Made by a program: the position numbers and the translations under genes
Source of the DNA: Nemertoderma westbladi
Taxonomy: Eukaryota; Animalia; Xenacoelomorpha
Direction: 5' to 3'
DNA: 64,000 nucleotides
Assembly: GCA_032718475.1 (NCBI GenBank)
Contig: JAUCBJ010000593.1
Span: 12,640 to 76,639 of the forward strand
In this document: positions 1 to 64,000 of the stretch, in pieces
How the letters are laid out: each line of letters starts with the position of its first letter
How positions within the stretch are numbered: position 1 is the stretch's first letter
The notes under the pieces: model-generated
The model's database searches: none
What the model was told of the DNA's origin: nothing
Seen by the model: only the letters and a program-made list of their open reading frames with translations

Positions 1-960
1 CAATTCCCATCAGACCTTCGTCTCGCTCTGCTATCTCCCCATTCCAATCAGATCTTCGTCTCGCTCTACTATCTCCCTATTCCAATCAGACCTTTGTCTC
101 GCTCTGCTATCCCCCCATTCCATCGGACCTTCGTCTCGCTCTGCTATCTCCCCATTCTCACCAGACCTTCGTCTCGCTCTGCTATCTCCCCATTCCATTC
201 AGACCTTTGTCTCGCTCTGCTATCTCCCCATTTCCATCAGACCTTCGTCTCGCTCTGCTATCTCCCTATTCCAATCAGACCTTTCTCTCGCTCTGCTATC
301 TCCCTATTCCAATCAGACCTTTGTCTCGCTCTGCTATCTCCCCATTTCCACCAGACCTTCGTCTCGCTCTGCTATCTCCCTATTCCAATCAGACCTTCGT
401 CTCGCTCTGCTATCTCCCCATTCCATCGGACCTTCGTCTCGCTCTGCTATCTCCCCAATTCCATCAGACCTTTGTCTCGCTCTGCTATCTCCCTATTCCA
501 ATCAGACCTTCGTCTCGCTCTGCTATCTCCCCATTCCCATCAGACCTTCGTCTCGCTCTGCTATCTCCCCATTCCCATCGGACCTTCGTCTCGCTCTGCT
601 ATCTCCCCATTCCATCGGACCTTCGTCTCGCTCTGCTATCTCCCCATTCCATCAGACCTTCGTCTCGCTCTGCTATCTCCCCATTCCATCGGACCTTCGT
701 CTCGCTCTGCTATCTCCCTATTCCAATCAGACCTTTGTCTCGCTCTGCTATCTCCCCATTCCAATCAGATCTTCGTCTCGCTCTACTATCTCCCTATTCC
801 AATCAGACCTTTGTCTCGCTCTGCTATCTCCCCATTCTCACCAGACCTTCGCCTCGCTCTGCTATCTCCCCATTCCAATCAGACCTTTGTCTCGCTCTGC
901 TATCTCCCTATTCCAATCAGACCTTTGTCTCGCTCTGCTATCTCCCCATTCCATCGGACC
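1..960. repeat. Tandem minisatellite, ~38-bp unit (CAGACCTTCGTCTCGCTCTGCTATCTCCCCATTCCAAT), ~25 copies, runs off the left edge
   Basis: Unit visible directly, with 37-40 bp variants. The ORFs at 94 and 207 are translations of the repeat. Confidence 0.97.
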
Positions 961-1690
961 TTAATTAAGTTTGTTTCTGATTTAGTGATCGTTTTCTTCC
1001 TCTTTGTTTTCAACCTTCTTTTATTTATAATTTGGTGCTAATTTTTTTTAAACATACCCAATGTTGGTAATAAAATCTCAATTCATTATATTATTTAATT
1101 ATATATTTAATACTTAACTGTGTTTGTTGGTTATGTAACAGTAACGCTACCTCGACTCACATTATTCACAATGCCTTGGAATTCCGACCAACTTATCAGT
1201 ATTAAGGTGCGCCCTGTACCTCATGAGTATAGAACCCCCGACCGACACCTGAGCGATTAACCTATAACCTCGCCTCCTCGAACTCGTTTAACTGCATTTT
1301 TAATTATTAGTAGATATACATTTTATAATTAATTAATTATTTTAGCTATTTTATAAATTATTAATTCCATATGTTGGACTAAAGAATATAATTATTAATT
1401 CTATATATAACTGCTGTATTATTTTAGAATAATTGTAGTATACATTATTAGCAAGCGTTTTAATTGTATTTTAATCTATTATATTTGAGATTAAGCTTTT
1501 ATTTTTAACATATAATTTGTTTGTATTAAATAGATTATATTTACATTATATGACATTTATGTTATGTAAAACTGTGTCGGATTTATGCTATGCGATCCGA
1601 CAATACCAATTGATAATGATTTTGTTAATGGAATATCATTTTATACAGTATCTATGAAGCTACAGTGGACATTTACATTGATTTGTTTAG

Positions 1691-1714
1691 TATGTGAAAT
1701 AACATTGGGCAAAG
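1691..1714 (+). CDS. Candidate 24-bp micro-exon of the laminin-G domain host gene (xCEITLGK)
   Basis: TTTGTTTAG| acceptor and strong AAAG|GTAAGT donor. The phase-1 end joins exon 29939 to give CEITLGK-D-GYTFTFNG, resembling an EGF end (CE) leading into LamG. Confidence 0.5.
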
Positions 1715-1792
1715 GTAAGTCCTGAAAAGTCATAAAATTAGACTCCTAGTGCCTTTACACTTGTGTTGGCACTTCCTAGTAAAGCAATATAA

Positions 1793-3933
1793 TCCCCTCC
1801 ATCTCCTCTATAAGGCCCCCCCTTCCATATATCCCAGTCTCCCACCTCCCTTCATCTCCTCTATAAGGTCACCCTTCCATATATCCCAGCCTCCCACCTC
1901 CCTCCACCTCCTCTATAAGGGCCCCCTTCCATATATCCCAGCCTCCCACCTCCCTTCATCTCCTCTATAAGGTCACCCTTCCATATATCCCAGCCTCCCA
2001 CCTCCCTCCACCTCCTCTATAAGGGCTCTCCTTCAATATATCCCAGCATCCCACCTCCCTCCACCTCCTCTATAAGGGCCCCCTCCATATATCCCAGCCT
2101 CCCACCTCCCTTCATATCCTCTCTAAGGGCTCCCCTTCCATATATATCAGCCTCCCACCTCCCTCCATCTCCTCTATAAGGGATCCCCTTCCATATATCC
2201 CAGCCTCCCACCTCCCTTCATCTCCTCTCTAAGGGCCCCCCTTCCATATATATCAGCCTCCCACCTCCCTCCATCTCCTCTATAAGGGATCCCCTTCCAT
2301 ATATCCCAGCCTCCCACCTCCCTTCATCTCCTCTCTAAGGGCCCCCCTTCCATATATATCAGCCTCCCACCTCCCTCCATCTCCTCTATAAGGGATCCCC
2401 TTCCATATATCCCAGCCTCCCACCTCCCTTCATCTCCTCTCTAAGGGCCCTCCTTCCATATATCCCAGCCTCCCACCTCCCTCCATCTCCTCTATAAGGG
2501 ATCCCCTTCCATATATCCCAGCCTCCCACCTCCCTTCATCTCCTCTCTAAGGGCCCCCCTTCCATATATATCAGCCTCCCACTTCTTTCCATCTCCTCTA
2601 TAAGGGATCCCCCCCCCCCCACTTCCCTCCATCTCCTCTATAAGTCCTCTCCTTCCATATATCCCAGCCTCCCACCTCCCACCATCTCCTCTATAAGTCC
2701 TCTCTTTCCATATACCCCAGCCTCCCACATCCCTACATCTCCTCTATAGGGGCTCCCCTTCCACCTCCCTCCATCTCCTCTATAAGGCCTCTCCTTCCAT
2801 ATATCTCAGCCTCCCACCTCCCTCCATCTTCTCTATAAGGTATCCCCTTCCATATATTCCAACCGCCCACCTCCCTTCAGCTCCTCTATAAGGTCACCCT
2901 TCCATATATCCCAGCCTCCCACCTCCCTCCACCTCCTCTATAAGGGCTCTCCTTCAATATATCCCAGCATCCCACCTCCCTCCACCTCCTCTATAAGGGC
3001 CCCCTCCATATATCCCAGTCTCCAACCACCCTCCATCTCCTCTATAAGGCCTCTCCTTCAATATATCCCAGCCTCCCACCTCCCTCCATCTTCTCTATAA
3101 GGTATCCCCTTCCATATATCCAACCGCCCACCTCCCTTCAGCTCCTCTATAAGGTCACCCTTCCATATATCCCAGCCTCCCACCTCCCTCCACCTCCTCT
3201 ATAAGGGCTCTCCTTCAATATATCCCAGCATCCCACCTCCCTCCACCTCCTCTATAAGGGCCCCCTCCATATATCCCAGTCTCCAACCTCCCTCCATCTC
3301 CTCTATAAGGCCTCTCCTTCCATATATCCCAACCTCCCACCTCCCTCCATCTCCTCTATAAGGCCTCTCCTTCCATATATATCAGCCTCCCACCTCCCTC
3401 CATCTCCTCTATAAGGCCTCTCCGCTCTACAACTTGTATTTATTAATGTAGGCCTCTCCTTCCATATATCCCAACCTCCCACCTCCCTCCATCTCCTCTA
3501 TAAGGCCTCTCCTTCCATATATCCCAGCCTCCCACCTCCCTCCACCTCCTCTATAAGGGCTCTCCTTCAATATATCCCAGCATCCCACCTCCCTCCACCT
3601 CCTCTATAAGGGCCCCCTTCCATATATCCCAGTCTCCAACCACCCTCCATCTCCTCTATAAGTCCTCTCCTTCCATATATATCAGCCTCCCACCTCCGTC
3701 CATCTCCTCTATAAGGCCTCTCTGCTCTACAACTTGTATTTATTAATGTAGGCCTCTCCTTCCATATATCCCAACCTCCCACCTCCCTCCATCTCCTCTA
3801 TAAGGCCTCTCCTTCCATATATCTCAGCCTCCCACCTCCCTCCATCTCCTCTATAAGGCCTCTCCGCTCTACAACTTGTATTTATTAATGTAGGCCTCTC
3901 CTTCCATATATCCCAACCTCCCACCTCCCTCCA
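1793..3933. repeat. 53-bp pyrimidine-rich satellite (CCTTCCATATATCCCAGCCTCCCACCTCCCTCCATCTCCTCTATAAGGCCTCT), left part
   Basis: Tandem units visible, some with a 36-bp insert (CCGCTCTACAACTTGTATTTATTAATGTAGGCCTCT). Interrupted at 3934 by the LTR element. Confidence 0.97.
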
Positions 3934-5117
3934 TGTAAAGGCTTTTGCGTAATTAGCCGGTTATTTTCCCCGTAAAGTACTTTGTAGTTGGTTTAACAGG
4001 CATAAAAGGCCTTGTCCTTACTGTACTGTTGTTTTAGAGGACATAAAAGCCATTTCTTCTGTATGTGTACTTTAGCGGACATGATTAGCAATTTTATGAC
4101 GCAATGCGCCAAATCCTCTGTAAACAGTGTAGCTACCATGACGACGGCTAACAGCTGATGCTGTATACGTGGACCTTTTCTTTGTTCTCTGTTCCTTCTT
4201 TGTTCGGTCGACCAATCAGAGCGTTTTTTGCCTCTGTGTTAGAGATTGTATATAGAAACTCGTGGAGTTGAGTCAGTATGTGATTTTGTCCACAGCCTAC
4301 AACATCGGCTTTGGAACCTCCGTGTTTCAGTCTTTAGTCCAACATTAGTAGGCTTAATTATAGAACATATATCCATTATCTCACTCACTTAACTAATCAT
4401 ACATAACATATCATATCTCAATAATCATAACTTACTCATTCATAACTTAACATTGTACTGCTATTTACTGTCGTTTATTCATTATTTGTTGATGGAATAT
4501 TATATTTGGAATACTGATAAATAATCAGACACCCCAATCTTCTTGATATACTAAAGGTTAGAGAGACCGGTTACATATAACGATTGCGACTTACATTAAG
4601 TGGTTTGAAGTGAATCTAATGCTATTTTATTGGCCCTACACGTATTGTCTGTTGTTCTCCTTATATGTGACTAAAATTAGTGAAGGTCAGCAGATTGGTG
4701 TGCAACATTGTGCAGTATTGTGTATGATCGTGATTGATAACGAAGCATCTCCTAAAGAATGCGCCATATACGTGAATCTATAGCCATCCCGTTGTGTCTA
4801 GTTTAAGTCATAACTCTGTTTATATATTTAGAGCGCCACGTCCTAAAGGAACTGTTAATATTTCCCGAAAGTGAATAATATTTGTCAGAGATTATATATA
4901 TTACGATCAGTCGAATAATACAGTAGGCCTACCCCGCAATACGGTTAGGCTTCCGAATCCAATCTCCCGGGTATATCCAGCGGGTGAATGATCGCGCATA
5001 GACTGGTTTCGGTTAATGTAGTGTATCAAATACTTGTCATAGGCTAAAGACTATCTATCATCTAAAAGACATCCCAATTTGGCAGGTTAAACTGCTAAAG
5101 GTCTGAAAGCGCAAACA
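3934..5117 (+). repeat. 5' LTR (1184 bp)
   Basis: TG...CA termini; matches 17829-19011 with roughly 15 differences by manual comparison. Confidence 0.95.
4212..4277 (+). promoter_or_regulatory. Candidate LTR core promoter (CCAAT box, TATA-like, Inr-like TCAGT)
   Basis: CCAAT 4212-4216, TATATAGA 4249-4256, TCAGT 4273-4277 in plausible order and spacing. Motif evidence only. Confidence 0.35.
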
Positions 5118-5521
5118 ATAACAGATATAAAGTTCGGATTGCAGGGTAGGCAATAAATACAGTTTAATATTGTTCTGGTAAGAACAATAACAGATAACTA
5201 CGTACAATCAGAGGATATAGTTGTCTATTGTTCTGGTAAGAACAATAACAGATATAGCTTCTGTATTGCAGTAGGCAATAAAGCTGAAGTACCGGTTAAC
5301 CGGTACCTAGTAGGCCTGACTACCTAACTACCCGGACCGGTACCTACAGCAGTACAGGTACAGCAGTATTATTCGATTGTGAAATTGTATACCGGTAGGC
5401 TGTTTAAGAGATTAGGGACTGTACACCCCTTGTTTCTTTTGGAGCTTACTTATTTCTGTCAGTTTTATTTATTTGTAGGCCAGTATTGAGCAGAAGGCGT
5501 GTAAGCCTGCTCAGATTGTAC

Positions 5522-6097
5522 AGACAATTTGTAGGCTAGACTGTTGTCTGACTGTTGTTAGGTCTGAAGAGACTGTAGTGTGTGTAGAGCATATGTCCGA
5601 AAAAGTATTAGTTAGGAAAGTAGGGGCTGCCAGTGCTGTGAGGTGGACCCCCTCGAAAGAATAAGTCGTACTACTCGGTTAGAACGCATACTAACTAACC
5701 ATTTCGGAGTTTGCATATACTGTAGTGTATTTAGGCTTGATAGTAGTCTGCCAGCGTTTTCTGTACTTTGTTTGTGTAGTTTGTACGGGTAGCGTAATAT
5801 TTCTTACTTAGATAATTTGTAGGCTGGATTTTGTCTGGCTGTTGTTAGGTCTTGAGAGATTTCGGTGTGTGTAGAGTGTATGTCCGATAAAGTGCCAGTT
5901 GGGAACGTAGGGGCTTCCAGAGCTGTGAGGTAAACCCCCTCGAAAGAATAAGTCGTCCTACTAGGTTAGAACGCATACTAACTAACCATTTCGGAGTCTG
6001 CATATACCATAGTTTGTTTGGGCTTGATAGTAGTCTGTCAGTATTTGGTCTGCATTTTGTTTGAGTAGTCTGTACGCGTAGCGTAATATTTATTATT
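5522..6097. repeat. Diverged ~288-bp tandem duplication in the element's 5' leader
   Basis: AATTTGTAGGCT...CCCCCTCGAAAGAATAAGTCGT...GTAGCGTAATATTT occurs at ~5522-5809 and ~5810-6097. Confidence 0.85.
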
Positions 6098-7298
6098 CAG
6101 AGTTTATGCGATTATTCGCAACATTCATATCCCCAAGTTTATTCCTACAGTAATTGTGCTTGTTATATATACCGTTATAGTTAAACTAACCCCGGTACTA
6201 CATCAGGGCTGCTTGGCGTAGGTAAAGACTGGAGATTTTGTGCTTTGGTCACTCTGGCAGATACCGTGGTTCTTTTAGCTGTTCAAGTATTTTAACTACT
6301 AATTATATTTGTTGTATAAGTACTTGTACCTAATTTAGGGTTTAGTGTACAGTACTTTCCGAAGGTGATTAGTGTGTAGGCAGTATATTTGTGTTGTAAA
6401 GTGGTTAATAGGCACGTTGGTTCTGGTAGACCGCGGTAATTAACTTCTAGGTAGGAACACTCCGTGATACATAACGTAGTACTTATAGCGATATGGCTAT
6501 AAGTCGTCAGACGGTGGTATTTTCCTATCTGGACAACGCAGTATATTTACTACTACTTATTATTTTCAAATACCGTAGTACCCTGTCCTTTGTAATAACC
6601 AGATATTCTAACCCTTTGTTAGGCTGGTTAGTAGACTTCTTGTAAAATTACCCTAAAAATTCGTACTTGTAAATTTTTGTGTTTATTTAGAGATTGTAAT
6701 CTCACCCCGAATTGTATGTAATTTGTAGTATTAAGTAACTTAGGTAAATTAGAATTATTTGTTTTAGTGTCCAACAAGTAGCACTTCACTGAGAGCACAC
6801 AGCTTCTGTGTAGTGACTCCCCCAGAAATAATAACATTTATTTCAAATATTGACAAAAACCCATTTTAACGGGTATATATATTATAAATCAACTCAAACC
6901 GATTTATAAAATAGTAGGCCTGTCATACAACAATTAGGTCTAAATATCAGTTGGACTACTGCTTAAATAATGGTAATAAAGTAAGTTAAAGTAACCAAGT
7001 AACCCTAAAATTCAGAAATTCAGTTATTCTAAAATAATTGACATACCGGTATTCACGATAGGCCTATTATATATTTATAAATTTAGGCTGAAATTATACC
7101 GGTATTCTGTAATTAATTCTAGTTCATAATTATACTTATATATACTATAAGCATACCGGTATTCTAATATATTATATATATATCACGCTACACTGAGTAG
7201 CAGTATCGGTAATTAATTACTAGGCTAACAGTGATACTGAATTACTAGACTTGCTTAAACTGTAATAGAGCAGTAGGCATTCAACTGTACAAACAAAC

Positions 7299-10200
7299 AT
7301 GTCTGACACTAAACAAAACCTGTCGGACAGTCTCCTAGATACAACCATCTGTGACCCAGACAGGAGTGTGGAACGTGAGAGACCGAAGTTCAATTCACAT
7401 CCTACTGTAAGAAAGATCATCCCTCCAGTAGTAATATCAGACCCTAGGCTGGTCCAACACCGTAGGTCTATCATAGGCACTCGAGCTCAGGTCAAGCGGG
7501 ACCAAGAAGCAGCGGAACCGCAACAACCCGCGAGCCAAGAACTTATTTCTCAACGGCCCGACAGCTCCAGTAGTGCGGACACTGTAGAGCTGACACCCGA
7601 GCACGGAGCAAAGATGACAGATGCGGTTTATTCGGACCCCCTTCTCATCCTTCCTGCAGCCGTACTCACTAGGTTATTGATTGCGGTGGAAGAACACCAG
7701 ATCGATTGGGCGAGAAATAAGCGATCGACTAAAGATAGTTATGCGGGATACACAAGGGAAGAACTGAAGTCTATTGTCGAGTCGCAATGGAACTTCCCCG
7801 GACCCGGACTCCCGTTTGATTTATCAGAAGCTGCCTGGGAAGACATACACAGGATGGGAGTAACCAAGGAAACCATCGATCCAGCTGTGTGGAAGAGGTC
7901 CGCAGCCGGATACGCACAGGGATTCTTCAGCTCTATGGACCGATTAAAAGAACAACTGTTTCAACAACCCCAAGGACCTCAAGAGCAGGGACAGCTGCTT
8001 TATCAAGTTAGAGAAAGAATTCTACGAATCAGGCTAATCTTATCGGCCTTTGAGGAGGCTTCTAAAAGAAGACAAGACACGTCGTTGCAAGTTGTCGTAA
8101 AGACTTGGTTTCAACGGGTGAGTCTCCAGGATCAAGGAACGGCTCAGTGGAAAGCTCAGCTGGAGGAGCGCTCAACCCATGGAGAATCAACAGACGCTAC
8201 TTTTTCCCAAGTGGAAAGTGAAGCGACGGCAGAGAAACCGCATAAGAGGGATGCCATTGACATCTATCTGTCAGACTATCAGCGCTTTTTAGGAGATGAA
8301 GAGTTGAGGAGAAGGTTAGATGGACTTAGCCCTAATAGTGAAGGAACCCAGCGTGTGTTGGACGCCATCGATGTGGATATGAGAGCTGCGAACCAAGCTA
8401 GATTTGATGAACGCCTTCGCATCACTAGAGTCCAAGAAGAACAAGTGAAGAAAAAACGTATAGAAGACAGAAAGGCAGCGGCAGCAGCAGTGGCAGCTGC
8501 AGAAGCAGAAAGAAAAGCGGCAGTAGCAGCGGCAGAGGCAGAGGCGGAAAGAAAAGCGGCAGCGGCAGAAGCGGAAAGAAAGGCGGCAGTGGCAGCGGCC
8601 GAAGCGGAAAGAAAAGCGGCAGAGGCAGTGGCAGAAGCAGAACGGAGAGCGGCTGAAGAAACCACCCAATTAGAATTGGAAAACATTCAGGAGAATCAAG
8701 ACTGCATAAATAAACAGTTAACAGCTAGTAATATGCAGATGATGAATCGATCTACTCCCAAAAGACAGGGATATACATCATCTGAGGAAGGCGATACCAC
8801 CGATACTGAAGGCAAAGGAAATAGATCTCGTCTAAGCAGACGTAGAAGAACATCCCACCGTCAGAAATTGCCTGATTTGCCTCCAGCTGTTAGAAGGCAA
8901 CTAAATAACACAAACTTAGGTAGTACAGAACCCACAGACCAAATAATTAAAATAGAAAGACTCCCTACTATAGTAGATGAGCCTGAAATAATTAGGCCTG
9001 TTCCCGAAGCCACCCCTTCGGTGGTAGAGACACCTGTACTCCCTGAACCTACCTCTAAATTCCCTCTGCACAGCACTAAGCTACCTGTGCCCAGCAGAAC
9101 AGCCCATGAGACAATCCATGTCCTGGACTCCGAGCGAAATATTAATGATTTGTCGCCCGTTGTCCCTCGTCCGCCCGCTACAACGTTGGCGGCTCCCTCT
9201 TCGGCGGTCGAGTGGGTGGATGAGAGACGATGGGGGATGGATCTCCTGCTCGGGCAGATGCAGGAGACCGTTCAAAAATTCAAGGGCACAGTAAGGGAAA
9301 GTAGGTTAGAGTTGCAAGAAGTGCAGCAAAGTATCGCGCTAGAACGCGATAAATTAGTAAATACACAAAAGGGTATACCACCACCCCCTGTAACAATGTG
9401 TCAACCTGTTAGGTCTGAAGTGTTTCATGCGCAAGGTGTGGAGCCTACACGCATCTATACTGCTAGTGAAGTAGAAACTCCTATAGTAAACCCTATTAAG
9501 GGTAATTATAAACCTGTTGATAATGATATTCCCTATAGACCTGATCATAATCCGAGAAATTTATATACCGATAACTCGATATTAAATAACACGATGGCCC
9601 AAGAAAGTTTTACGCGTCAAATGGCTAGAACCGAAGCCCGTCAAGCGGTAAAGGTGGGAGAGATAGTCAAGTTCAATGGAGATGAGATGAAATGGTTACC
9701 TTTTAATGAATATTATAAAGATAACATACAGAACTCTGTACTATCTAATGGAGAGAAACTTAGATTCCTCATCGAGTGCTTGGAAGGAACTCCCAAGTTA
9801 ATGGCGTTAAAGATTATTGGACATCCCGATGGATTAAGACAAGTTTGGGATACCCTAAACATCAGGTATGGTAATAGGACTAACATAGCTAGGTATTTAT
9901 ATGCAAAATTAATGGCGCCCCGAAAGTTTCTTAGCAGCGGGATTATAGAGTTTTCCGACGAGATTCAGGAGATCTGTAGACAACTAGATTGGTTAGGTAA
10001 GTCTCATGAATACCAGAATTCTATGGTTGTAGGAGCCTTAGTATCTAATTTGCCCAAGGGCGGAGTAGGTACACGCTGGGACAAGACAGTGTTATACATG
10101 ATGGAACAACAACGAAGAGATCCTACCATGGCTGATCTCATGTCATTCTTAGATGGAGAAGTGAAATTGCAGCTCCTAAAGCAGTCCAGAGAGAAGACAC

Positions 10201-11876
10201 CGGAAAACAAGGTAAGTGAGAAACCCGTTTCTAGGAAAAAGGTAATACCAGTGTGTTATACAGACGACGGCGAAAGCCAGGCTTCTCAAGAGGAAGACAA
10301 CGGGAAAGACACTGAAAGATCTTACTATGACAACAAAGCGCTTAAGGACGTAAGTAAATTCAAGTCTCGAACCAATGACAGGAGAGAACAGGTAAGAAAA
10401 ACTCCTCCTACGTCTCCTAAGAGAATTCATGTAAGAAAGCCCGAGGAAAGAACGAGTGTGCACAACGTTACCCAAAGTAAGGTAAGTAACATCAAACCAA
10501 AATGTGTGCTGTGTGACGGGCCCCACCGTTTAAGTGTGTGTGATGAATTCCTAAGGAAATCACTAAAGGATAGACGGAAAGTCATGTGGGATAAGCGGTT
10601 GTGTTATAATTGCCTCAGACGAGGACACCAACGGCGAACCTGTTACTCCGACGCAAGTAAGGTAAGTGAGGTAAGTGAGTCCGAACTACATGTCCAATTC
10701 AGTGATGTGAACGACACTGACCAAAGTTCTGAGATGGAAGGATTCTATACGGACGAATTCTCAGACGAAAACGAATCCTGTTACTTAATAAATACCGCAG
10801 TGTATCGAGCACTTACGTATGAGAAGGAAACCAACAGTGAGCTCCCCGTAATTACTTCTGATCGACAACCATCTTGGAAAGCGCCAACTTCCAATGTAGG
10901 AATCCGAGAATTTCCTGTAGTACAGTTAAGGGTCCACGGACCTAAAAGGAGTTATATAGTGAACGCCCTCCTTGACTCCGGTAGCACAGGAACATTCATC
11001 GACAAAGAACTAGCCGAAGACATCTTTGCTGGACAACCCAAGTTCCGAACTAAGCTAAACATGTCAGGAATTATGCAGGTTTGGAAATCTACCGTAATAG
11101 CGGATTATTATGTAGGCGCGTTGTCCACCCCCCAGGATGAACTAGGAGAACACAGCATAAGGTCAGTAAAAATGGTCGCGATAAAGAACTTCGCTACCAG
11201 CCAAGTGGAACCTTATAACTGGGATGAGGACGATTTCACCCAGCAGCTTGAAATACCTAGATTCAACACCGATTACCCTGGAGTCCAAATACTCATCGGT
11301 CAAAATGCGCATGAAGCGCTCGAGACATTGGAGAAACGGCCTGCTCAACCGCAACCACTACAAGCTTATGCGGGAAGAACTAGAGTGGGTTGGTACTTTA
11401 CTGGCCCTTCCCGTAGAACTCTCATGGAAAGATTACCGAAAGATCAGGTATATCAATTAAGTGAACGGGAAGTGGAGAGCAGTGAAGTTGACGACCCAAC
11501 TGAGGGAACACCATACTCCTCAGATAATGACGATATCCACTCCAATGTAGATCAATGGAGACATTGCCCCGAGACGATTAATCTAGCCGACATCGCCTCC
11601 AGAGGAGCAACTCCTCAAGAACTGACAGATACTCCAGACTGGTTAGGTGAACCCGACTTCCTAAGTAAAGAAGATGAATGGCCTCCCCACCTTAACCCGG
11701 CTGAGATTAGACAGGCCAAGGGAGCGGAGAAAGTAACACAACCACTCAATCGCCCAGCTGGTCGTTTATGTTTACTGGAAAGAGACCGAAAACTGTCCAG
11801 AAACTATGGAAGGCAAGATACTCTTCCCACGACCACCTCCCTAATCCAACAAATATCTAGGGACTCCATAACGTAA
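7299..11876 (+). CDS. gag: BEL/Pao Gag-protease polyprotein (1525 aa) with RT, most of RNase H and integrase deleted
   Basis: DUF1759-like KFNGDEMKWLPF...LSNGEKLRFLIECLEG; zinc knuckles CVLCDGPHRLSVC and CYNCLRRGHQRRTC; protease NALLDSGSTGTFI...ILIGQ...RTRVGW; Pao RNase H tail QWRHCP..NLADIASRG..W.GEPDFL; pol C-terminus-like NRPAGRLCLLE. No YxDD RT motif or integrase core. Confidence 0.9.
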   Translation: MSDTKQNLSDSLLDTTICDPDRSVERERPKFNSHPTVRKIIPPVVISDPRLVQHRRSIIGTRAQVKRDQEAAEPQQPASQELISQRPDSSSSADTVELTPEHGAKMTDAVYSDPLLILPAAVLTRLLIAVEEHQIDWARNKRSTKDSYAGYTREELKSIVESQWNFPGPGLPFDLSEAAWEDIHRMGVTKETIDPAVWKRSAAGYAQGFFSSMDRLKEQLFQQPQGPQEQGQLLYQVRERILRIRLILSAFEEASKRRQDTSLQVVVKTWFQRVSLQDQGTAQWKAQLEERSTHGESTDATFSQVESEATAEKPHKRDAIDIYLSDYQRFLGDEELRRRLDGLSPNSEGTQRVLDAIDVDMRAANQARFDERLRITRVQEEQVKKKRIEDRKAAAAAVAAAEAERKAAVAAAEAEAERKAAAAEAERKAAVAAAEAERKAAEAVAEAERRAAEETTQLELENIQENQDCINKQLTASNMQMMNRSTPKRQGYTSSEEGDTTDTEGKGNRSRLSRRRRTSHRQKLPDLPPAVRRQLNNTNLGSTEPTDQIIKIERLPTIVDEPEIIRPVPEATPSVVETPVLPEPTSKFPLHSTKLPVPSRTAHETIHVLDSERNINDLSPVVPRPPATTLAAPSSAVEWVDERRWGMDLLLGQMQETVQKFKGTVRESRLELQEVQQSIALERDKLVNTQKGIPPPPVTMCQPVRSEVFHAQGVEPTRIYTASEVETPIVNPIKGNYKPVDNDIPYRPDHNPRNLYTDNSILNNTMAQESFTRQMARTEARQAVKVGEIVKFNGDEMKWLPFNEYYKDNIQNSVLSNGEKLRFLIECLEGTPKLMALKIIGHPDGLRQVWDTLNIRYGNRTNIARYLYAKLMAPRKFLSSGIIEFSDEIQEICRQLDWLGKSHEYQNSMVVGALVSNLPKGGVGTRWDKTVLYMMEQQRRDPTMADLMSFLDGEVKLQLLKQSREKTPENKVSEKPVSRKKVIPVCYTDDGESQASQEEDNGKDTERSYYDNKALKDVSKFKSRTNDRREQVRKTPPTSPKRIHVRKPEERTSVHNVTQSKVSNIKPKCVLCDGPHRLSVCDEFLRKSLKDRRKVMWDKRLCYNCLRRGHQRRTCYSDASKVSEVSESELHVQFSDVNDTDQSSEMEGFYTDEFSDENESCYLINTAVYRALTYEKETNSELPVITSDRQPSWKAPTSNVGIREFPVVQLRVHGPKRSYIVNALLDSGSTGTFIDKELAEDIFAGQPKFRTKLNMSGIMQVWKSTVIADYYVGALSTPQDELGEHSIRSVKMVAIKNFATSQVEPYNWDEDDFTQQLEIPRFNTDYPGVQILIGQNAHEALETLEKRPAQPQPLQAYAGRTRVGWYFTGPSRRTLMERLPKDQVYQLSEREVESSEVDDPTEGTPYSSDNDDIHSNVDQWRHCPETINLADIASRGATPQELTDTPDWLGEPDFLSKEDEWPPHLNPAEIRQAKGAEKVTQPLNRPAGRLCLLERDRKLSRNYGRQDTLPTTTSLIQQISRDSIT

Positions 11877-12418
11877 CAACATACGGAGTGGGTGTGTGAC
11901 TATATTATTTTATATTTATTTTATATTATGTATGTATTATTATGTAATTTTATTATAATCGTTTTCTTTAATTTTATTTAGTAGAATGTTATTTTAGCGA
12001 TTATTTAGTAGATTAGTGCAATATATATTCGCGTTTATTACTTAATTACTTATATATTATATATTTAGTGCGACGGCGAGAAATAATTCTTTTTCTCTTT
12101 CCTTACTGTCCGTATTACATTATAAATACGTGACTACAGTAAGATGAAATATCCGTACTTATTAAAGTACAATAAAGCTCCTACTATATTCAAGTATTAT
12201 TGGTAAGCAGGTATTAGGAATGCAAAGTTCAGATCCTCGTGTCTCGGCTAAACCAAGCTCTGGGTAGACCTTGGAAACGACTTGCCTCTTCTCACTGACA
12301 TTGCTTCGTGCGATATTGCTCTCATACCGTATATTGAATAATACATATAGTAGCGTGATGTCCCTTTAACAGTAGCGTAAAACGCAAAATAAATCTGTTA
12401 AACCCTTTGACCATCTGC

Positions 12419-12682
12419 AATTCTAGTCGATTAAGATATCGCGGCACCCACCGATATACTTGAAGGACAAATTCTAGAAGCAGTGGTTAACGTCCCCAGA
12501 CAAGTTCTGGAATAAACTGGTGCCCATCCTAAATATTAATTATTAATATTTACAAAATCTGTCAAATTTTAGATCCTTTAAAATTCTAGTCGATTAAGAT
12601 ATCGTAGCACTTACCGATACTCTTAAAAAGACAAAATTCCTAGAATCTAGGATCCCAGTCCCCAGACACGTTCTGGAATAAA
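12419..12682. repeat. Two diverged ~100-bp direct repeats (period ~163 bp) in the spacer between ORF1 and ORF2
   Basis: AATTCTAGTCGATTAAGATATCG...GTCCCCAGACAxGTTCTGGAATAAA appears twice. Confidence 0.8.
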
Positions 12683-13501
12683 ATTACGTCTATTTAACAT
12701 TAAATAATAAAATTTACGGGAATAAATTTAAATTCATATATTTCAATGAATTTAATAAATTGTCATTTTATACAATTTATAACATTCCCAAAATTCCATT
12801 AATTAATAGATCATGGGAGCGGAGATTCACCCTATTAAGTGTATTTGTGTGCGAGAATCTCCAATATATAGTCAATAGCCGATAAAATTCATAAAATCAT
12901 ATATAGAGAGGATATTGACAATTAAAGAATTACTATTAAATAGCATCCCAGATCTGTATGCATGAGAATTACCCTAATTCTACCGCTAGCTTTCCATAAT
13001 GTCACCATGGCAACAACCACGCTAGAATTAGAAGTGAGTTAAAAGAACAATAGAAGGCTTGCCCCATTGAATAGCATAGGGAATAAATAGCGCGCTGCTA
13101 GTATCCAAGGATACATAATAAATAAAGTGACATTCTGGAAGGTACTGACTAACGGACAAATGGCCCGAATGTGTACAGTTTATGGCAGTTGTGTTGAATT
13201 TGTGCGTTCATAGGTGAATGTTACTGCTAAAGTGTGTTTACAGTAGCTAGTCGCAATTGTGAAAGTAACCCTAACTCTCCAGAAAGAACCTGAAGTACAT
13301 CTAAGCCTTTGGGACGGACAGTGGAGTGACTTGTGCCGGTTATCGTTGTCGTTGTGTAGCTACATCATTGGCGAAAGCACAGCGACGACGGTACATCGGC
13401 GCTGAGGATCTTGCACTGTCCGGGGGCAAAAGAGGGGTAGGCAGCGACGCCCATAGCCTATTATATAAACTCATTATAATATTGATAAACTCATAGCAGA
13501 T

Positions 13502-16500
13502 ATGACTGAGTTGATAGAAGATGATCTTGGTATCAGGGAGCGATATACTCTACCTTTACAAGCGTTTGTCAATAGCTTGATACGCGGCGACGCTGGTCCA
13601 ACTACTACGGAGGATGATGGTCGTTATATCGAACCACCAATGTCCCCGGAGCAACTTACGCATGAATTGGATTATAGAAAGTTCACCGCTCGCTATACGC
13701 ATCGTAATGGTACGTATATGGACTTCTTAACTACTGGCCATCCTATCGATTTACACGATACGGACGATGTAGACACCGAAAGGGAAATGGTTTATTTAAA
13801 TATCATACCCAGCGGAGTCGGAACGATAAACCGAGAATGGAACACGAGAACTCTATTCGAAACAAACTCGAAAGGGAAGACGTTGAAGAGCCAGATAAAC
13901 GCAGCGACTTTAACGATTATCTGGAATTCCTGAGAGAGACATATCTCAATATTGCCAGCCAACAAATTCTCGAAACTCGATATCCTCAAGGTATACATCA
14001 TGACCCTATGATAGAACTCAAACGACTCTATTTCACTATGATGTATCTTACCGCCGATCGACCGCTACCTGTCGTTCCAGAAAGCTTCGAACAGATGGAG
14101 GAATATTGTAAAACTGGAGAACGATCACCCGCGTTTCCCCTGCAGGACGTGCGTCTTTGGTATTACTGCGACGAATGCCCTAGACCCAATCAGCAAACGG
14201 AAAGACATAAACATCCGCGGAGACGTTGCGCTAAACACAGTTTTACACGATATACTTATGGGAGTTTCGAGCGAAACCTGTTCGACGTATCCCCTACGGT
14301 CGCTCGACTCAAACAATCCCTGAACAAACCAATGATCATAGTTCCGGAATACTCGGTCAGACCTCCTCATTCCTCAGTTAGACCTCAGACTCTTGATCCT
14401 AATAGTATCACGGATCCTCCCAAACTGTATTTGCTGTTCAAAGATCTAGTGATACCCGAACAGTTGATCGGTGGCACTCCGGTAGTAGGCTCACTAGATA
14501 TTCGCCAACCCTACCTAACTGGATTGGGACGCGGTCATCCAATATCGCCGTTTAACCCACACAACCGTCCCGGCTTCACCTCGATACAACCCGTTACGGA
14601 AGTCGAAGAGAGCGTCGTACGAAACGCATTAGACGCTATTCGGCAGAAAATCGGAAAGGGAACTTACGATTGTTTGGAGAAACGTAAATTGCAACAACAA
14701 GTCCAAGCGGTGAAGGAATTAGCTTTACCCCAGTTCAATAGAGAAATACAAAATCTCGAGGAGGACATCAAACGTGGACGAACCTACTCTTTACAAGAGT
14801 TCCTAGATGAGCGTCTACAACAATAAGCGGAGGAAAATCAGCTCGAGGAGAGACATATAGAAATGGATGAGAGAGAAGAAGCAACTTTAGCTCAACCCGA
14901 AGCTCAAATCCTTATGACGGATCTCTACTCTAAAACCATCCTTCATCCCTCGATGGTTCCCCATTTCGGAGACAAACTCTTTGCTACGGTACAACCCCAA
15001 CCGGTTGATATCAACCTAAGATCTCGAGATCTTATCGCTGACGCTCCCATGTTGCAACGTCCGCCCATCGAAGCCGCTCGTGTCGATGGTATACTCGTTG
15101 AACCTCCGGACAATAGAGCGGATCTTGTCCGTCGCATGGTACACGATGTTAACATACGCGCTAGACCTTTACCGGACTCGTTTTATGGGATCAAAGATCA
15201 CCCTTATTACGTCAACCTAACACAATATTACATGGTGAAACCGGAAGATCCTACACATAGTCTGAGGTTTCTGCCACTCATAAATCCTCTCGATCTTGTC
15301 GAACTCGAACAACTGCATAAACATCTGGATCAGTTAGTTAAAATAAACTCATTTCGAAAACCATACAATGTTTCCAGAATAGAGAAAGAAACAATACCTC
15401 CGTATAATCTTGATGGATTCATCAAAACTCGTTTAGTACACTGGAATCTTGACGTGTTATTCGAGGAGGAAAGAATTCAACGATATGGAGATGTGGAAAC
15501 ATATACCACACAATATTTAAAGTATAGAGACCTACCTAATGCTAGCGAATGCGCTACCTTGTGGCATCCTATGGGAATGACCCTCGAAAACGCCACTAAA
15601 GAGTGGAATGAGACTCTTAACGTTATCGAGATGTATGGAGTTGTCACCTACGACAACGAAGGTAGCGTTCCGGTTGGAGAACTGGGAACTACGCGGATGA
15701 TACACATACGAGGACTCGCTGGTTCTACCCACGTATTTACTCGAGCGTGTTCCGATGTGATTGATTATTCTTTTGAGACTCTTACTGAGACACAAAAGAA
15801 ACTCCGACATGGACAATTCGAACTCGCGCAGCGTTATGTCGCCGACACCGAGCGCAAACCGGCCATGGGTATCGATGGATCGATGTTACCCCAGCCCGTG
15901 CTCGAGATGTTGTTTAACGAAAGAATCCTTAAAATCGGCTCAGCTGTTTATGGAGACCTACAAAACGACTTTCGGAATATGGAGAACATTCCATACCCCT
16001 TCGTTGATGGTCAGCTGATTGCTCCCTGGGCAGAAGGCCGAGGTTTCTTCCGCACTATGTATGCAAATACACCCAGCGGCATTACTAAAGTACAATGAAC
16101 CTCCATCGGACATCTTGCCTTTCAAGAATACGGATGGAATTTCAAGGTTGGAAATCCTATAAATTACCAACAAGTATATGGAGATCATTATTCTCGTTTA
16201 TACTTTGATGGACCATTGACTGCACCTGGCGCCGTGTATAGCTTTATGAGTGTTCCACTTCGTCCCTCCTTAGCTATATACACGATCTTTGAAAATGCAG
16301 CACTTGCCGGTTGGCTAGCCGATGTGTGCAGTCGTACCATACGCGCCCATCCCTTAATACTTGGAACCAAACTCGCCAAGTTAGATGAACACAATAAATT
16401 CATCCGCTTCGAATGTTTCAGGCGCTTTCTGACTCCGTTCCGTAACGTTGATAGTCAGTTCAAGGACCGCACTCTGACCAAACTCAGCCTAAGAGACTCA

Positions 16501-17523
16501 GCTGCGGAGAAGCTAAATAGCGCGGGATTTGCTCTCTTTCAGGACGTTTGTATACAGAACTTACATTCATCTGTTATACAAAGACCCCAAATACCCACGG
16601 GTTATTCTGTCGTGGAAGTTCAGACAGTGGGTCCGCTTGCGGAGACAGCCGCACCTACCTCAGCTATGCAATTGGAAGACGAACCAATCTGCTTAGAGTC
16701 TGAAGCGATCCAGCCTACAGCGCCCCGGAGCAGCGATAACGATTACGTCTTGGAGTGGTATCAAGGTCCACAATGTCTCACCGCATACGATTATCGACAC
16801 GCCAACTATGTTTCTCGAAAACGTTGTCGATTATGCGCATCGAGAGACCATTTCACCCCTATGGACTCAGACGTACCCTGCTCCTATTTCCACGAACAGC
16901 CGATGATGGAGATCTATTGTGCGTATTGCAGACTTAATAACTCGCATATTTTTGCAGTCTGCCCCCAATTTATGACCCAATGTCACCACTGTCAACTTAA
17001 AGGACATGCCAGTTATAATTGCCCCTTTAACCGCGATTTAGAAAGCGTAGATGAGATGATTACCCTGCGCTACATCCGAGCTTGGGAAGCGAACGCGGAT
17101 TTACATTGTGAGGCCCGCCATTGCTACTACCCTGGACGCTCTTACGAGGGAGTTTACGCGTTCCATCCTTATTTATTCGCGTCTGTGGAACAAAAAACAC
17201 GCACACCGAGTTACGAACTAATGAAGCGTGTTGGTGAGTGTATTTCCACCAAATTTGTTCGAAAATATCTTAGGAACGTCAATCCTAATGATATTACTTC
17301 ATACCATTTGATCAATTACATCCGTCAAGACCCTGAGTATGGCGATTTATTTATTAACTCGCACCCTGAGTTACAGGAAGTATCTCGACGGCCCTACGAA
17401 TATCGAGCCCGAGAACGCGAGCTGGAAAGAACCATTAAACCAAGGAAGTTTCTCACCACTCACGGTCCACCTACCGCCATTGTCCAGACGACCCGTCAAG
17501 GACCCGTCGCCCTAACGCCCTAA
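13502..17523 (+). pseudogene. Interrupted second ORF (~1,300 codons) of the LTR element: Cys/His motif, DEDDy 3'-5' exonuclease, CCHC zinc knuckles
   Basis: ORFs 13837, 14863 and 16216 share one frame and are separated only by single stops (TAA 14824, TGA 16096). ORF 13502 overlaps in the adjacent frame. ExoI-like GVVTYDNEG, ExoII-like LPQPVLEMLFNERILKIGSAVYGDL, TSIGHLAFQEYGWNFK, ExoIII-like PLRPSLAIYTIFENA; knuckles CAYCRLNNSHIFAVC and CHHCQLKGHASYNC. Confidence 0.75.
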
Positions 17524-17828
17524 CGCGCCCTAAAGGCCGTTAGACCTTGCTCCACTGAAGTTGATATCGATCAACCAGGTACCTCGACCGGGGATACACC
17601 GATCGTAATCCTAAACCTTCTGATGCAATTGTATTGCACCCTTCACCCAGGAGTTACAGCCCTCCTAGTAAAGTGGCTCGCCCCAAAGAGAAAAGGACTC
17701 TTGCTAGCCTCAAAAAACTACGTAAACGCCGTCCGCGTAAGAAAGACTAACTGTTTAGAGTATTTTTATATTTTAGAAACTGTGATTTGTTACATTTTAT
17801 AGACTTAAATCCCATTTTCTGGGAGCGG

Positions 17829-19011
17829 TGTAAAGGCTTTTGCGTAATTAGCCGGTTATTTTCCCCGTAAAGTACTTTGTAGTTGGTTTAACAGGCATAA
17901 AAGGCCTTGTCCTTACTGTACTGTTGTTTTAGAGGACATAAATGCCATTTCTTCTGTATGTGTACTTTAGCGGACATGATTAGCAATTTTATGACGCAAT
18001 GCGCCAAATCCTCTGTAAACAGTGTAGCTACCATGACGACGGCTAACAGCTGATGCTGTATACGTGGACCTTTTCTTTATTCTCTGTTCCTTCTTTGTTC
18101 GGTCGACCAATCAGAGCGTTTTTTGCCTCTGTGTTAGAGATTGTATATAGAAACTCGTGGAGTTGAGTCAGTATGTGATTTTGTCCACAGCCTACAACAT
18201 CGGCTTTGGAACCTCCGTGTTTCAGTCTTTAGTCCAACATTAGTAGGCTTAATTATAGAACGTATATCGTTATCTCACTCACTTAACTAATCATACATAA
18301 CATATCATATCTCAATAATCATAACTTACTCATTCATAACTTAACATTGTACTGCTATTTACTGTCGGTTATTCATTATTTGTTGATGGAATATTATATT
18401 TGGAATACTGATAAATAATCAGACACCCCAATCTTCTTGATATACTAAAGGTTAGAGAGAACGGTTACATATAATGATTGCGACTTACATTAAGTGGTTT
18501 GAAGTGAATCTAATGCTATTTTATAGGCCCTACACGTATTGTCTGTTGTTCTCCTTATATGTGACTAAAATTAGTGAAGGTCAGCAGATTGGTGTGCAGC
18601 ATTGTGCAGTATTGTGTATGATCGTGATTGATAACGAAGCATCTCCTAAAGAATGCGCCATATACGTGAATCTATAGCCATCCCGTTGTGTCTAGTTTAA
18701 GTCATAACTCTGTTTATATATTTAGAGCGCCATGTCCTAAAGGAACTGTTAATATTTCCCGAAAGTGAATAATATTTGTCAGAGATTATATATATTACGA
18801 TCAGTCGAATAATACAGTAGGCCTACCCCGCAATACGGTTAGGCTTCCGAATCCAGTCTCCCGGGTATATCCAGCGGGTGAATGATAGCGCATAGACTGG
18901 TTTCGGCTAATGTAGTGTATCAAATACTTGTCATAGGCTAAAGACTATCTATCATCTAAAAGACATCCCAATTTGGCAGGTTAAACTGCTAAAGGTCTGA
19001 AAGCGCGAACA
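17829..19011 (+). repeat. 3' LTR (1183 bp)
   Basis: Near-identical to 3934-5117; followed by TSD CTCCA and resumption of the satellite. Confidence 0.95.
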
Positions 19012-22000
19012 CTCCATCTCATCTATAAGGCCTCTCCTTCCATATATCCCAGCCTCCCACCTCCCTCCACCTCCTCTATAAGGGCCCCCTTCCATATATC
19101 CCAGTCTCCAACCACCCTCCATCTCCTCTATAAGGCCTCTCCTTCCATATATCTCAGCCTCCCACCTCCTTCCATCTCCTCTATAAGGCCTCTCCGCTCT
19201 ACAACTTGTATTTATTAATGTAGGCCTCTCCTTCCATATATCCCAACCTCCCACCTCCCTCCATCTCCTCTATAAGGCCTCTCCTTCCATATATCTCAGC
19301 CTCCCACCTCCCTCCATCTCCTCTATAAGGCCTCTCCGCTCTACAACTTGTATTTACTAATGTAGGCCTCTCCTTCCATATATCCCAACCTCCCACCTCC
19401 CTCCATCTCCTCTATAAGGCCTCTCCTTCCATATATCCCAGCCTCCCACCTCCCTTCATCTCCTCTATAAGGTCACCCTTCCATATATCCCAGCCTCCCA
19501 CCTCCCTCCATCTCCACTATAAGGGCCCCCTTCCATATATCCCAGTCTCCAACCTCCCTTCATCTCCTCTCTAAGGGCCCCCCTTCAATATATCCCAGCC
19601 TCCCACCTCCCTCCACCTCCTCTATAAGGCCTCTCCTTCCATATATCCCAGCCTCCCACCTCCCTTCATCTCCTCTATAAGGTCACCCTTCCATATATCC
19701 CAGCCTCCCACCTCCCTTCATCTCCTCTCTAAGGGCCCCCCTTCAATATATCCCAGCCTCCCACCTCCCTCCACCTCCTCTATAAGGCCTCTCCTTCCAT
19801 ATATCCCAGCCTCCCACCTCCCTCCACCTCCTCTATAAGGTCCCTCTTGCATATATCCCAGCCTCCCACCTCCCTTCATCTCCTCTCTAAGGGCCCCCCT
19901 TCCATATATCCCAGCCTCCAACCTCCCTGCATCTCCTCTATAAGTCCTCTCCTTCCATATATCCCAACCTCCCACCTCCCTCCATCCCCTCTATAAGGCC
20001 TCTCCTTCCATATATCCCAACCTCCCACCTCCCTCCATCCCCTCTATAAGGCCTCTCCTTCCATATATATCAGCCTCCCACCTCCCTCCACCTCCTCTAT
20101 AAGGGCTCTCCTTCAATATATCCCAGCATCCCACCTCCCTCCACCTCCTCTATAAGGGCCCCCTTCCATATATCCCAGTCTCCAACCACCCTCCATCTCC
20201 TCTATAAGGCCTCTCCTTCCATATATATCAGCCTCCCACCTCCCTCCATCTCCTCTATAAGGCCTCTCCGCTCTACAACTTGTATTTATTAATGTAGGCC
20301 TCTCCTTCCATATATCCCAACCTCCCACCTCCCTCCATCTCCTCTATAAGGCCTCTCCTTCCATATATCTCAGCCTCCCACCTCCCTCCATCTCCTCTAT
20401 AAGGCCTCTCCGCTCTACAACTTGTATTTATTAATGTAGGCCTCTCCTTCCATATATCCCAGCCTCCCACATCCCTCCATCTCCTCTATAAGGTCTCCCT
20501 TCCATATATCCCAGTCTCCAACCACCCTCCATCTCCTCTATAAGGCCTCTCCTTCCATATATATCAGCCTCCCACCTCCCTCCACCTCCTCTATAAGGGC
20601 TCTCCTTCAATATATCCCAGCATCCCACCTCCCTCCACCTCCTCTATGAGGGCCCCCTTCCATATATCCCAGTCTCCCGCCTCCCTCCACCTCCTCTATA
20701 AGGCCTCTCCTTCCACATATATCAGCCTCCCACCTCCCTCCATCTCCTCTATAAGGCCTCTCCGCTCTACAACTTGTATTTATTAATGTAGGCATCTCCT
20801 TCCATATATCCCAACCTCCCACCTTCCTCCATCTCCTCTATAAGGCCTCTCCTTCCATATATCTCAGCCTCCCACCTCCCTCCATCTCCTCTATAAGGCC
20901 TCTCCGCTCTACAACTTGTATTTATTAATGTAGGCCTCTCCTTCCATATATCCCAACCTCCCACCTCCCTCCATCTCATCTATAAGGCCTCTCCTTCCAT
21001 ATATCCCAGCCTCCCACCTCCCTTCATCTCCTCTATAAGGTCACCCTTCCATATATCCCAGCCTCCCACCTCCCTCCACCTCCTCTATAAGGGCCCCCTT
21101 CCATATATCCCAGTCTCCAACCACCCTCCATCTCCTCTATAAGGCCTCTCCTTCCATATATCTCAGCCTCCCACCTCCCTCCATCCCCTCTATAAGGCCT
21201 CTCCTTCCATATATCCCAACCTCCCACCTCCCTCCATCTCCTCTATAAGGCCTCTCCGCTCTACAACTTGTATTTATTAATGTAGGCCTCTCCTTCCATA
21301 TATCCCAACCTCCCACCTCCCTCCATCCCCTCTATAAGGCCTCTCCTTCCATATATCCCAACCTCCCACCTCCCTCCATCCCCTCTATAAGGCCTCTCCT
21401 TCCATATATATCAGCCTCCCACCTCCCTCCACCTCCTCTATAAGGGCTCTCCTTCAATATATCCCAGCATCCCACCTCCCTCCACCTCCTCTATAAGGGC
21501 CCCCTTCCATATATCCCAGTCTCCAACCACCCTCCATCTCCTCTATAAGGCCTCTCCTTCCATATATATCAGCCTCCCACCTCCCTCCATCTCCTCTATA
21601 AGGCCTCTCCGCTCTACAACTTGTATTTATTAATGTAGGCCTCTCCTTCCATATATCCCAACCTCCCACCTCCCTCCATCTCCTCTATAAGGCCTCTCCT
21701 TCCATATATCTCAGCCTCCCACCTCCCTCCATCTCCTCTATAAGGCCTCTCCGCTCTACAACTTGTATTTATTAATGTAGGCCTCTCCTTCCATATATCC
21801 CAGCCTCCCACATCCCTCCATCTCCTCTATAAGGTCTCCCTTCCATATATCCCAGTCTCCAACCACCCTCCATCTCCTCTATAAGGCCTCTCCTTCCATA
21901 TATATCAGCCTCCCACCTCCCTCCACCTCCTCTATAAGGGCTCTCCTTCAATATATCCCAGCATCCCACCTCCCTCCACCTCCTCTATGAGGGCCCCCTT

Positions 22001-25000
22001 CCATATATCCCAGTCTCCCGCCTCCCTCCACCTCCTCTATAAGGCCTCTCCTTCCATATATATCAGCCTCCCACCTCCCTCCATCTCCTCTATAAGGCCT
22101 CTCCGCTCTACAACTTGTATTTATTAATGTAGGCATCTCCTTCCATATATCCCAACCTCCCACCTCCCTCCATCTCCTCTATAAGGCCTCTCCTTCCATA
22201 TATCTCAGCCTCCCACCTCCCTCCATCTCCTCTATAAGGCCTCTCCGCTCTACAACTTGTATTTATTAATGTAGGCCTCTCCTTCCATATATCCCAACCT
22301 CCCACCTCCCTCCATCTCATCTATAAGGCCTCTCCTTCCATATATCCCAGCCTCCCACCTCCCTTCATCTCCTCTATAAGGTCACCCTTCCATATATCCC
22401 AGCCTCCCACCTCCCTCCACCTCCTCTATAAGGGCCCCCTTCCATATATCCCAGTCTCCAACCACCCTCCATCTCCTCTATAAGGCCTCTCCTTCCATAT
22501 ATCTCAGCCTCCCACCTCCCTCCATCCCCTCTATAAGGCCTCTCCTTCCATATATCCCAACCTCCCACCTCCCTCCATCTCCTCTATAAGGCCTCTCCGC
22601 TCTACAACTTGTATTTATTAATGTAGGCCTCTCCTTCCATATATCCCAACCTCCCACCTCCCTCCATCTCCTCTATAAGGCCTCTCCTTCCATATATCCC
22701 AGCCTCCCACCTCCCTTCATCTCCTCTATAAGGTCACCCTTCCATATATCCCAGCCTCCCACCTCCCTCCACCTCCTCTATAAGGCCTCTCCTTCCATAT
22801 ATCCCAGTCTCCCACCTCCCTCCATCTCCTCTATAAGGCCTCTCCTTCCATATATCCCAACCTCCCACCTCCCACCTCCCTCCACCTCCTCTATAAGGCC
22901 CCCCTTCCATATATCCCAACCTCCCACCTCCCTCCATCTCCTCTATAAGGCCTCTCCTTCCATATATCCCACCCTCCAACCACCCTCCATCTCCTCTATA
23001 AGGCCTCTCCTTCCATATATCCCAGCCTCCCACCTCCCTCCACCTCCTCTATAAGGCCCCCCCTTCCATATATCCCAGCCTCCCACCTCCCTCCATCCCC
23101 TCTATAAGGCCCCCCCTTCCATATATCCCAGCCTCCAACCTCCCTGCATCTCCTCTATAAGTCCTCTCCTTCCATATATCCCAACCTCCCACCTCCCTCC
23201 ATCCCCTCTATAAGTCCTCTCCTTCCATATATCCCAACCTCCCACCTCCCTCCACCTCCTCTATAAGGCCTCTCCTTCCATATATCCCAGCCTCCCACCT
23301 CCCTCCACCTCCTCTATAAGGGCTCTCCTTCCATATATCCCAGCCTCCCACCTCCCTCCATCTCCTCTATAAGGTCACCCTTCCATATATCCCAGCCTCC
23401 CACCTCCCTGCATCTCCTCTATAAGGTCCCCCTTCCATATATCCCAACCTCCCACCTCCCTCCATCTCCTCTATAAGGCCTCTCCTTCCATATATCCCAG
23501 CCTCCCACCTCCCTGCATCTCCTCTATAAGGCCTCTCCTTCCATATATCCCAACCTCCCACCTCCCTCCATCTCCTCTATAAGGCCCCCCCTTCCATATA
23601 TCCCAGCCTCCCACCTCCCTCCATCTCCTCTATAAGTCCTCTCCTTCCATATATCCCAGCCTCCCACCTCCCTCCATCTCCTCTATAAGGCCTCTCCTTC
23701 CATATATCCCAGCCTCCCACCTCCCTCCACCTCCTCTATAAGGCCCCCCCTTCCATATATCCCAGCCTCCAACCTCCCTGCATCTCCTCTATAAGTCCTC
23801 TCCTTCCATATATCCCAACCTCCCACCTCCCTCCACCTCCTCTATAAGGCCCCCCCTTCCATATATCCCAGCCTCCAACCTCCCTGCATCTCCTCTATAA
23901 GTCCTCTCCTTCCATATATCCCAACCTCCCACCTCCCTCCATCCCCTCTATAAGGCCTCTCCTTCCATATATCCCAGCCTCCCACCTCCCTCCACCTCCT
24001 CTATAAGGCCCCCCCTTCCATATATCCCAGCCTCCCACCTCCCTCCATCTCCTCTATAAGGTCCTCTCCTTCCATATATCCCAACCTCCCACCTCCCTCC
24101 ATCTCCTCTATAAGGCCTCTCCTTCCATATATCCCAGCCTCCCACCTCCCTCCACCTCCTCTATAAGGCCCCCCCTTCCATATATCCCAGCCTCCCACCT
24201 CCCTTCATCTCCTTTCTAAGGGCCCCCCTTCCATATATCCCAGCCTCCCACCTCCCTCCACCTCCTCTATAAGGTCACCCTTCCATATATCCCAGCCTCC
24301 CACCTCCCTCCATCTCCTCTATAAGGCCCCTCCTTCCATATATCCCAGCCTCCCACCTCCCACCATCTCCTCTATAAGGCCTCTCCTTCCATATATCCCA
24401 ACCTCCCGCCTCCCTCCATCCCCTCTATAAGGCCTCTCCTTCCATATATCTCAGCCTCCCACCTCCCTCCATCTCCTCTATAAGGCCTCTCCGCTCTACA
24501 ACTTGTATTTATTAATGTAGGCCTCTCCTTCCATATATCCCAACCTCCCACCTCCCTCCATCCCATCTATAAGGCCTCTCCTCCCATATATCCCAGCCTC
24601 CCACCTCCCTCCATCTCCTCTATAAGGTCTCCCTTCCATATATCCCAGCCTCCCACCTCCCTCCATCTCCTCTATAAGGCCTCTCCGCTCTACAACTTGT
24701 ATTTATTAATGTAGGCCTCTCCTTCCATATATCCCAGCCTCCCACCTCCCTCCATCTCCTCTATAAGGTCTCCCTTCCATATATCCCAGCCTCCCACCTC
24801 CCTCCATCTCCTCTATAAGGCCTCTCCGCTCTACAACTTGTATTTATTAATGTAGGCCTCTCCTTCCATATATCCCAACCTCCCACCTCCCTCCATCTCC
24901 TCTATAAGGCCTCTCCTTCCATATATCCCAACCTCCCGCCTCCCTCCATCTCCTCTATAAGGTCTCCCTTCCATATATCCCAGCCTCCCACCTCCCTCCA

Positions 25001-27300
25001 TCTCCTCTATAAGGCCTCTCCGCTCTACAACTTGTATTTATTAATGTAGGCCTCTCCTTCCATATATCCCAACCTCCCACCTCCCTCCATCTCCTCTATA
25101 AGGTCTCCCTTCCATATATCCCAGCCTCCCACCTCCCTCCATCTCCTCTATAAGGCCTCTCCGCTCTACAACTTGTATTTATTAATGTAGGCCTCTCCTT
25201 CCATATATCCCAACCTCCCACCTCCCTCCATCTCCTCTATAAGGCCTCTCCTTCCATATATCCCAACCTCCCGCCTCCCTCCATCTCCTCTATAAGGTCT
25301 CCCTTCCATATATCCCAGCCTCCCACCTCCCTCCATCTCCTCTATAAGGCCTCTCCGCTCTACACTTGTATTTTTATGAGGCCTCTCCTTCCATATATCC
25401 CAGCCTCCCACCTCCCTCCATCTCCTCTATAAGGCCTCTCCGCTCTACAACTTGTATTTATTAATGTAGGCCTCTCCTTCCATATATCCCAGCCTCCCAC
25501 CTCCCTCCATCTCCTCTATAAGGGCCTCACTCCTCTCCATATATCCCAGCCTCCCACCTCCCTCCACCTCCTCTATAAGGTCTCCCTTCCATATATCCCA
25601 GCCTCCCACCTCCCTCCATCTCCTCTATAAGGCCTCTCCGCTCTACAACTTGTATTTATTAATGTAGGCCTCTCCTTCCATATATCCCAACCTCCCACCT
25701 CCCTCCACCTCCTCTATAAGGCCTCTCCTTCCATATATCCCAGCCTCCCACCTCCCTCCATCTCCTCTATAAGGTCTCCCTTCCATATATCCCAGCCTCC
25801 CACCTCCCTCCATCTCCTCTATAAGGCCTCTCCGCTCTACAACTTGTATTTATTAATGTAGGCCTCTCCTTCCATATATCCCAACCTCCCACCTCCCTCC
25901 ACCTCCTCTATAAGGCCTCCCTTCCATATATATCAGCCTCCCACCTCCCTCCATCTCCTCTATAAGGCCTCTCCTTCCATATATCCCAACCTCCCGCCTC
26001 CCTCCATCCCCTCTATAAGGCCTCTCCTTCCCCATATATCCCAACCTCCCGCCTCCCTCCATCCCCTCTATAAGGCCTCTCCTTCCATATATCTCAGCCT
26101 CCCACCTCCCTCCATCTCCTCTATAAGGCCTCTCCGCTCTACAACTTGTATTTATTAATGTAGGCCTCTCCTTCCATATATCCCAACCTCCCACCTCCCT
26201 CCATCTCCTCTATAAGGCCTCTCCTTCCATATATCCCAACCTCCCGCCTCCCTCCATCCCCTCTATAAGGCCTCTCCTTCCATATATCCCAGCCTCCCAC
26301 CTCCCTCCATCTCCTCTATAAGGCCTCTCCGCTCTACAACTTGTATTTATTAATGTAGGCCTCTCCTTCCATATATCCCAGCCTCCCACCTCCCTCCATC
26401 TCCTCTATAAGGCCTCTCCTTCCATATATCTCAGCCTCCCACCTCCCTCCATCTCCTCTATAAGGCCTCTCCGCTCTACAACTTGTATTTATTAATGTAG
26501 GCCTCTCCTCCCATATATTCCAACCGCCCACCTCCCTCCACCTCCTCTATAAGGCCCCCCCTTCCATATATCCCAGCCTCCCACCTCCCTCCATCTCCTT
26601 TCTAAGGGCCCCCCTTCCATATATCCCAACCTCCCACCTCCCTCCACCTCCTCTATAAGGCCTCTCCTTCCATATATCCCAACCTCCCACCTCCCTCCAT
26701 CCCCTCTATAAGGCCCCCCCCCTTCCATATATCCCAGCCTCCCACCTCCCTTCATCTCCTTTCTAAGGGCCCCCCTTCCATATATCCCAACCTCCCACCT
26801 CCCTTCATCTCCTCTATAAGGGATCCCCTTCCATATATCCCAACCTCCCACCTCCCTTCATCTCCTCTATAAGGGATCCCCTTCCATATATCCCAGTCTC
26901 CAACCTCCCTTCATCTCCTCTCGAAGGGCCCCCCTTCAATATATCCCAGCCTCCCACCTCCCTCCACCTCCTCTATAAGGCCTCTCCGCTCTACAACTTG
27001 TATTTATTAATGTAGGCCTCTCCTTCCATATATCCCAGCCTCCCACCTCCCTCCATCTCCTCTATAAGGTCTCCCTTCCATATATCCCAACCCCCACCTC
27101 CCTCCATCTCCTCTATAAGGCCTCTCCGCTCTACAACTTGTATTTAGTAATGTAGGCCCCCCCTTCCATATATCCCAACCTCCCACCTCCCTCCACCTCC
27201 TCTATAAGGCCTCTCCTTCCATATATCCCAGCCTCCCACCTCCCTCCATCTCCTCTATAAGGCCTCTCCGCTCTACAACTTGTATTTATTAATGTAGGCC
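19012..27300. repeat. 53-bp satellite, right part (with 89-bp variant units)
   Basis: Same unit as 1793-3933, resuming in register after the TSD. The many short minus-strand GGWDIWKE ORFs are translations of it. Confidence 0.97.
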
Positions 27301-28879
27301 CCTATACTTTCGCGCCCAAATCATCTGGCTTATATATATAATCTCCAGGATATATTACTGATATACTGTATCAGTATATACTGTATTACACTGTGTTGCC
27401 GCGATTATTTATTTATTCAAAGGAAACCCAATACGGGATTAAACGGAATATCCTGTTACATTAATCCAAACAAGAGTAATGAATAGGCACCATATTTATA
27501 TATTCCTCGCTAGTATTGTAGTATGTAGGCGAAGGAAGGTGAGATTTGTATCAACACATTACAAAATTATTATTTTAAAGATACTTCACATTCATGATGT
27601 TTGACATTCAGTTAGCATAATTCATCTCAATGACACCGTCACCGAACCGTAAATATTAATTCTTCGCAATGCTCTTATCCTGGAGAGAAAAAATTGATTC
27701 ATTAAACTATAAACTTTCGGTTGTCATATATATAGTGTGGGGCGAGCCATGAAGTAATGTGAGTATTACTAGCGTACGTACTAGTGCTATTAATCAATTT
27801 GCCTGTATGGAGTAGGCCTAAACCAAATTTGGTGCACACGAAGTCTGTCAAATGTTTATAAAATATTTTGTGTGGGGAACTTTGTAGTTCTCCAGCTTTT
27901 AATTGTTTGCGATCCTCTGCGGTTAGTTATCTATAATTGGTTCCTGTTATAACCAAGTTATATAACCGGGATGCTGCATTGAGAATGCTATGCGGTTATC
28001 GACAAAGGTGCGAATAACTTTGGCAAGATTATCCGAATCTCCAAGGTAGTGCCATTTAAGAGGCAGCTCAAGACAGTCATTGGCTGTCCAGGTCCACCTT
28101 GCTTATTATCTCCATGAGGCCGCCAAAGCACAAGATGATGCACTGACTGGTCCTCAAGGTATAATCTCCTGCAAAGTGGTCGCTGGACGCTTCATCGTCG
28201 AACGACGTGTCGTGAACGACGGTCGGTGAACATTTCAAAATAAAACACTGAGACTGAGAATAATAGTAAGACCGTTAAATAACATAAGGACCATAAAATC
28301 AGGTCTGTGGAGACCGTATAATAATGTTTTAACCTTTTTCGCTTAGCTCGGAAACTTGGTGCTGCGAACACCACAACTTTGTCACTGCCTAAATATCAGT
28401 GGAAACATTACGGACAGTCGCAAGTAAAATAAGTGAATTGAAAGTATTTTGGTCACCTTTTTCTTTTTCTTTTGGATTTTATCCCTTTTTGAAGCGGTGG
28501 AGCCTTTTGGTTGGCTGTTCATTCAGCTTAATAATTATACTATAAGCTTCCTATATTATCTGAATCCCGGAGAAGTGAGTATCGATTTAATTTGAAACCC
28601 GCGAATCAAGCGAAGTCTCCAAAACTCGACTGCACCCCCATACGAGCACAAGTTCTACTGCTGTTCTAAATAATGTAACCTTGGGTTTTCATTTTATTGA
28701 AGGAATTCACATGACTTCCATATCCATGATCCAAAGTATCTGTTGTCATTAACATGCGCAAGCACACCATCCATGGAGCTTATGCTCATACAATCAGCAT
28801 TTCATGAAACTTGGGCCTTCTTGGAATTATTAACATCTAAAAAATAAAAGAAATTACTTATACTTATTATATCATTAGA

Positions 28880-29020
28880 AGCAAGCAGACTGCTCCAACG
28901 TGCCGAGGAGCTCAGTTGGGCTTCCTCCAGTGATTCTGAGAGTACTCCTAAGTCATCAGCAAAGTCTAGACTAGTAGGGTAGTCGGTAAGGTGTTTGGCT
29001 GGATCTCTTCAATTGAAACG
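28880..29020 (-). mobile_element. Non-LTR retrotransposon (RTE-like) RT fragment
   Basis: Reverse strand reads PAKHLTD..SLDFADDLGVLSESLEEAQ, containing the FADD RT catalytic motif. Confidence 0.7.
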
Positions 29021-29938
29021 AGTTATTAATTCGCTGAGGTGGGATTTGCGTCAAGGGATTTGCATAATTTTGCTGCAATAGTCGCTACTTTACAAGTACA
29101 AGAGTGGGATTTAATTTCCTCCTTAAGTTACGACATGACGTTCCTTTCAGCCCTTCTTACCTTCCGTTCATAAACTAATTACTGAAGTACACCAACCTGT
29201 CTGCCATTTCCCCATGTGGCTGGCTACCCGTTACTTCTTTATAAGGTTTGTGCCATTGTTGGGTGAGGACCAAGGACTATTACTAATAGAATTCCATGAC
29301 GGGAACTTGAGTGACGGAGAGACAAATTACAATAGTAGACAGACAGTCGGGAGTTGAACGGCATTGATAAAATATATGTGAAACCCCAATACACTACTTG
29401 ATTATGAACCGATGGTCAACCAGATTCCTAGTTCAATTGGACCGCAAGAGATTTCTGTCACTTTCTGCCGATTACTTTCGCGTTTGGGTGGATTTCGGGT
29501 TCGGGCAGATAGTTTATCGATTTGAGATCGGCCCCCAGTCCCGAAGGAAGAATCGGCCACTCGTGGCGCTGGGAATTATCCACCAGAGATGTCAAATTTC
29601 CGAACGCAACAACAAAAAGCGATCGATAAACTATGGCTTTCTCGTTAGATATACCAGTTTAGTTTGGCCTAATAAAGTCCTTTCTTTAGAGCTATCCCGG
29701 TTCACAAAGCTGTTGTATTGACTTCGCTAGCCCCATATGGCGCGAGTGTAATATATTCGGGAATTATTAAGATATTTTTCCCGAACATATAATGCGGGAT
29801 ATTGCGTGGCGCGAATACGAGTTTAGTTTGAGATGTAAGTAAACTTATACTACAATCCCACCCGCACCCGATCAATTTTATATTAAGTGCAATATCATGT
29901 AAAATATTATTACAATATGGAATTATTATTGGTTGCAG

Positions 29939-30141
29939 ATGGTTATACATTTACATTCAATGGAACTCAACATATTTGGATACGGTTGAGTAGCTATCCT
30001 CCCACAACTTCTTCCGTAAATTATCGCTCCGATGATAATATCAGCATTCGGTTTAGTAGTTACAGACGGGATGGGCTGCTTCTCTTCATGGGCTCCACGG
30101 TCAACGACCAGTTCCTAAAAGTTGAGATTGGCGATGACAAG
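29939..30141 (+). CDS. Exon of a laminin-G domain protein (N-terminal half of LamG)
   Basis: TTGCAG| acceptor and AAG|GTTAAT donor. Encodes DGYTFTFNGTQHI...DNISIRFSSYRRDGLLLFMGSTVNDQFLKVEIGDDK, matching the LamG pattern F.G..., ISxxFxT...GLLL...DFL.VEI. Confidence 0.85.
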
Positions 30142-31882
30142 GTTAATATTGTACAATATTTTAATTTATAATATTTGATATTGGCCGGTTATTATTTATT
30201 TCTTCCAATCTTTGTATTTACACCGGACCAACCTATTATACGCTGGTAATAGCAGCACTGTTTTGGTAATAATAATCTCCAAAAGAAAATTGACCTAAAT
30301 AAGAAATAACAGCTGATTACTAGTTTATCGTTTTGGTTACCATCACGTGCCATAGTAACCTACGGCCCTTTCCCTTAATACGAGATATTAATTCGATATG
30401 CATCAATAGTCCTCCAACTTACCCCTAAATAATCTAAGCAACCGATAATTCTTTAATTAACAATTAATTAACATAATTTTGATAGTCGCCATTATTATTC
30501 CCCATTTTCGAGATAATTACAGTTGTTTTGTAAAAATTTATTTTCTGAATTGATATATTATTATTAACATTGCCAAGTTAAAATTGCAAAAGGTGATCCG
30601 GTTTCTGACAGGTTATTATCAAACTGGGGGAAATCAGTCTGAGGCTAGCTAGGAAATCAACGGTGGTGAAGCTTTGTGAAGAACCAACGTCAACTTCAAT
30701 CTCATAACACATTTATTACGCCAATTCATAAGTGATTGAAGGCTCACCAAAGCTATCAATACTCAAGGGGTTGGTTACCTTGAAAAAGAAAATTAATACA
30801 TTGTTTTGTATTTTTCCTTGGGATCTAGTTATTCTGAGACGTGAAATTACATGTGGGAAATAAACGTGAACTTTCAACCATCGATACGGGATCCCCAGAG
30901 AGTGTAGGGACGACTGGACCGATTGATATGGATGATATGCAGATAGGTTTTAGGTAGACGCCCACTGTGAGAGGAATTAAACTTGAGCATACCATGCGAA
31001 ATATATACCTGATAGAATTCTCTCGCGCTCAACTTGGTATTAATTCGGGAGAGTACATTAATGTATGTGTGCATGGTGTGTCCAGCATTAGTAAAACAAT
31101 CCAATCTTAACTAATGAAAAAATTCTTCCCAGTTGGTGTCAGTAGTAGGTGAGGGTCGCAGATGGTTGATGTCGTTAAGTGATGATATACAATCTTATAA
31201 TGATAAACGCAAACCGGTTCGGTAGCACAACATTGCCATTTAGTGCCCCGTACTGATGTTTTACCTGAGAAACTGGCTTCCCAAACAATCCACAACTCTA
31301 AATAGGATACTGAGATAGTGGAATCATGTTCAATGAAGTGCGAGTAATAATAACCCAACCATGTTGAGTAATTAATTCACATACAATTTGCACACACACA
31401 TAATATATACTACTAACTACAGCATAAATACGAAGCACGAAGAAAAATACAGGGTAAATTATTTGAATTCGTAGGTAAGTTGTACTATTTTGCGTAACAG
31501 GATATTGCATTCCTGACAGGCTCATTGTCCAAGTAGCCGTAGAAGTAGCCGTACACAGCCGTACACAATGCAAAAACCAATCGCTACTTCTCTCATCAAA
31601 TGAGACAGCCATCCTATGGAATTCGTATGATTCAAATGAAATTCACTTTATTACAGCTTACAGGATATACTACACAACATCAGCCTCTTTCCCAATCAAA
31701 TAAGGGAAAACTTTCGCGCTGATTGAGAAACCCGATCGAATGTGCCTCGGCCTCGGGGCATCTTCTCCTTGACAATTGTAATTCAGTCTAGGACAACAAG
31801 TCTCCTAGGGTAACAACAGTCGCTATGGAATATTGTAAACATGGTGAATTACACAGCCAACTAACAGGCATCATTTATATAA

Positions 31883-32290
31883 CTGCAGGTTGCATCTCGT
31901 GTTGGTCTTTTTGTAAACTCCAAAAAGACCAAAATCATGACAGTTAATCTAGACAGCGCTCAGGAAATGTCTGATCGTAAGGGAATAAGCTCTATAAGGG
32001 GCAGCTTGCTTGAGCACGTAGATGACTTCTGCTACTTGGGATCATGGATCAGAAATTCAGGTGAAGACCGACCTTCGGATACGTAAGAAGAGGCATGGGA
32101 AGCGTTAAATAGTGTGTCCAGGATTTGGAAGTCCCATAGAATAAAACGGACCTTAAGGTTCGATTATTTATAAGGCTGCAGTAGTACCAGTACTCCTCTA
32201 TGGGAGTCCATGCTGGGCTCTAACTGCTGAGGACACCAAATCTCTGGATGGCTCATTCACAAGAATGCTACGCCGGGTTCACTGTGACAA
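31883..32290 (+). mobile_element. Decayed RTE-like LINE ORF2 C-terminal fragment
   Basis: VGLFVNSKKTKIM...LEHVDDFCYLGSWI, then through frameshifts AWEALNSVSRIWKS and AVVPVLLYGSPCWALT..LDGSFTRMLR. Confidence 0.8.
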
Positions 32291-33794
32291 GTACAATGCC
32301 ACATCTACAACCAGACACTATATAACATTGGAGGTGTCTCATTGGTTGCCCCAAGCTTGGTTGACCTTTAGTAGTTAGAACCCAACATATGGGCTGCCGT
32401 AGAGCAACACATGCTCCACAGCAGCAAGGAAAAGGGAAAAATTAGATATCATAATGTAATCCAATAAATTCGTTACGATATAAAGTTATATATCACAGAT
32501 TGCATGACTTCTAGTAAATGAAATGTAATATAACGTGACACAGTCCAATTATTTTACTGAAATTAAAATCCTTATAAATGACAGCGTTGTGATTAGTAAT
32601 TTTATAACTCTCTCATCATCAAGAATAAGTTCTTTTATAAGAATAAATTATATTTCCTGTTGACACCACGGCACCATTTGTGACAGACAGATTTGCAATT
32701 ATTATTGTAAATGCAACGTATGACTGCAACAGTCCGGATAAAATGTAAGTATTATAATACGGCGGACTAAATCATAAGAAAACGAAAGGAGAGTAAAATA
32801 ATACCAGATTGGAGAAAGATGGAGATAATAGTTGAGTGGCTGGCAACGGAACTACAAGAGACGACGCATGCCGCACTTAATAACGACCTAGAATGGGTAC
32901 TGGAATAGTTCAGATAGAATTAATATGATATGAAAGGGTCCGAGGCGTGTGGGGTGGGGGGGGGGGGGGGGGGGGGGGTGCGTGACATTGTTAGGTTTAG
33001 CTGAGAGTTGCGAAGTAACTTTAACATTAGATCAACGTAATTAATTACCTTTCATTAAATTATTATAGAGAGAATTTGTCTTGGAGTCATTTCCATTACC
33101 ATTAAACCCTATTGAAATAAAGTTTGGGTTACTTTATCGGTCACAGATGGGTGATATGGATGCTAAAGTCTATCTTTATTGATTATCGTTGCAACAACTG
33201 TGCAGTTGTTTATCGGTTTAGCGTAATTCATAGTATATTTTAAGAGTTAAGATCCAAACCGGCTCTACTAAACGTTGGTAACACAACGAACCGCAGTAGA
33301 GGAACATCCAGTGCCTCAACCACATGGTACTTTGTTATTCGCGATCGGTTAATTCGTGCCATTATTATTTTATTAATAGTTTGGTATGTGAGCGAGCGAG
33401 TGGTTGTACCGAATTGGTACGACGTATTGATTGACATTACGGAGGTGTAATCTCATGGGGGGCAGTTCTCTGGAGCGCGACACGAATTGATAAAACTCAA
33501 CCAAGAAAATTATCCGATTCAGTAAACACAATAGTATACAGTCACTACTACATCCCAAGATTAAAAATGGCTTTATTACGTGTTAACGCTATTAAAATAT
33601 TAATATTAATTCGACTTGAATTAACAAAACAAACAATAATTTCTAACGGGAATGAATGTCACCCAAGGATTAAATACAATATATTTTCTACGATGTTAAT
33701 ATGCAATACGAGGTGAAGAGAGTAAGAGAGGAGGAGAGGAGGGTGTTATATGGAAATTATATTTACATTTTAAATTATTTATATTGAAAGAACT

Positions 33795-33998
33795 CGTGGG
33801 TAATACGGGGGAAGGTATAGAAAGATAGAGAGAGGCATCGTGGGTAATACGGGGGAAGGTATAGAAAGATAGAAAGGCAGACTCGCGCAAACCAGTAATA
33901 CGGGGGAAGGTATAGAAAGATAGAGAGTGGCAGACTCGCGCAAACCAGTAATACGGGGGAAGGTATAGAAAGATAGAGAGTGGCAGACTCGCGCAAAC
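33795..33998. repeat. Short tandem repeat, ~45-53 bp unit (GTAATACGGGGGAAGGTATAGAAAGATAGAGAG...), ~4 copies
   Basis: Directly visible; accounts for ORFs 33696-34040. Confidence 0.9.
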
Positions 33999-34462
33999 AA
34001 AAGGTAAAAGAATCACAATTTTAAATTCTCTATTTGTCACAGTTACTGTACTACATATTTGTTGTCAAGGGCACCTGTTTCTAACCAACAAACTCTACAG
34101 ATCTGGCAAGTTAAATGAGCAACCCGACCCGAATAAAAAACACTATGGTAACCTAGACAGGATATGTGAGGTTTCAGATTCAATAAAGTATATTATCTAT
34201 CACGAATTTATATTTATGTTAGATGGCGTAACAAATTCACATACGGCAAAACATTTGTATGAATCGATATTTTTTATGTTAAATCACAATTCATTAAGTG
34301 AATTCGACCGCAATAAAAATATGAATTATTAATATTAAGATGGCATTTGATTTCCTTCGACCTTAACGAATCATTAATCAGCAAAAAATCAATTCATTTC
34401 GGATTCACTCTCATTACCGCAAATTCAAAATTATTAACAGGCTAAAATATTAAGTGATTTAT

Positions 34463-35704
34463 CTAAGGAAACTCGTAACTGCCACACATTACACTCGGCA
34501 ATAGTTGGACCCCCTGTTGGGAGACCGTCCTCTTGAAATCCTCTTTAACCTCAACCAATAAGCCATTATCCGTGAGAACGTCTAACGCAGTTAGGGTCAA
34601 TGACCTCGCAGACCGTACAGCTGCTACATATGCCCCGTCTGTGGCTGCTACTGTAGCAAACTCTCGTGTGTGATTGGCCACAGAGGCCTGACCAATCCCG
34701 TAGAACGGGTGAATGCTGGGAACTGTAACGGAAAAGTTCCCCATATCTGTAGAGCCGAGCATAGCCACAGTTTCATCCTCATCGTAATCCACTCCCAACT
34801 CGGTAGCATACCGGAAGTAGCGTGATATCATCGGGACGTTCTGCAGTAACGGCATGTACGGTTTATCGGAAAATGTCATCTTCATAGAACATCCGGTTGC
34901 CATGGCAGCCGATTGGAAGCATTTATAAACCCTCTGTTGCAGTTCAACTAGGTCGCCTACAGTAGCGGCGCGCACGAAGAACTGTAATTGGCTGCTTTCC
35001 GGTATTATATTGGGTTTAACTCCTCCTTCGGAAATGATCACGTGGACTCGATACGACGGTTTAAACTGCTGTCGCAACGCGCTGATGTTCTGGTAGGCGA
35101 GGACCGCAGCGTCTAGGGCATTGACCCCAAGCCACGGGAATGCGGCAGCGTGGGAGGCTTTCCCGAAGAACCGTACGTCTCCCATAGAAACCGCGAGACT
35201 GATGGCTCGTCTATAGTCCGCCGGAGTCGGATGCGACATTAACGCCACGTCGACCCCTTCTAGCGCCCCCGCGCGGATCATTTCTACTTTCCCGCTGGGT
35301 AGCTCCTCGGCTGGGGTTCCCATGACGACCAACCGACCCCCGATCTCAGGGTGTGACGTCATCACCTGTTTAACGGATGTTCCAGCGAGCAGTCCGGTTA
35401 TCGCGATCAGGTTGTGTCCGCACGCGTGTCCGATCTCCGGTAGAGCGTCGTACTCACAGACGACGCAGACGGTAGGTCCCGGGCGTCCGGTATCGTAAAT
35501 CGCCCTGAATGCGGTCGGAAGGATGTAGGATCGATCTACGGAGAACCCTTTACTCGATAAATACTCAGTTAGTATGTCGTGTGACTTGACCTCTTTGTAA
35601 GCTAGTTCCGGGTTAGAGTGGAGACTGTTACTGATCTTACGCAGCTCGCATTCCTCCTGGTTAATCACACCATCTATGATTTCGGAGAATTTCGTAGCCG
35701 ACAT
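34463..35704 (-). CDS. PM20D2: Peptidase M20 domain-containing protein 2-like amidohydrolase (413 aa, uninterrupted CDS)
   Basis: LHSNPELAYKE, EYDALPEIGHACGHNLI, GTPAEE, GKASHAAAFPWLGVNALDA, GSTDMGNFS..VPSIHP: M20D/ACY1L2 motifs, full length. Confidence 0.9.
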   Translation of the reverse strand: MSATKFSEIIDGVINQEECELRKISNSLHSNPELAYKEVKSHDILTEYLSSKGFSVDRSYILPTAFRAIYDTGRPGPTVCVVCEYDALPEIGHACGHNLIAITGLLAGTSVKQVMTSHPEIGGRLVVMGTPAEELPSGKVEMIRAGALEGVDVALMSHPTPADYRRAISLAVSMGDVRFFGKASHAAAFPWLGVNALDAAVLAYQNISALRQQFKPSYRVHVIISEGGVKPNIIPESSQLQFFVRAATVGDLVELQQRVYKCFQSAAMATGCSMKMTFSDKPYMPLLQNVPMISRYFRYATELGVDYDEDETVAMLGSTDMGNFSVTVPSIHPFYGIGQASVANHTREFATVAATDGAYVAAVRSARSLTLTALDVLTDNGLLVEVKEDFKRTVSQQGVQLLPSVMCGSYEFP

Positions 35705-36293
35705 ATTTAATTTAAAAAGAGCAAAGGAGCGCGAAAAATAAAAACAAATTAACTAGCCTAATGTGATGAACTACATGTATTGGAGGTGTATTCCCAATTT
35801 TGTAGATAAGCTGGCATGGCATTCGCAAATGCAGCTGCAATGCAGTATATTATTTATTGAGTTGGCACAGTTATATGATGAGCTAAAAACTTTGTTAGGA
35901 CGTTAATGTTAAATCGTGTAAGAGTAAGGAATGCAGGAGGGGTCGAACTAGTGTAAGCATTGTAAGCACAAACGAATCCATTACATTACAAGAAAATTTA
36001 ATAGACCTAAATTAAGGTGAATTCAGCATCGGACTTAATACGATTCAGCACTTAGCTATGTATAATTTCTGTAATACGGCAGTAGTACAACGTTCTTGCC
36101 CCTCTTATTGCGTTCGCACTGTAATAAAACTTACCATTCGGAACTATTGCTCTACAAAATGTACAGTAATTAGTAATAACTGTGTCGTAATTGATTGATA
36201 GGATTGCTTGATGGGAATAATATTACCAAATTTTGGTTTGAAACATTGTTAGCTGAAGCTTACATTTTGTTAAATGGTGTAGCTTACAGAAGT

Positions 36294-36683
36294 GGCTACT
36301 GACCGGACCCAATGACCGGACCATATAAATACCGTCTTGAAGCTTTATATTGGATTTATATTTTGCTTTTGTATTAATGACCGGTCCCTTATTTCCTCAA
36401 CTTTGTGACCGGACCCTCTAAATATACCGTCTTGAAGCTTTATATTTGATTTATTTTTTAATTTTGTATTAATGAGCGGACCCTTATTACCACAATTAAG
36501 TAACCTGCATAATCTTGTAAAATATGTTAACTTTCGTTTTTTTTTGGTTCCCCCAACACGCCTCTGTAACCTGCTCCTTTACTAACCTGCTCTTTTAAAT
36601 GCCAATGGGTCAGGTCGATGGGTCCGCTCAACGGGTCCGGTCAATTGAGCAATGGGTCCGGTCACGCGGTCAGTAGCAGTAGC
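36294..36683. mobile_element. MITE-like non-autonomous DNA element
   Basis: Left end GGCTACTGACCG, right end CGGTCAGTAGC(AGTAGCC). Repeated TGACCGGACCC on the left and GGGTCCGGTCA on the right; internal duplicated segment. No clean TSD seen. Confidence 0.55.
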
Positions 36684-37723
36684 CTTTGCCGTAGCTTACA
36701 CTCTTAAAAATATTTCATTTGAAATGACTCGACTCACCCATCCCTTACTGTACCCTATTTGGATTCGATTCCTTAGATCATTTCAGCTTTCAATCAAACC
36801 ATACAGTACTGTATGTCAATTAATTAACCAATCCAATAATAAATCCATTATATTAGGCCTGGGGCCTGAAACTAATTAACAGTAAAAACAGGAAGTACAC
36901 TGCAAGAAGTAAATTGTTTTTTAAATATCCCGCTTTTCTAAATTATATTCCGTAATTGGTTGTTACCTTTAAAGTGTAAACAAACATTCACAGCTGTGTC
37001 TGTATAGGCCTAGCCACCAACAAGGCCCTTGGACCGTAAGTACTGAAGTAGTGTACTGTGTAGAGTACTACTGTACTACAGTCTACACACACGCAGTAAG
37101 CAGTCCTGCAGTAGCCGTAGCAGCGTAGGCCGTAGGACAATTGTAACGCACAGTTTGCAGTTGGCTGTATAGGATTACCTACAGGATTAGCCTATAGCGG
37201 TATAGCAGTAAGTAAGCAGTATAGGATCAGGATATTATTAATGGCGCCTTTGCGAAATACAGAAATACATACACGAATAGGGCTGTAGGGCAATAGTTCA
37301 TTCAGTTTAATTTCATTTCATTGGAATTTAAATTTGAGGTAGCCTACCGGTCAGCCGGTAATTAACAGCAGAACAGACTAACAGCAAACAAACAAGTAAT
37401 AGGCCTATCTGATTTCAGGATTTACAGATTTAGCCTTAGCCTCTGTCAAAAGACAGATAGCGTTACCTTTCAGCCCACCCCACCACCACAGCTGCACACC
37501 CCCACCACTGCTGACTGCAGCACTGGTCCACACTATTCTGATATTACAGTATTACTCTTCAATTTATTGTAAACTTCAATCAATTTTAAATCTACATAAA
37601 CCCAGTTTAACTGTTACGGTTTACGGTACTGCGATAGGCCTAATCTGGTAACCAGGTAACTGGTCATTGTCAATTCTGGAGTTTATTGTCAAATAAATTA
37701 AGTCGTCGTCAAAATATCTGAAT

Positions 37724-39517
37724 ATGTCAAATTCTGAGGCCGATGTAAAGGTTTTATACGATCAGTGGATGGAATGGGACCGTAATGACGTCACTAGATC
37801 CAGCATGGCGGCCCTGATGAGAGACGGTAACTCTAAGGAGTTGACTCGGTTGCTAGGCAAACGATTAGTTTTCGGTACGGCCGGACTGCGAGGTCGGATG
37901 GGACCGGGGTTCAGCCAACTCAATGACATCACCATCATACAGACGGCTCAGGGCCTCGCGAACCACGTGGTCAGCTGCCCAGGGGGCGCCGGTAAAGGCG
38001 TTGTCATTGGTTACGACGCACGACACAACAGCCGTCGTTTCGCGGAACTTTCCGCCACAGTTCTAATAAACGCCGGAGTTAAAGTTCACCTAATGAGCGA
38101 GACGGGGCCAACCCCGTTACTCGCCTACTCCGTCACGCGATTGGCTACCCAATGCGGCGTCATGGTAACCGCGTCGCATAACCCCAAGGAAGACAACGGT
38201 TACAAAGTTTACTGGGAGAACGGCGCCCAGATTATTTCTCCTCTCGACTCGGAGATCTCCGACAGTATAGAAGCGAACTTAGTTCCTCTTAAATCCTCCT
38301 GGGAAACTAAAATTCTGGAAAATAACCCGCTGTTATTCGATCCTTATAAGGAGATGTTCGATGGATATTTGTTGGACCTGCGACGGTTGAATAAACACCA
38401 CGAGGCGAACCGATCCAGTCGCGTTCTCTTCGTCTACACGCCGGTCCACGGCGTCGGCTACCAGCTGTTCCTCCGCGCGTTCCTCGAGTTCGGATTCCCC
38501 GCGTCGAACCTCATCGGAGTTCCGGAGCAGTTGCTTCCGGACCCGGAGTTTCCGACCGTCCGGTTCCCGAACCCGGAGGAGGGCGCAGAGACGTTGGATC
38601 TCGCGATCCGGACGGCGGACGCCAACGGATCCTCGGTGATCCTCGCCAACGATCCTGACGCCGACCGCCTCGCCGTCGCCGAAGCCGACCGGAACCGGAA
38701 GTGGCGAGTGTTCACCGGCAACGAGTTGGGAGCGCTCATTGGTTGGTGGTGTCTGCGTTGCTACGCTACCGACAGCCAATCGGAAGCCTCGAATAAGTAC
38801 TTTTTATACTCGACTGTTTCGTCTCGGATTCTCCGGACGATGGCGGAGTCGGAAGGTTTCCGGTCGGAAGAGACTCTGACGGGGTTTAAATGGATGGGGA
38901 ACCGCGCGGTGGCCCTGGGGTTGGAGGGCCGGGAGACGTTGTTCGCGTTCGAGGAGGCCATCGGGTTCATGGTGGGGACCACGGTGGTCGACAAGGACGG
39001 CGTGTCGGCCGGAGTCGTGGTCGCCGAGATGATGAACCGTCTCTACGCGACGGGGACCACGGTCGCCCAGCAACTAGACGCCATCTACCGGCAGTACGGA
39101 GAACACGTCTCCTACAACTCCTACTACTTGTGTTACCAGTCGGAGGTTACCGACCGGATCTTCCGACGTGTCCGGAACTACTCCGGGACCCCGGGCGGCT
39201 ACCCGTCCGAGTTTGCCGGCGTCCGGGTGTCCGATGTCCGGGACCTAACGACCGGCTACGATTCCTCCCAACCCGACGGGAAGGCCGTCCTCCCCGTCTC
39301 CAACTCCTCCCATATGATCACCTTTAGTTTCTCCAACGGGGTCGTTCTAACTCTGCGGACCAGCGGAACCGAACCCAAGATTAAGTTCTACAGCGAGATG
39401 GTTACTAAGGACGTTGCTAGAGAGCTGGTTGTCGGGCAACTCACGGAGTTTGTTGAGTTGGTAGTTAAGGATTTATTGGAACCGCTAAAGAACAATCTTA
39501 TCGCGCAGGTTAAGTAG
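37724..39517 (+). CDS. PGM2: Phosphoglucomutase-2/phosphopentomutase family protein (597 aa, uninterrupted CDS)
   Basis: FGTAGLRG, IGYDARHNS, catalytic VTASHNP, metal loop NDPDADR, LTGFKW, FAFEEAIG, RTSGTEPKIKFY. PGM2 versus PGM2L1 cannot be resolved by eye. Confidence 0.92.
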   Translation: MSNSEADVKVLYDQWMEWDRNDVTRSSMAALMRDGNSKELTRLLGKRLVFGTAGLRGRMGPGFSQLNDITIIQTAQGLANHVVSCPGGAGKGVVIGYDARHNSRRFAELSATVLINAGVKVHLMSETGPTPLLAYSVTRLATQCGVMVTASHNPKEDNGYKVYWENGAQIISPLDSEISDSIEANLVPLKSSWETKILENNPLLFDPYKEMFDGYLLDLRRLNKHHEANRSSRVLFVYTPVHGVGYQLFLRAFLEFGFPASNLIGVPEQLLPDPEFPTVRFPNPEEGAETLDLAIRTADANGSSVILANDPDADRLAVAEADRNRKWRVFTGNELGALIGWWCLRCYATDSQSEASNKYFLYSTVSSRILRTMAESEGFRSEETLTGFKWMGNRAVALGLEGRETLFAFEEAIGFMVGTTVVDKDGVSAGVVVAEMMNRLYATGTTVAQQLDAIYRQYGEHVSYNSYYLCYQSEVTDRIFRRVRNYSGTPGGYPSEFAGVRVSDVRDLTTGYDSSQPDGKAVLPVSNSSHMITFSFSNGVVLTLRTSGTEPKIKFYSEMVTKDVARELVVGQLTEFVELVVKDLLEPLKNNLIAQVK

Positions 39518-39779
39518 AGGCTGCTGGTGCAGCTCGAGGTAAATATAATAAATACCCAGGGATATATAGTAGAAACACATTCACTGAGTTTAATTGGATT
39601 GGATGAGTCCAAAAAGTAATGGGAATCTTTTGGCGAATGTTTTCTTTAAGTAACTAATTTTATGGATACAGACATCGCACTCCGGCACTCCGGGTAAGTT
39701 AATTATGTAAAAAACATTTGGAACAAAAAGAAACAGACAAAATATATTAAACAACTGGATTTTGGGAAAGTATATGTTT

Positions 39780-40565
39780 GATTTGTAATATATCTTTATT
39801 ATCCCATAACGATGGTTTAAAAACGTTTATAAATAAATACAATATGTAAATGCCGCGCAATTTAAATAAAATATAAGATTAGGCTTTAAAATAAATGATA
39901 TGAGGCCAATAAAATATGAGTCCCTGGTATTAGAAACTTTCTGGAGAGCTAATCCAAAGCCTGGAGGTAGAAGGCCAAGCTAATTCCAGAACTTTGAGCC
40001 GGTATTTCGGAGCAGGCCGCTGCTTCACACGCGGGCTGTCCACTCCAGATAAACTACAGATACAGTTAGTAGTTGGTCGCCGGAACTTAGTGTTTCCTCA
40101 CAGTTTATGGTGGTGGCCATTCGAGATAAATTGTGCCCCGGCCCGGCGCCTTTGTTTTCACAAATCTCGTAAGTTTATCTCTGTTGAAGCTTCATCAGGG
40201 TTATCAATAACATCTAGCAATCTGGTTGTAGAATCGTACTTACTTACGCCGTACCAGATTTTATAGAAAAATTCACGGATTTTAATTACGTGTGGTGGAT
40301 GTGGCAGATTGGCGTTGGAGAACACGCTACATCCGTAGGTAGTGGCCGGGAGGCCCACAAGCGACCACAGTTTATGTGCGGGGTCAAAAGAAATGGCCGT
40401 CATCTAAACCTTGGAAGCAATCCTCATGCACGGGGCATTGCCACGGTTGTAGAGATGAGGAGACAGTCTGCCTCCTCGACGGAAATTCATAACCTTGGAT
40501 TCTCTCGGGTTAACTGTAAGGCAGTTCTCTTCACAATATGTCGATAAATCATTTAACGCGTTTTG
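39780..40565 (-). mobile_element. 5'-truncated decayed LINE (RT C-terminal region and 3' end)
   Basis: QQNALNDLSTYCEENCLTVNPRESKVMNFRRGGRL is a typical post-YADD LINE RT segment. Minus-strand AATAAA near 39795. Confidence 0.65.
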
Positions 40566-40705
40566 TTGGATCTGTGACGTATAAACCGATGCATATTTTC
40601 GCTTTGCAATCTTTAGCTGGCGTTGAAGTAGGAAGCCACGGTTTTGAACTGCGCTTAGGTTTGTGAACTGCGGAATCCGTGTGAATGTATCTTGGTGTAA
40701 TGATA

Positions 40706-43700
40706 ATGGTGTACTGATTGAGTTGTACCTGAATAAAGACACTATATTCCAGGACATGGTGTACTGATTGAGTTGTACCTGAATAAAGACACTATATTCC
40801 AGGACATGGTGTACTGATTGAGTTGTACCTGAATAACGACACTATATTCCAGGACATGGTGTACTGATTGAGTTGTACCTGAATAAAGACACTATATTCC
40901 AGGACATGGTGTACTGACTGATTGAGTTGTACCTGAATAAAGACACTATATTCCAGGACATGGTGTACTGATTGAGTTGTACCTGAATAAAGACACTATA
41001 TTCCAGGACATGGTGTACTGATTGAGTTGTACCTGAATAACGACACTATATTCCAGGACATGGTGTACTGATTGAGTTGTACCTGAATAAAGACACTATA
41101 TTCCAGGACATGGTGTACTGACTGATTGAGTTGTACCTGAATAAAGACACTATATTCCAGGACATGGTGTACTGATTGAGTTGTACCTGAATAAAGACAC
41201 TATATTCCAGGACATGGTGTACTGATTGAGTTGTACCTGAATAAAGACATTATATTCCAGGACATGGTGTACTGATTGAGTTGTACCTGAATAAAGACAC
41301 TATATTCCAGGACATGGTGTACTGACTGATTGAGTTGTACCTGAATAAAGACACTATATTCCAGGACATGGTGTACTGATTGAGTTGTACCTGAATAAAG
41401 ACACTATATTCCAGGACATGGTGTACTGATTGAGTTGTACCTGAATAAAGACACTATATTCCAGGACATGGTGTACTGATTGAGTTGTACCTGAATAAAG
41501 ACACTATATTCCAGGACATGGTGTACTGATTGAGTTGTACCTGAATAAAGACACTATATTCCAGGACATGGTGTACTGATTGAGTTGTACCTGAATAAAG
41601 ACACTATATTCCAGGACATGGTGTACTGATTGAGTTGTACCTGAATAAAGACATTATATTCCAGGACATGGTGTACTGATTGAGTTGTACCTGAATAAAG
41701 ACACTATATTCCAGGACATGGTGTACTGATTGAGTTGTACCTGAATAAAGACACTATATTCCAGGACATGGTGTACTGATTGAGTTGTACCTGAATAAAG
41801 ACACTATATTCCAGGACATGGTGTACTGATTGAGTTGTACCTGAATAAAGACACTATATTCCAGGACATGGTGTACTGACTGATTGAGTTGTACCTGAAT
41901 AAAGACACTATATTCCAGGACATGGTGTACTGATTGAGTTGTACCTGAATAAAGACACTATATTCCAGGACATGGTGTACTGACTGATTGAGTTGTACCT
42001 GAATAAAGACACTATATTCCAGGACATGGTGTACTGATTGAGTTGTACCTGAATAAAGACACTATATTCCAGGACATGGTGTACTGATTGAGTTGTACCT
42101 GAATAAAGACACTATATTCCAGGACATGGTGTACTGATTGAGTTGTACCTGAATAAAGACATTATATTCCAGGACATGGTGTACTGATTGAGTTGTACCT
42201 GAATAAAGACACTATATTCCAGGACATGGTGTACTGACTGATTGAGTTGTACCTGAATAAAGACACTATATTCCAGGACATGGTGTACTCACTGATTGAG
42301 TTGTACCTGAATAAAGACACTATATTCCAGGACATGGTGTACTGATTGAGTTGTACCTGAATAAAGACACTATATTCCAGGACATGGTGTACTGACTGAT
42401 TGAGTTGTACCTGAATAAAGACACTATATTCCAGGACATGGTGTACTGATTGAGTTGTACCTGAATAAAGACACTATATTCCAGGACATGGTGTACTGAT
42501 TGAATTGTACCTGAATAAAGACACTATATTCCAGGACATGGTGTACTGATTGAGTTGTACCTGAATAAAGACACTATATTCCAGGACATGGTGTACTGAC
42601 TGATTGAGTTGTACCTGAATAAAGACACTATATTCCAGGACATGGTGTACTGACTGATTGAGTTGTACCTGAATAAAGACACTATATTCCAGGACATGGT
42701 GTACTGATTGAGTTGTACCTGAATAAAGACACTATATTCCAGGACATATGGTGTACTCACTGATTGAGTTGTACCTGAATAAAGACACTATATTCCAGGA
42801 CATGGTGTACTGATTGAGTTGTACCTGAATAAAGACACTATATTCCAGGACATGGTGTACTGACTGATTGAGTTGTACCTGAATAAAGACACTATATTCC
42901 AGGACATGGTGTACTGATTGAGTTGTACCTGAATAAAGACACTATATTCCAGGACATGGTGTACTGATTGAATTGTACCTGAATAAAGACACTATATTCC
43001 AGGACATGGTGTACTGATTGAGTTGTACCTGAATAAAGACACTATATTCCAGGACATGGTGTACTGACTGATTGAGTTGTACCTGAATAAAGACACTATA
43101 TTCCAGGACATGGTGTACTGATTGAGTTGTACCTGAATAAAGACACTATATTCCAGGACATATGGTGTACTCACTGATTGAGTTGTACCTGAATAAAGAC
43201 ACTATATTCCAGGACATGGTGTACTGATTGAGTTGTACCTGAATAAAGACACTATATTCCAGGACATGGTGTACTGACTGATTGAGTTGTACCTGAATAA
43301 AGACACTATATTCCAGGACATGGTGTACTGATTGAATTGTACCTGAATAAAGACACTATATTCCAGGACATGGTGTACTGACTGATTGAGTTGTACCTGA
43401 ATAAAGACACTATATTCCAGGACATGGTGTACTGATTGAGTTGTACCTGAATAAAGACACTATATTCCAGGACATGGTGTACTGATTGAGTTGTACCTGA
43501 ATAAAGACACTATATTCCAGGACATGGTGTACTGATTGAGTTGTACCTGAATAAAGACACTATATTCCAGGACATGGTGTACTGATTGAGTTGTACCTGA
43601 ATAAAGACACTATATTCCAGGACATGGTGTACTGATTGAGTTGTACCTGAATAAAGACACCATATTCCAGGACATGGTGTACTGATTGAGTTGTACCTGA

Positions 43701-44094
43701 ATAAAGACACCATATTCCAGGACATGGTGTACTGATTGAGTTGTACCTGAATAAAGACACTATATTCCAGGACATGGTGTACTGATTGAGTTGTACCTGA
43801 ATAAAGACACTATATTCCAGGACATGGTGTACTGATTGAGTTGTACCTGAATAAAGACACTATATTCCAGGACATGGTGTACTGATTGAGTTGTACCTGA
43901 ATAAAGACACTATATTCCAGGACATGGTGTACTGATTGAGTTGTACCTGAATAAAGACACTATATTCCAGGACATGGTGTACTGATTGAGTTGTACCTGA
44001 ATAAAGACACTATATTCCAGGACATGGTGTACTGATTGAGTTGTACCTGAATAAAGACACTATATTCCAGGACATGGTGTACTGATTGAGTTGT
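40706..44094. repeat. 50-bp tandem array (ATGGTGTACTGATTGAGTTGTACCTGAATAAAGACACTATATTCCAGGAC), ~67 copies, with 54-bp variants
   Basis: Directly visible and highly homogeneous; no unique spacers. Confidence 0.98.
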
Positions 44095-44444
44095 TATTCG
44101 GCTGGTATTGTTTTGGTTGAAGGATAATCTTAATGGTTTGTAGTGAATGTCAATATATTTTATTTATCCATATGAAATGCTGTGTATCTTGGAATGCGAA
44201 TTACTGGTCAAGCATTATAATCGAAATTATGCAACGCATAACTGCCCTCTAATCGTATTAGCCTGAACTATTGTGCGAACGTTTTATATACGAATGTTCA
44301 GTACTTCGGAAGTTTTTTGTTTTCTACCAGTTTCATAATAAAAACTAAATTGATTGTTGGTACGAGTCGTATATGTTTGGTTATTGTGTGTATTTATTTT
44401 TAATTTATTCAGGGAGTGAATGGGAAGTGAACTGTGGTATACAG

Positions 44445-44670
44445 ACCGTTACAGACCATTACTGCCACACCGTTACAGGACCGTTACAGCCACACCGTTA
44501 CAGGACCGTTACAGCCACACCGTTACAGGACCGTTACAGCCACACCGTTACAGGACCGTTACAGCCACACCGTTACAGGACCGTTACAGCCACACCGTTA
44601 CAGGACCGTTACAGCCACACCGTTACAGGACCGTTACAGCCACACCGTTACAGGACCGTTACAGCCACAC
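44445..44670. repeat. 25-bp tandem repeat (CCGTTACAGCCACACCGTTACAGGA), ~9 copies
   Basis: Directly visible; the unit is a dimer of CCGTTACAG cores. Confidence 0.95.
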
Positions 44671-45110
44671 CCTTAATTAATTAATTATAGTAAGGTGTTT
44701 ACTTTGTAAAGTCGCTTTGTGATTCAATTCTACTGTTGTAGGTGATAGCCCTCGAGTCTCATCTACCCTGTTGTACTTCAGTAGATTGTAGAGCTTAAAA
44801 CTCATTCGGTGCTAAATTTACAATCTCGTGTTGGTGACGTTCTGGTCTGTAGTGCCGATGGTTTCCTTTTATTGACAAATTATATCGGAATTTGTAATTT
44901 TTTTCAGTGATTTCTGTGCTTTTTATCACTTTGATTTTAGTCTATTTATTTATTTAAACAAATATTTCTTGTAATATTTACTTGTAAATTATGTTTTGTA
45001 CATTAATATTATATGTTCAGATTAATTTATTTTAAACAATTATAAATAATTTGTTTGTTCAAATAATCTTAATATTTGAATAAGGTTTCCGTTCTGTAGA
45101 TTTACATAAT

Positions 45111-45514
45111 TTGAGTTAACTCACAATCAATTGAGTAAACTCACAATCAATTGAGTTATCTCACAATCAATTGAGTTAACTCACAATCAATTGAGTTAAC
45201 TCACAATCAATTGAGTTAACTAACAATCAATTGAGTTAACTCACAATCAATTGAGTTATCTCACAATCAATTGAGTAAACTCACAATCAATTGAGTTAAC
45301 TCACAATCAATTGAGTTAACTCACAATCAATTGAGTAAACTCACAATCAATTGAGTTAACTCACAATCAATTGAGTTAACTAACAATCAATTGAGTTAAC
45401 TCACAATCAATTGAGTAAACTCACAATCAATTGAGTTAACTCACAATCAATTGAGTTAACTAACAATCAATTGAGTTAACTCACAACCAATTGAGTTAAC
45501 TCACAATCAATTGA
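45111..45514. repeat. 20-bp palindrome-containing tandem repeat (TTGAGTTAACTCACAATCAA), ~20 copies
   Basis: Directly visible; contains palindromes TGAGTTAACTCA and TCAATTGA. Confidence 0.97.
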
Positions 45515-45545
45515 ATTTAATTCCAAATTAACTTGTCCAAATCAT

Positions 45546-46936
45546 TTTATTAACAACTGTTAAATCCTTGTGGTTATTATTAACAACTGTTAAATCCTTG
45601 TGGTTATTATTAACAACTGTTAAGTCCTTGCGGTTATTATTAACAACTGTTAACTCCTTGTGGTTATTATTAACAACTGTTAAATCCTTGTGGTTATTAT
45701 TAACAACTGTTAATTCCTTGTGGTTATTATTAACAACTGATAAATCCTTGTGGTTATTATTAACAACTGTTAAATCCTTGTGGTTATTATTAACAACTGT
45801 TAAATCCTTGTGGTTATTATTAACAACTGTTAAATCCTTGTGGTTATTATTAACAACTGTTAAATCCTTGTGGTTATTATTAACAACTGTTAAATCCTTG
45901 TGGTTATTATTAACAACTGTTAAATCCTTGTGGTTATTATTAACAACTGTTAAATCCTTGTGGTTATTATCAACAACTGTTAAGTCCTTGTGGTTATTAT
46001 TAACAACTGTTAAATCCTTGTGGTTATTATTAACAACTGTTAAATCCTTGTGGTTATTATTAACAACTGTTAAATCCTTGTGGTTATTATCAACAACTGT
46101 TAAGTCCTTGTGGTTATTATTAACAACTGTTAAATCCTTGTGGTTATTATTAACAACTGTTAAATCCTTGTGGTTATTATTAACAACTGTTAAATCCTTG
46201 TGGTTATTATTAACAACTGTTAAATCCTTGTGGTTATTATTAACAACTGTTAAATCCTTGTGGATATTATTAACAACTGTTAAATCCTTGTGGTTATTAT
46301 TAACAACTGTTAAGTCCTTGTGGTTATTATTAACAACTGTTAAATCCTTGTGGTTATTATTAACAACTGTTAAATCCTTGTGGTTATTATTAACAACTGT
46401 TAAATCCTTGTGGTTATTATTAACAACTGTTAAATCCTTGTGGATATTATTAACAACTGTTAAATCCTTGTGGTTATTATTAACAACTGTTAAGTCCTTG
46501 TGGTTATTATTAACAACTGTTAAATCCTTGTGGTTATTATTAACAACTGTTAAATCCTTGTGGTTATTATTAACAACTGTTAAATCCTTGTGGTTATTAT
46601 TAACAACTGTTAAATCCTTGTGGTTATTATTAACAACTGTTAAGTCCTTGCGGTTATTATTAACAACTGTTAACTCCTTGTGGTTATTATTAACAACTGT
46701 TAAATCCTTGTGGTTATTATTAACAACTGTTAAATCCTTGTGGTTATTATCAACAACTGTTAAATCCTTGTGGTTATTATTAACAACTGTTAAATCCTTG
46801 TGGTTATTATTAACAACTGTTAAATCCTTGTGGTTATTATTAACAACTGTTAAATCCTTGTGGTTATTATTAACAACTGTTAAATCCTTGTGGTTATTAT
46901 TAACAACTGTTAAATCCTTGTGGTTATTATTAACAA
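45546..46936. repeat. 30-bp tandem repeat (TTATTATTAACAACTGTTAAATCCTTGTGG), ~46 copies
   Basis: Directly visible; produces the WLLLTTVKSL ORF. Confidence 0.98.
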
Positions 46937-47109
46937 GATTTTATCATTACTTATTTTACTCATTCCTAATATATAGATTTTAATAATTAGTATTGAATAT
47001 GAATATGAATATGAAAATGAATAACGATTATCTTTTATATTATACTGTGGTGTATACTCGGTGGAGTAAAGTAAAAAGTACTATTTTCTTTGGCCGTTAG
47101 GCCAGTGAT

Positions 47110-48535
47110 TACATTACGCACAAAGTCTGACGACTTATTTCCATTGCGGTCCCCCAGAACTTTACTCGGGACCCCTATTTCAGCGAAAAGTCATTCCACG
47201 AAAATCATGTGCTACCTCTGATCTAGTTGGGATTGGCTGGGATGATACTCTGCCTCATAAATTTTACCCCGAATGGGAAAAATGGCTTAGAATGGCTTAG
47301 AATGGATTAGAAATGGCTTAGAATGGCTTAGAAATGACTTAGATACATTGAATATGTTAACTATTCCTAGGAGTTTTCCACCTGTTGGTTTTGGGGATCC
47401 CTGCATCCAAGAGCTGCATGTATTTGCTGGTGATTCTGATGGTGGAATAGGAGGAGTAATATATTGGAGATCTGTTAACATAAGTGGACAAAGTTCTGTA
47501 GGGTTCGTGGAGGGAAGTTCAAAGTTAGCTCCTCATGCTCGCACCTCAGTTCCCAGATTAGAACTCTGCGCAGCTGTGGACATTGCTTCACTTGCTGCTG
47601 AAGTTTATAATGCATTCAAACATAAACCAAGTGAAGTTATATTTTATTCGGATAGCTCTATAGATATGGATAGATATTGGGCTGTTGTGTTTGTCTGTTT
47701 GGTATCTCATGTCATACCCATTGAACTATTACCTTCACTAGATACTGTTGCCTTCGGCGCTTTCTTGCAATTCGTGGGCATTGCCAACATTTTCGAAGTG
47801 ATCAAGGATCCAATTTTATTGGTAGCTACAATCAAGACAATAAGGAATTGTTGAATCTAGCTGAGGTTAATAACTATATCAACTCTAAAGGTATCAATTG
47901 GACGTTCAATCCACCTCATGGCTCCCACTTCGGTGGTCTCTGGTAGAGAAACATTGGGTCTATTCGCAGGATCCTCAATGGCACTCTTCTCCTTCTTGGA
48001 CCTGGAGGGGTTTCTCGTGACGAACTAAATACATATTTGTTGGAAGTATTTGCCTATAATTAATGCAACTCCACTTTGGGAAGTATCAGGAGACCCAAAT
48101 GACCCTCGCCTCTTATCTCCATCCATGTTATTACTGGGAATCAGAATCTTCATCCACCTCCCATTGGCGAATTCACTGAAGACGATATTATTGCATATGG
48201 AAAGCGTAGATATCATCGTGTTCAATGTCATGCTAAACAATTCTGGTCTAGATGGCGAATTTCCAATCTCCAGATAATGCAAGTTCGTTCCAAGTGGTTG
48301 AAAGAAAATGAAAACTTCAAGGTTGGAGATCTTGTGTTGATTCGGGAAAAAGGGGTCCAACGTAATGACTGGCCTTTTGGTCGCGTCATCAGTATTAAAC
48401 TTAGTGCAGATGATCTAGTTCGTTCATGCTCTGTCAGAGTGCCAAAATGTTGCAAAGATGGTGGCACTAATCCAAAGGTCAAACTACATGACTGACTATG
48501 ACCGACTTATCCATGAACTTGTGTTGTTATCCCGC
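47110..48535 (+). mobile_element. Old, fragmented BEL/Pao pol remnant (RNase H, integrase, C-terminal domain)
   Basis: ELHVFAGDS..GGVIY...SKLAP..TSVPRLELCAA (Pao RNase H); WAVVFVCLVS..IELLPSLDT and WTFNPPHGSHFGGLW (integrase); KWLKENENFKVGDLVLIRE..WPFGRVI..DDLVRS (DUF5641-like). Stops, frameshifts and an internal 10-bp repeat (AATGGCTTAG). Confidence 0.88.
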
Positions 48536-48718
48536 CCCCGCCCTGACTGGTGGCAATGACAAAACCTGAATAAAAGTAAATCTTGTTACTGAACAGATAA
48601 TGTTATTGAGAAACAAACAAACTTAAGTTTTTGTCCCATTGGCATCTCGCCTTGTTGGATATATTTTTTTATATTTTTATTGTGCAATTTATTTTTATGC
48701 TTGCTTTGATTTCCATCA

Positions 48719-48812
48719 TACACCCAGAGAAGTGGCAAACCCTCCGGTCCATCTCGCTGTCGAGGTACACCCAGATAAGTGGCAAACCCTCCGGTCCATC
48801 TCGCTGTCGAGG
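48719..48812. repeat. 46-bp direct duplication (CACCCAGAxAAGTGGCAAACCCTCCGGTCCATCTCGCTGTCGAGG)
   Basis: Two adjacent copies. Confidence 0.85.
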
Positions 48813-48991
48813 AGTCACAAAGTGGCGTCGTTGACATAGCTCGGTACACTATCAACTAACAGATTGAAAGGGACATTTCCCAGATAATGTGAGCTGGATT
48901 CAATTTGGAGCTCAGAACCTCTAGGGAAATGTTTCCTTTTCTATTGATATTCAGGTAATAAATCATCGTAATAAACTCTATCTCTGGTGCT

Positions 48992-51900
48992 TTATGTGGG
49001 TAGTCAGGGAAACACACCTCCGTTATATGGTTGGTCAGGGATACACACCTCCGTTATATGGTTGGTCAGGGATACACACCTCCGTTATATGGGTAGTCAG
49101 GGAAACACACCTCCGTTATATGGGTAGTCAGGGAAACACACATCCGTTATACGGGTAGTCAGGGAAACACACCTCCGTTATATGGCTAGTCTGTAGGGAA
49201 ACAGACCTCCGTTATATGGGTAGTCTGTAGGGAAACATACCTCCGTTATATGGGTAGTCAGGGAAACACACATCCGTTATACGGGTAGTCAGGGAAACAC
49301 ACCTCCGTTATATGGCTAGTCTGTAGGGAAACAGACCTCCGTTATATGGGTAGTCTGTAGGGAAACATACCTCCGTTATATGGGTAGTCAGGGAAACACA
49401 CCTCCGTTATATGGGTAGTCTGTAGGGAAACACACCTCCGTTATATGGGTAGTCAGGGAAACACACCTCCGTTATATGGGTAGACAGGGAAACACACCTC
49501 CGTTATATGGGTAGTCAGGGAAACACACCTCCGTTATATGGGTAGTCAGGGAAACACACATCCGTTATACGGGTAGTCAGGGAAACACACCTCCGTTATA
49601 TGGCTAGTCTGTAGGGAAACAGACCTCCGTTATATGGGTAGTCTGTAGGGAAACAGACCTCCGTTATATGGGTAGTCTGTAGGGAAACACACCTCCGTTA
49701 TATGGGTAGTCTGTAGGGAAACATACCTCCGTTATATGGGTAGTCAGGGAAACACACCTCCGTTATATGGGTAGTCAAGGAAACACACCTCCGTTATATG
49801 GGTAGTCTGTAGGGAAACAGACCTCCGTTATATGGGTAGTCAGGGAAACACACCTCCGTTATATGGGTAGTCAGGGAAACACACCTCCGTTATATGGGTA
49901 GTCAGGGAAACACACCTCCGTTATATGGGTAGTCATCTGTTGGGAAACACACCTCCGTTATATGGGTAGTCTGTAGGGAAACACACCTCCGTTATATGGG
50001 TAGTCTGGAGGGAAACACACCTTCGTTATATGGGTAGTCAGGGAAACACACCTCCGTTATATGGGTAGTCAGGGAAACACACCTCCGTTATATGGGTAGT
50101 CAGGGAAACACACCTCCGATATATGGGTTGTCTGTTGGGAAACACACCTCCGTTATATGGGTAGTCTGTAGGGAAACACACCTCCGTTATATGGGTTGTC
50201 TGTAGGGAAACGCACCTCCGTTATATGGGTAGTCTGTAGGGAAACACACCTTCGTTATATGGGTAGTCAGGGAAACACACCTTCGTTATATGGGTAGTCA
50301 GGGAAACACACCTCCGTTATATGGGTAGTCTGGAGGGAAACACACCTTCGTTATATGGGTAGTCAGGGAAACACACCTCCGTTATATGGGTAGTCAGGGA
50401 AACACACCTCCGTTATATGGGTAGTCAGGGAAACACACCTCCGTTATATGGGTTGTCTGTTGGGAAACACACCTCCGTTATATGGGTAGTCTGTAGGGAA
50501 ACACACCTCCGTTATATGGGTTGTCTGTAGGGAAACACACCTCCGTTATATGGGTAGTCTGTAGGGAAACACACCTCCGTTATATGGGTAGTCTGTAGGG
50601 AAACACACCTCCGTTATATGGGTAGCCTGTAGGGAAACACACCTTCGTTATATGGGTAGTCAGGCAGTCAGGGAAACACTCCTCCGTTATATGGGTAGTC
50701 AGGGAAACACACCTCCGTTATATGGGTAGTCAGGGAAACACACCTCCGTTATATGGATAGTCAGGGAAAAACACCACCGTTATATGGGTAGTCAGGGAAA
50801 CACCTCCGTTATATGGGTAGTCAGGCAGTCAGGGAAACACACCCTCTTTATATGGGAGTCAGGGAAACACACCTCCGTTATATGAGTAGTCTGTAGGGAA
50901 ACAGACCTCCGTTATATGGGTAGTCAGGGAAACACACCACCGTTATATGGGTAGTCAGGGAAACACACCTCCGTTATATGGGAAGTCTGTAAGGAAACAC
51001 ACCTCCGTTATATGGGTAGTCTGTAGGGAAACACACCTCCGTTATATGTGTTGTCTGTAGGGAAACACATCTCCTTTATATGGGTAGTCTGTAGGGAAAC
51101 ATACCTCCGTTATATGGGTTGTCTGTAGGGAAACACACCTCCGTTGTATGGGTAGTCTGTAGGGAAACACATCTCCTTTATATGGGTAGTCTGTAGGGAA
51201 ACATACCTCCGTTATATGGGTTGTCTGTAGGGAAACACACCTCCGTTGTATGGGTAGTCTGTAGGGAAACACATCTCCTTTATATGGGTAGTCTGTAGGG
51301 AAACATACCTCCGTTTGGTTGTCTGTAGGGAAACACACCTCCGTTATATGGGTTGTCTGTAGGGAAACACATCTCCTTTATATGGGTGGTCTGTAGGGAA
51401 ACGCACCTCCGTTATATGGGTTGTCTGTAGGGAAACGCACCTCCGTTATATGGGTAGTCTGTAGGAAAACATACCTCCGTTATATGGGTAGTCTGTAGGG
51501 AAGCATACCTCCGTTATATGGGTTGTCTGTAGGGAAACACACCTCCATTATATGGGTAATCTGTAGGGAAACACACCTCCGTTATATGGGTAGTCTGTAG
51601 GGAAACACATCTCCTTTATATGGGTTGTCTGTAGGGAAACACACCTCCGTTATATGGGTAGTCTGTAGGGAAACACACCTCCGTTATATGGGTTGTCTGT
51701 AGGAAAACATACCTCCGTTATATGGGTAGTCTGTAGGGAAACACACCTCCGTTATATGGGTTGTCTGTAGGGGAAACACACCTCCGTTATATGGATAGTC
51801 TGCAGGAAAACATACCTCCGTTATATGGGTAGTCTGTAGGGAAGCATACCTCCGTTATATGGATAGTCTGTAGGGAAACACACCTCCGTTATATGGGTAG

Positions 51901-52540
51901 TCTGTAGGGAAACATACCTCCGTTATATGGGTAGTCTGTAGGGAAACACACCTCCGTTATATGGGTAGTCTGTAGGAAAACATACCTCCGTTATATGGGT
52001 AGTCTGTAGGGAAACACACCTCCGTTATATGGGTTGTCTGTAGGGAAACACACCTCCGTTATATGGGTTGTCTGTAGGGAAACACACCTCCGTTATATGG
52101 GTAGTCTGTAGGGAAACACACCTCCGTTATATGGGTAGTCCGTAGGGAAACACACCTCCGTTATTTGGGTTGTCTGTAGGGAAACGCACCTCCGTTATAT
52201 GGGTAGTCTGTAGGAAAACATACCTCCGTTATATGGGTAGTCTGTAGGGAAGCATACCTCCGTTATATGGGTAGTCTGTAGGGAAACGCACCTCCGTTAT
52301 ATGGGTTGTCTGTAGGGAAACACACCTCCGTTATATGGGTAGTCTGTAGGGAAACATACCTCCGTTATATGGGTAGTCTGTAGGGAAGCATACCTCCGTT
52401 ATATGGGTAGTCTGTAGGGAAACGCACCTCCGTTATATGGGTTGTCTGTAGGGAAACACACCTCCGTTATATGGGTAGTCTGTAGGGAAACATACCTCCG
52501 TTATATGGGTTGTCTGTAGGGAAACACACCTCCGTTATAC
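48992..52540. repeat. 31/34-bp minisatellite (TTATATGGGTAGTC[TGT]AGGGAAACACACCTCCG), ~105 copies
   Basis: Directly visible; two length variants. Confidence 0.97.
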
Positions 52541-53387
52541 GGGCCACCTGTGGGAACCATAATGCTAGCCCTACTGAAATAGGTCCTGTAGGCCGTGCAG
52601 AGTACTGACAAGGCGCATATTTATCTAATTATCTCTATATTTAGTTAATAAAGTTAAGTAAATAAATCGTTAGTTAATTAAATATTAAAAATTATTAAGA
52701 AAAAAAAGCGGAATAAATACAACAAAAATACTTGGTGATAGACAGTAATGAACAGAAAACCCAAAATAGTTAACCAGTAAATTATCTAAAATAATTAATA
52801 ATAATAAGTGAATTGTTGTGGGGTGAGTGACGCGGTGAATTAAATATAGAATGTAAATAGGACAATATGATAACGCTCTCCAATATAGTCCAAAATAATT
52901 ACTTACCAGATCATATAAAATATCAACAATTAATTCTTATTTCAGGTCAATCAGATGATTGAATCAGTCTGTAAAAATAAAATAGAAAAAATATATAATA
53001 AAATTAATCAAATAAAAACATAAAATAGCCTCGCGCAGATGCAAAACCTTGCAAAATTCAAACGCTCATCAAGCTATTCTTTAACAAAAAGTCATATTCT
53101 GTTATTTGGAAGTCGTGCATGTATGTGGCGTGGCCAGCTTTCAATCAGTATAAAAAATCACTATTAGTTTGAAGAATAACTTCGATGTAACAGCCAGCCA
53201 GCTATATTACATATATTATATTATGATTAATTAAAATTTTTATTATTATTATTATTATTATTAATTGATTAAAATTATTATGACTAACTGTATTTACTTT
53301 TTAATATAATATGATTAGGTTTTATTTACTAATGTATTTTTAGTGTATCTTCTCGTCCTACTGTAAGTAATTTTTCATTCTTCCCAG

Positions 53388-53538
53388 ATTAAGTTGGTGA
53401 TTTCCTTCGGTGGAGTTTCGCAGATTAACAGTTTCGTTAGCGGCAGCGACGCTTCGGATATGGAATGGCATTCTGTGAAAATCGAGAGAAGGGGCAAGAT
53501 TGTTTATCTTTATTTCGATAATGCCAAGGTGCAAGAAG
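53388..53538 (+). CDS. Next exon of the laminin-G domain protein (central part of LamG)
   Basis: TTTTTCATTCTTCCCAG| acceptor and GAAG|GTTAGT donor. Phase-0 start matches the end of exon 29939-30141. Encodes IKLVISFGGVSQINSFVSGSDASDMEWHSVKIERRGKIVYLYFDNAKVQE, matching the LamG D.xWH.V.I.R...L.xD motif. Not in the supplied ORF track. Confidence 0.88.
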
Positions 53539-56500
53539 GTTAGTAGTTGATAATGCCAAGGTGCAAGAAGGTTAGTAGTTGATAATGCCAAGGTGCAAGA
53601 AGGTTAGTAGTTGATAATGCCAAGGTGCAAGAAGGTTAGTAGTTGATAATGCCAAGGTGCAAGAAGGTTAGTAGTTGATAATGCCAAGGTGCAAGAAGGT
53701 TAGTAGTTGATAATGCCAAGGTGCAAGAAGGTTAGTAGTTGATAATGCCAAGGTGCAAGAAGGTTAGTAGTTGATAATGCCAAGGTGCAAGAAGGTTAGT
53801 AGTTGATAATGCCAAGGTGCAAGAAGGTTAGTAGTTGATAATGCCAAGGTGCAAGAAGGTTAGTAGTTGATAATGCCAAGGTGCAAGAAGGTTAGTAGTT
53901 GATAATGCCAAGGTGCAAGAAGGTTAGTAGTTGATAATGCCAAGGTGCAAGAAGGTTAGTAGTTGATAATGCCAAGGTGCAAGAAGGTTAGTAGTTGATA
54001 ATGCCAAGGTGCAAGAAGGTTAGTAGTTGATAATGCCAAGGTGCAAGAAGGTTAGTAGTTGATAATGCCAAGGTGCAAGAAGGTTAGTAGTTGATAATGC
54101 CAAGGTGCAAGAAGGTTAGTAGTTGATAATGCCAAGGTGCAAGAAGGTTAGTAGTTGATAATGCCAAGGTGCAAGAAGGTTAGTAGTTGATAATGCCAAG
54201 GTGCAAGAAGGTTAGTAGTTGATAATGCCAAGGTGCAAGAAGGTTAGTAGTTGATAATGCCAAGGTGCAAGAAGGTTAGTAGTTGATAATGCCAAGGTGC
54301 AAGAAGGTTAGTAGTTGATAATGCCAAGGTGCAAGAAGGTTAGTAGTTGATAATGCCAAGGTGCAAGAAGGTTAGTAGTTGATAATGCCAAGGTGCAAGA
54401 AGGTTAGTAGTTGATAATGCCAAGGTGCAAGAAGGTTAGTAGTTGATAATGCCAAGGTGCAAGAAGGTTAGTAGTTGATAATGCCAAGGTGCAAGAAGGT
54501 TAGTAGTTGATAATGCCAAGGTGCAAGAAGGTTAGTAGTTGATAATGCCAAGGTGCAAGAAGGTTAGTAGTTGATAATGCCAAGGTGCAAGAAGGTTAGT
54601 AGTTGATAATGCCAAGGTGCAAGAAGGTTAGTAGTTGATAATGCCAAGGTGCAAGAAGGTTAGTAGTTGATAATGCCAAGGTGCAAGAAGGTTAGTAGTT
54701 GATAATGCCAAGGTGCAAGAAGGTTAGTAGTTGATAATGCCAAGGTGCAAGAAGGTTAGTAGTTGATAATGCCAAGGTGCAAGAAGGTTAGTAGTTGATA
54801 ATGCCAAGGTGCAAGAAGGTTAGTAGTTGATAATGCCAAGGTGCAAGAAGGTTAGTAGTTGATAATGCCAAGGTGCAAGAAGGTTAGTAGTTGATAATGC
54901 CAAGGTGCAAGAAGGTTAGTAGTTGATAATGCCAAGGTGCAAGAAGGTTAGTAGTTGATAATGCCAAGGTGCAAGAAGGTTAGTAGTTGATAATGCCAAG
55001 GTGCAAGAAGGTTAGTAGTTGATAATGCCAAGGTGCAAGAAGGTTAGTAGTTGATAATGCCAAGGTGCAAGAAGGTTAGTAGTTGATAATGCCAAGGTGC
55101 AAGAAGGTTAGTAGTTGATAATGCCAAGGTGCAAGAAGGTTAGTAGTTGATAATGCCAAGGTGCAAGAAGGTTAGTAGTTGATAATGCCAAGGTGCAAGA
55201 AGGTTAGTAGTTGATAATGCCAAGGTGCAAGAAGGTTAGTAGTTGATAATGCCAAGGTGCAAGAAGGTTAGTAGTTGATAATGCCAAGGTGCAAGAAGGT
55301 TAGTAGTTGATAATGCCAAGGTGCAAGAAGGTTAGTAGTTGATAATGCCAAGGTGCAAGAAGGTTAGTAGTTGATAATGCCAAGGTGCAAGAAGGTTAGT
55401 AGTTGATAATGCCAAGGTGCAAGAAGGTTAGTAGTTGATAATGCCAAGGTGCAAGAAGGTTAGTAGTTGATAATGCCAAGGTGCAAGAAGGTTAGTAGTT
55501 GATAATGCCAAGGTGCAAGAAGGTTAGTAGTTGATAATGCCAAGGTGCAAGAAGGTTAGTAGTTGATAATGCCAAGGTGCAAGAAGGTTAGTAGTTGATA
55601 ATGCCAAGGTGCAAGAAGGTTAGTAGTTGATAATGCCAAGGTGCAAGAAGGTTAGTAGTTGATAATGCCAAGGTGCAAGAAGGTTAGTAGTTGATAATGC
55701 CAAGGTGCAAGAAGGTTAGTAGTTGATAATGCCAAGGTGCAAGAAGGTTAGTAGTTGATAATGCCAAGGTGCAAGAAGGTTAGTAGTTGATAATGCCAAG
55801 GTGCAAGAAGGTTAGTAGTTGATAATGCCAAGGTGCAAGAAGGTTAGTAGTTGATAATGCCAAGGTGCAAGAAGGTTAGTAGTTGATAATGCCAAGGTGC
55901 AAGAAGGTTAGTAGTTGATAATGCCAAGGTGCAAGAAGGTTAGTAGTTGATAATGCCAAGGTGCAAGAAGGTTAGTAGTTGATAATGCCAAGGTGCAAGA
56001 AGGTTAGTAGTTGATAATGCCAAGGTGCAAGAAGGTTAGTAGTTGATAATGCCAAGGTGCAAGAAGGTTAGTAGTTGATAATGCCAAGGTGCAAGAAGGT
56101 TAGTAGTTGATAATGCCAAGGTGCAAGAAGGTTAGTAGTTGATAATGCCAAGGTGCAAGAAGGTTAGTAGTTGATAATGCCAAGGTGCAAGAAGGTTAGT
56201 AGTTGATAATGCCAAGGTGCAAGAAGGTTAGTAGTTGATAATGCCAAGGTGCAAGAAGGTTAGTAGTTGATAATGCCAAGGTGCAAGAAGGTTAGTAGTT
56301 GATAATGCCAAGGTGCAAGAAGGTTAGTAGTTGATAATGCCAAGGTGCAAGAAGGTTAGTAGTTGATAATGCCAAGGTGCAAGAAGGTTAGTAGTTGATA
56401 ATGCCAAGGTGCAAGAAGGTTAGTAGTTGATAATGCCAAGGTGCAAGAAGGTTAGTAGTTGATAATGCCAAGGTGCAAGAAGGTTAGTAGTTGATAATGC

Positions 56501-59500
56501 CAAGGTGCAAGAAGGTTAGTAGTTGATAATGCCAAGGTGCAAGAAGGTTAGTAGTTGATAATGCCAAGGTGCAAGAAGGTTAGTAGTTGATAATGCCAAG
56601 GTGCAAGAAGGTTAGTAGTTGATAATGCCAAGGTGCAAGAAGGTTAGTAGTTGATAATGCCAAGGTGCAAGAAGGTTAGTAGTTGATAATGCCAAGGTGC
56701 AAGAAGGTTAGTAGTTGATAATGCCAAGGTGCAAGAAGGTTAGTAGTTGATAATGCCAAGGTGCAAGAAGGTTAGTAGTTGATAATGCCAAGGTGCAAGA
56801 AGGTTAGTAGTTGATAATGCCAAGGTGCAAGAAGGTTAGTAGTTGATAATGCCAAGGTGCAAGAAGGTTAGTAGTTGATAATGCCAAGGTGCAAGAAGGT
56901 TAGTAGTTGATAATGCCAAGGTGCAAGAAGGTTAGTAGTTGATAATGCCAAGGTGCAAGAAGGTTAGTAGTTGATAATGCCAAGGTGCAAGAAGGTTAGT
57001 AGTTGATAATGCCAAGGTGCAAGAAGGTTAGTAGTTGATAATGCCAAGGTGCAAGAAGGTTAGTAGTTGATAATGCCAAGGTGCAAGAAGGTTAGTAGTT
57101 GATAATGCCAAGGTGCAAGAAGGTTAGTAGTTGATAATGCCAAGGTGCAAGAAGGTTAGTAGTTGATAATGCCAAGGTGCAAGAAGGTTAGTAGTTGATA
57201 ATGCCAAGGTGCAAGAAGGTTAGTAGTTGATAATGCCAAGGTGCAAGAAGGTTAGTAGTTGATAATGCCAAGGTGCAAGAAGGTTAGTAGTTGATAATGC
57301 CAAGGTGCAAGAAGGTTAGTAGTTGATAATGCCAAGGTGCAAGAAGGTTAGTAGTTGATAATGCCAAGGTGCAAGAAGGTTAGTAGTTGATAATGCCAAG
57401 GTGCAAGAAGGTTAGTAGTTGATAATGCCAAGGTGCAAGAAGGTTAGTAGTTGATAATGCCAAGGTGCAAGAAGGTTAGTAGTTGATAATGCCAAGGTGC
57501 AAGAAGGTTAGTAGTTGATAATGCCAAGGTGCAAGAAGGTTAGTAGTTGATAATGCCAAGGTGCAAGAAGGTTAGTAGTTGATAATGCCAAGGTGCAAGA
57601 AGGTTAGTAGTTGATAATGCCAAGGTGCAAGAAGGTTAGTAGTTGATAATGCCAAGGTGCAAGAAGGTTAGTAGTTGATAATGCCAAGGTGCAAGAAGGT
57701 TAGTAGTTGATAATGCCAAGGTGCAAGAAGGTTAGTAGTTGATAATGCCAAGGTGCAAGAAGGTTAGTAGTTGATAATGCCAAGGTGCAAGAAGGTTAGT
57801 AGTTGATAATGCCAAGGTGCAAGAAGGTTAGTAGTTGATAATGCCAAGGTGCAAGAAGGTTAGTAGTTGATAATGCCAAGGTGCAAGAAGGTTAGTAGTT
57901 GATAATGCCAAGGTGCAAGAAGGTTAGTAGTTGATAATGCCAAGGTGCAAGAAGGTTAGTAGTTGATAATGCCAAGGTGCAAGAAGGTTAGTAGTTGATA
58001 ATGCCAAGGTGCAAGAAGGTTAGTAGTTGATAATGCCAAGGTGCAAGAAGGTTAGTAGTTGATAATGCCAAGGTGCAAGAAGGTTAGTAGTTGATAATGC
58101 CAAGGTGCAAGAAGGTTAGTAGTTGATAATGCCAAGGTGCAAGAAGGTTAGTAGTTGATAATGCCAAGGTGCAAGAAGGTTAGTAGTTGATAATGCCAAG
58201 GTGCAAGAAGGTTAGTAGTTGATAATGCCAAGGTGCAAGAAGGTTAGTAGTTGATAATGCCAAGGTGCAAGAAGGTTAGTAGTTGATAATGCCAAGGTGC
58301 AAGAAGGTTAGTAGTTGATAATGCCAAGGTGCAAGAAGGTTAGTAGTTGATAATGCCAAGGTGCAAGAAGGTTAGTAGTTGATAATGCCAAGGTGCAAGA
58401 AGGTTAGTAGTTGATAATGCCAAGGTGCAAGAAGGTTAGTAGTTGATAATGCCAAGGTGCAAGAAGGTTAGTAGTTGATAATGCCAAGGTGCAAGAAGGT
58501 TAGTAGTTGATAATGCCAAGGTGCAAGAAGGTTAGTAGTTGATAATGCCAAGGTGCAAGAAGGTTAGTAGTTGATAATGCCAAGGTGCAAGAAGGTTAGT
58601 AGTTGATAATGCCAAGGTGCAAGAAGGTTAGTAGTTGATAATGCCAAGGTGCAAGAAGGTTAGTAGTTGATAATGCCAAGGTGCAAGAAGGTTAGTAGTT
58701 GATAATGCCAAGGTGCAAGAAGGTTAGTAGTTGATAATGCCAAGGTGCAAGAAGGTTAGTAGTTGATAATGCCAAGGTGCAAGAAGGTTAGTAGTTGATA
58801 ATGCCAAGGTGCAAGAAGGTTAGTAGTTGATAATGCCAAGGTGCAAGAAGGTTAGTAGTTGATAATGCCAAGGTGCAAGAAGGTTAGTAGTTGATAATGC
58901 CAAGGTGCAAGAAGGTTAGTAGTTGATAATGCCAAGGTGCAAGAAGGTTAGTAGTTGATAATGCCAAGGTGCAAGAAGGTTAGTAGTTGATAATGCCAAG
59001 GTGCAAGAAGGTTAGTAGTTGATAATGCCAAGGTGCAAGAAGGTTAGTAGTTGATAATGCCAAGGTGCAAGAAGGTTAGTAGTTGATAATGCCAAGGTGC
59101 AAGAAGGTTAGTAGTTGATAATGCCAAGGTGCAAGAAGGTTAGTAGTTGATAATGCCAAGGTGCAAGAAGGTTAGTAGTTGATAATGCCAAGGTGCAAGA
59201 AGGTTAGTAGTTGATAATGCCAAGGTGCAAGAAGGTTAGTAGTTGATAATGCCAAGGTGCAAGAAGGTTAGTAGTTGATAATGCCAAGGTGCAAGAAGGT
59301 TAGTAGTTGATAATGCCAAGGTGCAAGAAGGTTAGTAGTTGATAATGCCAAGGTGCAAGAAGGTTAGTAGTTGATAATGCCAAGGTGCAAGAAGGTTAGT
59401 AGTTGATAATGCCAAGGTGCAAGAAGGTTAGTAGTTGATAATGCCAAGGTGCAAGAAGGTTAGTAGTTGATAATGCCAAGGTGCAAGAAGGTTAGTAGTT

Positions 59501-62500
59501 GATAATGCCAAGGTGCAAGAAGGTTAGTAGTTGATAATGCCAAGGTGCAAGAAGGTTAGTAGTTGATAATGCCAAGGTGCAAGAAGGTTAGTAGTTGATA
59601 ATGCCAAGGTGCAAGAAGGTTAGTAGTTGATAATGCCAAGGTGCAAGAAGGTTAGTAGTTGATAATGCCAAGGTGCAAGAAGGTTAGTAGTTGATAATGC
59701 CAAGGTGCAAGAAGGTTAGTAGTTGATAATGCCAAGGTGCAAGAAGGTTAGTAGTTGATAATGCCAAGGTGCAAGAAGGTTAGTAGTTGATAATGCCAAG
59801 GTGCAAGAAGGTTAGTAGTTGATAATGCCAAGGTGCAAGAAGGTTAGTAGTTGATAATGCCAAGGTGCAAGAAGGTTAGTAGTTGATAATGCCAAGGTGC
59901 AAGAAGGTTAGTAGTTGATAATGCCAAGGTGCAAGAAGGTTAGTAGTTGATAATGCCAAGGTGCAAGAAGGTTAGTAGTTGATAATGCCAAGGTGCAAGA
60001 AGGTTAGTAGTTGATAATGCCAAGGTGCAAGAAGGTTAGTAGTTGATAATGCCAAGGTGCAAGAAGGTTAGTAGTTGATAATGCCAAGGTGCAAGAAGGT
60101 TAGTAGTTGATAATGCCAAGGTGCAAGAAGGTTAGTAGTTGATAATGCCAAGGTGCAAGAAGGTTAGTAGTTGATAATGCCAAGGTGCAAGAAGGTTAGT
60201 AGTTGATAATGCCAAGGTGCAAGAAGGTTAGTAGTTGATAATGCCAAGGTGCAAGAAGGTTAGTAGTTGATAATGCCAAGGTGCAAGAAGGTTAGTAGTT
60301 GATAATGCCAAGGTGCAAGAAGGTTAGTAGTTGATAATGCCAAGGTGCAAGAAGGTTAGTAGTTGATAATGCCAAGGTGCAAGAAGGTTAGTAGTTGATA
60401 ATGCCAAGGTGCAAGAAGGTTAGTAGTTGATAATGCCAAGGTGCAAGAAGGTTAGTAGTTGATAATGCCAAGGTGCAAGAAGGTTAGTAGTTGATAATGC
60501 CAAGGTGCAAGAAGGTTAGTAGTTGATAATGCCAAGGTGCAAGAAGGTTAGTAGTTGATAATGCCAAGGTGCAAGAAGGTTAGTAGTTGATAATGCCAAG
60601 GTGCAAGAAGGTTAGTAGTTGATAATGCCAAGGTGCAAGAAGGTTAGTAGTTGATAATGCCAAGGTGCAAGAAGGTTAGTAGTTGATAATGCCAAGGTGC
60701 AAGAAGGTTAGTAGTTGATAATGCCAAGGTGCAAGAAGGTTAGTAGTTGATAATGCCAAGGTGCAAGAAGGTTAGTAGTTGATAATGCCAAGGTGCAAGA
60801 AGGTTAGTAGTTGATAATGCCAAGGTGCAAGAAGGTTAGTAGTTGATAATGCCAAGGTGCAAGAAGGTTAGTAGTTGATAATGCCAAGGTGCAAGAAGGT
60901 TAGTAGTTGATAATGCCAAGGTGCAAGAAGGTTAGTAGTTGATAATGCCAAGGTGCAAGAAGGTTAGTAGTTGATAATGCCAAGGTGCAAGAAGGTTAGT
61001 AGTTGATAATGCCAAGGTGCAAGAAGGTTAGTAGTTGATAATGCCAAGGTGCAAGAAGGTTAGTAGTTGATAATGCCAAGGTGCAAGAAGGTTAGTAGTT
61101 GATAATGCCAAGGTGCAAGAAGGTTAGTAGTTGATAATGCCAAGGTGCAAGAAGGTTAGTAGTTGATAATGCCAAGGTGCAAGAAGGTTAGTAGTTGATA
61201 ATGCCAAGGTGCAAGAAGGTTAGTAGTTGATAATGCCAAGGTGCAAGAAGGTTAGTAGTTGATAATGCCAAGGTGCAAGAAGGTTAGTAGTTGATAATGC
61301 CAAGGTGCAAGAAGGTTAGTAGTTGATAATGCCAAGGTGCAAGAAGGTTAGTAGTTGATAATGCCAAGGTGCAAGAAGGTTAGTAGTTGATAATGCCAAG
61401 GTGCAAGAAGGTTAGTAGTTGATAATGCCAAGGTGCAAGAAGGTTAGTAGTTGATAATGCCAAGGTGCAAGAAGGTTAGTAGTTGATAATGCCAAGGTGC
61501 AAGAAGGTTAGTAGTTGATAATGCCAAGGTGCAAGAAGGTTAGTAGTTGATAATGCCAAGGTGCAAGAAGGTTAGTAGTTGATAATGCCAAGGTGCAAGA
61601 AGGTTAGTAGTTGATAATGCCAAGGTGCAAGAAGGTTAGTAGTTGATAATGCCAAGGTGCAAGAAGGTTAGTAGTTGATAATGCCAAGGTGCAAGAAGGT
61701 TAGTAGTTGATAATGCCAAGGTGCAAGAAGGTTAGTAGTTGATAATGCCAAGGTGCAAGAAGGTTAGTAGTTGATAATGCCAAGGTGCAAGAAGGTTAGT
61801 AGTTGATAATGCCAAGGTGCAAGAAGGTTAGTAGTTGATAATGCCAAGGTGCAAGAAGGTTAGTAGTTGATAATGCCAAGGTGCAAGAAGGTTAGTAGTT
61901 GATAATGCCAAGGTGCAAGAAGGTTAGTAGTTGATAATGCCAAGGTGCAAGAAGGTTAGTAGTTGATAATGCCAAGGTGCAAGAAGGTTAGTAGTTGATA
62001 ATGCCAAGGTGCAAGAAGGTTAGTAGTTGATAATGCCAAGGTGCAAGAAGGTTAGTAGTTGATAATGCCAAGGTGCAAGAAGGTTAGTAGTTGATAATGC
62101 CAAGGTGCAAGAAGGTTAGTAGTTGATAATGCCAAGGTGCAAGAAGGTTAGTAGTTGATAATGCCAAGGTGCAAGAAGGTTAGTAGTTGATAATGCCAAG
62201 GTGCAAGAAGGTTAGTAGTTGATAATGCCAAGGTGCAAGAAGGTTAGTAGTTGATAATGCCAAGGTGCAAGAAGGTTAGTAGTTGATAATGCCAAGGTGC
62301 AAGAAGGTTAGTAGTTGATAATGCCAAGGTGCAAGAAGGTTAGTAGTTGATAATGCCAAGGTGCAAGAAGGTTAGTAGTTGATAATGCCAAGGTGCAAGA
62401 AGGTTAGTAGTTGATAATGCCAAGGTGCAAGAAGGTTAGTAGTTGATAATGCCAAGGTGCAAGAAGGTTAGTAGTTGATAATGCCAAGGTGCAAGAAGGT

Positions 62501-64000
62501 TAGTAGTTGATAATGCCAAGGTGCAAGAAGGTTAGTAGTTGATAATGCCAAGGTGCAAGAAGGTTAGTAGTTGATAATGCCAAGGTGCAAGAAGGTTAGT
62601 AGTTGATAATGCCAAGGTGCAAGAAGGTTAGTAGTTGATAATGCCAAGGTGCAAGAAGGTTAGTAGTTGATAATGCCAAGGTGCAAGAAGGTTAGTAGTT
62701 GATAATGCCAAGGTGCAAGAAGGTTAGTAGTTGATAATGCCAAGGTGCAAGAAGGTTAGTAGTTGATAATGCCAAGGTGCAAGAAGGTTAGTAGTTGATA
62801 ATGCCAAGGTGCAAGAAGGTTAGTAGTTGATAATGCCAAGGTGCAAGAAGGTTAGTAGTTGATAATGCCAAGGTGCAAGAAGGTTAGTAGTTGATAATGC
62901 CAAGGTGCAAGAAGGTTAGTAGTTGATAATGCCAAGGTGCAAGAAGGTTAGTAGTTGATAATGCCAAGGTGCAAGAAGGTTAGTAGTTGATAATGCCAAG
63001 GTGCAAGAAGGTTAGTAGTTGATAATGCCAAGGTGCAAGAAGGTTAGTAGTTGATAATGCCAAGGTGCAAGAAGGTTAGTAGTTGATAATGCCAAGGTGC
63101 AAGAAGGTTAGTAGTTGATAATGCCAAGGTGCAAGAAGGTTAGTAGTTGATAATGCCAAGGTGCAAGAAGGTTAGTAGTTGATAATGCCAAGGTGCAAGA
63201 AGGTTAGTAGTTGATAATGCCAAGGTGCAAGAAGGTTAGTAGTTGATAATGCCAAGGTGCAAGAAGGTTAGTAGTTGATAATGCCAAGGTGCAAGAAGGT
63301 TAGTAGTTGATAATGCCAAGGTGCAAGAAGGTTAGTAGTTGATAATGCCAAGGTGCAAGAAGGTTAGTAGTTGATAATGCCAAGGTGCAAGAAGGTTAGT
63401 AGTTGATAATGCCAAGGTGCAAGAAGGTTAGTAGTTGATAATGCCAAGGTGCAAGAAGGTTAGTAGTTGATAATGCCAAGGTGCAAGAAGGTTAGTAGTT
63501 GATAATGCCAAGGTGCAAGAAGGTTAGTAGTTGATAATGCCAAGGTGCAAGAAGGTTAGTAGTTGATAATGCCAAGGTGCAATAAGGTTAGTTGTTGATA
63601 ATGCCAAGGTGCAAGAAGGTTAGTAGTTGATAATGCCAAGGTGCAATAAGGTTAGTTGTTGATAATGCCAAGGTGCAATAAGGTTAGTTGTTGATAATGC
63701 CAAGGTGCAATAAGGTTAGTAGTTGATAATGCCAAGGTGCAAGAAGGTTAGTAGTTGATAATGCCAAGGTGCAAGAAGGTTAGTAGTTGATAATGCCAAG
63801 GTGCAATAAGGTTAGTAGTTGATAATGCCAAGGTGCAATAAGGTTAGTAGTTGATAATGCCAAGGTGCAAGAAGGTTAGTAGTTGATAATGCCAAGGTGC
63901 AAGAAGGTTAGTAGTTGATAATGCCAAGGTGCAAGAAGGTTAGTAGTTGATAATGCCAAGGTGCAATAAGGTTAGTTGTTGATAATGCCAAGGTGCAATA
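53517..64000. repeat. 32-bp near-perfect tandem array (GATAATGCCAAGGTGCAAGAAGGTTAGTAGTT), ~327 copies, runs off the right edge
   Basis: Directly visible; variant units seen only after ~63580. Confidence 0.99.

Follow-up and report, generated by a model that had tools for sequence, protein, structure and literature searches.

A young BEL/Pao element of Nemertoderma westbladi with Gag and protease but without reverse transcriptase and integrase, probably mobilised with the help of rarer complete relatives

BEL/Pao retrotransposons are described as having long terminal repeats (LTRs) of 0.2-1.2 kb and a usual length of 4.2-10 kb (de la Chaux & Wagner 2011, PMC3118150). Among other LTR elements, the plant TR-GAG and GAG/PROT families, which are derivatives of Ty1/Ty3, were reported to be mobile without enzymes of their own (PMC9784723, PMC13570524), and the mouse IAP 1Δ1, which needs proteins in trans, was reported to outrun its helper and to encode a cis-acting fusion protein (PMC6466679). 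Exonucleases of the DEDDy type were described as ORF3 products of the bdelloid rotifer LTR elements Juno and Vesta, which are Ty3-like, and of Terminons (PMC5408684), and also from Dada transposons (PMC3706591). Our literature search did not yield a paper describing the combination of a Gag/protease-keeping non-autonomous form and a DEDDy ORF in BEL/Pao. Here, we analysed an element of 15.1 kb in a stretch of 64,000 nt of N. westbladi DNA (the window) that resembles these systems in different respects. All coordinates refer to the window, and the element and its target-site duplication (TSD) are read on the plus strand.

The two LTRs of the element, 3934..5117 (1,184 nt) and 17829..19011 (1,183 nt), both have TG..CA ends and differ by 14 substitutions and 1 indel (98.7% identity, K2P 0.012), in agreement with the approximately 15 differences in 1.18 kb given in the original prediction. 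Both copies of the perfect CTCCA TSD named there were located (3929..3933 and 19012..19016). A TSD of 5 bp is typical of BEL/Pao, and the low LTR divergence together with the TSD marks a young retrotransposition. The TSD falls within a single unit of a 53-bp satellite, arrays of which were delimited by TRF (no strand assigned) to the left (1795..3933) and to the right (19012..27302) of the insertion; many satellites are present throughout the 64-kb window. The 5' LTR contains a CCAAT motif (4212), a TATA-like motif (4249) and a TCAGT motif (4273), which probably constitute the promoter, and a short purine-rich tract adjoining the 3' LTR (17820..17828) is the putative polypurine tract.

Between the 5' LTR and the first ORF lies a leader of 2,181 nt (5118..7298) and between the two ORFs an AT-rich spacer of 1,625 nt (11877..13501) with a duplication of about 100 nt, matching the 2.2 kb and 1.6 kb initially estimated. 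The leader carries a 29-nt repeat (copies at 5168 and 5226) and a duplication of about 285 nt (copies at 5522 and 5810). A presumed resemblance between the leader repeat and U2 snRNA was not supported by an Rfam search of element and leader, which returned chance matches only. In canonical BEL/Pao elements, reverse transcription is primed at a TGG tRNA primer-binding site following the 5' LTR. No such site was found at the start of the leader, where the first TGG is 59 nt in, and no tRNA genes were found in the 64-kb window. Self-priming via the own LTR, as in Tf1, was rejected since both the plain form (an 11-bp helix with 2 wobbles, matched in 14 of 200 shuffles) and the spliced form (best match 10 nt, equalled in 55 of 200 shuffles) are at chance level. 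The absent tRNA primer site adds to the question of how some BEL/Pao elements are primed.

ORF1 (7299..11876) is open across 1,525 codons without a stop and comprises, in this order, a long N-terminal extension with an Ala/Glu-rich repeat, Gag, protease and two in-frame deletions in pol; the predicted Gag-protease ORF was thus recovered. The Pao Gag domain DUF1759 (PF03564) was detected at 9672..10058 (E 4.7e-12), followed by two Gag Cys/His knuckles (10503..10643), the third knuckle of P0002-P0004 being missing from the window copy. A donor-like cluster with regard to splicing lies at 9995-10675. The aspartic protease region (10860..11411), with a DSG motif at 10974, is collinear with P0002 and matches PF13650 weakly (E 0.031); a PDB sequence search with the protease gave no match. 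At junction 1 (11534..11540), about 520 residues comprising the reverse transcriptase (RT) and most of RNase H are gone, leaving a C-terminal Pao remnant of the RNase H/connection region (11538..11708). At junction 2 (11734..11745), about 480 residues comprising the integrase are gone, and the final Pao polyprotein motif (11754..11783) follows, recognised by a weak match over 10 residues with the end of P0002. Overall, ORF1 and P0002 align collinearly over 437-914, 1480-1529 and the C-terminal end, and for a profile built from three full-length Pao polyproteins, matches to the element were confined to positions 127-619 and 1183-1240 of 1,754 (E 5e-35 and 1.5e-9). The same Pao profile scan found neither RT nor integrase in any of the six frames of the element, as had been predicted. 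As an unrelated Pao fragment of the same window (47.3-48.4 kb) gave matches to RNase H and integrase, the scan could have seen these two domains. The element therefore does not have the set of RT, RNase H and integrase of an autonomous BEL/Pao element; it fits BEL/Pao by its TG..CA LTRs, short TSD, DUF1759 Gag and polyprotein order, and has no RT for placement by RT phylogeny.

In order to assess how widely the two deletions are shared, we compared contigs from four runs belonging to four studies: X1, possibly the sample from which the window was derived, X3, X4 and X5, a run with another organism label that we guess to be an RNA run. Variant contigs crossing junction 1 (place 11538) numbered 49 in X1, 12 in X3, 5 in X4 and 3 in X5, up to 31-70 nt from contig ends, and those crossing junction 2 (place 11743) numbered 60, 20, 3 and 3, respectively, up to 29-56 nt from the ends. 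Examples of spanning pieces are 11490-11618 (X5), 11335-11567 (X4) and 11704-11809 (X3). A dip in depth at 11441-11486 falls in a variable linker that is covered by long pieces, and we gave it no weight. Since diverged contigs cross both junctions in all four runs, the deletions represent family structure and are not unique to this locus. In addition, 3,106 of the 6,521 X1 contigs placed on 661 nt are less than 95% alike, so that the deleted form must have arisen long ago and diversified since. The shared junctions bear out the prediction of a family with many copies in which RT and integrase are missing and Gag-protease has stayed open, and with its open Gag-protease, absent RT and integrase and deletions common to many copies the element has the traits of a Gag/protease-retaining non-autonomous LTR family. 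Ordinary decay, i.e. loss of RT and integrase from a complete element at one locus only, would agree with the decaying second ORF and the missing Gag knuckle of the window copy, but is largely refuted by the variant contigs crossing both junctions in every run and is at odds with the frame kept by both deletions, which makes it extremely improbable. We also considered multiplication of one old deleted insertion at the DNA level, by unequal crossing-over or segmental duplication together with satellite arrays, for which the position of the element in the 53-bp satellite of a satellite-filled window speaks, as does the fact that a second TSD was not seen. However, the array of about 25 kb contains one copy of the element only, and the same junctions occur in X5 despite its other organism label. 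Moreover, the LTRs differ by 1.2% whereas junction-crossing contigs differ by 5-20% from the window copy, so that fresh homogenisation of the LTRs by reverse transcription after the deletions would be needed. Such multiplication is thus quite improbable.

Selection on ORF1 was assessed on the best-supported variants only, i.e. 40 of 2,757 and 40 of 185 substitutions and 12 of 261 and 12 of 16 indels. All three indels in ORF1 among these (one and two of the respective 12) are 3 nt long, and the leader and spacer indels of the same sets mostly are not. Of the best-supported variant sites in ORF1, 25 of 55 are synonymous compared to 32-34% expected (P 0.03-0.04). We regard indel lengths and synonymous excess as signs of selection on ORF1. 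The remnants of pol, in contrast, look unselected, as 5 of 16 sites in the RNase H remnant and tail are synonymous.

Loose ends at both junctions indicate that less-deleted forms exist. At junction 1, these were found at 11536 in X1 (11 contigs) and at 11534 in X5 (255 nt), and at junction 2 at 11734 in X3, X4 and X5 and at 11739-11748 in X1 and X3. Differently continuing contigs are rarer than window-type contigs at both junctions; in X4, the loose-end piece has a depth of 30 compared to 743 for a window-type piece running 16-20 nt past junction 1. In X4 and X5, 18-19% of the placed contigs continue unlike the window sequence. In a single X5 contig, the two sides of junction 2 are separated by no more than about 366 nt (20-nt anchor). 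This points to a sister subfamily in which less of the integrase has been deleted and not to full pol. No complete helper was seen among the contigs of the four runs, where loose ends extend to 255 nt at most, and protein searches for a partner returned only Pao proteins at 22-29% identity. The Pao fragment at 47.3-48.5 kb was rejected as helper, as it has no DNA match with the element.

We consider it probable that the element is a recent copy of an abundant BEL/Pao family with two shared in-frame deletions, moved by its own Gag-protease together with the RT and integrase of complete but less abundant relatives. In this process, the 5' LTR would drive transcription of the element, its own Gag-protease would be produced and pack the element RNA into particles, and these particles would take up RT and integrase from the complete relatives, with the helper presumably residing in the same genome. 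By analogy to mouse IAP 1Δ1, the retained Gag-protease may confer an advantage in cis.

The second ORF, ORF2 (13502..17523, about 1,340 codons), lies in ORF3 position. Its length agrees with the 4 kb of the original prediction, but the reading frame is not intact: the window copy is broken by a frameshift near 13790 and by two in-frame stops, one at 14824 and the other at 16096, the latter inside the nuclease domain between ExoII and ExoIII. ORF2 contains a predicted DEDDy-like 3'-5' exonuclease domain (15610..16330) and three CX2CX4-5H (CCHC) zinc-knuckle motifs (16825..17022), a layout shared by P0005, the single homologue found; length-limited homologue searches with ORF2 returned nothing. 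The residues of ExoI (D-x-E), ExoII (D) and ExoIII (Y-x3-E) are all present and aligned with P0005, with E replacing D of Y-x3-D in both proteins, and the alignment score is 216 compared to 58±12 for shuffled sequences. In an Atlas search, all 10 top family-bearing matches of ORF2 belonged to the DNA_pol_A_exo1 family or clan (best score 0.90), and an RNase D profile matched weakly (E 0.054). Pfam and PDB searches with ORF2 and the exonuclease domain gave no match, a PDB search with P0005 gave mainly zinc-knuckle chains, metagenome and viral scans found no ORF2 relatives, and AlphaFold, run on the exonuclease region as a single sequence, gave no usable model (pLDDT 32). Judged from the Atlas, RNase D and P0005 comparisons, we regard ORF2 as very likely a gene for a nuclease, as originally proposed. 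ORF2 as env was rejected, as its highest 19-residue hydropathy is 1.19 and a hydrophobic segment as in membrane glycoproteins is absent. Recent capture from the host is disfavoured by codon use, which correlates with ORF1 (r 0.45) and not with neighbouring host genes (-0.13 and -0.02; two genes only).

The summed contig depth of the ORF2 core, which we do not take as copy number, is about 3-8 times below that of ORF1 in X1 and X3, and contig joints (13868>16674, 14858>17405 and 14863>17592/17611) skip 2.5-2.8 kb of ORF2. The exonuclease ORF is deleted in many copies. ORF2 thus looks like an inherited accessory ORF dispensable for mobilisation rather than active cargo, and the retro-vector delivering a working nuclease that had been envisaged is not supported. 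A subset of double-deleted copies with an intact, useful exonuclease could nevertheless act as masters, the enzyme trimming RNA or primer ends or blunting small-RNA silencing. The complete set of acidic motif residues would fit this, the three lesions fit neutral decay since insertion (about 1.1 stops and 1.6 indels, the indel rate being taken from one LTR indel), and in X5 most of 14885-17687 is represented by pieces of 341-538 nt that are 85-89% alike and have few gaps. The length at the frameshift site varies among contigs in all four runs, so the family is not fixed for this break, but the window-type state makes up about half of the depth and ORF2 may therefore have been inherited already broken. 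Given also the low depth, the several independent deletions and a synonymous share of 6 of 12 in ORF2 (P 0.18), we regard such a working cargo vector as possible, if unlikely. Doubtful as well, and slightly more so, is a two-part BEL/Pao system in which Gag-protease particles come from the abundant satellite family, whose intact members also provide the zinc-knuckle DEDDy exonuclease for non-tRNA primer preparation or shielding of RNA from silencing, and a rare helper gives only RT and integrase. With respect to the favoured helper-dependent family, the predicted exonuclease ORF would descend from the autonomous ancestor as accessory ORF3, and mobilisation could do without it. Coexisting copies with and without this ORF offer a natural comparison for the role of DEDDy genes in retroelements, and annotation pipelines keyed to RT or integrase would miss such an abundant 15-kb family.

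Compared to BEL/Pao elements as described in PMC3118150, DUF1759 Gag, knuckles, protease, RNase H tail and terminal motif are collinear and the LTR length is in range, whereas the length of 15.1 kb, the lack of RT and integrase, the extra ORF that is not env and the missing TGG primer site differ. As in the plant TR-GAG and GAG/PROT families, two LTRs flank a retained Gag(-protease), and remnants of RT, RNase H and integrase are described for some plant families (PMC9784723, PMC13570524); the element differs in being BEL/Pao, in its two in-frame deletions within one ORF and in its 4-kb accessory ORF. In mouse IAP 1Δ1, an internal deletion likewise leaves an open gag-pol fusion ORF, but IAP belongs to the vertebrate ERVs, and its one deletion, of 1.9 kb, also takes part of gag (PMC6466679). 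Our results would extend the pattern of Gag-protease-keeping helper parasites, known from plants and mouse IAP, to BEL/Pao. ORF2 resembles, by description, the ORF3 of Juno, Vesta and Terminons in being a patchily kept DEDDy-type exonuclease ORF downstream of pol, and the acidic motif varies in both, with DEED in rotifer ORF3s and D-E-D-E in ORF2 (PMC5408684). As portrayed there, every one of the rotifer LTR families has its own pol, and they are retrovirus-like (with discussion of chromodomain and GPY/F) and not Pao (PMC5408684), whereas ORF2, with about 1,340 codons and C-terminal CCHC knuckles, belongs to a family without pol. DEDDy exonuclease accessory genes, as described from rotifer retrovirus-like elements, would thereby be extended to BEL/Pao.

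The element of 15 kb at 3934-19011 proved to be real, as borne out by its LTR pair and the CTCCA duplication, and belongs to a BEL/Pao family that is young, abundant and non-autonomous and has an unusual, dispensable ORF for a predicted exonuclease. The 5′ LTR (3934-5117) and the 3′ LTR (17829-19011) both start with TG and end with CA. Between them there are 14 substitutions, of which 9 are transitions and 5 transversions, plus a single indel; their K2P distance is 0.012. CTCCA is found at both element ends, as a duplication of a segment of one unit of the 53-bp satellite that surrounds the element from ~1.8 to 27.3 kb. The leader (2,181 nt), the Gag-protease ORF (ORF1; 7299-11876, without a stop) and the spacer (1,625 nt) of the original prediction were likewise recovered. 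Elsewhere in the window, satellite arrays adjoin one another at 3-962, 40706-52539 and 53517-64000 (units of 38, 50, 25, 20, 30 and 34 nt); a 32-nt array of >10 kb and ~99.9% identity runs past the window end, and intron-less host genes for an M20 peptidase and a phosphoglucomutase lie head to head amid satellites at 34463-35752 (minus strand) and 37697-39517 (plus strand).

In ORF1, the Pao-type Gag domain DUF1759 was recognised (E 4.7e-12), along with a pair of Cys/His knuckles and the DSG motif of a protease. A protein search yielded three relatives among 6,579 candidates (P0002-P0004), all of them Pao polyproteins with 22-29% identity. ORF1 residues 780-1371 match P0002 437-914, and residues 1414-1462 match P0002 1480-1529; a further, weak match to the C-terminal end of P0002 involves about ten residues near 1486-1495. 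From these collinear blocks it follows that ORF1 lacks ~520 residues (RT and most of RNase H) at junction 1, near 11538, and ~480 residues (integrase) at junction 2, near 11743, with the frame kept at both. Using a profile of the three relatives in six frames, the element was matched only at profile positions 127-619 and 1183-1240 of 1,754; the same profile did detect both RNase H and integrase at 47.3-48.4 kb, in an unrelated fragment. This broken BEL/Pao fragment (47291-48495, between satellite arrays) comprises a Peptidase_A17/RNase H region, integrase and DUF5641. The window copy lacks the third of the Gag knuckles present in P0002-P0004, and at this spot contigs of three sequencing runs, X3, X4 and X5, are unlike the window, with joints at 10653-10665 and a loose end at 10652. 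The N-terminal extension before the Gag core (7299-9630) is unusually long, with ~780 residues and an Ala/Glu/Lys repeat, and a family search on it gave no informative match. The gag sense strand at 9995-10675 holds six AGGTAAG(T) splice-donor-like motifs versus 1.1 expected (at most 4 in 300 shuffles), a post hoc count as the motif was picked after being noticed, and the antisense strand holds none; they may act as donors in producing an ORF2 message, or as sites that bind U1.

The stretch is present in five of seven listed runs from four studies, of which one per study was compared: X1, possibly the source sample of the window, X3, X4 and X5, which is labelled with a different organism and whose identity as RNA is a guess. 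Contigs matching the 13.9-kb element numbered 124,621, 35,183, 1,121 and 723, respectively, with 30/30 bins covered; the 661 nt surrounding the junctions were matched by 6,521, 1,745, 84 and 67 contigs. In X1, 3,106 of the 6,521 were <95% alike to the window. Variant contigs cross junction 1 (X1 49, X3 12, X4 5, X5 3; up to 31-70 nt from contig ends) and junction 2 (60, 20, 3 and 3; up to 29-56 nt), and junction 1 is spanned by pieces X5 11490-11618 and X4 11335-11567, junction 2 by X3 piece 11704-11809 at a depth of 4,671. Thus, the double deletion is common to many diverged copies, which contradicts decay at this one locus only, a reading we give hardly any weight. Amplification at the DNA level is also very unlikely: since the window LTRs differ by 1.2%, and junction-crossing relatives differ from the window copy by 5-20%, the deleted form was most likely reverse transcribed after the deletions arose.

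Loose ends at both junctions show that less-deleted forms exist: at junction 1 they lie behind 11536 (X1, 11 contigs) and 11534 (X5, 255 nt), and at junction 2 behind 11734 (X3 5, X4 4 and X5 4 contigs) and before 11739-11748 in X1 and X3. An X4 piece departing from the window at 11540 has a depth of 30 versus 743 for the window-type piece, and the share of contigs that continue differently from the stretch is 0, 0.01, 0.18 and 0.19 in X1, X3, X4 and X5. Complete pol was not seen among the loose-end contigs of the four runs. In one 518-nt X5 contig, positions 11734 and 11792 are separated by no more than ~366 nt (20-nt anchor). This is too short for an integrase and suggests a sister subfamily whose deletion is smaller.

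The reverse-transcribed, deleted form would most likely be transcribed from the 5′ LTR, which has CCAAT (4212), TATA-like (4249) and TCAGT (4273) motifs. Gag-protease translated from the element RNA would favour packaging of that RNA in cis, and RT and integrase would be supplied by a rarer complete relative. A short purine tract lies just upstream of the 3′ LTR; no TGG primer site was found after the 5′ LTR. Self-priming via an LTR helix (best 11 bp with 2 wobbles, equalled in 14/200 shuffles) and spliced self-priming (best match 10 nt, equalled in 55/200) did not exceed chance. The LTR-end/primer-position sequence is repeated three times in the leader (5110-5270), copies 2 and 3 in hairpins, and one X1 contig omits 5129-5240.

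ORF1 is free of lesions, although ~1.3 stops and ~1.9 indels should have accumulated since insertion, the figure for indels being derived from a single event. The indels listed within ORF1, three in all, each span 3 nt (one among 12 rows for the whole element, two among 12 for the 661 nt), and those shown in leader and spacer are mostly not. Synonymous sites account for 25 of 55 distinct listed ORF1 substitutions versus 32-34% expected (P 0.03-0.04), with 6/8 in the protease tail and only 5/16 in the RNase H remnant and tail. As these were the rows inside ORFs from the best-supported 40 of 2,757 and 40 of 185, the excess is only suggestive of selection.

The predicted second ORF of ~4 kb, ORF2, is not intact: from its ATG at 13502 it runs into a frameshift near 13.79 kb and then into stops at 14824 and 16096. 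The second stop splits the predicted exonuclease domain, so that the window copy cannot make it whole. Pfam and PDB gave no match to the nuclease region, and word-based searches found no homologue. An exhaustive HMMER search returned one protein, P0005 (E 2.5e-5), a singleton on an ENA contig of 9.4 kb; like ORF2, P0005 has a nuclease-like block followed by CCHC knuckles. The domain alignment scored 216 versus 58±12 for shuffled sequences, with D-x-E, D and Y-x3-E motifs aligned. Feature-based placement in the Atlas put residues 180-423 of the ORF2 middle piece among 3′-5′ exonuclease clusters (best 0.90; 130-139/256 features in common; 10/10 family-bearing top matches concurring), and NCBIfam gave RNase D (E 0.054). 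Taken together, these results make a DEDDy-like exonuclease likely, no one test being decisive. ORF2 has no membrane segment and is thereby ruled out as env. Its codon use tracks ORF1 (r 0.45) and not two nearby host genes. The frameshift is not fixed in the family, because contigs of all four runs vary in length there (~40-60% of depth). Just past it, in the upstream frame, lies a T-TTA-AAT heptamer (13795-13801) resembling a -1 ribosomal slippery site, with 225 nt of overlap between the two frames; given the length variation among copies, the heptamer is probably due to chance. Summed depth in X1 is ~120-280 thousand for the ORF2 core versus 410-1,390 thousand for ORF1, the core being lower also in X3, and joints omit 2.5-2.8 kb of ORF2 in 4/4 runs. 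ORF2 therefore appears to be an accessory gene, inherited in the ORF3 position and lost by many mobile copies; that its nuclease is functional cargo is unlikely.

BEL/Pao elements are usually 4.2-10 kb long with LTRs of 0.2-1.2 kb and env in few (PMC3118150). Bdelloid LTR elements, all pol-encoding, and Terminons have DEDDy ORF3s (PMC5408684), and DEDDy is also present in Dada transposons (PMC3706591). According to a review, inter-LTR material in such cases seldom exceeds 10 kb (PMC6431247). The available portions of PMC13524379 and PMC6338049 report no DEDDy ORF in BEL/Pao. The literature searched contained no description of a BEL/Pao family that carries a DEDDy ORF or the double deletion; family tables in subscription journals, Repbase or supplements may hold a precedent. 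In plants, there are non-autonomous families that have kept GAG or GAG/PROT, and some of these also have remnants of pol (PMC9784723, PMC13570524). Mouse IAP 1Δ1 carries a gag-pol deletion that leaves the frame intact; it requires proteins in trans, and its fusion protein aids in cis (PMC6466679).

What the first reader, a model, noticed from the sequence alone, without database searches (positions are those of the whole stretch)
13502..17523. LTR element encodes a WRN/Mut-7/EXD-like DEDDy 3'-5' exonuclease fused to CCHC zinc knuckles in the env position
Seen: joining the same-frame ORFs gives, in correct order, ExoI VVTYDNEG (D 15652, E 15658), ExoII LPQPVLEMLFNERILKIGSAVYGDL (D 15955), the SIGHLAFQEYGWNFK helix just after the TGA at 16096, and ExoIII-like PLRPSLAIYTIFE (Y 16279, E in place of the usual D). 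Three C-x2-C-xn-H-xn-C units follow at 16825-17022, and an upstream CDEC...H.H...C..H motif is present. No signal peptide or TM segment is evident, so it is not env-like. Known: this nuclease family includes Mut-7/Nibbler, EXD1 and Egalitarian, which act in small-RNA trimming, piRNA biogenesis and RNA transport. From memory, DEDDy extra ORFs have been reported in bdelloid rotifer LTR elements, but I do not recall this large exonuclease-plus-knuckle architecture in a pol-less Pao element. Inference: a transposon-borne RNA nuclease or binder that may counter piRNA/siRNA silencing, process the primer, or proofread cDNA.
Basis: partly seen in the sequence, partly recalled or inferred. Interest (0 to 1): 0.9.

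Follow-up and report, generated by a model that had tools for sequence, protein, structure and literature searches.

The report
Retrotransposon-borne degenerate exonuclease with zinc knuckles
A multi-copy Bel/Pao-type jumping element that lacks its own copying enzymes carries a large extra gene, broken in this copy but conserved across the family, whose product joins a distant relative of RNA-trimming exonucleases, probably with a damaged active site, to three zinc knuckles and likely works as an RNA-binding helper rather than an envelope protein.

Summary
Real, with one correction. The ~1,340-codon ORF (13502-17523; one frame break, two stops) lies before the 3' LTR of a recently inserted Bel/Pao element (LTRs 98.8% alike, 5-bp target duplication) that has gag and protease but no RT, RNase H or integrase. 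It is not a one-off captured pseudogene: thousands of 80-99% alike contigs from four studies cover it, the stop at 16096 is nearly private to this copy, and 32 of 39 listed variants in the nuclease region are synonymous. Pfam, PDB and 1.84 billion proteins give no significant hit, but profiles from RNase D and WRN-like proteins pick out ExoI and ExoII in order (0 of 2,000 shuffles as good). The domain is thus likely a weak or dead nuclease used to bind RNA; function is untested. DEDDy ORF3s are published for rotifer LTR elements, and this scan noted exonuclease-plus-knuckle ORF3s before in gypsy elements on other DNA. New: the Bel/Pao host, size, orphan sequence and probable catalytic loss.

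The parts
3934..5117 (+). 5' LTR, TG...CA, 1,184 bp
   Evidence: 14 substitutions and 1 gap against the 3' LTR
3929..3933 (.). left copy of 5-bp target-site duplication in a 53-bp CT-rich satellite
   Evidence: same five bases at 19012-19016
7299..11876 (+). ORF1: Pao-type gag (DUF1759 at 9672-10058), zinc knuckle, aspartic protease (~10956-11024), then short pol remnants; no RT, RNase H or integrase
   Evidence: DUF1759 E 4.7e-12; Asp_protease_2 E 0.0018, under cut-off; remnant motifs near 11556-11690 and 11750-11785 are recalled Pao motifs, no Pfam hit
11877..13501 (.). AT-rich non-coding spacer with a 164-bp tandem duplication
   Evidence: longest stop-free stretch 67 codons on the + strand; no ORF of 100 codons on either strand
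13502..17523 (+). ORF3, about 1,340 codons, broken in this copy by a frame break near 13790 and stops at 14824-14826 and 16096-16098
14167..14238 (+). Cys/His cluster, possible zinc site; no family match
15574..16350 (+). DEDDy (RNase D / WRN / Egalitarian-like) domain with an insertion of about 45 residues after the third strand; ExoI D15652 and E15658, ExoII D15955, D16006 of the D-x-Q motif; motif III most likely Y16237 with S16249 at the aspartate position, alternatively Y16279 with E16291
16825..17022 (+). three CCHC zinc knuckles
17821..17828 (+). short purine-rich tract directly before the 3' LTR
17829..19011 (+). 3' LTR
19012..19016 (.). right copy of the target-site duplication

Best explanation
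ORF3 is a conserved accessory gene of a multi-copy Bel/Pao LTR retrotransposon family; its product joins a DEDDy exonuclease-like domain, probably lacking the fourth catalytic aspartate, to three CCHC knuckles, and likely works as an RNA-binding adaptor that holds the element's RNA rather than as an efficient nuclease. Shown: element anatomy, family spread, purifying selection, ExoI and ExoII motifs, knuckles, no membrane segment. Inferred: the knuckles grip single-stranded RNA (as in TbRND); the retained D-E-D pocket binds an RNA 3' end (as Egalitarian Glu563 does); the complex shields, localises or helps package element RNA; this copy was either moved in trans by an autonomous partner or lost pol after insertion, and its own ORF3 is dead.
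For: Family gene: 25,134, 8,718, 399 and 124 contigs laid in four runs of four studies, every one of 30 bins covered, two organism labels. Selection: 32 of 39 listed variants in 15560-16400 synonymous against 0.32 expected, p 2e-10; the codons of D15652 and D15955 appear only with silent changes; no indel listed at 25%; 21 of 39 over the whole ORF, p 0.007. DEDDy: the only NCBIfam hits among 18,950 models are two RNase D models on ExoII (E 0.058, 0.15); combined HMM 6.6 bits, 0 of 3,000 shuffles, ExoI and ExoII in register; block test 0 of 2,000. Precedents for binding without cutting: EXD1 (PMC4712191, passages), Egalitarian (10.1101/2025.08.03.668247, passages); knuckles drive RNA binding in TbRND (PMC7797062, section 13).
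Against: No Pfam, PDB or database homolog. The RNase D-only HMM missed the whole ORF and gave 184 of 3,000 shuffles for the domain; the motif III segment alone beat no shuffle test. Three acidic residues kept under selection also fit a still-active enzyme. The variant tables show only the 40 best-supported rows (113 and 1,417 hidden). No RNA substrate, partner or expression was shown.
Confidence: 0.45

Rival explanations
1. ORF3 is an active, non-canonical 3'-5' exoribonuclease (D-E-D plus Glu16291 or another fourth ligand) whose knuckles feed it RNA; it would trim the primer or element RNA ends, like TbRND or the intact rotifer ORF3s.
Against: Two alignments, the longer block score and the spacing favour Y16237 with Ser.
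Confidence: 0.27
2. ORF3 is a counter-silencing factor aimed at host small RNAs: it would bind or trim piRNAs/siRNAs, or compete with EXD1, Nibbler or Egalitarian-like host proteins, helping all copies in trans.
For: Host relatives act in piRNA biogenesis and carry transposon RNA (PMC4712191; 10.1101/2025.08.03.668247); the family is abundant; deletion derivatives lacking most of ORF3 exist (joints), which fits action in trans. Arenavirus ExoN suppresses immune signalling (PMC7968707, abstract and passages).
Against: No small-RNA data; no phylogenetic tie to the piRNA factors could be shown; deletion derivatives are common in any LTR family.
Confidence: 0.15
3. The protein proofreads or trims cDNA during reverse transcription.
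For: WRN and Pol I exonuclease domains belong to the same superfamily.
Against: Separate gene, not fused to RT; CCHC knuckles point to RNA; probable loss of the fourth aspartate; family copies are 80-99% diverged.
Confidence: 0.05
4. The resemblance to DEDDy nucleases is chance and the domain has another fold.
For: No curated-family or database hit; single-sequence model pLDDT 31; hhalign probabilities 4% and 10%.
Against: Three independent blocks in the right order, 0 of 2,000 shuffles, gag, PGM and reversed controls negative; blind RNase D hits; silent-only change seen at two of the aspartates.
Confidence: 0.08

Closest known systems
DEDDy ORF3 of bdelloid rotifer LTR retrotransposons Juno and Vesta, and of Athena/Terminon retroelements (PMC5408684, parts 1-3 of 5 read; PMC6431247 passages)
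   Same: Extra ORF between the gag-pol region and the 3' LTR; DEDDy-type domain; no transmembrane segment; function unproven.
   Different: There the hosts are the Juno and Vesta clades with full pol, homology is strong and the invariant residues are intact (DEED). Here the host is Bel/Pao and pol-less, the ORF is ~1,340 codons with three C-terminal knuckles, homology is remote and motif III is degenerate. Rotifer sequences were not compared directly.
TbRND, Trypanosoma brucei RNase D with C-terminal zinc fingers (PMC7797062, abstract and section 13; PDB 7c42)
   Same: DEDDy domain followed by several CCHC-type fingers that bind RNA.
   Different: Cellular, active, about 350 residues in the crystallised form, fingers close behind the nuclease; no sequence hit to this ORF. 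Probably convergent.
EXD1 and Egalitarian (PMC4712191; 10.1101/2025.08.03.668247; passages)
   Same: DEDDy-fold domain used for RNA binding; links to piRNA biogenesis and to transport of I-factor RNA.
   Different: Host genes. EXD1 has lost most acids; Egalitarian keeps all four. No knuckle array. Orthology not shown.
Dada DNA transposons with a DEDDy domain (PMC3706591, passages)
   Same: Transposon-encoded DEDDy domain in a protein that also has CCHC/CCCC fingers.
   Different: Inserted inside a DDE transposase, all four acids conserved, proposed to act on DNA ends.

Membership tests
Bel/Pao LTR retrotransposon | LTRs with TG...CA ends and short target-site duplication | tested here: met
Bel/Pao LTR retrotransposon | Pao-type gag (DUF1759) and aspartic protease | tested here: met
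   (protease under the curated cut-off)
Bel/Pao LTR retrotransposon (autonomous) | RT, RNase H and integrase | tested here: not met
   none in this copy; other copies not examined for pol
Bel/Pao LTR retrotransposon | placement by RT phylogeny | not testable with these tools
   no RT in the copy; no genome held
DEDDy 3'-5' exonuclease superfamily | ExoI D-x-E at the end of strand 1 | tested here: met
DEDDy 3'-5' exonuclease superfamily | ExoII aspartate | tested here: met
DEDDy 3'-5' exonuclease superfamily | ExoIII Y-x3-D | tested here: not met
   Ser (Y16237 register) or Glu (Y16279 register); no Asp in either
DEDDy 3'-5' exonuclease superfamily | DnaQ-like fold | tested here: inconclusive
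   single-sequence model useless; model from an alignment to DEDDy proteins reached pLDDT 66.9 and matched RNase D at Z 15.1, rmsd 3.4, 181 aligned, which is circular
Pfam PF01612 DNA_pol_A_exo1 | score over the curated cut-off | tested here: not met
   no hit at E<=10
WRN/Mut-7/EXD branch | closer to WRN-like than to RNase D/Rrp6-like members | tested here: inconclusive
   bacterial WRN-like HMM 2.5 bits, RNase D HMM -1.2, combined 6.6; motif III fits RNase D better; no eukaryotic members in the profiles; no tree
DEDDy 3'-5' exonuclease superfamily | metal-dependent exonuclease activity | not testable with these tools
   needs an assay
env glycoprotein | transmembrane anchor | tested here: not met
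   highest 19-residue hydropathy 1.19

The most novel reading that the evidence does not exclude
A Bel/Pao family has turned a captured DEDDy nuclease into its own EXD1/Egalitarian-like RNA adaptor that grabs small RNAs or element RNA 3' ends and so protects the family from germline silencing or routes its RNA in the germline: a protein-level counter-defence encoded by an animal LTR retrotransposon.
Probability: 0.18. Interest if true: 0.85.

Novelty: new variant of a known kind. Interest (0 to 1): 0.55.

Why it matters
It extends nuclease-like accessory genes of LTR retrotransposons from rotifer clades to Bel/Pao, with an orphan sequence that suggests a separate or very old capture. Unlike the low-copy rotifer families, this one is abundant and shows clear purifying selection, so the question of what such ORF3s do can be tested with population data and a simple assay. 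If the domain is a pseudo-nuclease, a transposon has followed the same path from enzyme to RNA adaptor as the host piRNA factors EXD1 and Maelstrom.

Tried and rejected
Homolog searches found nothing: 0 of 5,075 candidates (lengths 699-2,225 only); 0 in 1.84 billion representatives with the piece 14827-16095 (the C-terminal piece was not searched there); phages, plasmids, viral, metagenome and prokaryote-genome collections. PHROGs gave only E 0.06 and 0.32 (the latter an exonuclease family, on ExoI). Single-sequence fold pLDDT 31 and its Foldseek list are meaningless. The alignment-guided model is circular and was not used as proof; the higher TM-scores of Egalitarian were not borne out by Z. 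An RNase D-only profile was too distant. A look-alike search by language-model features was not obtained, so remote relatives by that route remain open. No RNA holder was listed; run X5 is only guessed to be RNA, so expression is neither shown nor excluded. No genome is held, so intact copies, copy number and the autonomous partner could not be sought; contig depth is no copy number. One-off host pseudogene: rejected. env: rejected. Literature: nine searches listed no paper on an exonuclease ORF3 in Bel/Pao; PMC3118150 holds none of the words exonuclease, envelope or non-autonomous (word search only). Repbase, subscription journals and all supplements were not seen and could hold such an annotation.

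Full report
Element. The ORF lies inside a 15-kb LTR element: LTRs at 3934-5117 and 17829-19011, TG...CA ends, 14 substitutions and one gap in 1,184 bp, a 5-bp target duplication inside a 53-bp satellite, and a short purine tract before the 3' LTR. ORF1 (7299-11876) is open over its whole length and encodes a Pao-type gag (DUF1759, E 4.7e-12) and an aspartic protease (E 0.0018, under cut-off). No RT, RNase H or integrase is found; the tail holds two short stretches that I recall as the Pao motif between RNase H and integrase and the end of the Pao polyprotein, with no Pfam support. The 1.6-kb spacer to ORF3 is non-coding. So this copy is non-autonomous and recent.

ORF3. From ATG 13502 to 17523 there are about 96 + 1,243 codons, with a frame break and two stops. 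There is no transmembrane-grade segment.

Family. Five listed runs from four studies hold the stretch. Four were laid: 25,134, 8,718, 399 and 124 contigs at 80% or more, all 30 bins covered in each, under two organism labels. A one-base indel polymorphism near 13790 marks the likely frame break and is seen in part of the family only; joints that skip most of ORF3 show deletion derivatives. The stop at 16096 is nearly private: 139,210 of 139,529 depth units in X1 read otherwise, and likewise in the other three runs. Of 40 rows listed for 15560-16400 (113 hidden), the stop row was dropped; 32 of the other 39 are synonymous against 0.32 expected for transitions (p 2e-10), 28 of 32 among rows under 90% share; the codons of D15652 and D15955 appear only with silent changes. 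Over the whole ORF, 21 of 39 (40 listed, one outside the ORF dropped, 1,417 hidden; p 0.007). This is not a formal dN/dS, but it refutes a one-off captured pseudogene.

Is it DEDDy? Standard searches fail: no Pfam nuclease hit, no PDB hit below E 0.75, no homolog among 5,075 candidates or 1.84 billion representatives. Blind hints exist: the only NCBIfam hits are two RNase D models on ExoII. I then built profiles from natural proteins: 33 RNase D-like domains and 123 bacterial WRN/EXD2-like proteins. RNase D alone was weak (184 of 3,000 shuffles); WRN-like gave 12 of 3,000; the combined profile gave 6.6 bits, 0 of 3,000, with ExoI and ExoII in register, and 2 of 1,000 on the whole ORF. I set wide spacing limits knowing of the insertion, but each block's top site did not depend on them. 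I put the DEDDy assignment at about 90%. The fold test is inconclusive: the single-sequence model failed, and the model guided by DEDDy proteins (pLDDT 66.9; RNase D Z 15.1) is circular.

Motif III. Two candidate registers lie 14 residues apart. The upstream one (Y16237, preceded by P-L-T) was chosen by both MAFFT alignments, scores 8.6 and 5.9 bits over the core against -4.6 and -1.7, gains a further 8.0 and 5.0 bits if the helix is four residues shorter, and lies nearer the family spacing (45 against 59; family 34). The WRN-like profile alone favours neither. In the upstream register the fourth aspartate is a serine, and no family-wide difference is listed there. Neither register has Asp. 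I give the upstream register about 65%.

Mechanism. Loss of the motif III aspartate would remove a ligand of one catalytic metal (established knowledge of DEDD enzymes), so strong activity is unlikely under the better register. Host relatives show what such a domain can do: EXD1 is inactive and binds RNA in piRNA biogenesis (PMC4712191, passages); Egalitarian binds RNA around its site, Glu563 touching the 3'-OH, and does not need its acids (10.1101/2025.08.03.668247, passages); in TbRND C-terminal fingers supply the RNA binding (PMC7797062, abstract and section 13). I therefore commit to an RNA-binding adaptor for element RNA (0.45), ahead of an active non-canonical trimmer (0.27), a small-RNA counter-silencer (0.15), chance resemblance (0.08) and cDNA proofreading (0.05). 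Every functional step is inferred.

Comparison and novelty. DEDDy ORF3s are described for rotifer Juno and Vesta LTR elements and Terminons (PMC5408684, parts 1-3 of 5; PMC6431247 and PMC5718144, passages), and a DEDDy domain sits in some Dada transposases (PMC3706591, passages). Earlier unchecked notes of this scan report Rrp6-like ORF3s, one with a knuckle and one said to be catalytically dead, in gypsy-type elements of other genomes; no look-alike of this sequence was on record. Nine paper searches listed no Bel/Pao case; Repbase and supplements were not seen. It works like the rotifer ORF3 arrangement but is not shown to be of that lineage, and it fails the strict DEDDy motif III test. Verdict: new variant of a known kind, interest 0.55.

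Noticed in passing
window 7299-11876: ORF1 stays open across what look like two in-frame losses (RT-RNase H and integrase), keeping recalled Pao linker and C-terminal motifs; may be a maintained non-autonomous subfamily rather than a chance deletion.
   Followed up: partly
window 5118-5140: No TGG-type primer-binding site directly after the 5' LTR; a 40-bp direct repeat at 5157-5196 and 5215-5254 lies there instead.
   Followed up: no
window 8462-8653: Ala/Glu/Arg/Lys-rich repeat expansion inside gag, probably coiled coil.
   Followed up: no
window 5522-6101 and 12391-12717: Tandem duplications of about 290 bp (85%) in the leader and 164 bp (73%) in the spacer before ORF3.
   Followed up: no
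window 13868-16674 and 14863-~17600: Joints in public contigs skip most of ORF3: deletion derivatives of the family exist.
   Followed up: no
window 34463-35752 (-) and 37697-39517 (+): Two divergent, uninterrupted single-exon ORFs in a satellite-rich region: an M20 peptidase and a phosphoglucomutase (Pfam); the latter is 36-40% identical to actinobacterial proteins among the 80 loci shown. Retrocopies, compact genes or transfer were not told apart.
   Followed up: no
window 47291-48495: Remnants of another Pao element: Peptidase_A17 (E 6e-14) and DUF5641 (E 5e-21).
   Followed up: partly
window 1770-3933, 19012-27300, 53389-64000: The element sits in a strongly skewed 53-bp CT-rich satellite; the window ends in a near-perfect 32-bp array of over 300 copies.
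   Followed up: no

Follow-up and report, generated by a model that had tools for sequence, protein, structure and literature searches.

What becomes of a coding exon when its last codons and its splice donor are repeated hundreds of times in the intron that follows? The question is raised by a stretch of 64,000 nucleotides of the Nemertoderma westbladi genome (Xenacoelomorpha; assembly GCA_032718475.1, contig JAUCBJ010000593.1, positions 12,640 to 76,639 of the forward strand), hereafter called the window, whose first letter is position 1 in all coordinates given here. An exon for part of a laminin-G (LamG) domain, exon B in Table 1, passes there directly into a 32-bp satellite, each unit of which carries a copy of the donor at which the exon ends. 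To answer the question, the structure of the repeat, its presence in sequencing reads and the donor used by the spliced RNA are examined below, together with comparable arrays described in other animals.

Structure of the Array

The array occupies positions 53517-64000 of the forward strand as 328 in-register units of 32 bp, the last of them cut at 20 bp by the end of the window, past which the repeat continues. Each unit joins the last 22 nt of exon B to the first 10 nt of the next intron, and unit 1 (53517-53548) spans the authentic exon-intron boundary, as revealed by the spliced contig described below. The start lies at exactly 53517, the base just before unit 1 being other than the one that ends a unit. 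An earlier note on this DNA had already read the repeat as an exon end fused to the beginning of its intron, with the true exon end in the first unit and some 326 further donors behind it, which is borne out by the register of the units, by the position of the cut and by a donor core present 327 times in the array.

Table 1. Features of the LamG gene and its satellite, in window coordinates.
Feature	Position	Strand	Remarks
Exon A, upstream coding exon, first half of the same laminin-G domain	29939..30141	+	3′ end shown by X4; 5′ end predicted from its acceptor
GT-AG intron, 23,246 bp	30142..53387	+	Holds two intronless genes, retroelement remnants and seven other tandem repeats (20-53 bp)
Exon B, coding, middle of the laminin-G (LNS) domain	53388..53538	+	Phase 0 to phase 1; strong acceptor (14/15 pyrimidines); covered end to end by X4 record 17
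Donor 1, authentic 5′ splice site	53536..53546	+	Cut 53538/53539; U1 pairing motif matches 8/11
In-frame TAG	53541..53543	+	Part of any transcript spliced from donor 2 or later
Invariant part of the array, units 1-314	53517..63564	+	0 differences in 10,048 bp; lag-32 identity 1.0000
Variant-unit zone	63565..64000	+	From unit 315; first changed base 63583

The uniformity of the repeat is extreme, with 320 of the 328 units identical and a TRF description of 327.6 copies, 99% matches and 0% indels. The place where it begins to break down agrees with the earlier reading of a nearly invariant array until about 63580 (Table 1); among the last 14 units, eight are changed at unit position 19, and four of these eight also at position 29. 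No other array measured in the window is as uniform (lag identity 0.9989, the next reaching 0.979), and because of this highest lag identity the 32-bp array is probably younger, or more actively homogenised, than the others measured. None of the 12-mers of the unit was found elsewhere upstream in the window, nor on the other strand.

Donors were scored with a motif of 11 places, which we take to represent pairing with U1. By this measure, the donor at 30141 that ends exon A equals donor 1, and every unit contains in addition a weak second AG/GT with 4/11 matches as compared with 8/11 for the true donor. The array thereby offers a strong donor every 32 bp (62 per 2 kb). On the other hand, the unit lacks AATAAA and ATTAAA, as well as any AG preceded by more than 7 pyrimidines in 15 places. 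Its sense strand is 66% purine, with a GC skew of 0.54. Recursive splicing, or the use of new exons inside the array, was rejected as unlikely on the grounds that no AG of the unit bears a pyrimidine tract, and a coding satellite was rejected as well, stops occurring within 96 bp in every frame of the array.

The Host Exon and Its Gene

Exon B matches the Pfam family Laminin_G_2 (PF02210) with an E-value of 5.6e-5 (24 bits, cut-off 22.9), and at E<=1 its only relatives in the PDB are four chains of neurexin-1-alpha (E 2.2e-8 for the whole chain, 0.16 for the best single stretch). Among six candidates for longer, full-length relatives of exon B, none was found at E<=10. Exon A gave no match in the Pfam search and resembles laminin alpha-1 (E 1.3e-4) and neurexin-1-alpha (E 1e-3). 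Judged by these likenesses, the host would be a LamG-bearing, neurexin-like gene, with no closer name.

The first codon of the unit encodes an Asp which, in the alignment, falls opposite the Asp at the end of this strand of neurexin LNS domains, and the first residues of the unit fall inside the match; therefore, the satellite derives from the exon and not the exon from the satellite. The insertion of a foreign satellite was rejected, the unit itself supplying the seven codons with which the LamG exon ends. Reading through donor 1 gives Glu-Gly-stop, which confirms the earlier statement that a later donor would add an immediate stop (Table 1). In mRNAs spliced from later donors, this stop would stand 27, 59, 91 and so on nt before the junction.

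The Repeat in Sequencing Reads

Six sequencing runs of one organism, from at least three studies, cover the region, and five of them (X1 to X5) were examined, X6 (share 0.06) being left out. In X1 (2023, sample S1, study P1), a single-copy contig runs from the unique flank into unit 1 and ends at 53546, the flank itself forming one unbranched contig; in X2 (2019, sample S2, study P2), an equivalent contig ends at 53544. Both ends lie where a graph of 31-letter words would be expected to branch on entering the repeat. Contigs of head-to-tail units occur in X1, X2 and X5, and in 11 contigs of X2 the loose letters before 53517 are those of a unit end. One of the samples S1 and S2 may be the source of the assembly, in which case the other is independent of it.

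With regard to the total size of the repeat, three contigs of X1 tile the unit at a depth of 25,000 each, as compared with 14.4 for the flank (about 1,700 times), and this repeated value looks like a ceiling. It corresponds roughly to 1,700 units or more genome-wide (at least 55 kb), a rough figure open to library bias and to contributions from other loci, and summed contig depths are not copy numbers. Variant units appear in X1 in contigs with depths of 1,441, 350, 195 and 112; the main unit far outweighs them, and the reads thus represent a mostly uniform repeat. Under the 31-letter rule for a bridge, no contig reaches across from the flank to unit 2, and the length of the array at this locus is therefore not fixed by the reads.

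The earlier note had asked whether the array could be an over-expansion made by the assembler. This is unlikely, because the X1 reads contain more units than the window does, and mostly identical ones; moreover, DNA-type runs of two studies contain both the flank continuing into unit 1 and, at very high depth, units placed head to tail. As for the very recent expansion that was also suggested, the invariance of the first 314 units is compatible with an array that is young or actively homogenised, but the words 'very recent' are doubtful for a repeat present in samples from two studies that lie four years apart.

Splicing at the First Donor

The key transcript evidence is the only contig of run X4 at this place (record 17; 288 letters, depth 27.3), which aligns to 53386-53539. 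The 25 letters preceding exon B in this record are exactly those of 30115-30139 (25/25), which joins exon A to exon B. The exon A side of the junction amounts to only 27 letters, under the 31-letter bridge rule, with an exact match that falls on the predicted sites. After exon B, the record continues for 109 letters that are not intron; a 12-mer taken from them does not occur in the window, and the 30 downstream letters displayed, read in the frame of exon B, stay open over nine codons. The expression of exon B, on which the earlier interpretation of the locus depended, is thus supported by its splicing at both ends, to an exon lying 23 kb upstream and, from donor 1, to an open exon downstream.

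Altogether, one of one spliced contigs leaves exon B at donor 1 (X4, sample S3), in a type of data where contigs drop rare forms, so that a minor use of later donors is compatible with it. None of the six runs is listed as RNA, and X4 is taken as cDNA-derived solely from this spliced contig. Neither the array (53540-53572) nor the unique flank in the intron is covered by a contig of X4, meaning either that S3 is without the array or that array RNA is absent from the library. S3 is a third sample, neither S1 nor S2, and the contig may come from a copy of the gene without the expansion. X3 and X5, from the sample of X2, have no cover on exon B.

Other Tandem Repeats in the Window

The 32-bp satellite lies in repeat-rich surroundings. 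Other tandem arrays cover 38% of positions 1-53516, with units of 38, 53, 53, 50, 25, 20, 30, 47 and 34 bp and from 2 to over 100 copies. In eight of these repeat units, which do not include the large 53-bp family, no 14-mer was found in common with DNA outside their own array. Such a pattern points to the frequent birth of repeats by local tandem duplication, followed by growth. A crude chance model, fed with 10 births (counting the 32-bp array), 33.3 kb of seed DNA, two donors and a single window, gives 2.3% per such window for a birth that spans a donor; therefore, many donor-spanning arrays would be expected in a large genome.

Regarding other sequences in the window, the neighbouring PGM2 has its best full-length relatives at about 55% identity, spread across many animal phyla, and no close relative. 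An open reading frame at 40407-40748 of the reverse strand, beside the 50-bp array, gave no credible match in Pfam or in the PDB, and presumably resembles the end of a LINE reverse transcriptase.

Comparison with Known Donor-Bearing Repeats

The LamG satellite is a very large case of an already known class, that of human F7 and of the lancelet 'mirages', in a genome which makes minisatellites readily. It shows three of the features that define donor-spanning minisatellites, namely, a first unit across the boundary, head-to-tail donors in the next intron and a coding, spliced host exon.

For the 37-bp VNTR in intron 7 of human F7, mutation of 50 constructs revealed an oriented 5′-to-3′ choice among identical donors and established that the pseudo-sites are functional (PMC1557585). 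As in the LamG gene, the first F7 unit lies across the exon-intron boundary with identical donors after it; of the F7 donors only the most upstream is used, as is also the case in LMNB2 and PDGF. Unlike the LamG array, with at least 328 units and 22 exonic bases, F7 has 5-9 units with 4 exonic bases (PMC1557585). The same layout is found in the donor-spanning minisatellites of human 6-16, CBS, LMNB2 and PDGF, with 10-26 units; in 6-16 and CBS two additional donors serve as well, whereas the single LamG contig shows none (PMC1557585).

In lancelets, the 'mirage' minisatellites of Adh3 and of the globins BflGb6 and BflGb9 leave regular splicing undisturbed (PMC3087553). Here too an invertebrate carries an exon-intron boundary in tandem copies, with variants that differ between the interior and the ends of the array, but BflGb6 has 3-6 units of 150-160 bp which are 81-100% alike, in contrast with the hundreds of short and near-identical units of the LamG array (PMC3087553).

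The closest parallel in size is the 25-bp VNTR in intron 18 of ABCA7, which also holds a donor within the unit, that of exon 18, and in its longest alleles measures 10,678 bp (~427 units), about as much as the array does within the window; retention of one unit occurs and leads to a premature stop, as it would in the LamG gene (PMC5954066). Longer ABCA7 arrays go with lower expression and exon skipping (PMC5954066). Unlike the LamG array, the ABCA7 unit as described there begins at the GT and contains no exon sequence, its units vary, and the effects of length have been measured (PMC5954066). The LamG array is nearly invariant by comparison and, as far as read depth indicates, may be several times longer. 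A narrow literature search, confined to papers outside subscription, found no published donor-spanning array longer than that of ABCA7. Finally, the chicken LL2R is also a tandem repeat with donors in excess over acceptors and few poly(A) signals (bioRxiv 10.64898/2026.03.19.712899), features which the LamG unit reproduces in its surplus of donors over acceptors and its lack of both poly(A) hexamers.

Origin and Consequences of the Array

The explanation that we consider probable is that a minisatellite grew from the gene's own exon end and donor, that the first donor is still the one used, and that all other copies are removed as intron with the protein unchanged. The repeat would have been born by local tandem duplication, the same process as for the other arrays of the window, and would have grown by unequal exchange, with recent expansion or ongoing homogenisation accounting for the near-perfect identity of its units. 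A duplication reaching from inside the exon past the donor keeps the exon and donor of copy 1 intact and would be tolerated; if the first donor wins, it costs nothing, because that copy is left as it was. Exon B would be defined during transcription between its strong acceptor and the first donor, and the repeat would leave with the intron. The choice of the first donor would come about through exon definition and co-transcriptional commitment in the 5′-to-3′ direction, as tested for F7, a step that we infer because of the X4 contig and of the F7 mutation results, the latter obtained in mammalian cells and not in this animal. Rare use of a later donor would yield a stop-bearing mRNA that nonsense-mediated decay (NMD) would remove, which makes of it a leak and not a control circuit. 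We thus regard the locus as a donor-repeat array of very large size, most likely harmless, with the reservation that harmlessness is not guaranteed at such a size, given the lower expression and exon skipping that go with long ABCA7 arrays (PMC5954066) and the further donors used in 6-16 and CBS (PMC1557585).

The earlier note had offered a more active role for the array, in the tuning of expression through NMD, in the sequestration of U1 or in the disruption of the allele. These suggestions find no support in the sole spliced contig, which uses donor 1 in frame, and published arrays of this type use the first donor by default, while the surroundings are full of unrelated arrays. A related possibility, which we judge unlikely, is that a long allele dampens its gene in the manner of ABCA7, cutting the amount of full-length mRNA as a by-product, perhaps one that segregates as an expression variant. 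Such a loss could come from later donors and NMD, from skipping of the next exon or from polymerase lost in tens of kb of purine-rich repeat, as suggested by the purine content and GC skew of the sense strand. Any later donor brings with it the TAG at 53541-53543; ABCA7, with arrays as long as the one in the window, shows one-unit retention with a frameshift and an expression that falls with length (PMC5954066), and the allele behind the X4 contig may lack the expansion. The only transcript evidence nevertheless uses donor 1 in frame, and the repeat is present in samples of two studies, with a single unbranched flank contig in X1.

The idea that the hundreds to thousands of donors in the nascent intron act as a landing strip for U1 snRNP, gathering an snRNP focus or aiding the polymerase and thereby allowing long growth, appears quite improbable to us. 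It would fit a unit with one strong donor, no pyrimidine-led AG and no poly(A) hexamer, and the precedent of LL2R, whose repeat RNA has >5 predicted donors in each 2 kb and, according to a preprint (10.64898/2026.03.19.712899), brings snRNAs to the site where it is transcribed. LL2R, however, is described as a separate non-coding unit with its own promoter, and the preceding intron of the LamG gene has long arrays of its own, which are not built of donors and yet are transcribed through, as the union of exons A and B indicates. A dead allele, silenced or truncated by the expansion in the assembled individual, with the spliced contig coming from another allele, is very improbable. Sample S3 may carry a different allele and the downstream exons lie outside the window, but both exons, A and B, keep an open frame and intact splice sites, the repeat occurs in the samples of two studies, and much larger satellite introns are reportedly spliced in other animals. 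Hardly credible, lastly, is a short local array whose length was inflated or homogenised by the assembler. The 314 identical units and the lack of a bridging contig speak for it, whereas in X1 the depth of the unit contigs exceeds that of the flank some 1,700-fold, with the main unit far above its variants.

Biological Meaning

What may be out of the ordinary at this locus is the possible total of 1,700 or more units. The finding suggests that, in a distant animal, the choice of the first donor may hold against hundreds of identical competitors. A bolder reading, to which we give little credence, would see here the largest donor-spanning array described, a U1-loading focus within an intron whose length sets the output of a neurexin-like cell-surface gene; if true, it would be a natural and extreme test of commitment to the first donor. 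Should most of the 1,700 or more donors (55 kb or more) reside here and be transcribed, every transcript in the making would take up U1 snRNPs by the hundred and form with them a focus tethered to the gene. Moreover, if an effect of length were found, or if donor-bearing arrays were enriched or longer across the genome, the growth of satellites would be tied to the binding of U1 and to the passage of the polymerase through repeat-filled introns.

Genes and repeats in and around the 23-kb LamG intron

Two intact and intronless genes, coding for an M20 peptidase and for phosphoglucomutase-2 (PGM2), are nested within the 23-kb intron of the laminin-G (LamG) gene, where they lie in a head to head arrangement with a spacing of 2 kb, PGM2 sharing the strand of its host gene. 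Further along the intron, 12 kb of sequence (40706-52543) hold six unrelated tandem repeats with units of 50, 25, 20, 30, 47 and 34 bp and copy numbers from 2 to 107, each of them confined within the window to its own site. Taken together, they range stepwise from a plain duplication up to an extended array.

Features of the window
Feature	Position	Strand	Remarks
15-kb element with terminal direct repeats	3934-19011		interrupts 53-bp satellite
M20 peptidase gene	34466-35704	-	Pfam PF01546, PF07687
PGM2 gene	37724-39517	+	all four PGM domains
BEL/Pao retrotransposon remnant, broken	47291-48492		Peptidase_A17 (E 6e-14), DUF5641 (E 5e-21)
Very high-copy dispersed repeat, short stretch	52790-52885		intron, shortly before LamG exon 53388-53538
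Very high-copy dispersed repeat, short stretch	53000-53070		as preceding

The 15-kb element

The direct repeats at both ends of this element measure ~1.2 kb and have 918 20-mers in common, from 3934 and 17829 onward. A 1,535-codon ORF, which matches DUF1759 and weakly an aspartyl protease in Pfam, encodes a BEL/Pao-like gag. Three more long open stretches follow one another in a single frame (13708-14826, 14827-16098 and 16099-17523), all without a convincing Pfam match.

Read depth of the array and of the dispersed repeats

In sequencing runs X1 and X2, which come from two studies, the summed depth of the first dispersed repeat stretch was thousands of times, and that of the second ~100 times, the depth of the single-copy flank running into the 32-bp donor-spanning array. 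Run X3 is on record as the same sample as X2. The summed depth of the array (53525-53559) was ~500 in X3 versus ~159,000 in X2, whereas the dispersed repeat at 52790-52885 reached equal depth in both runs. Library bias is the simplest cause of this low value; alternatively, the array may be under-represented.
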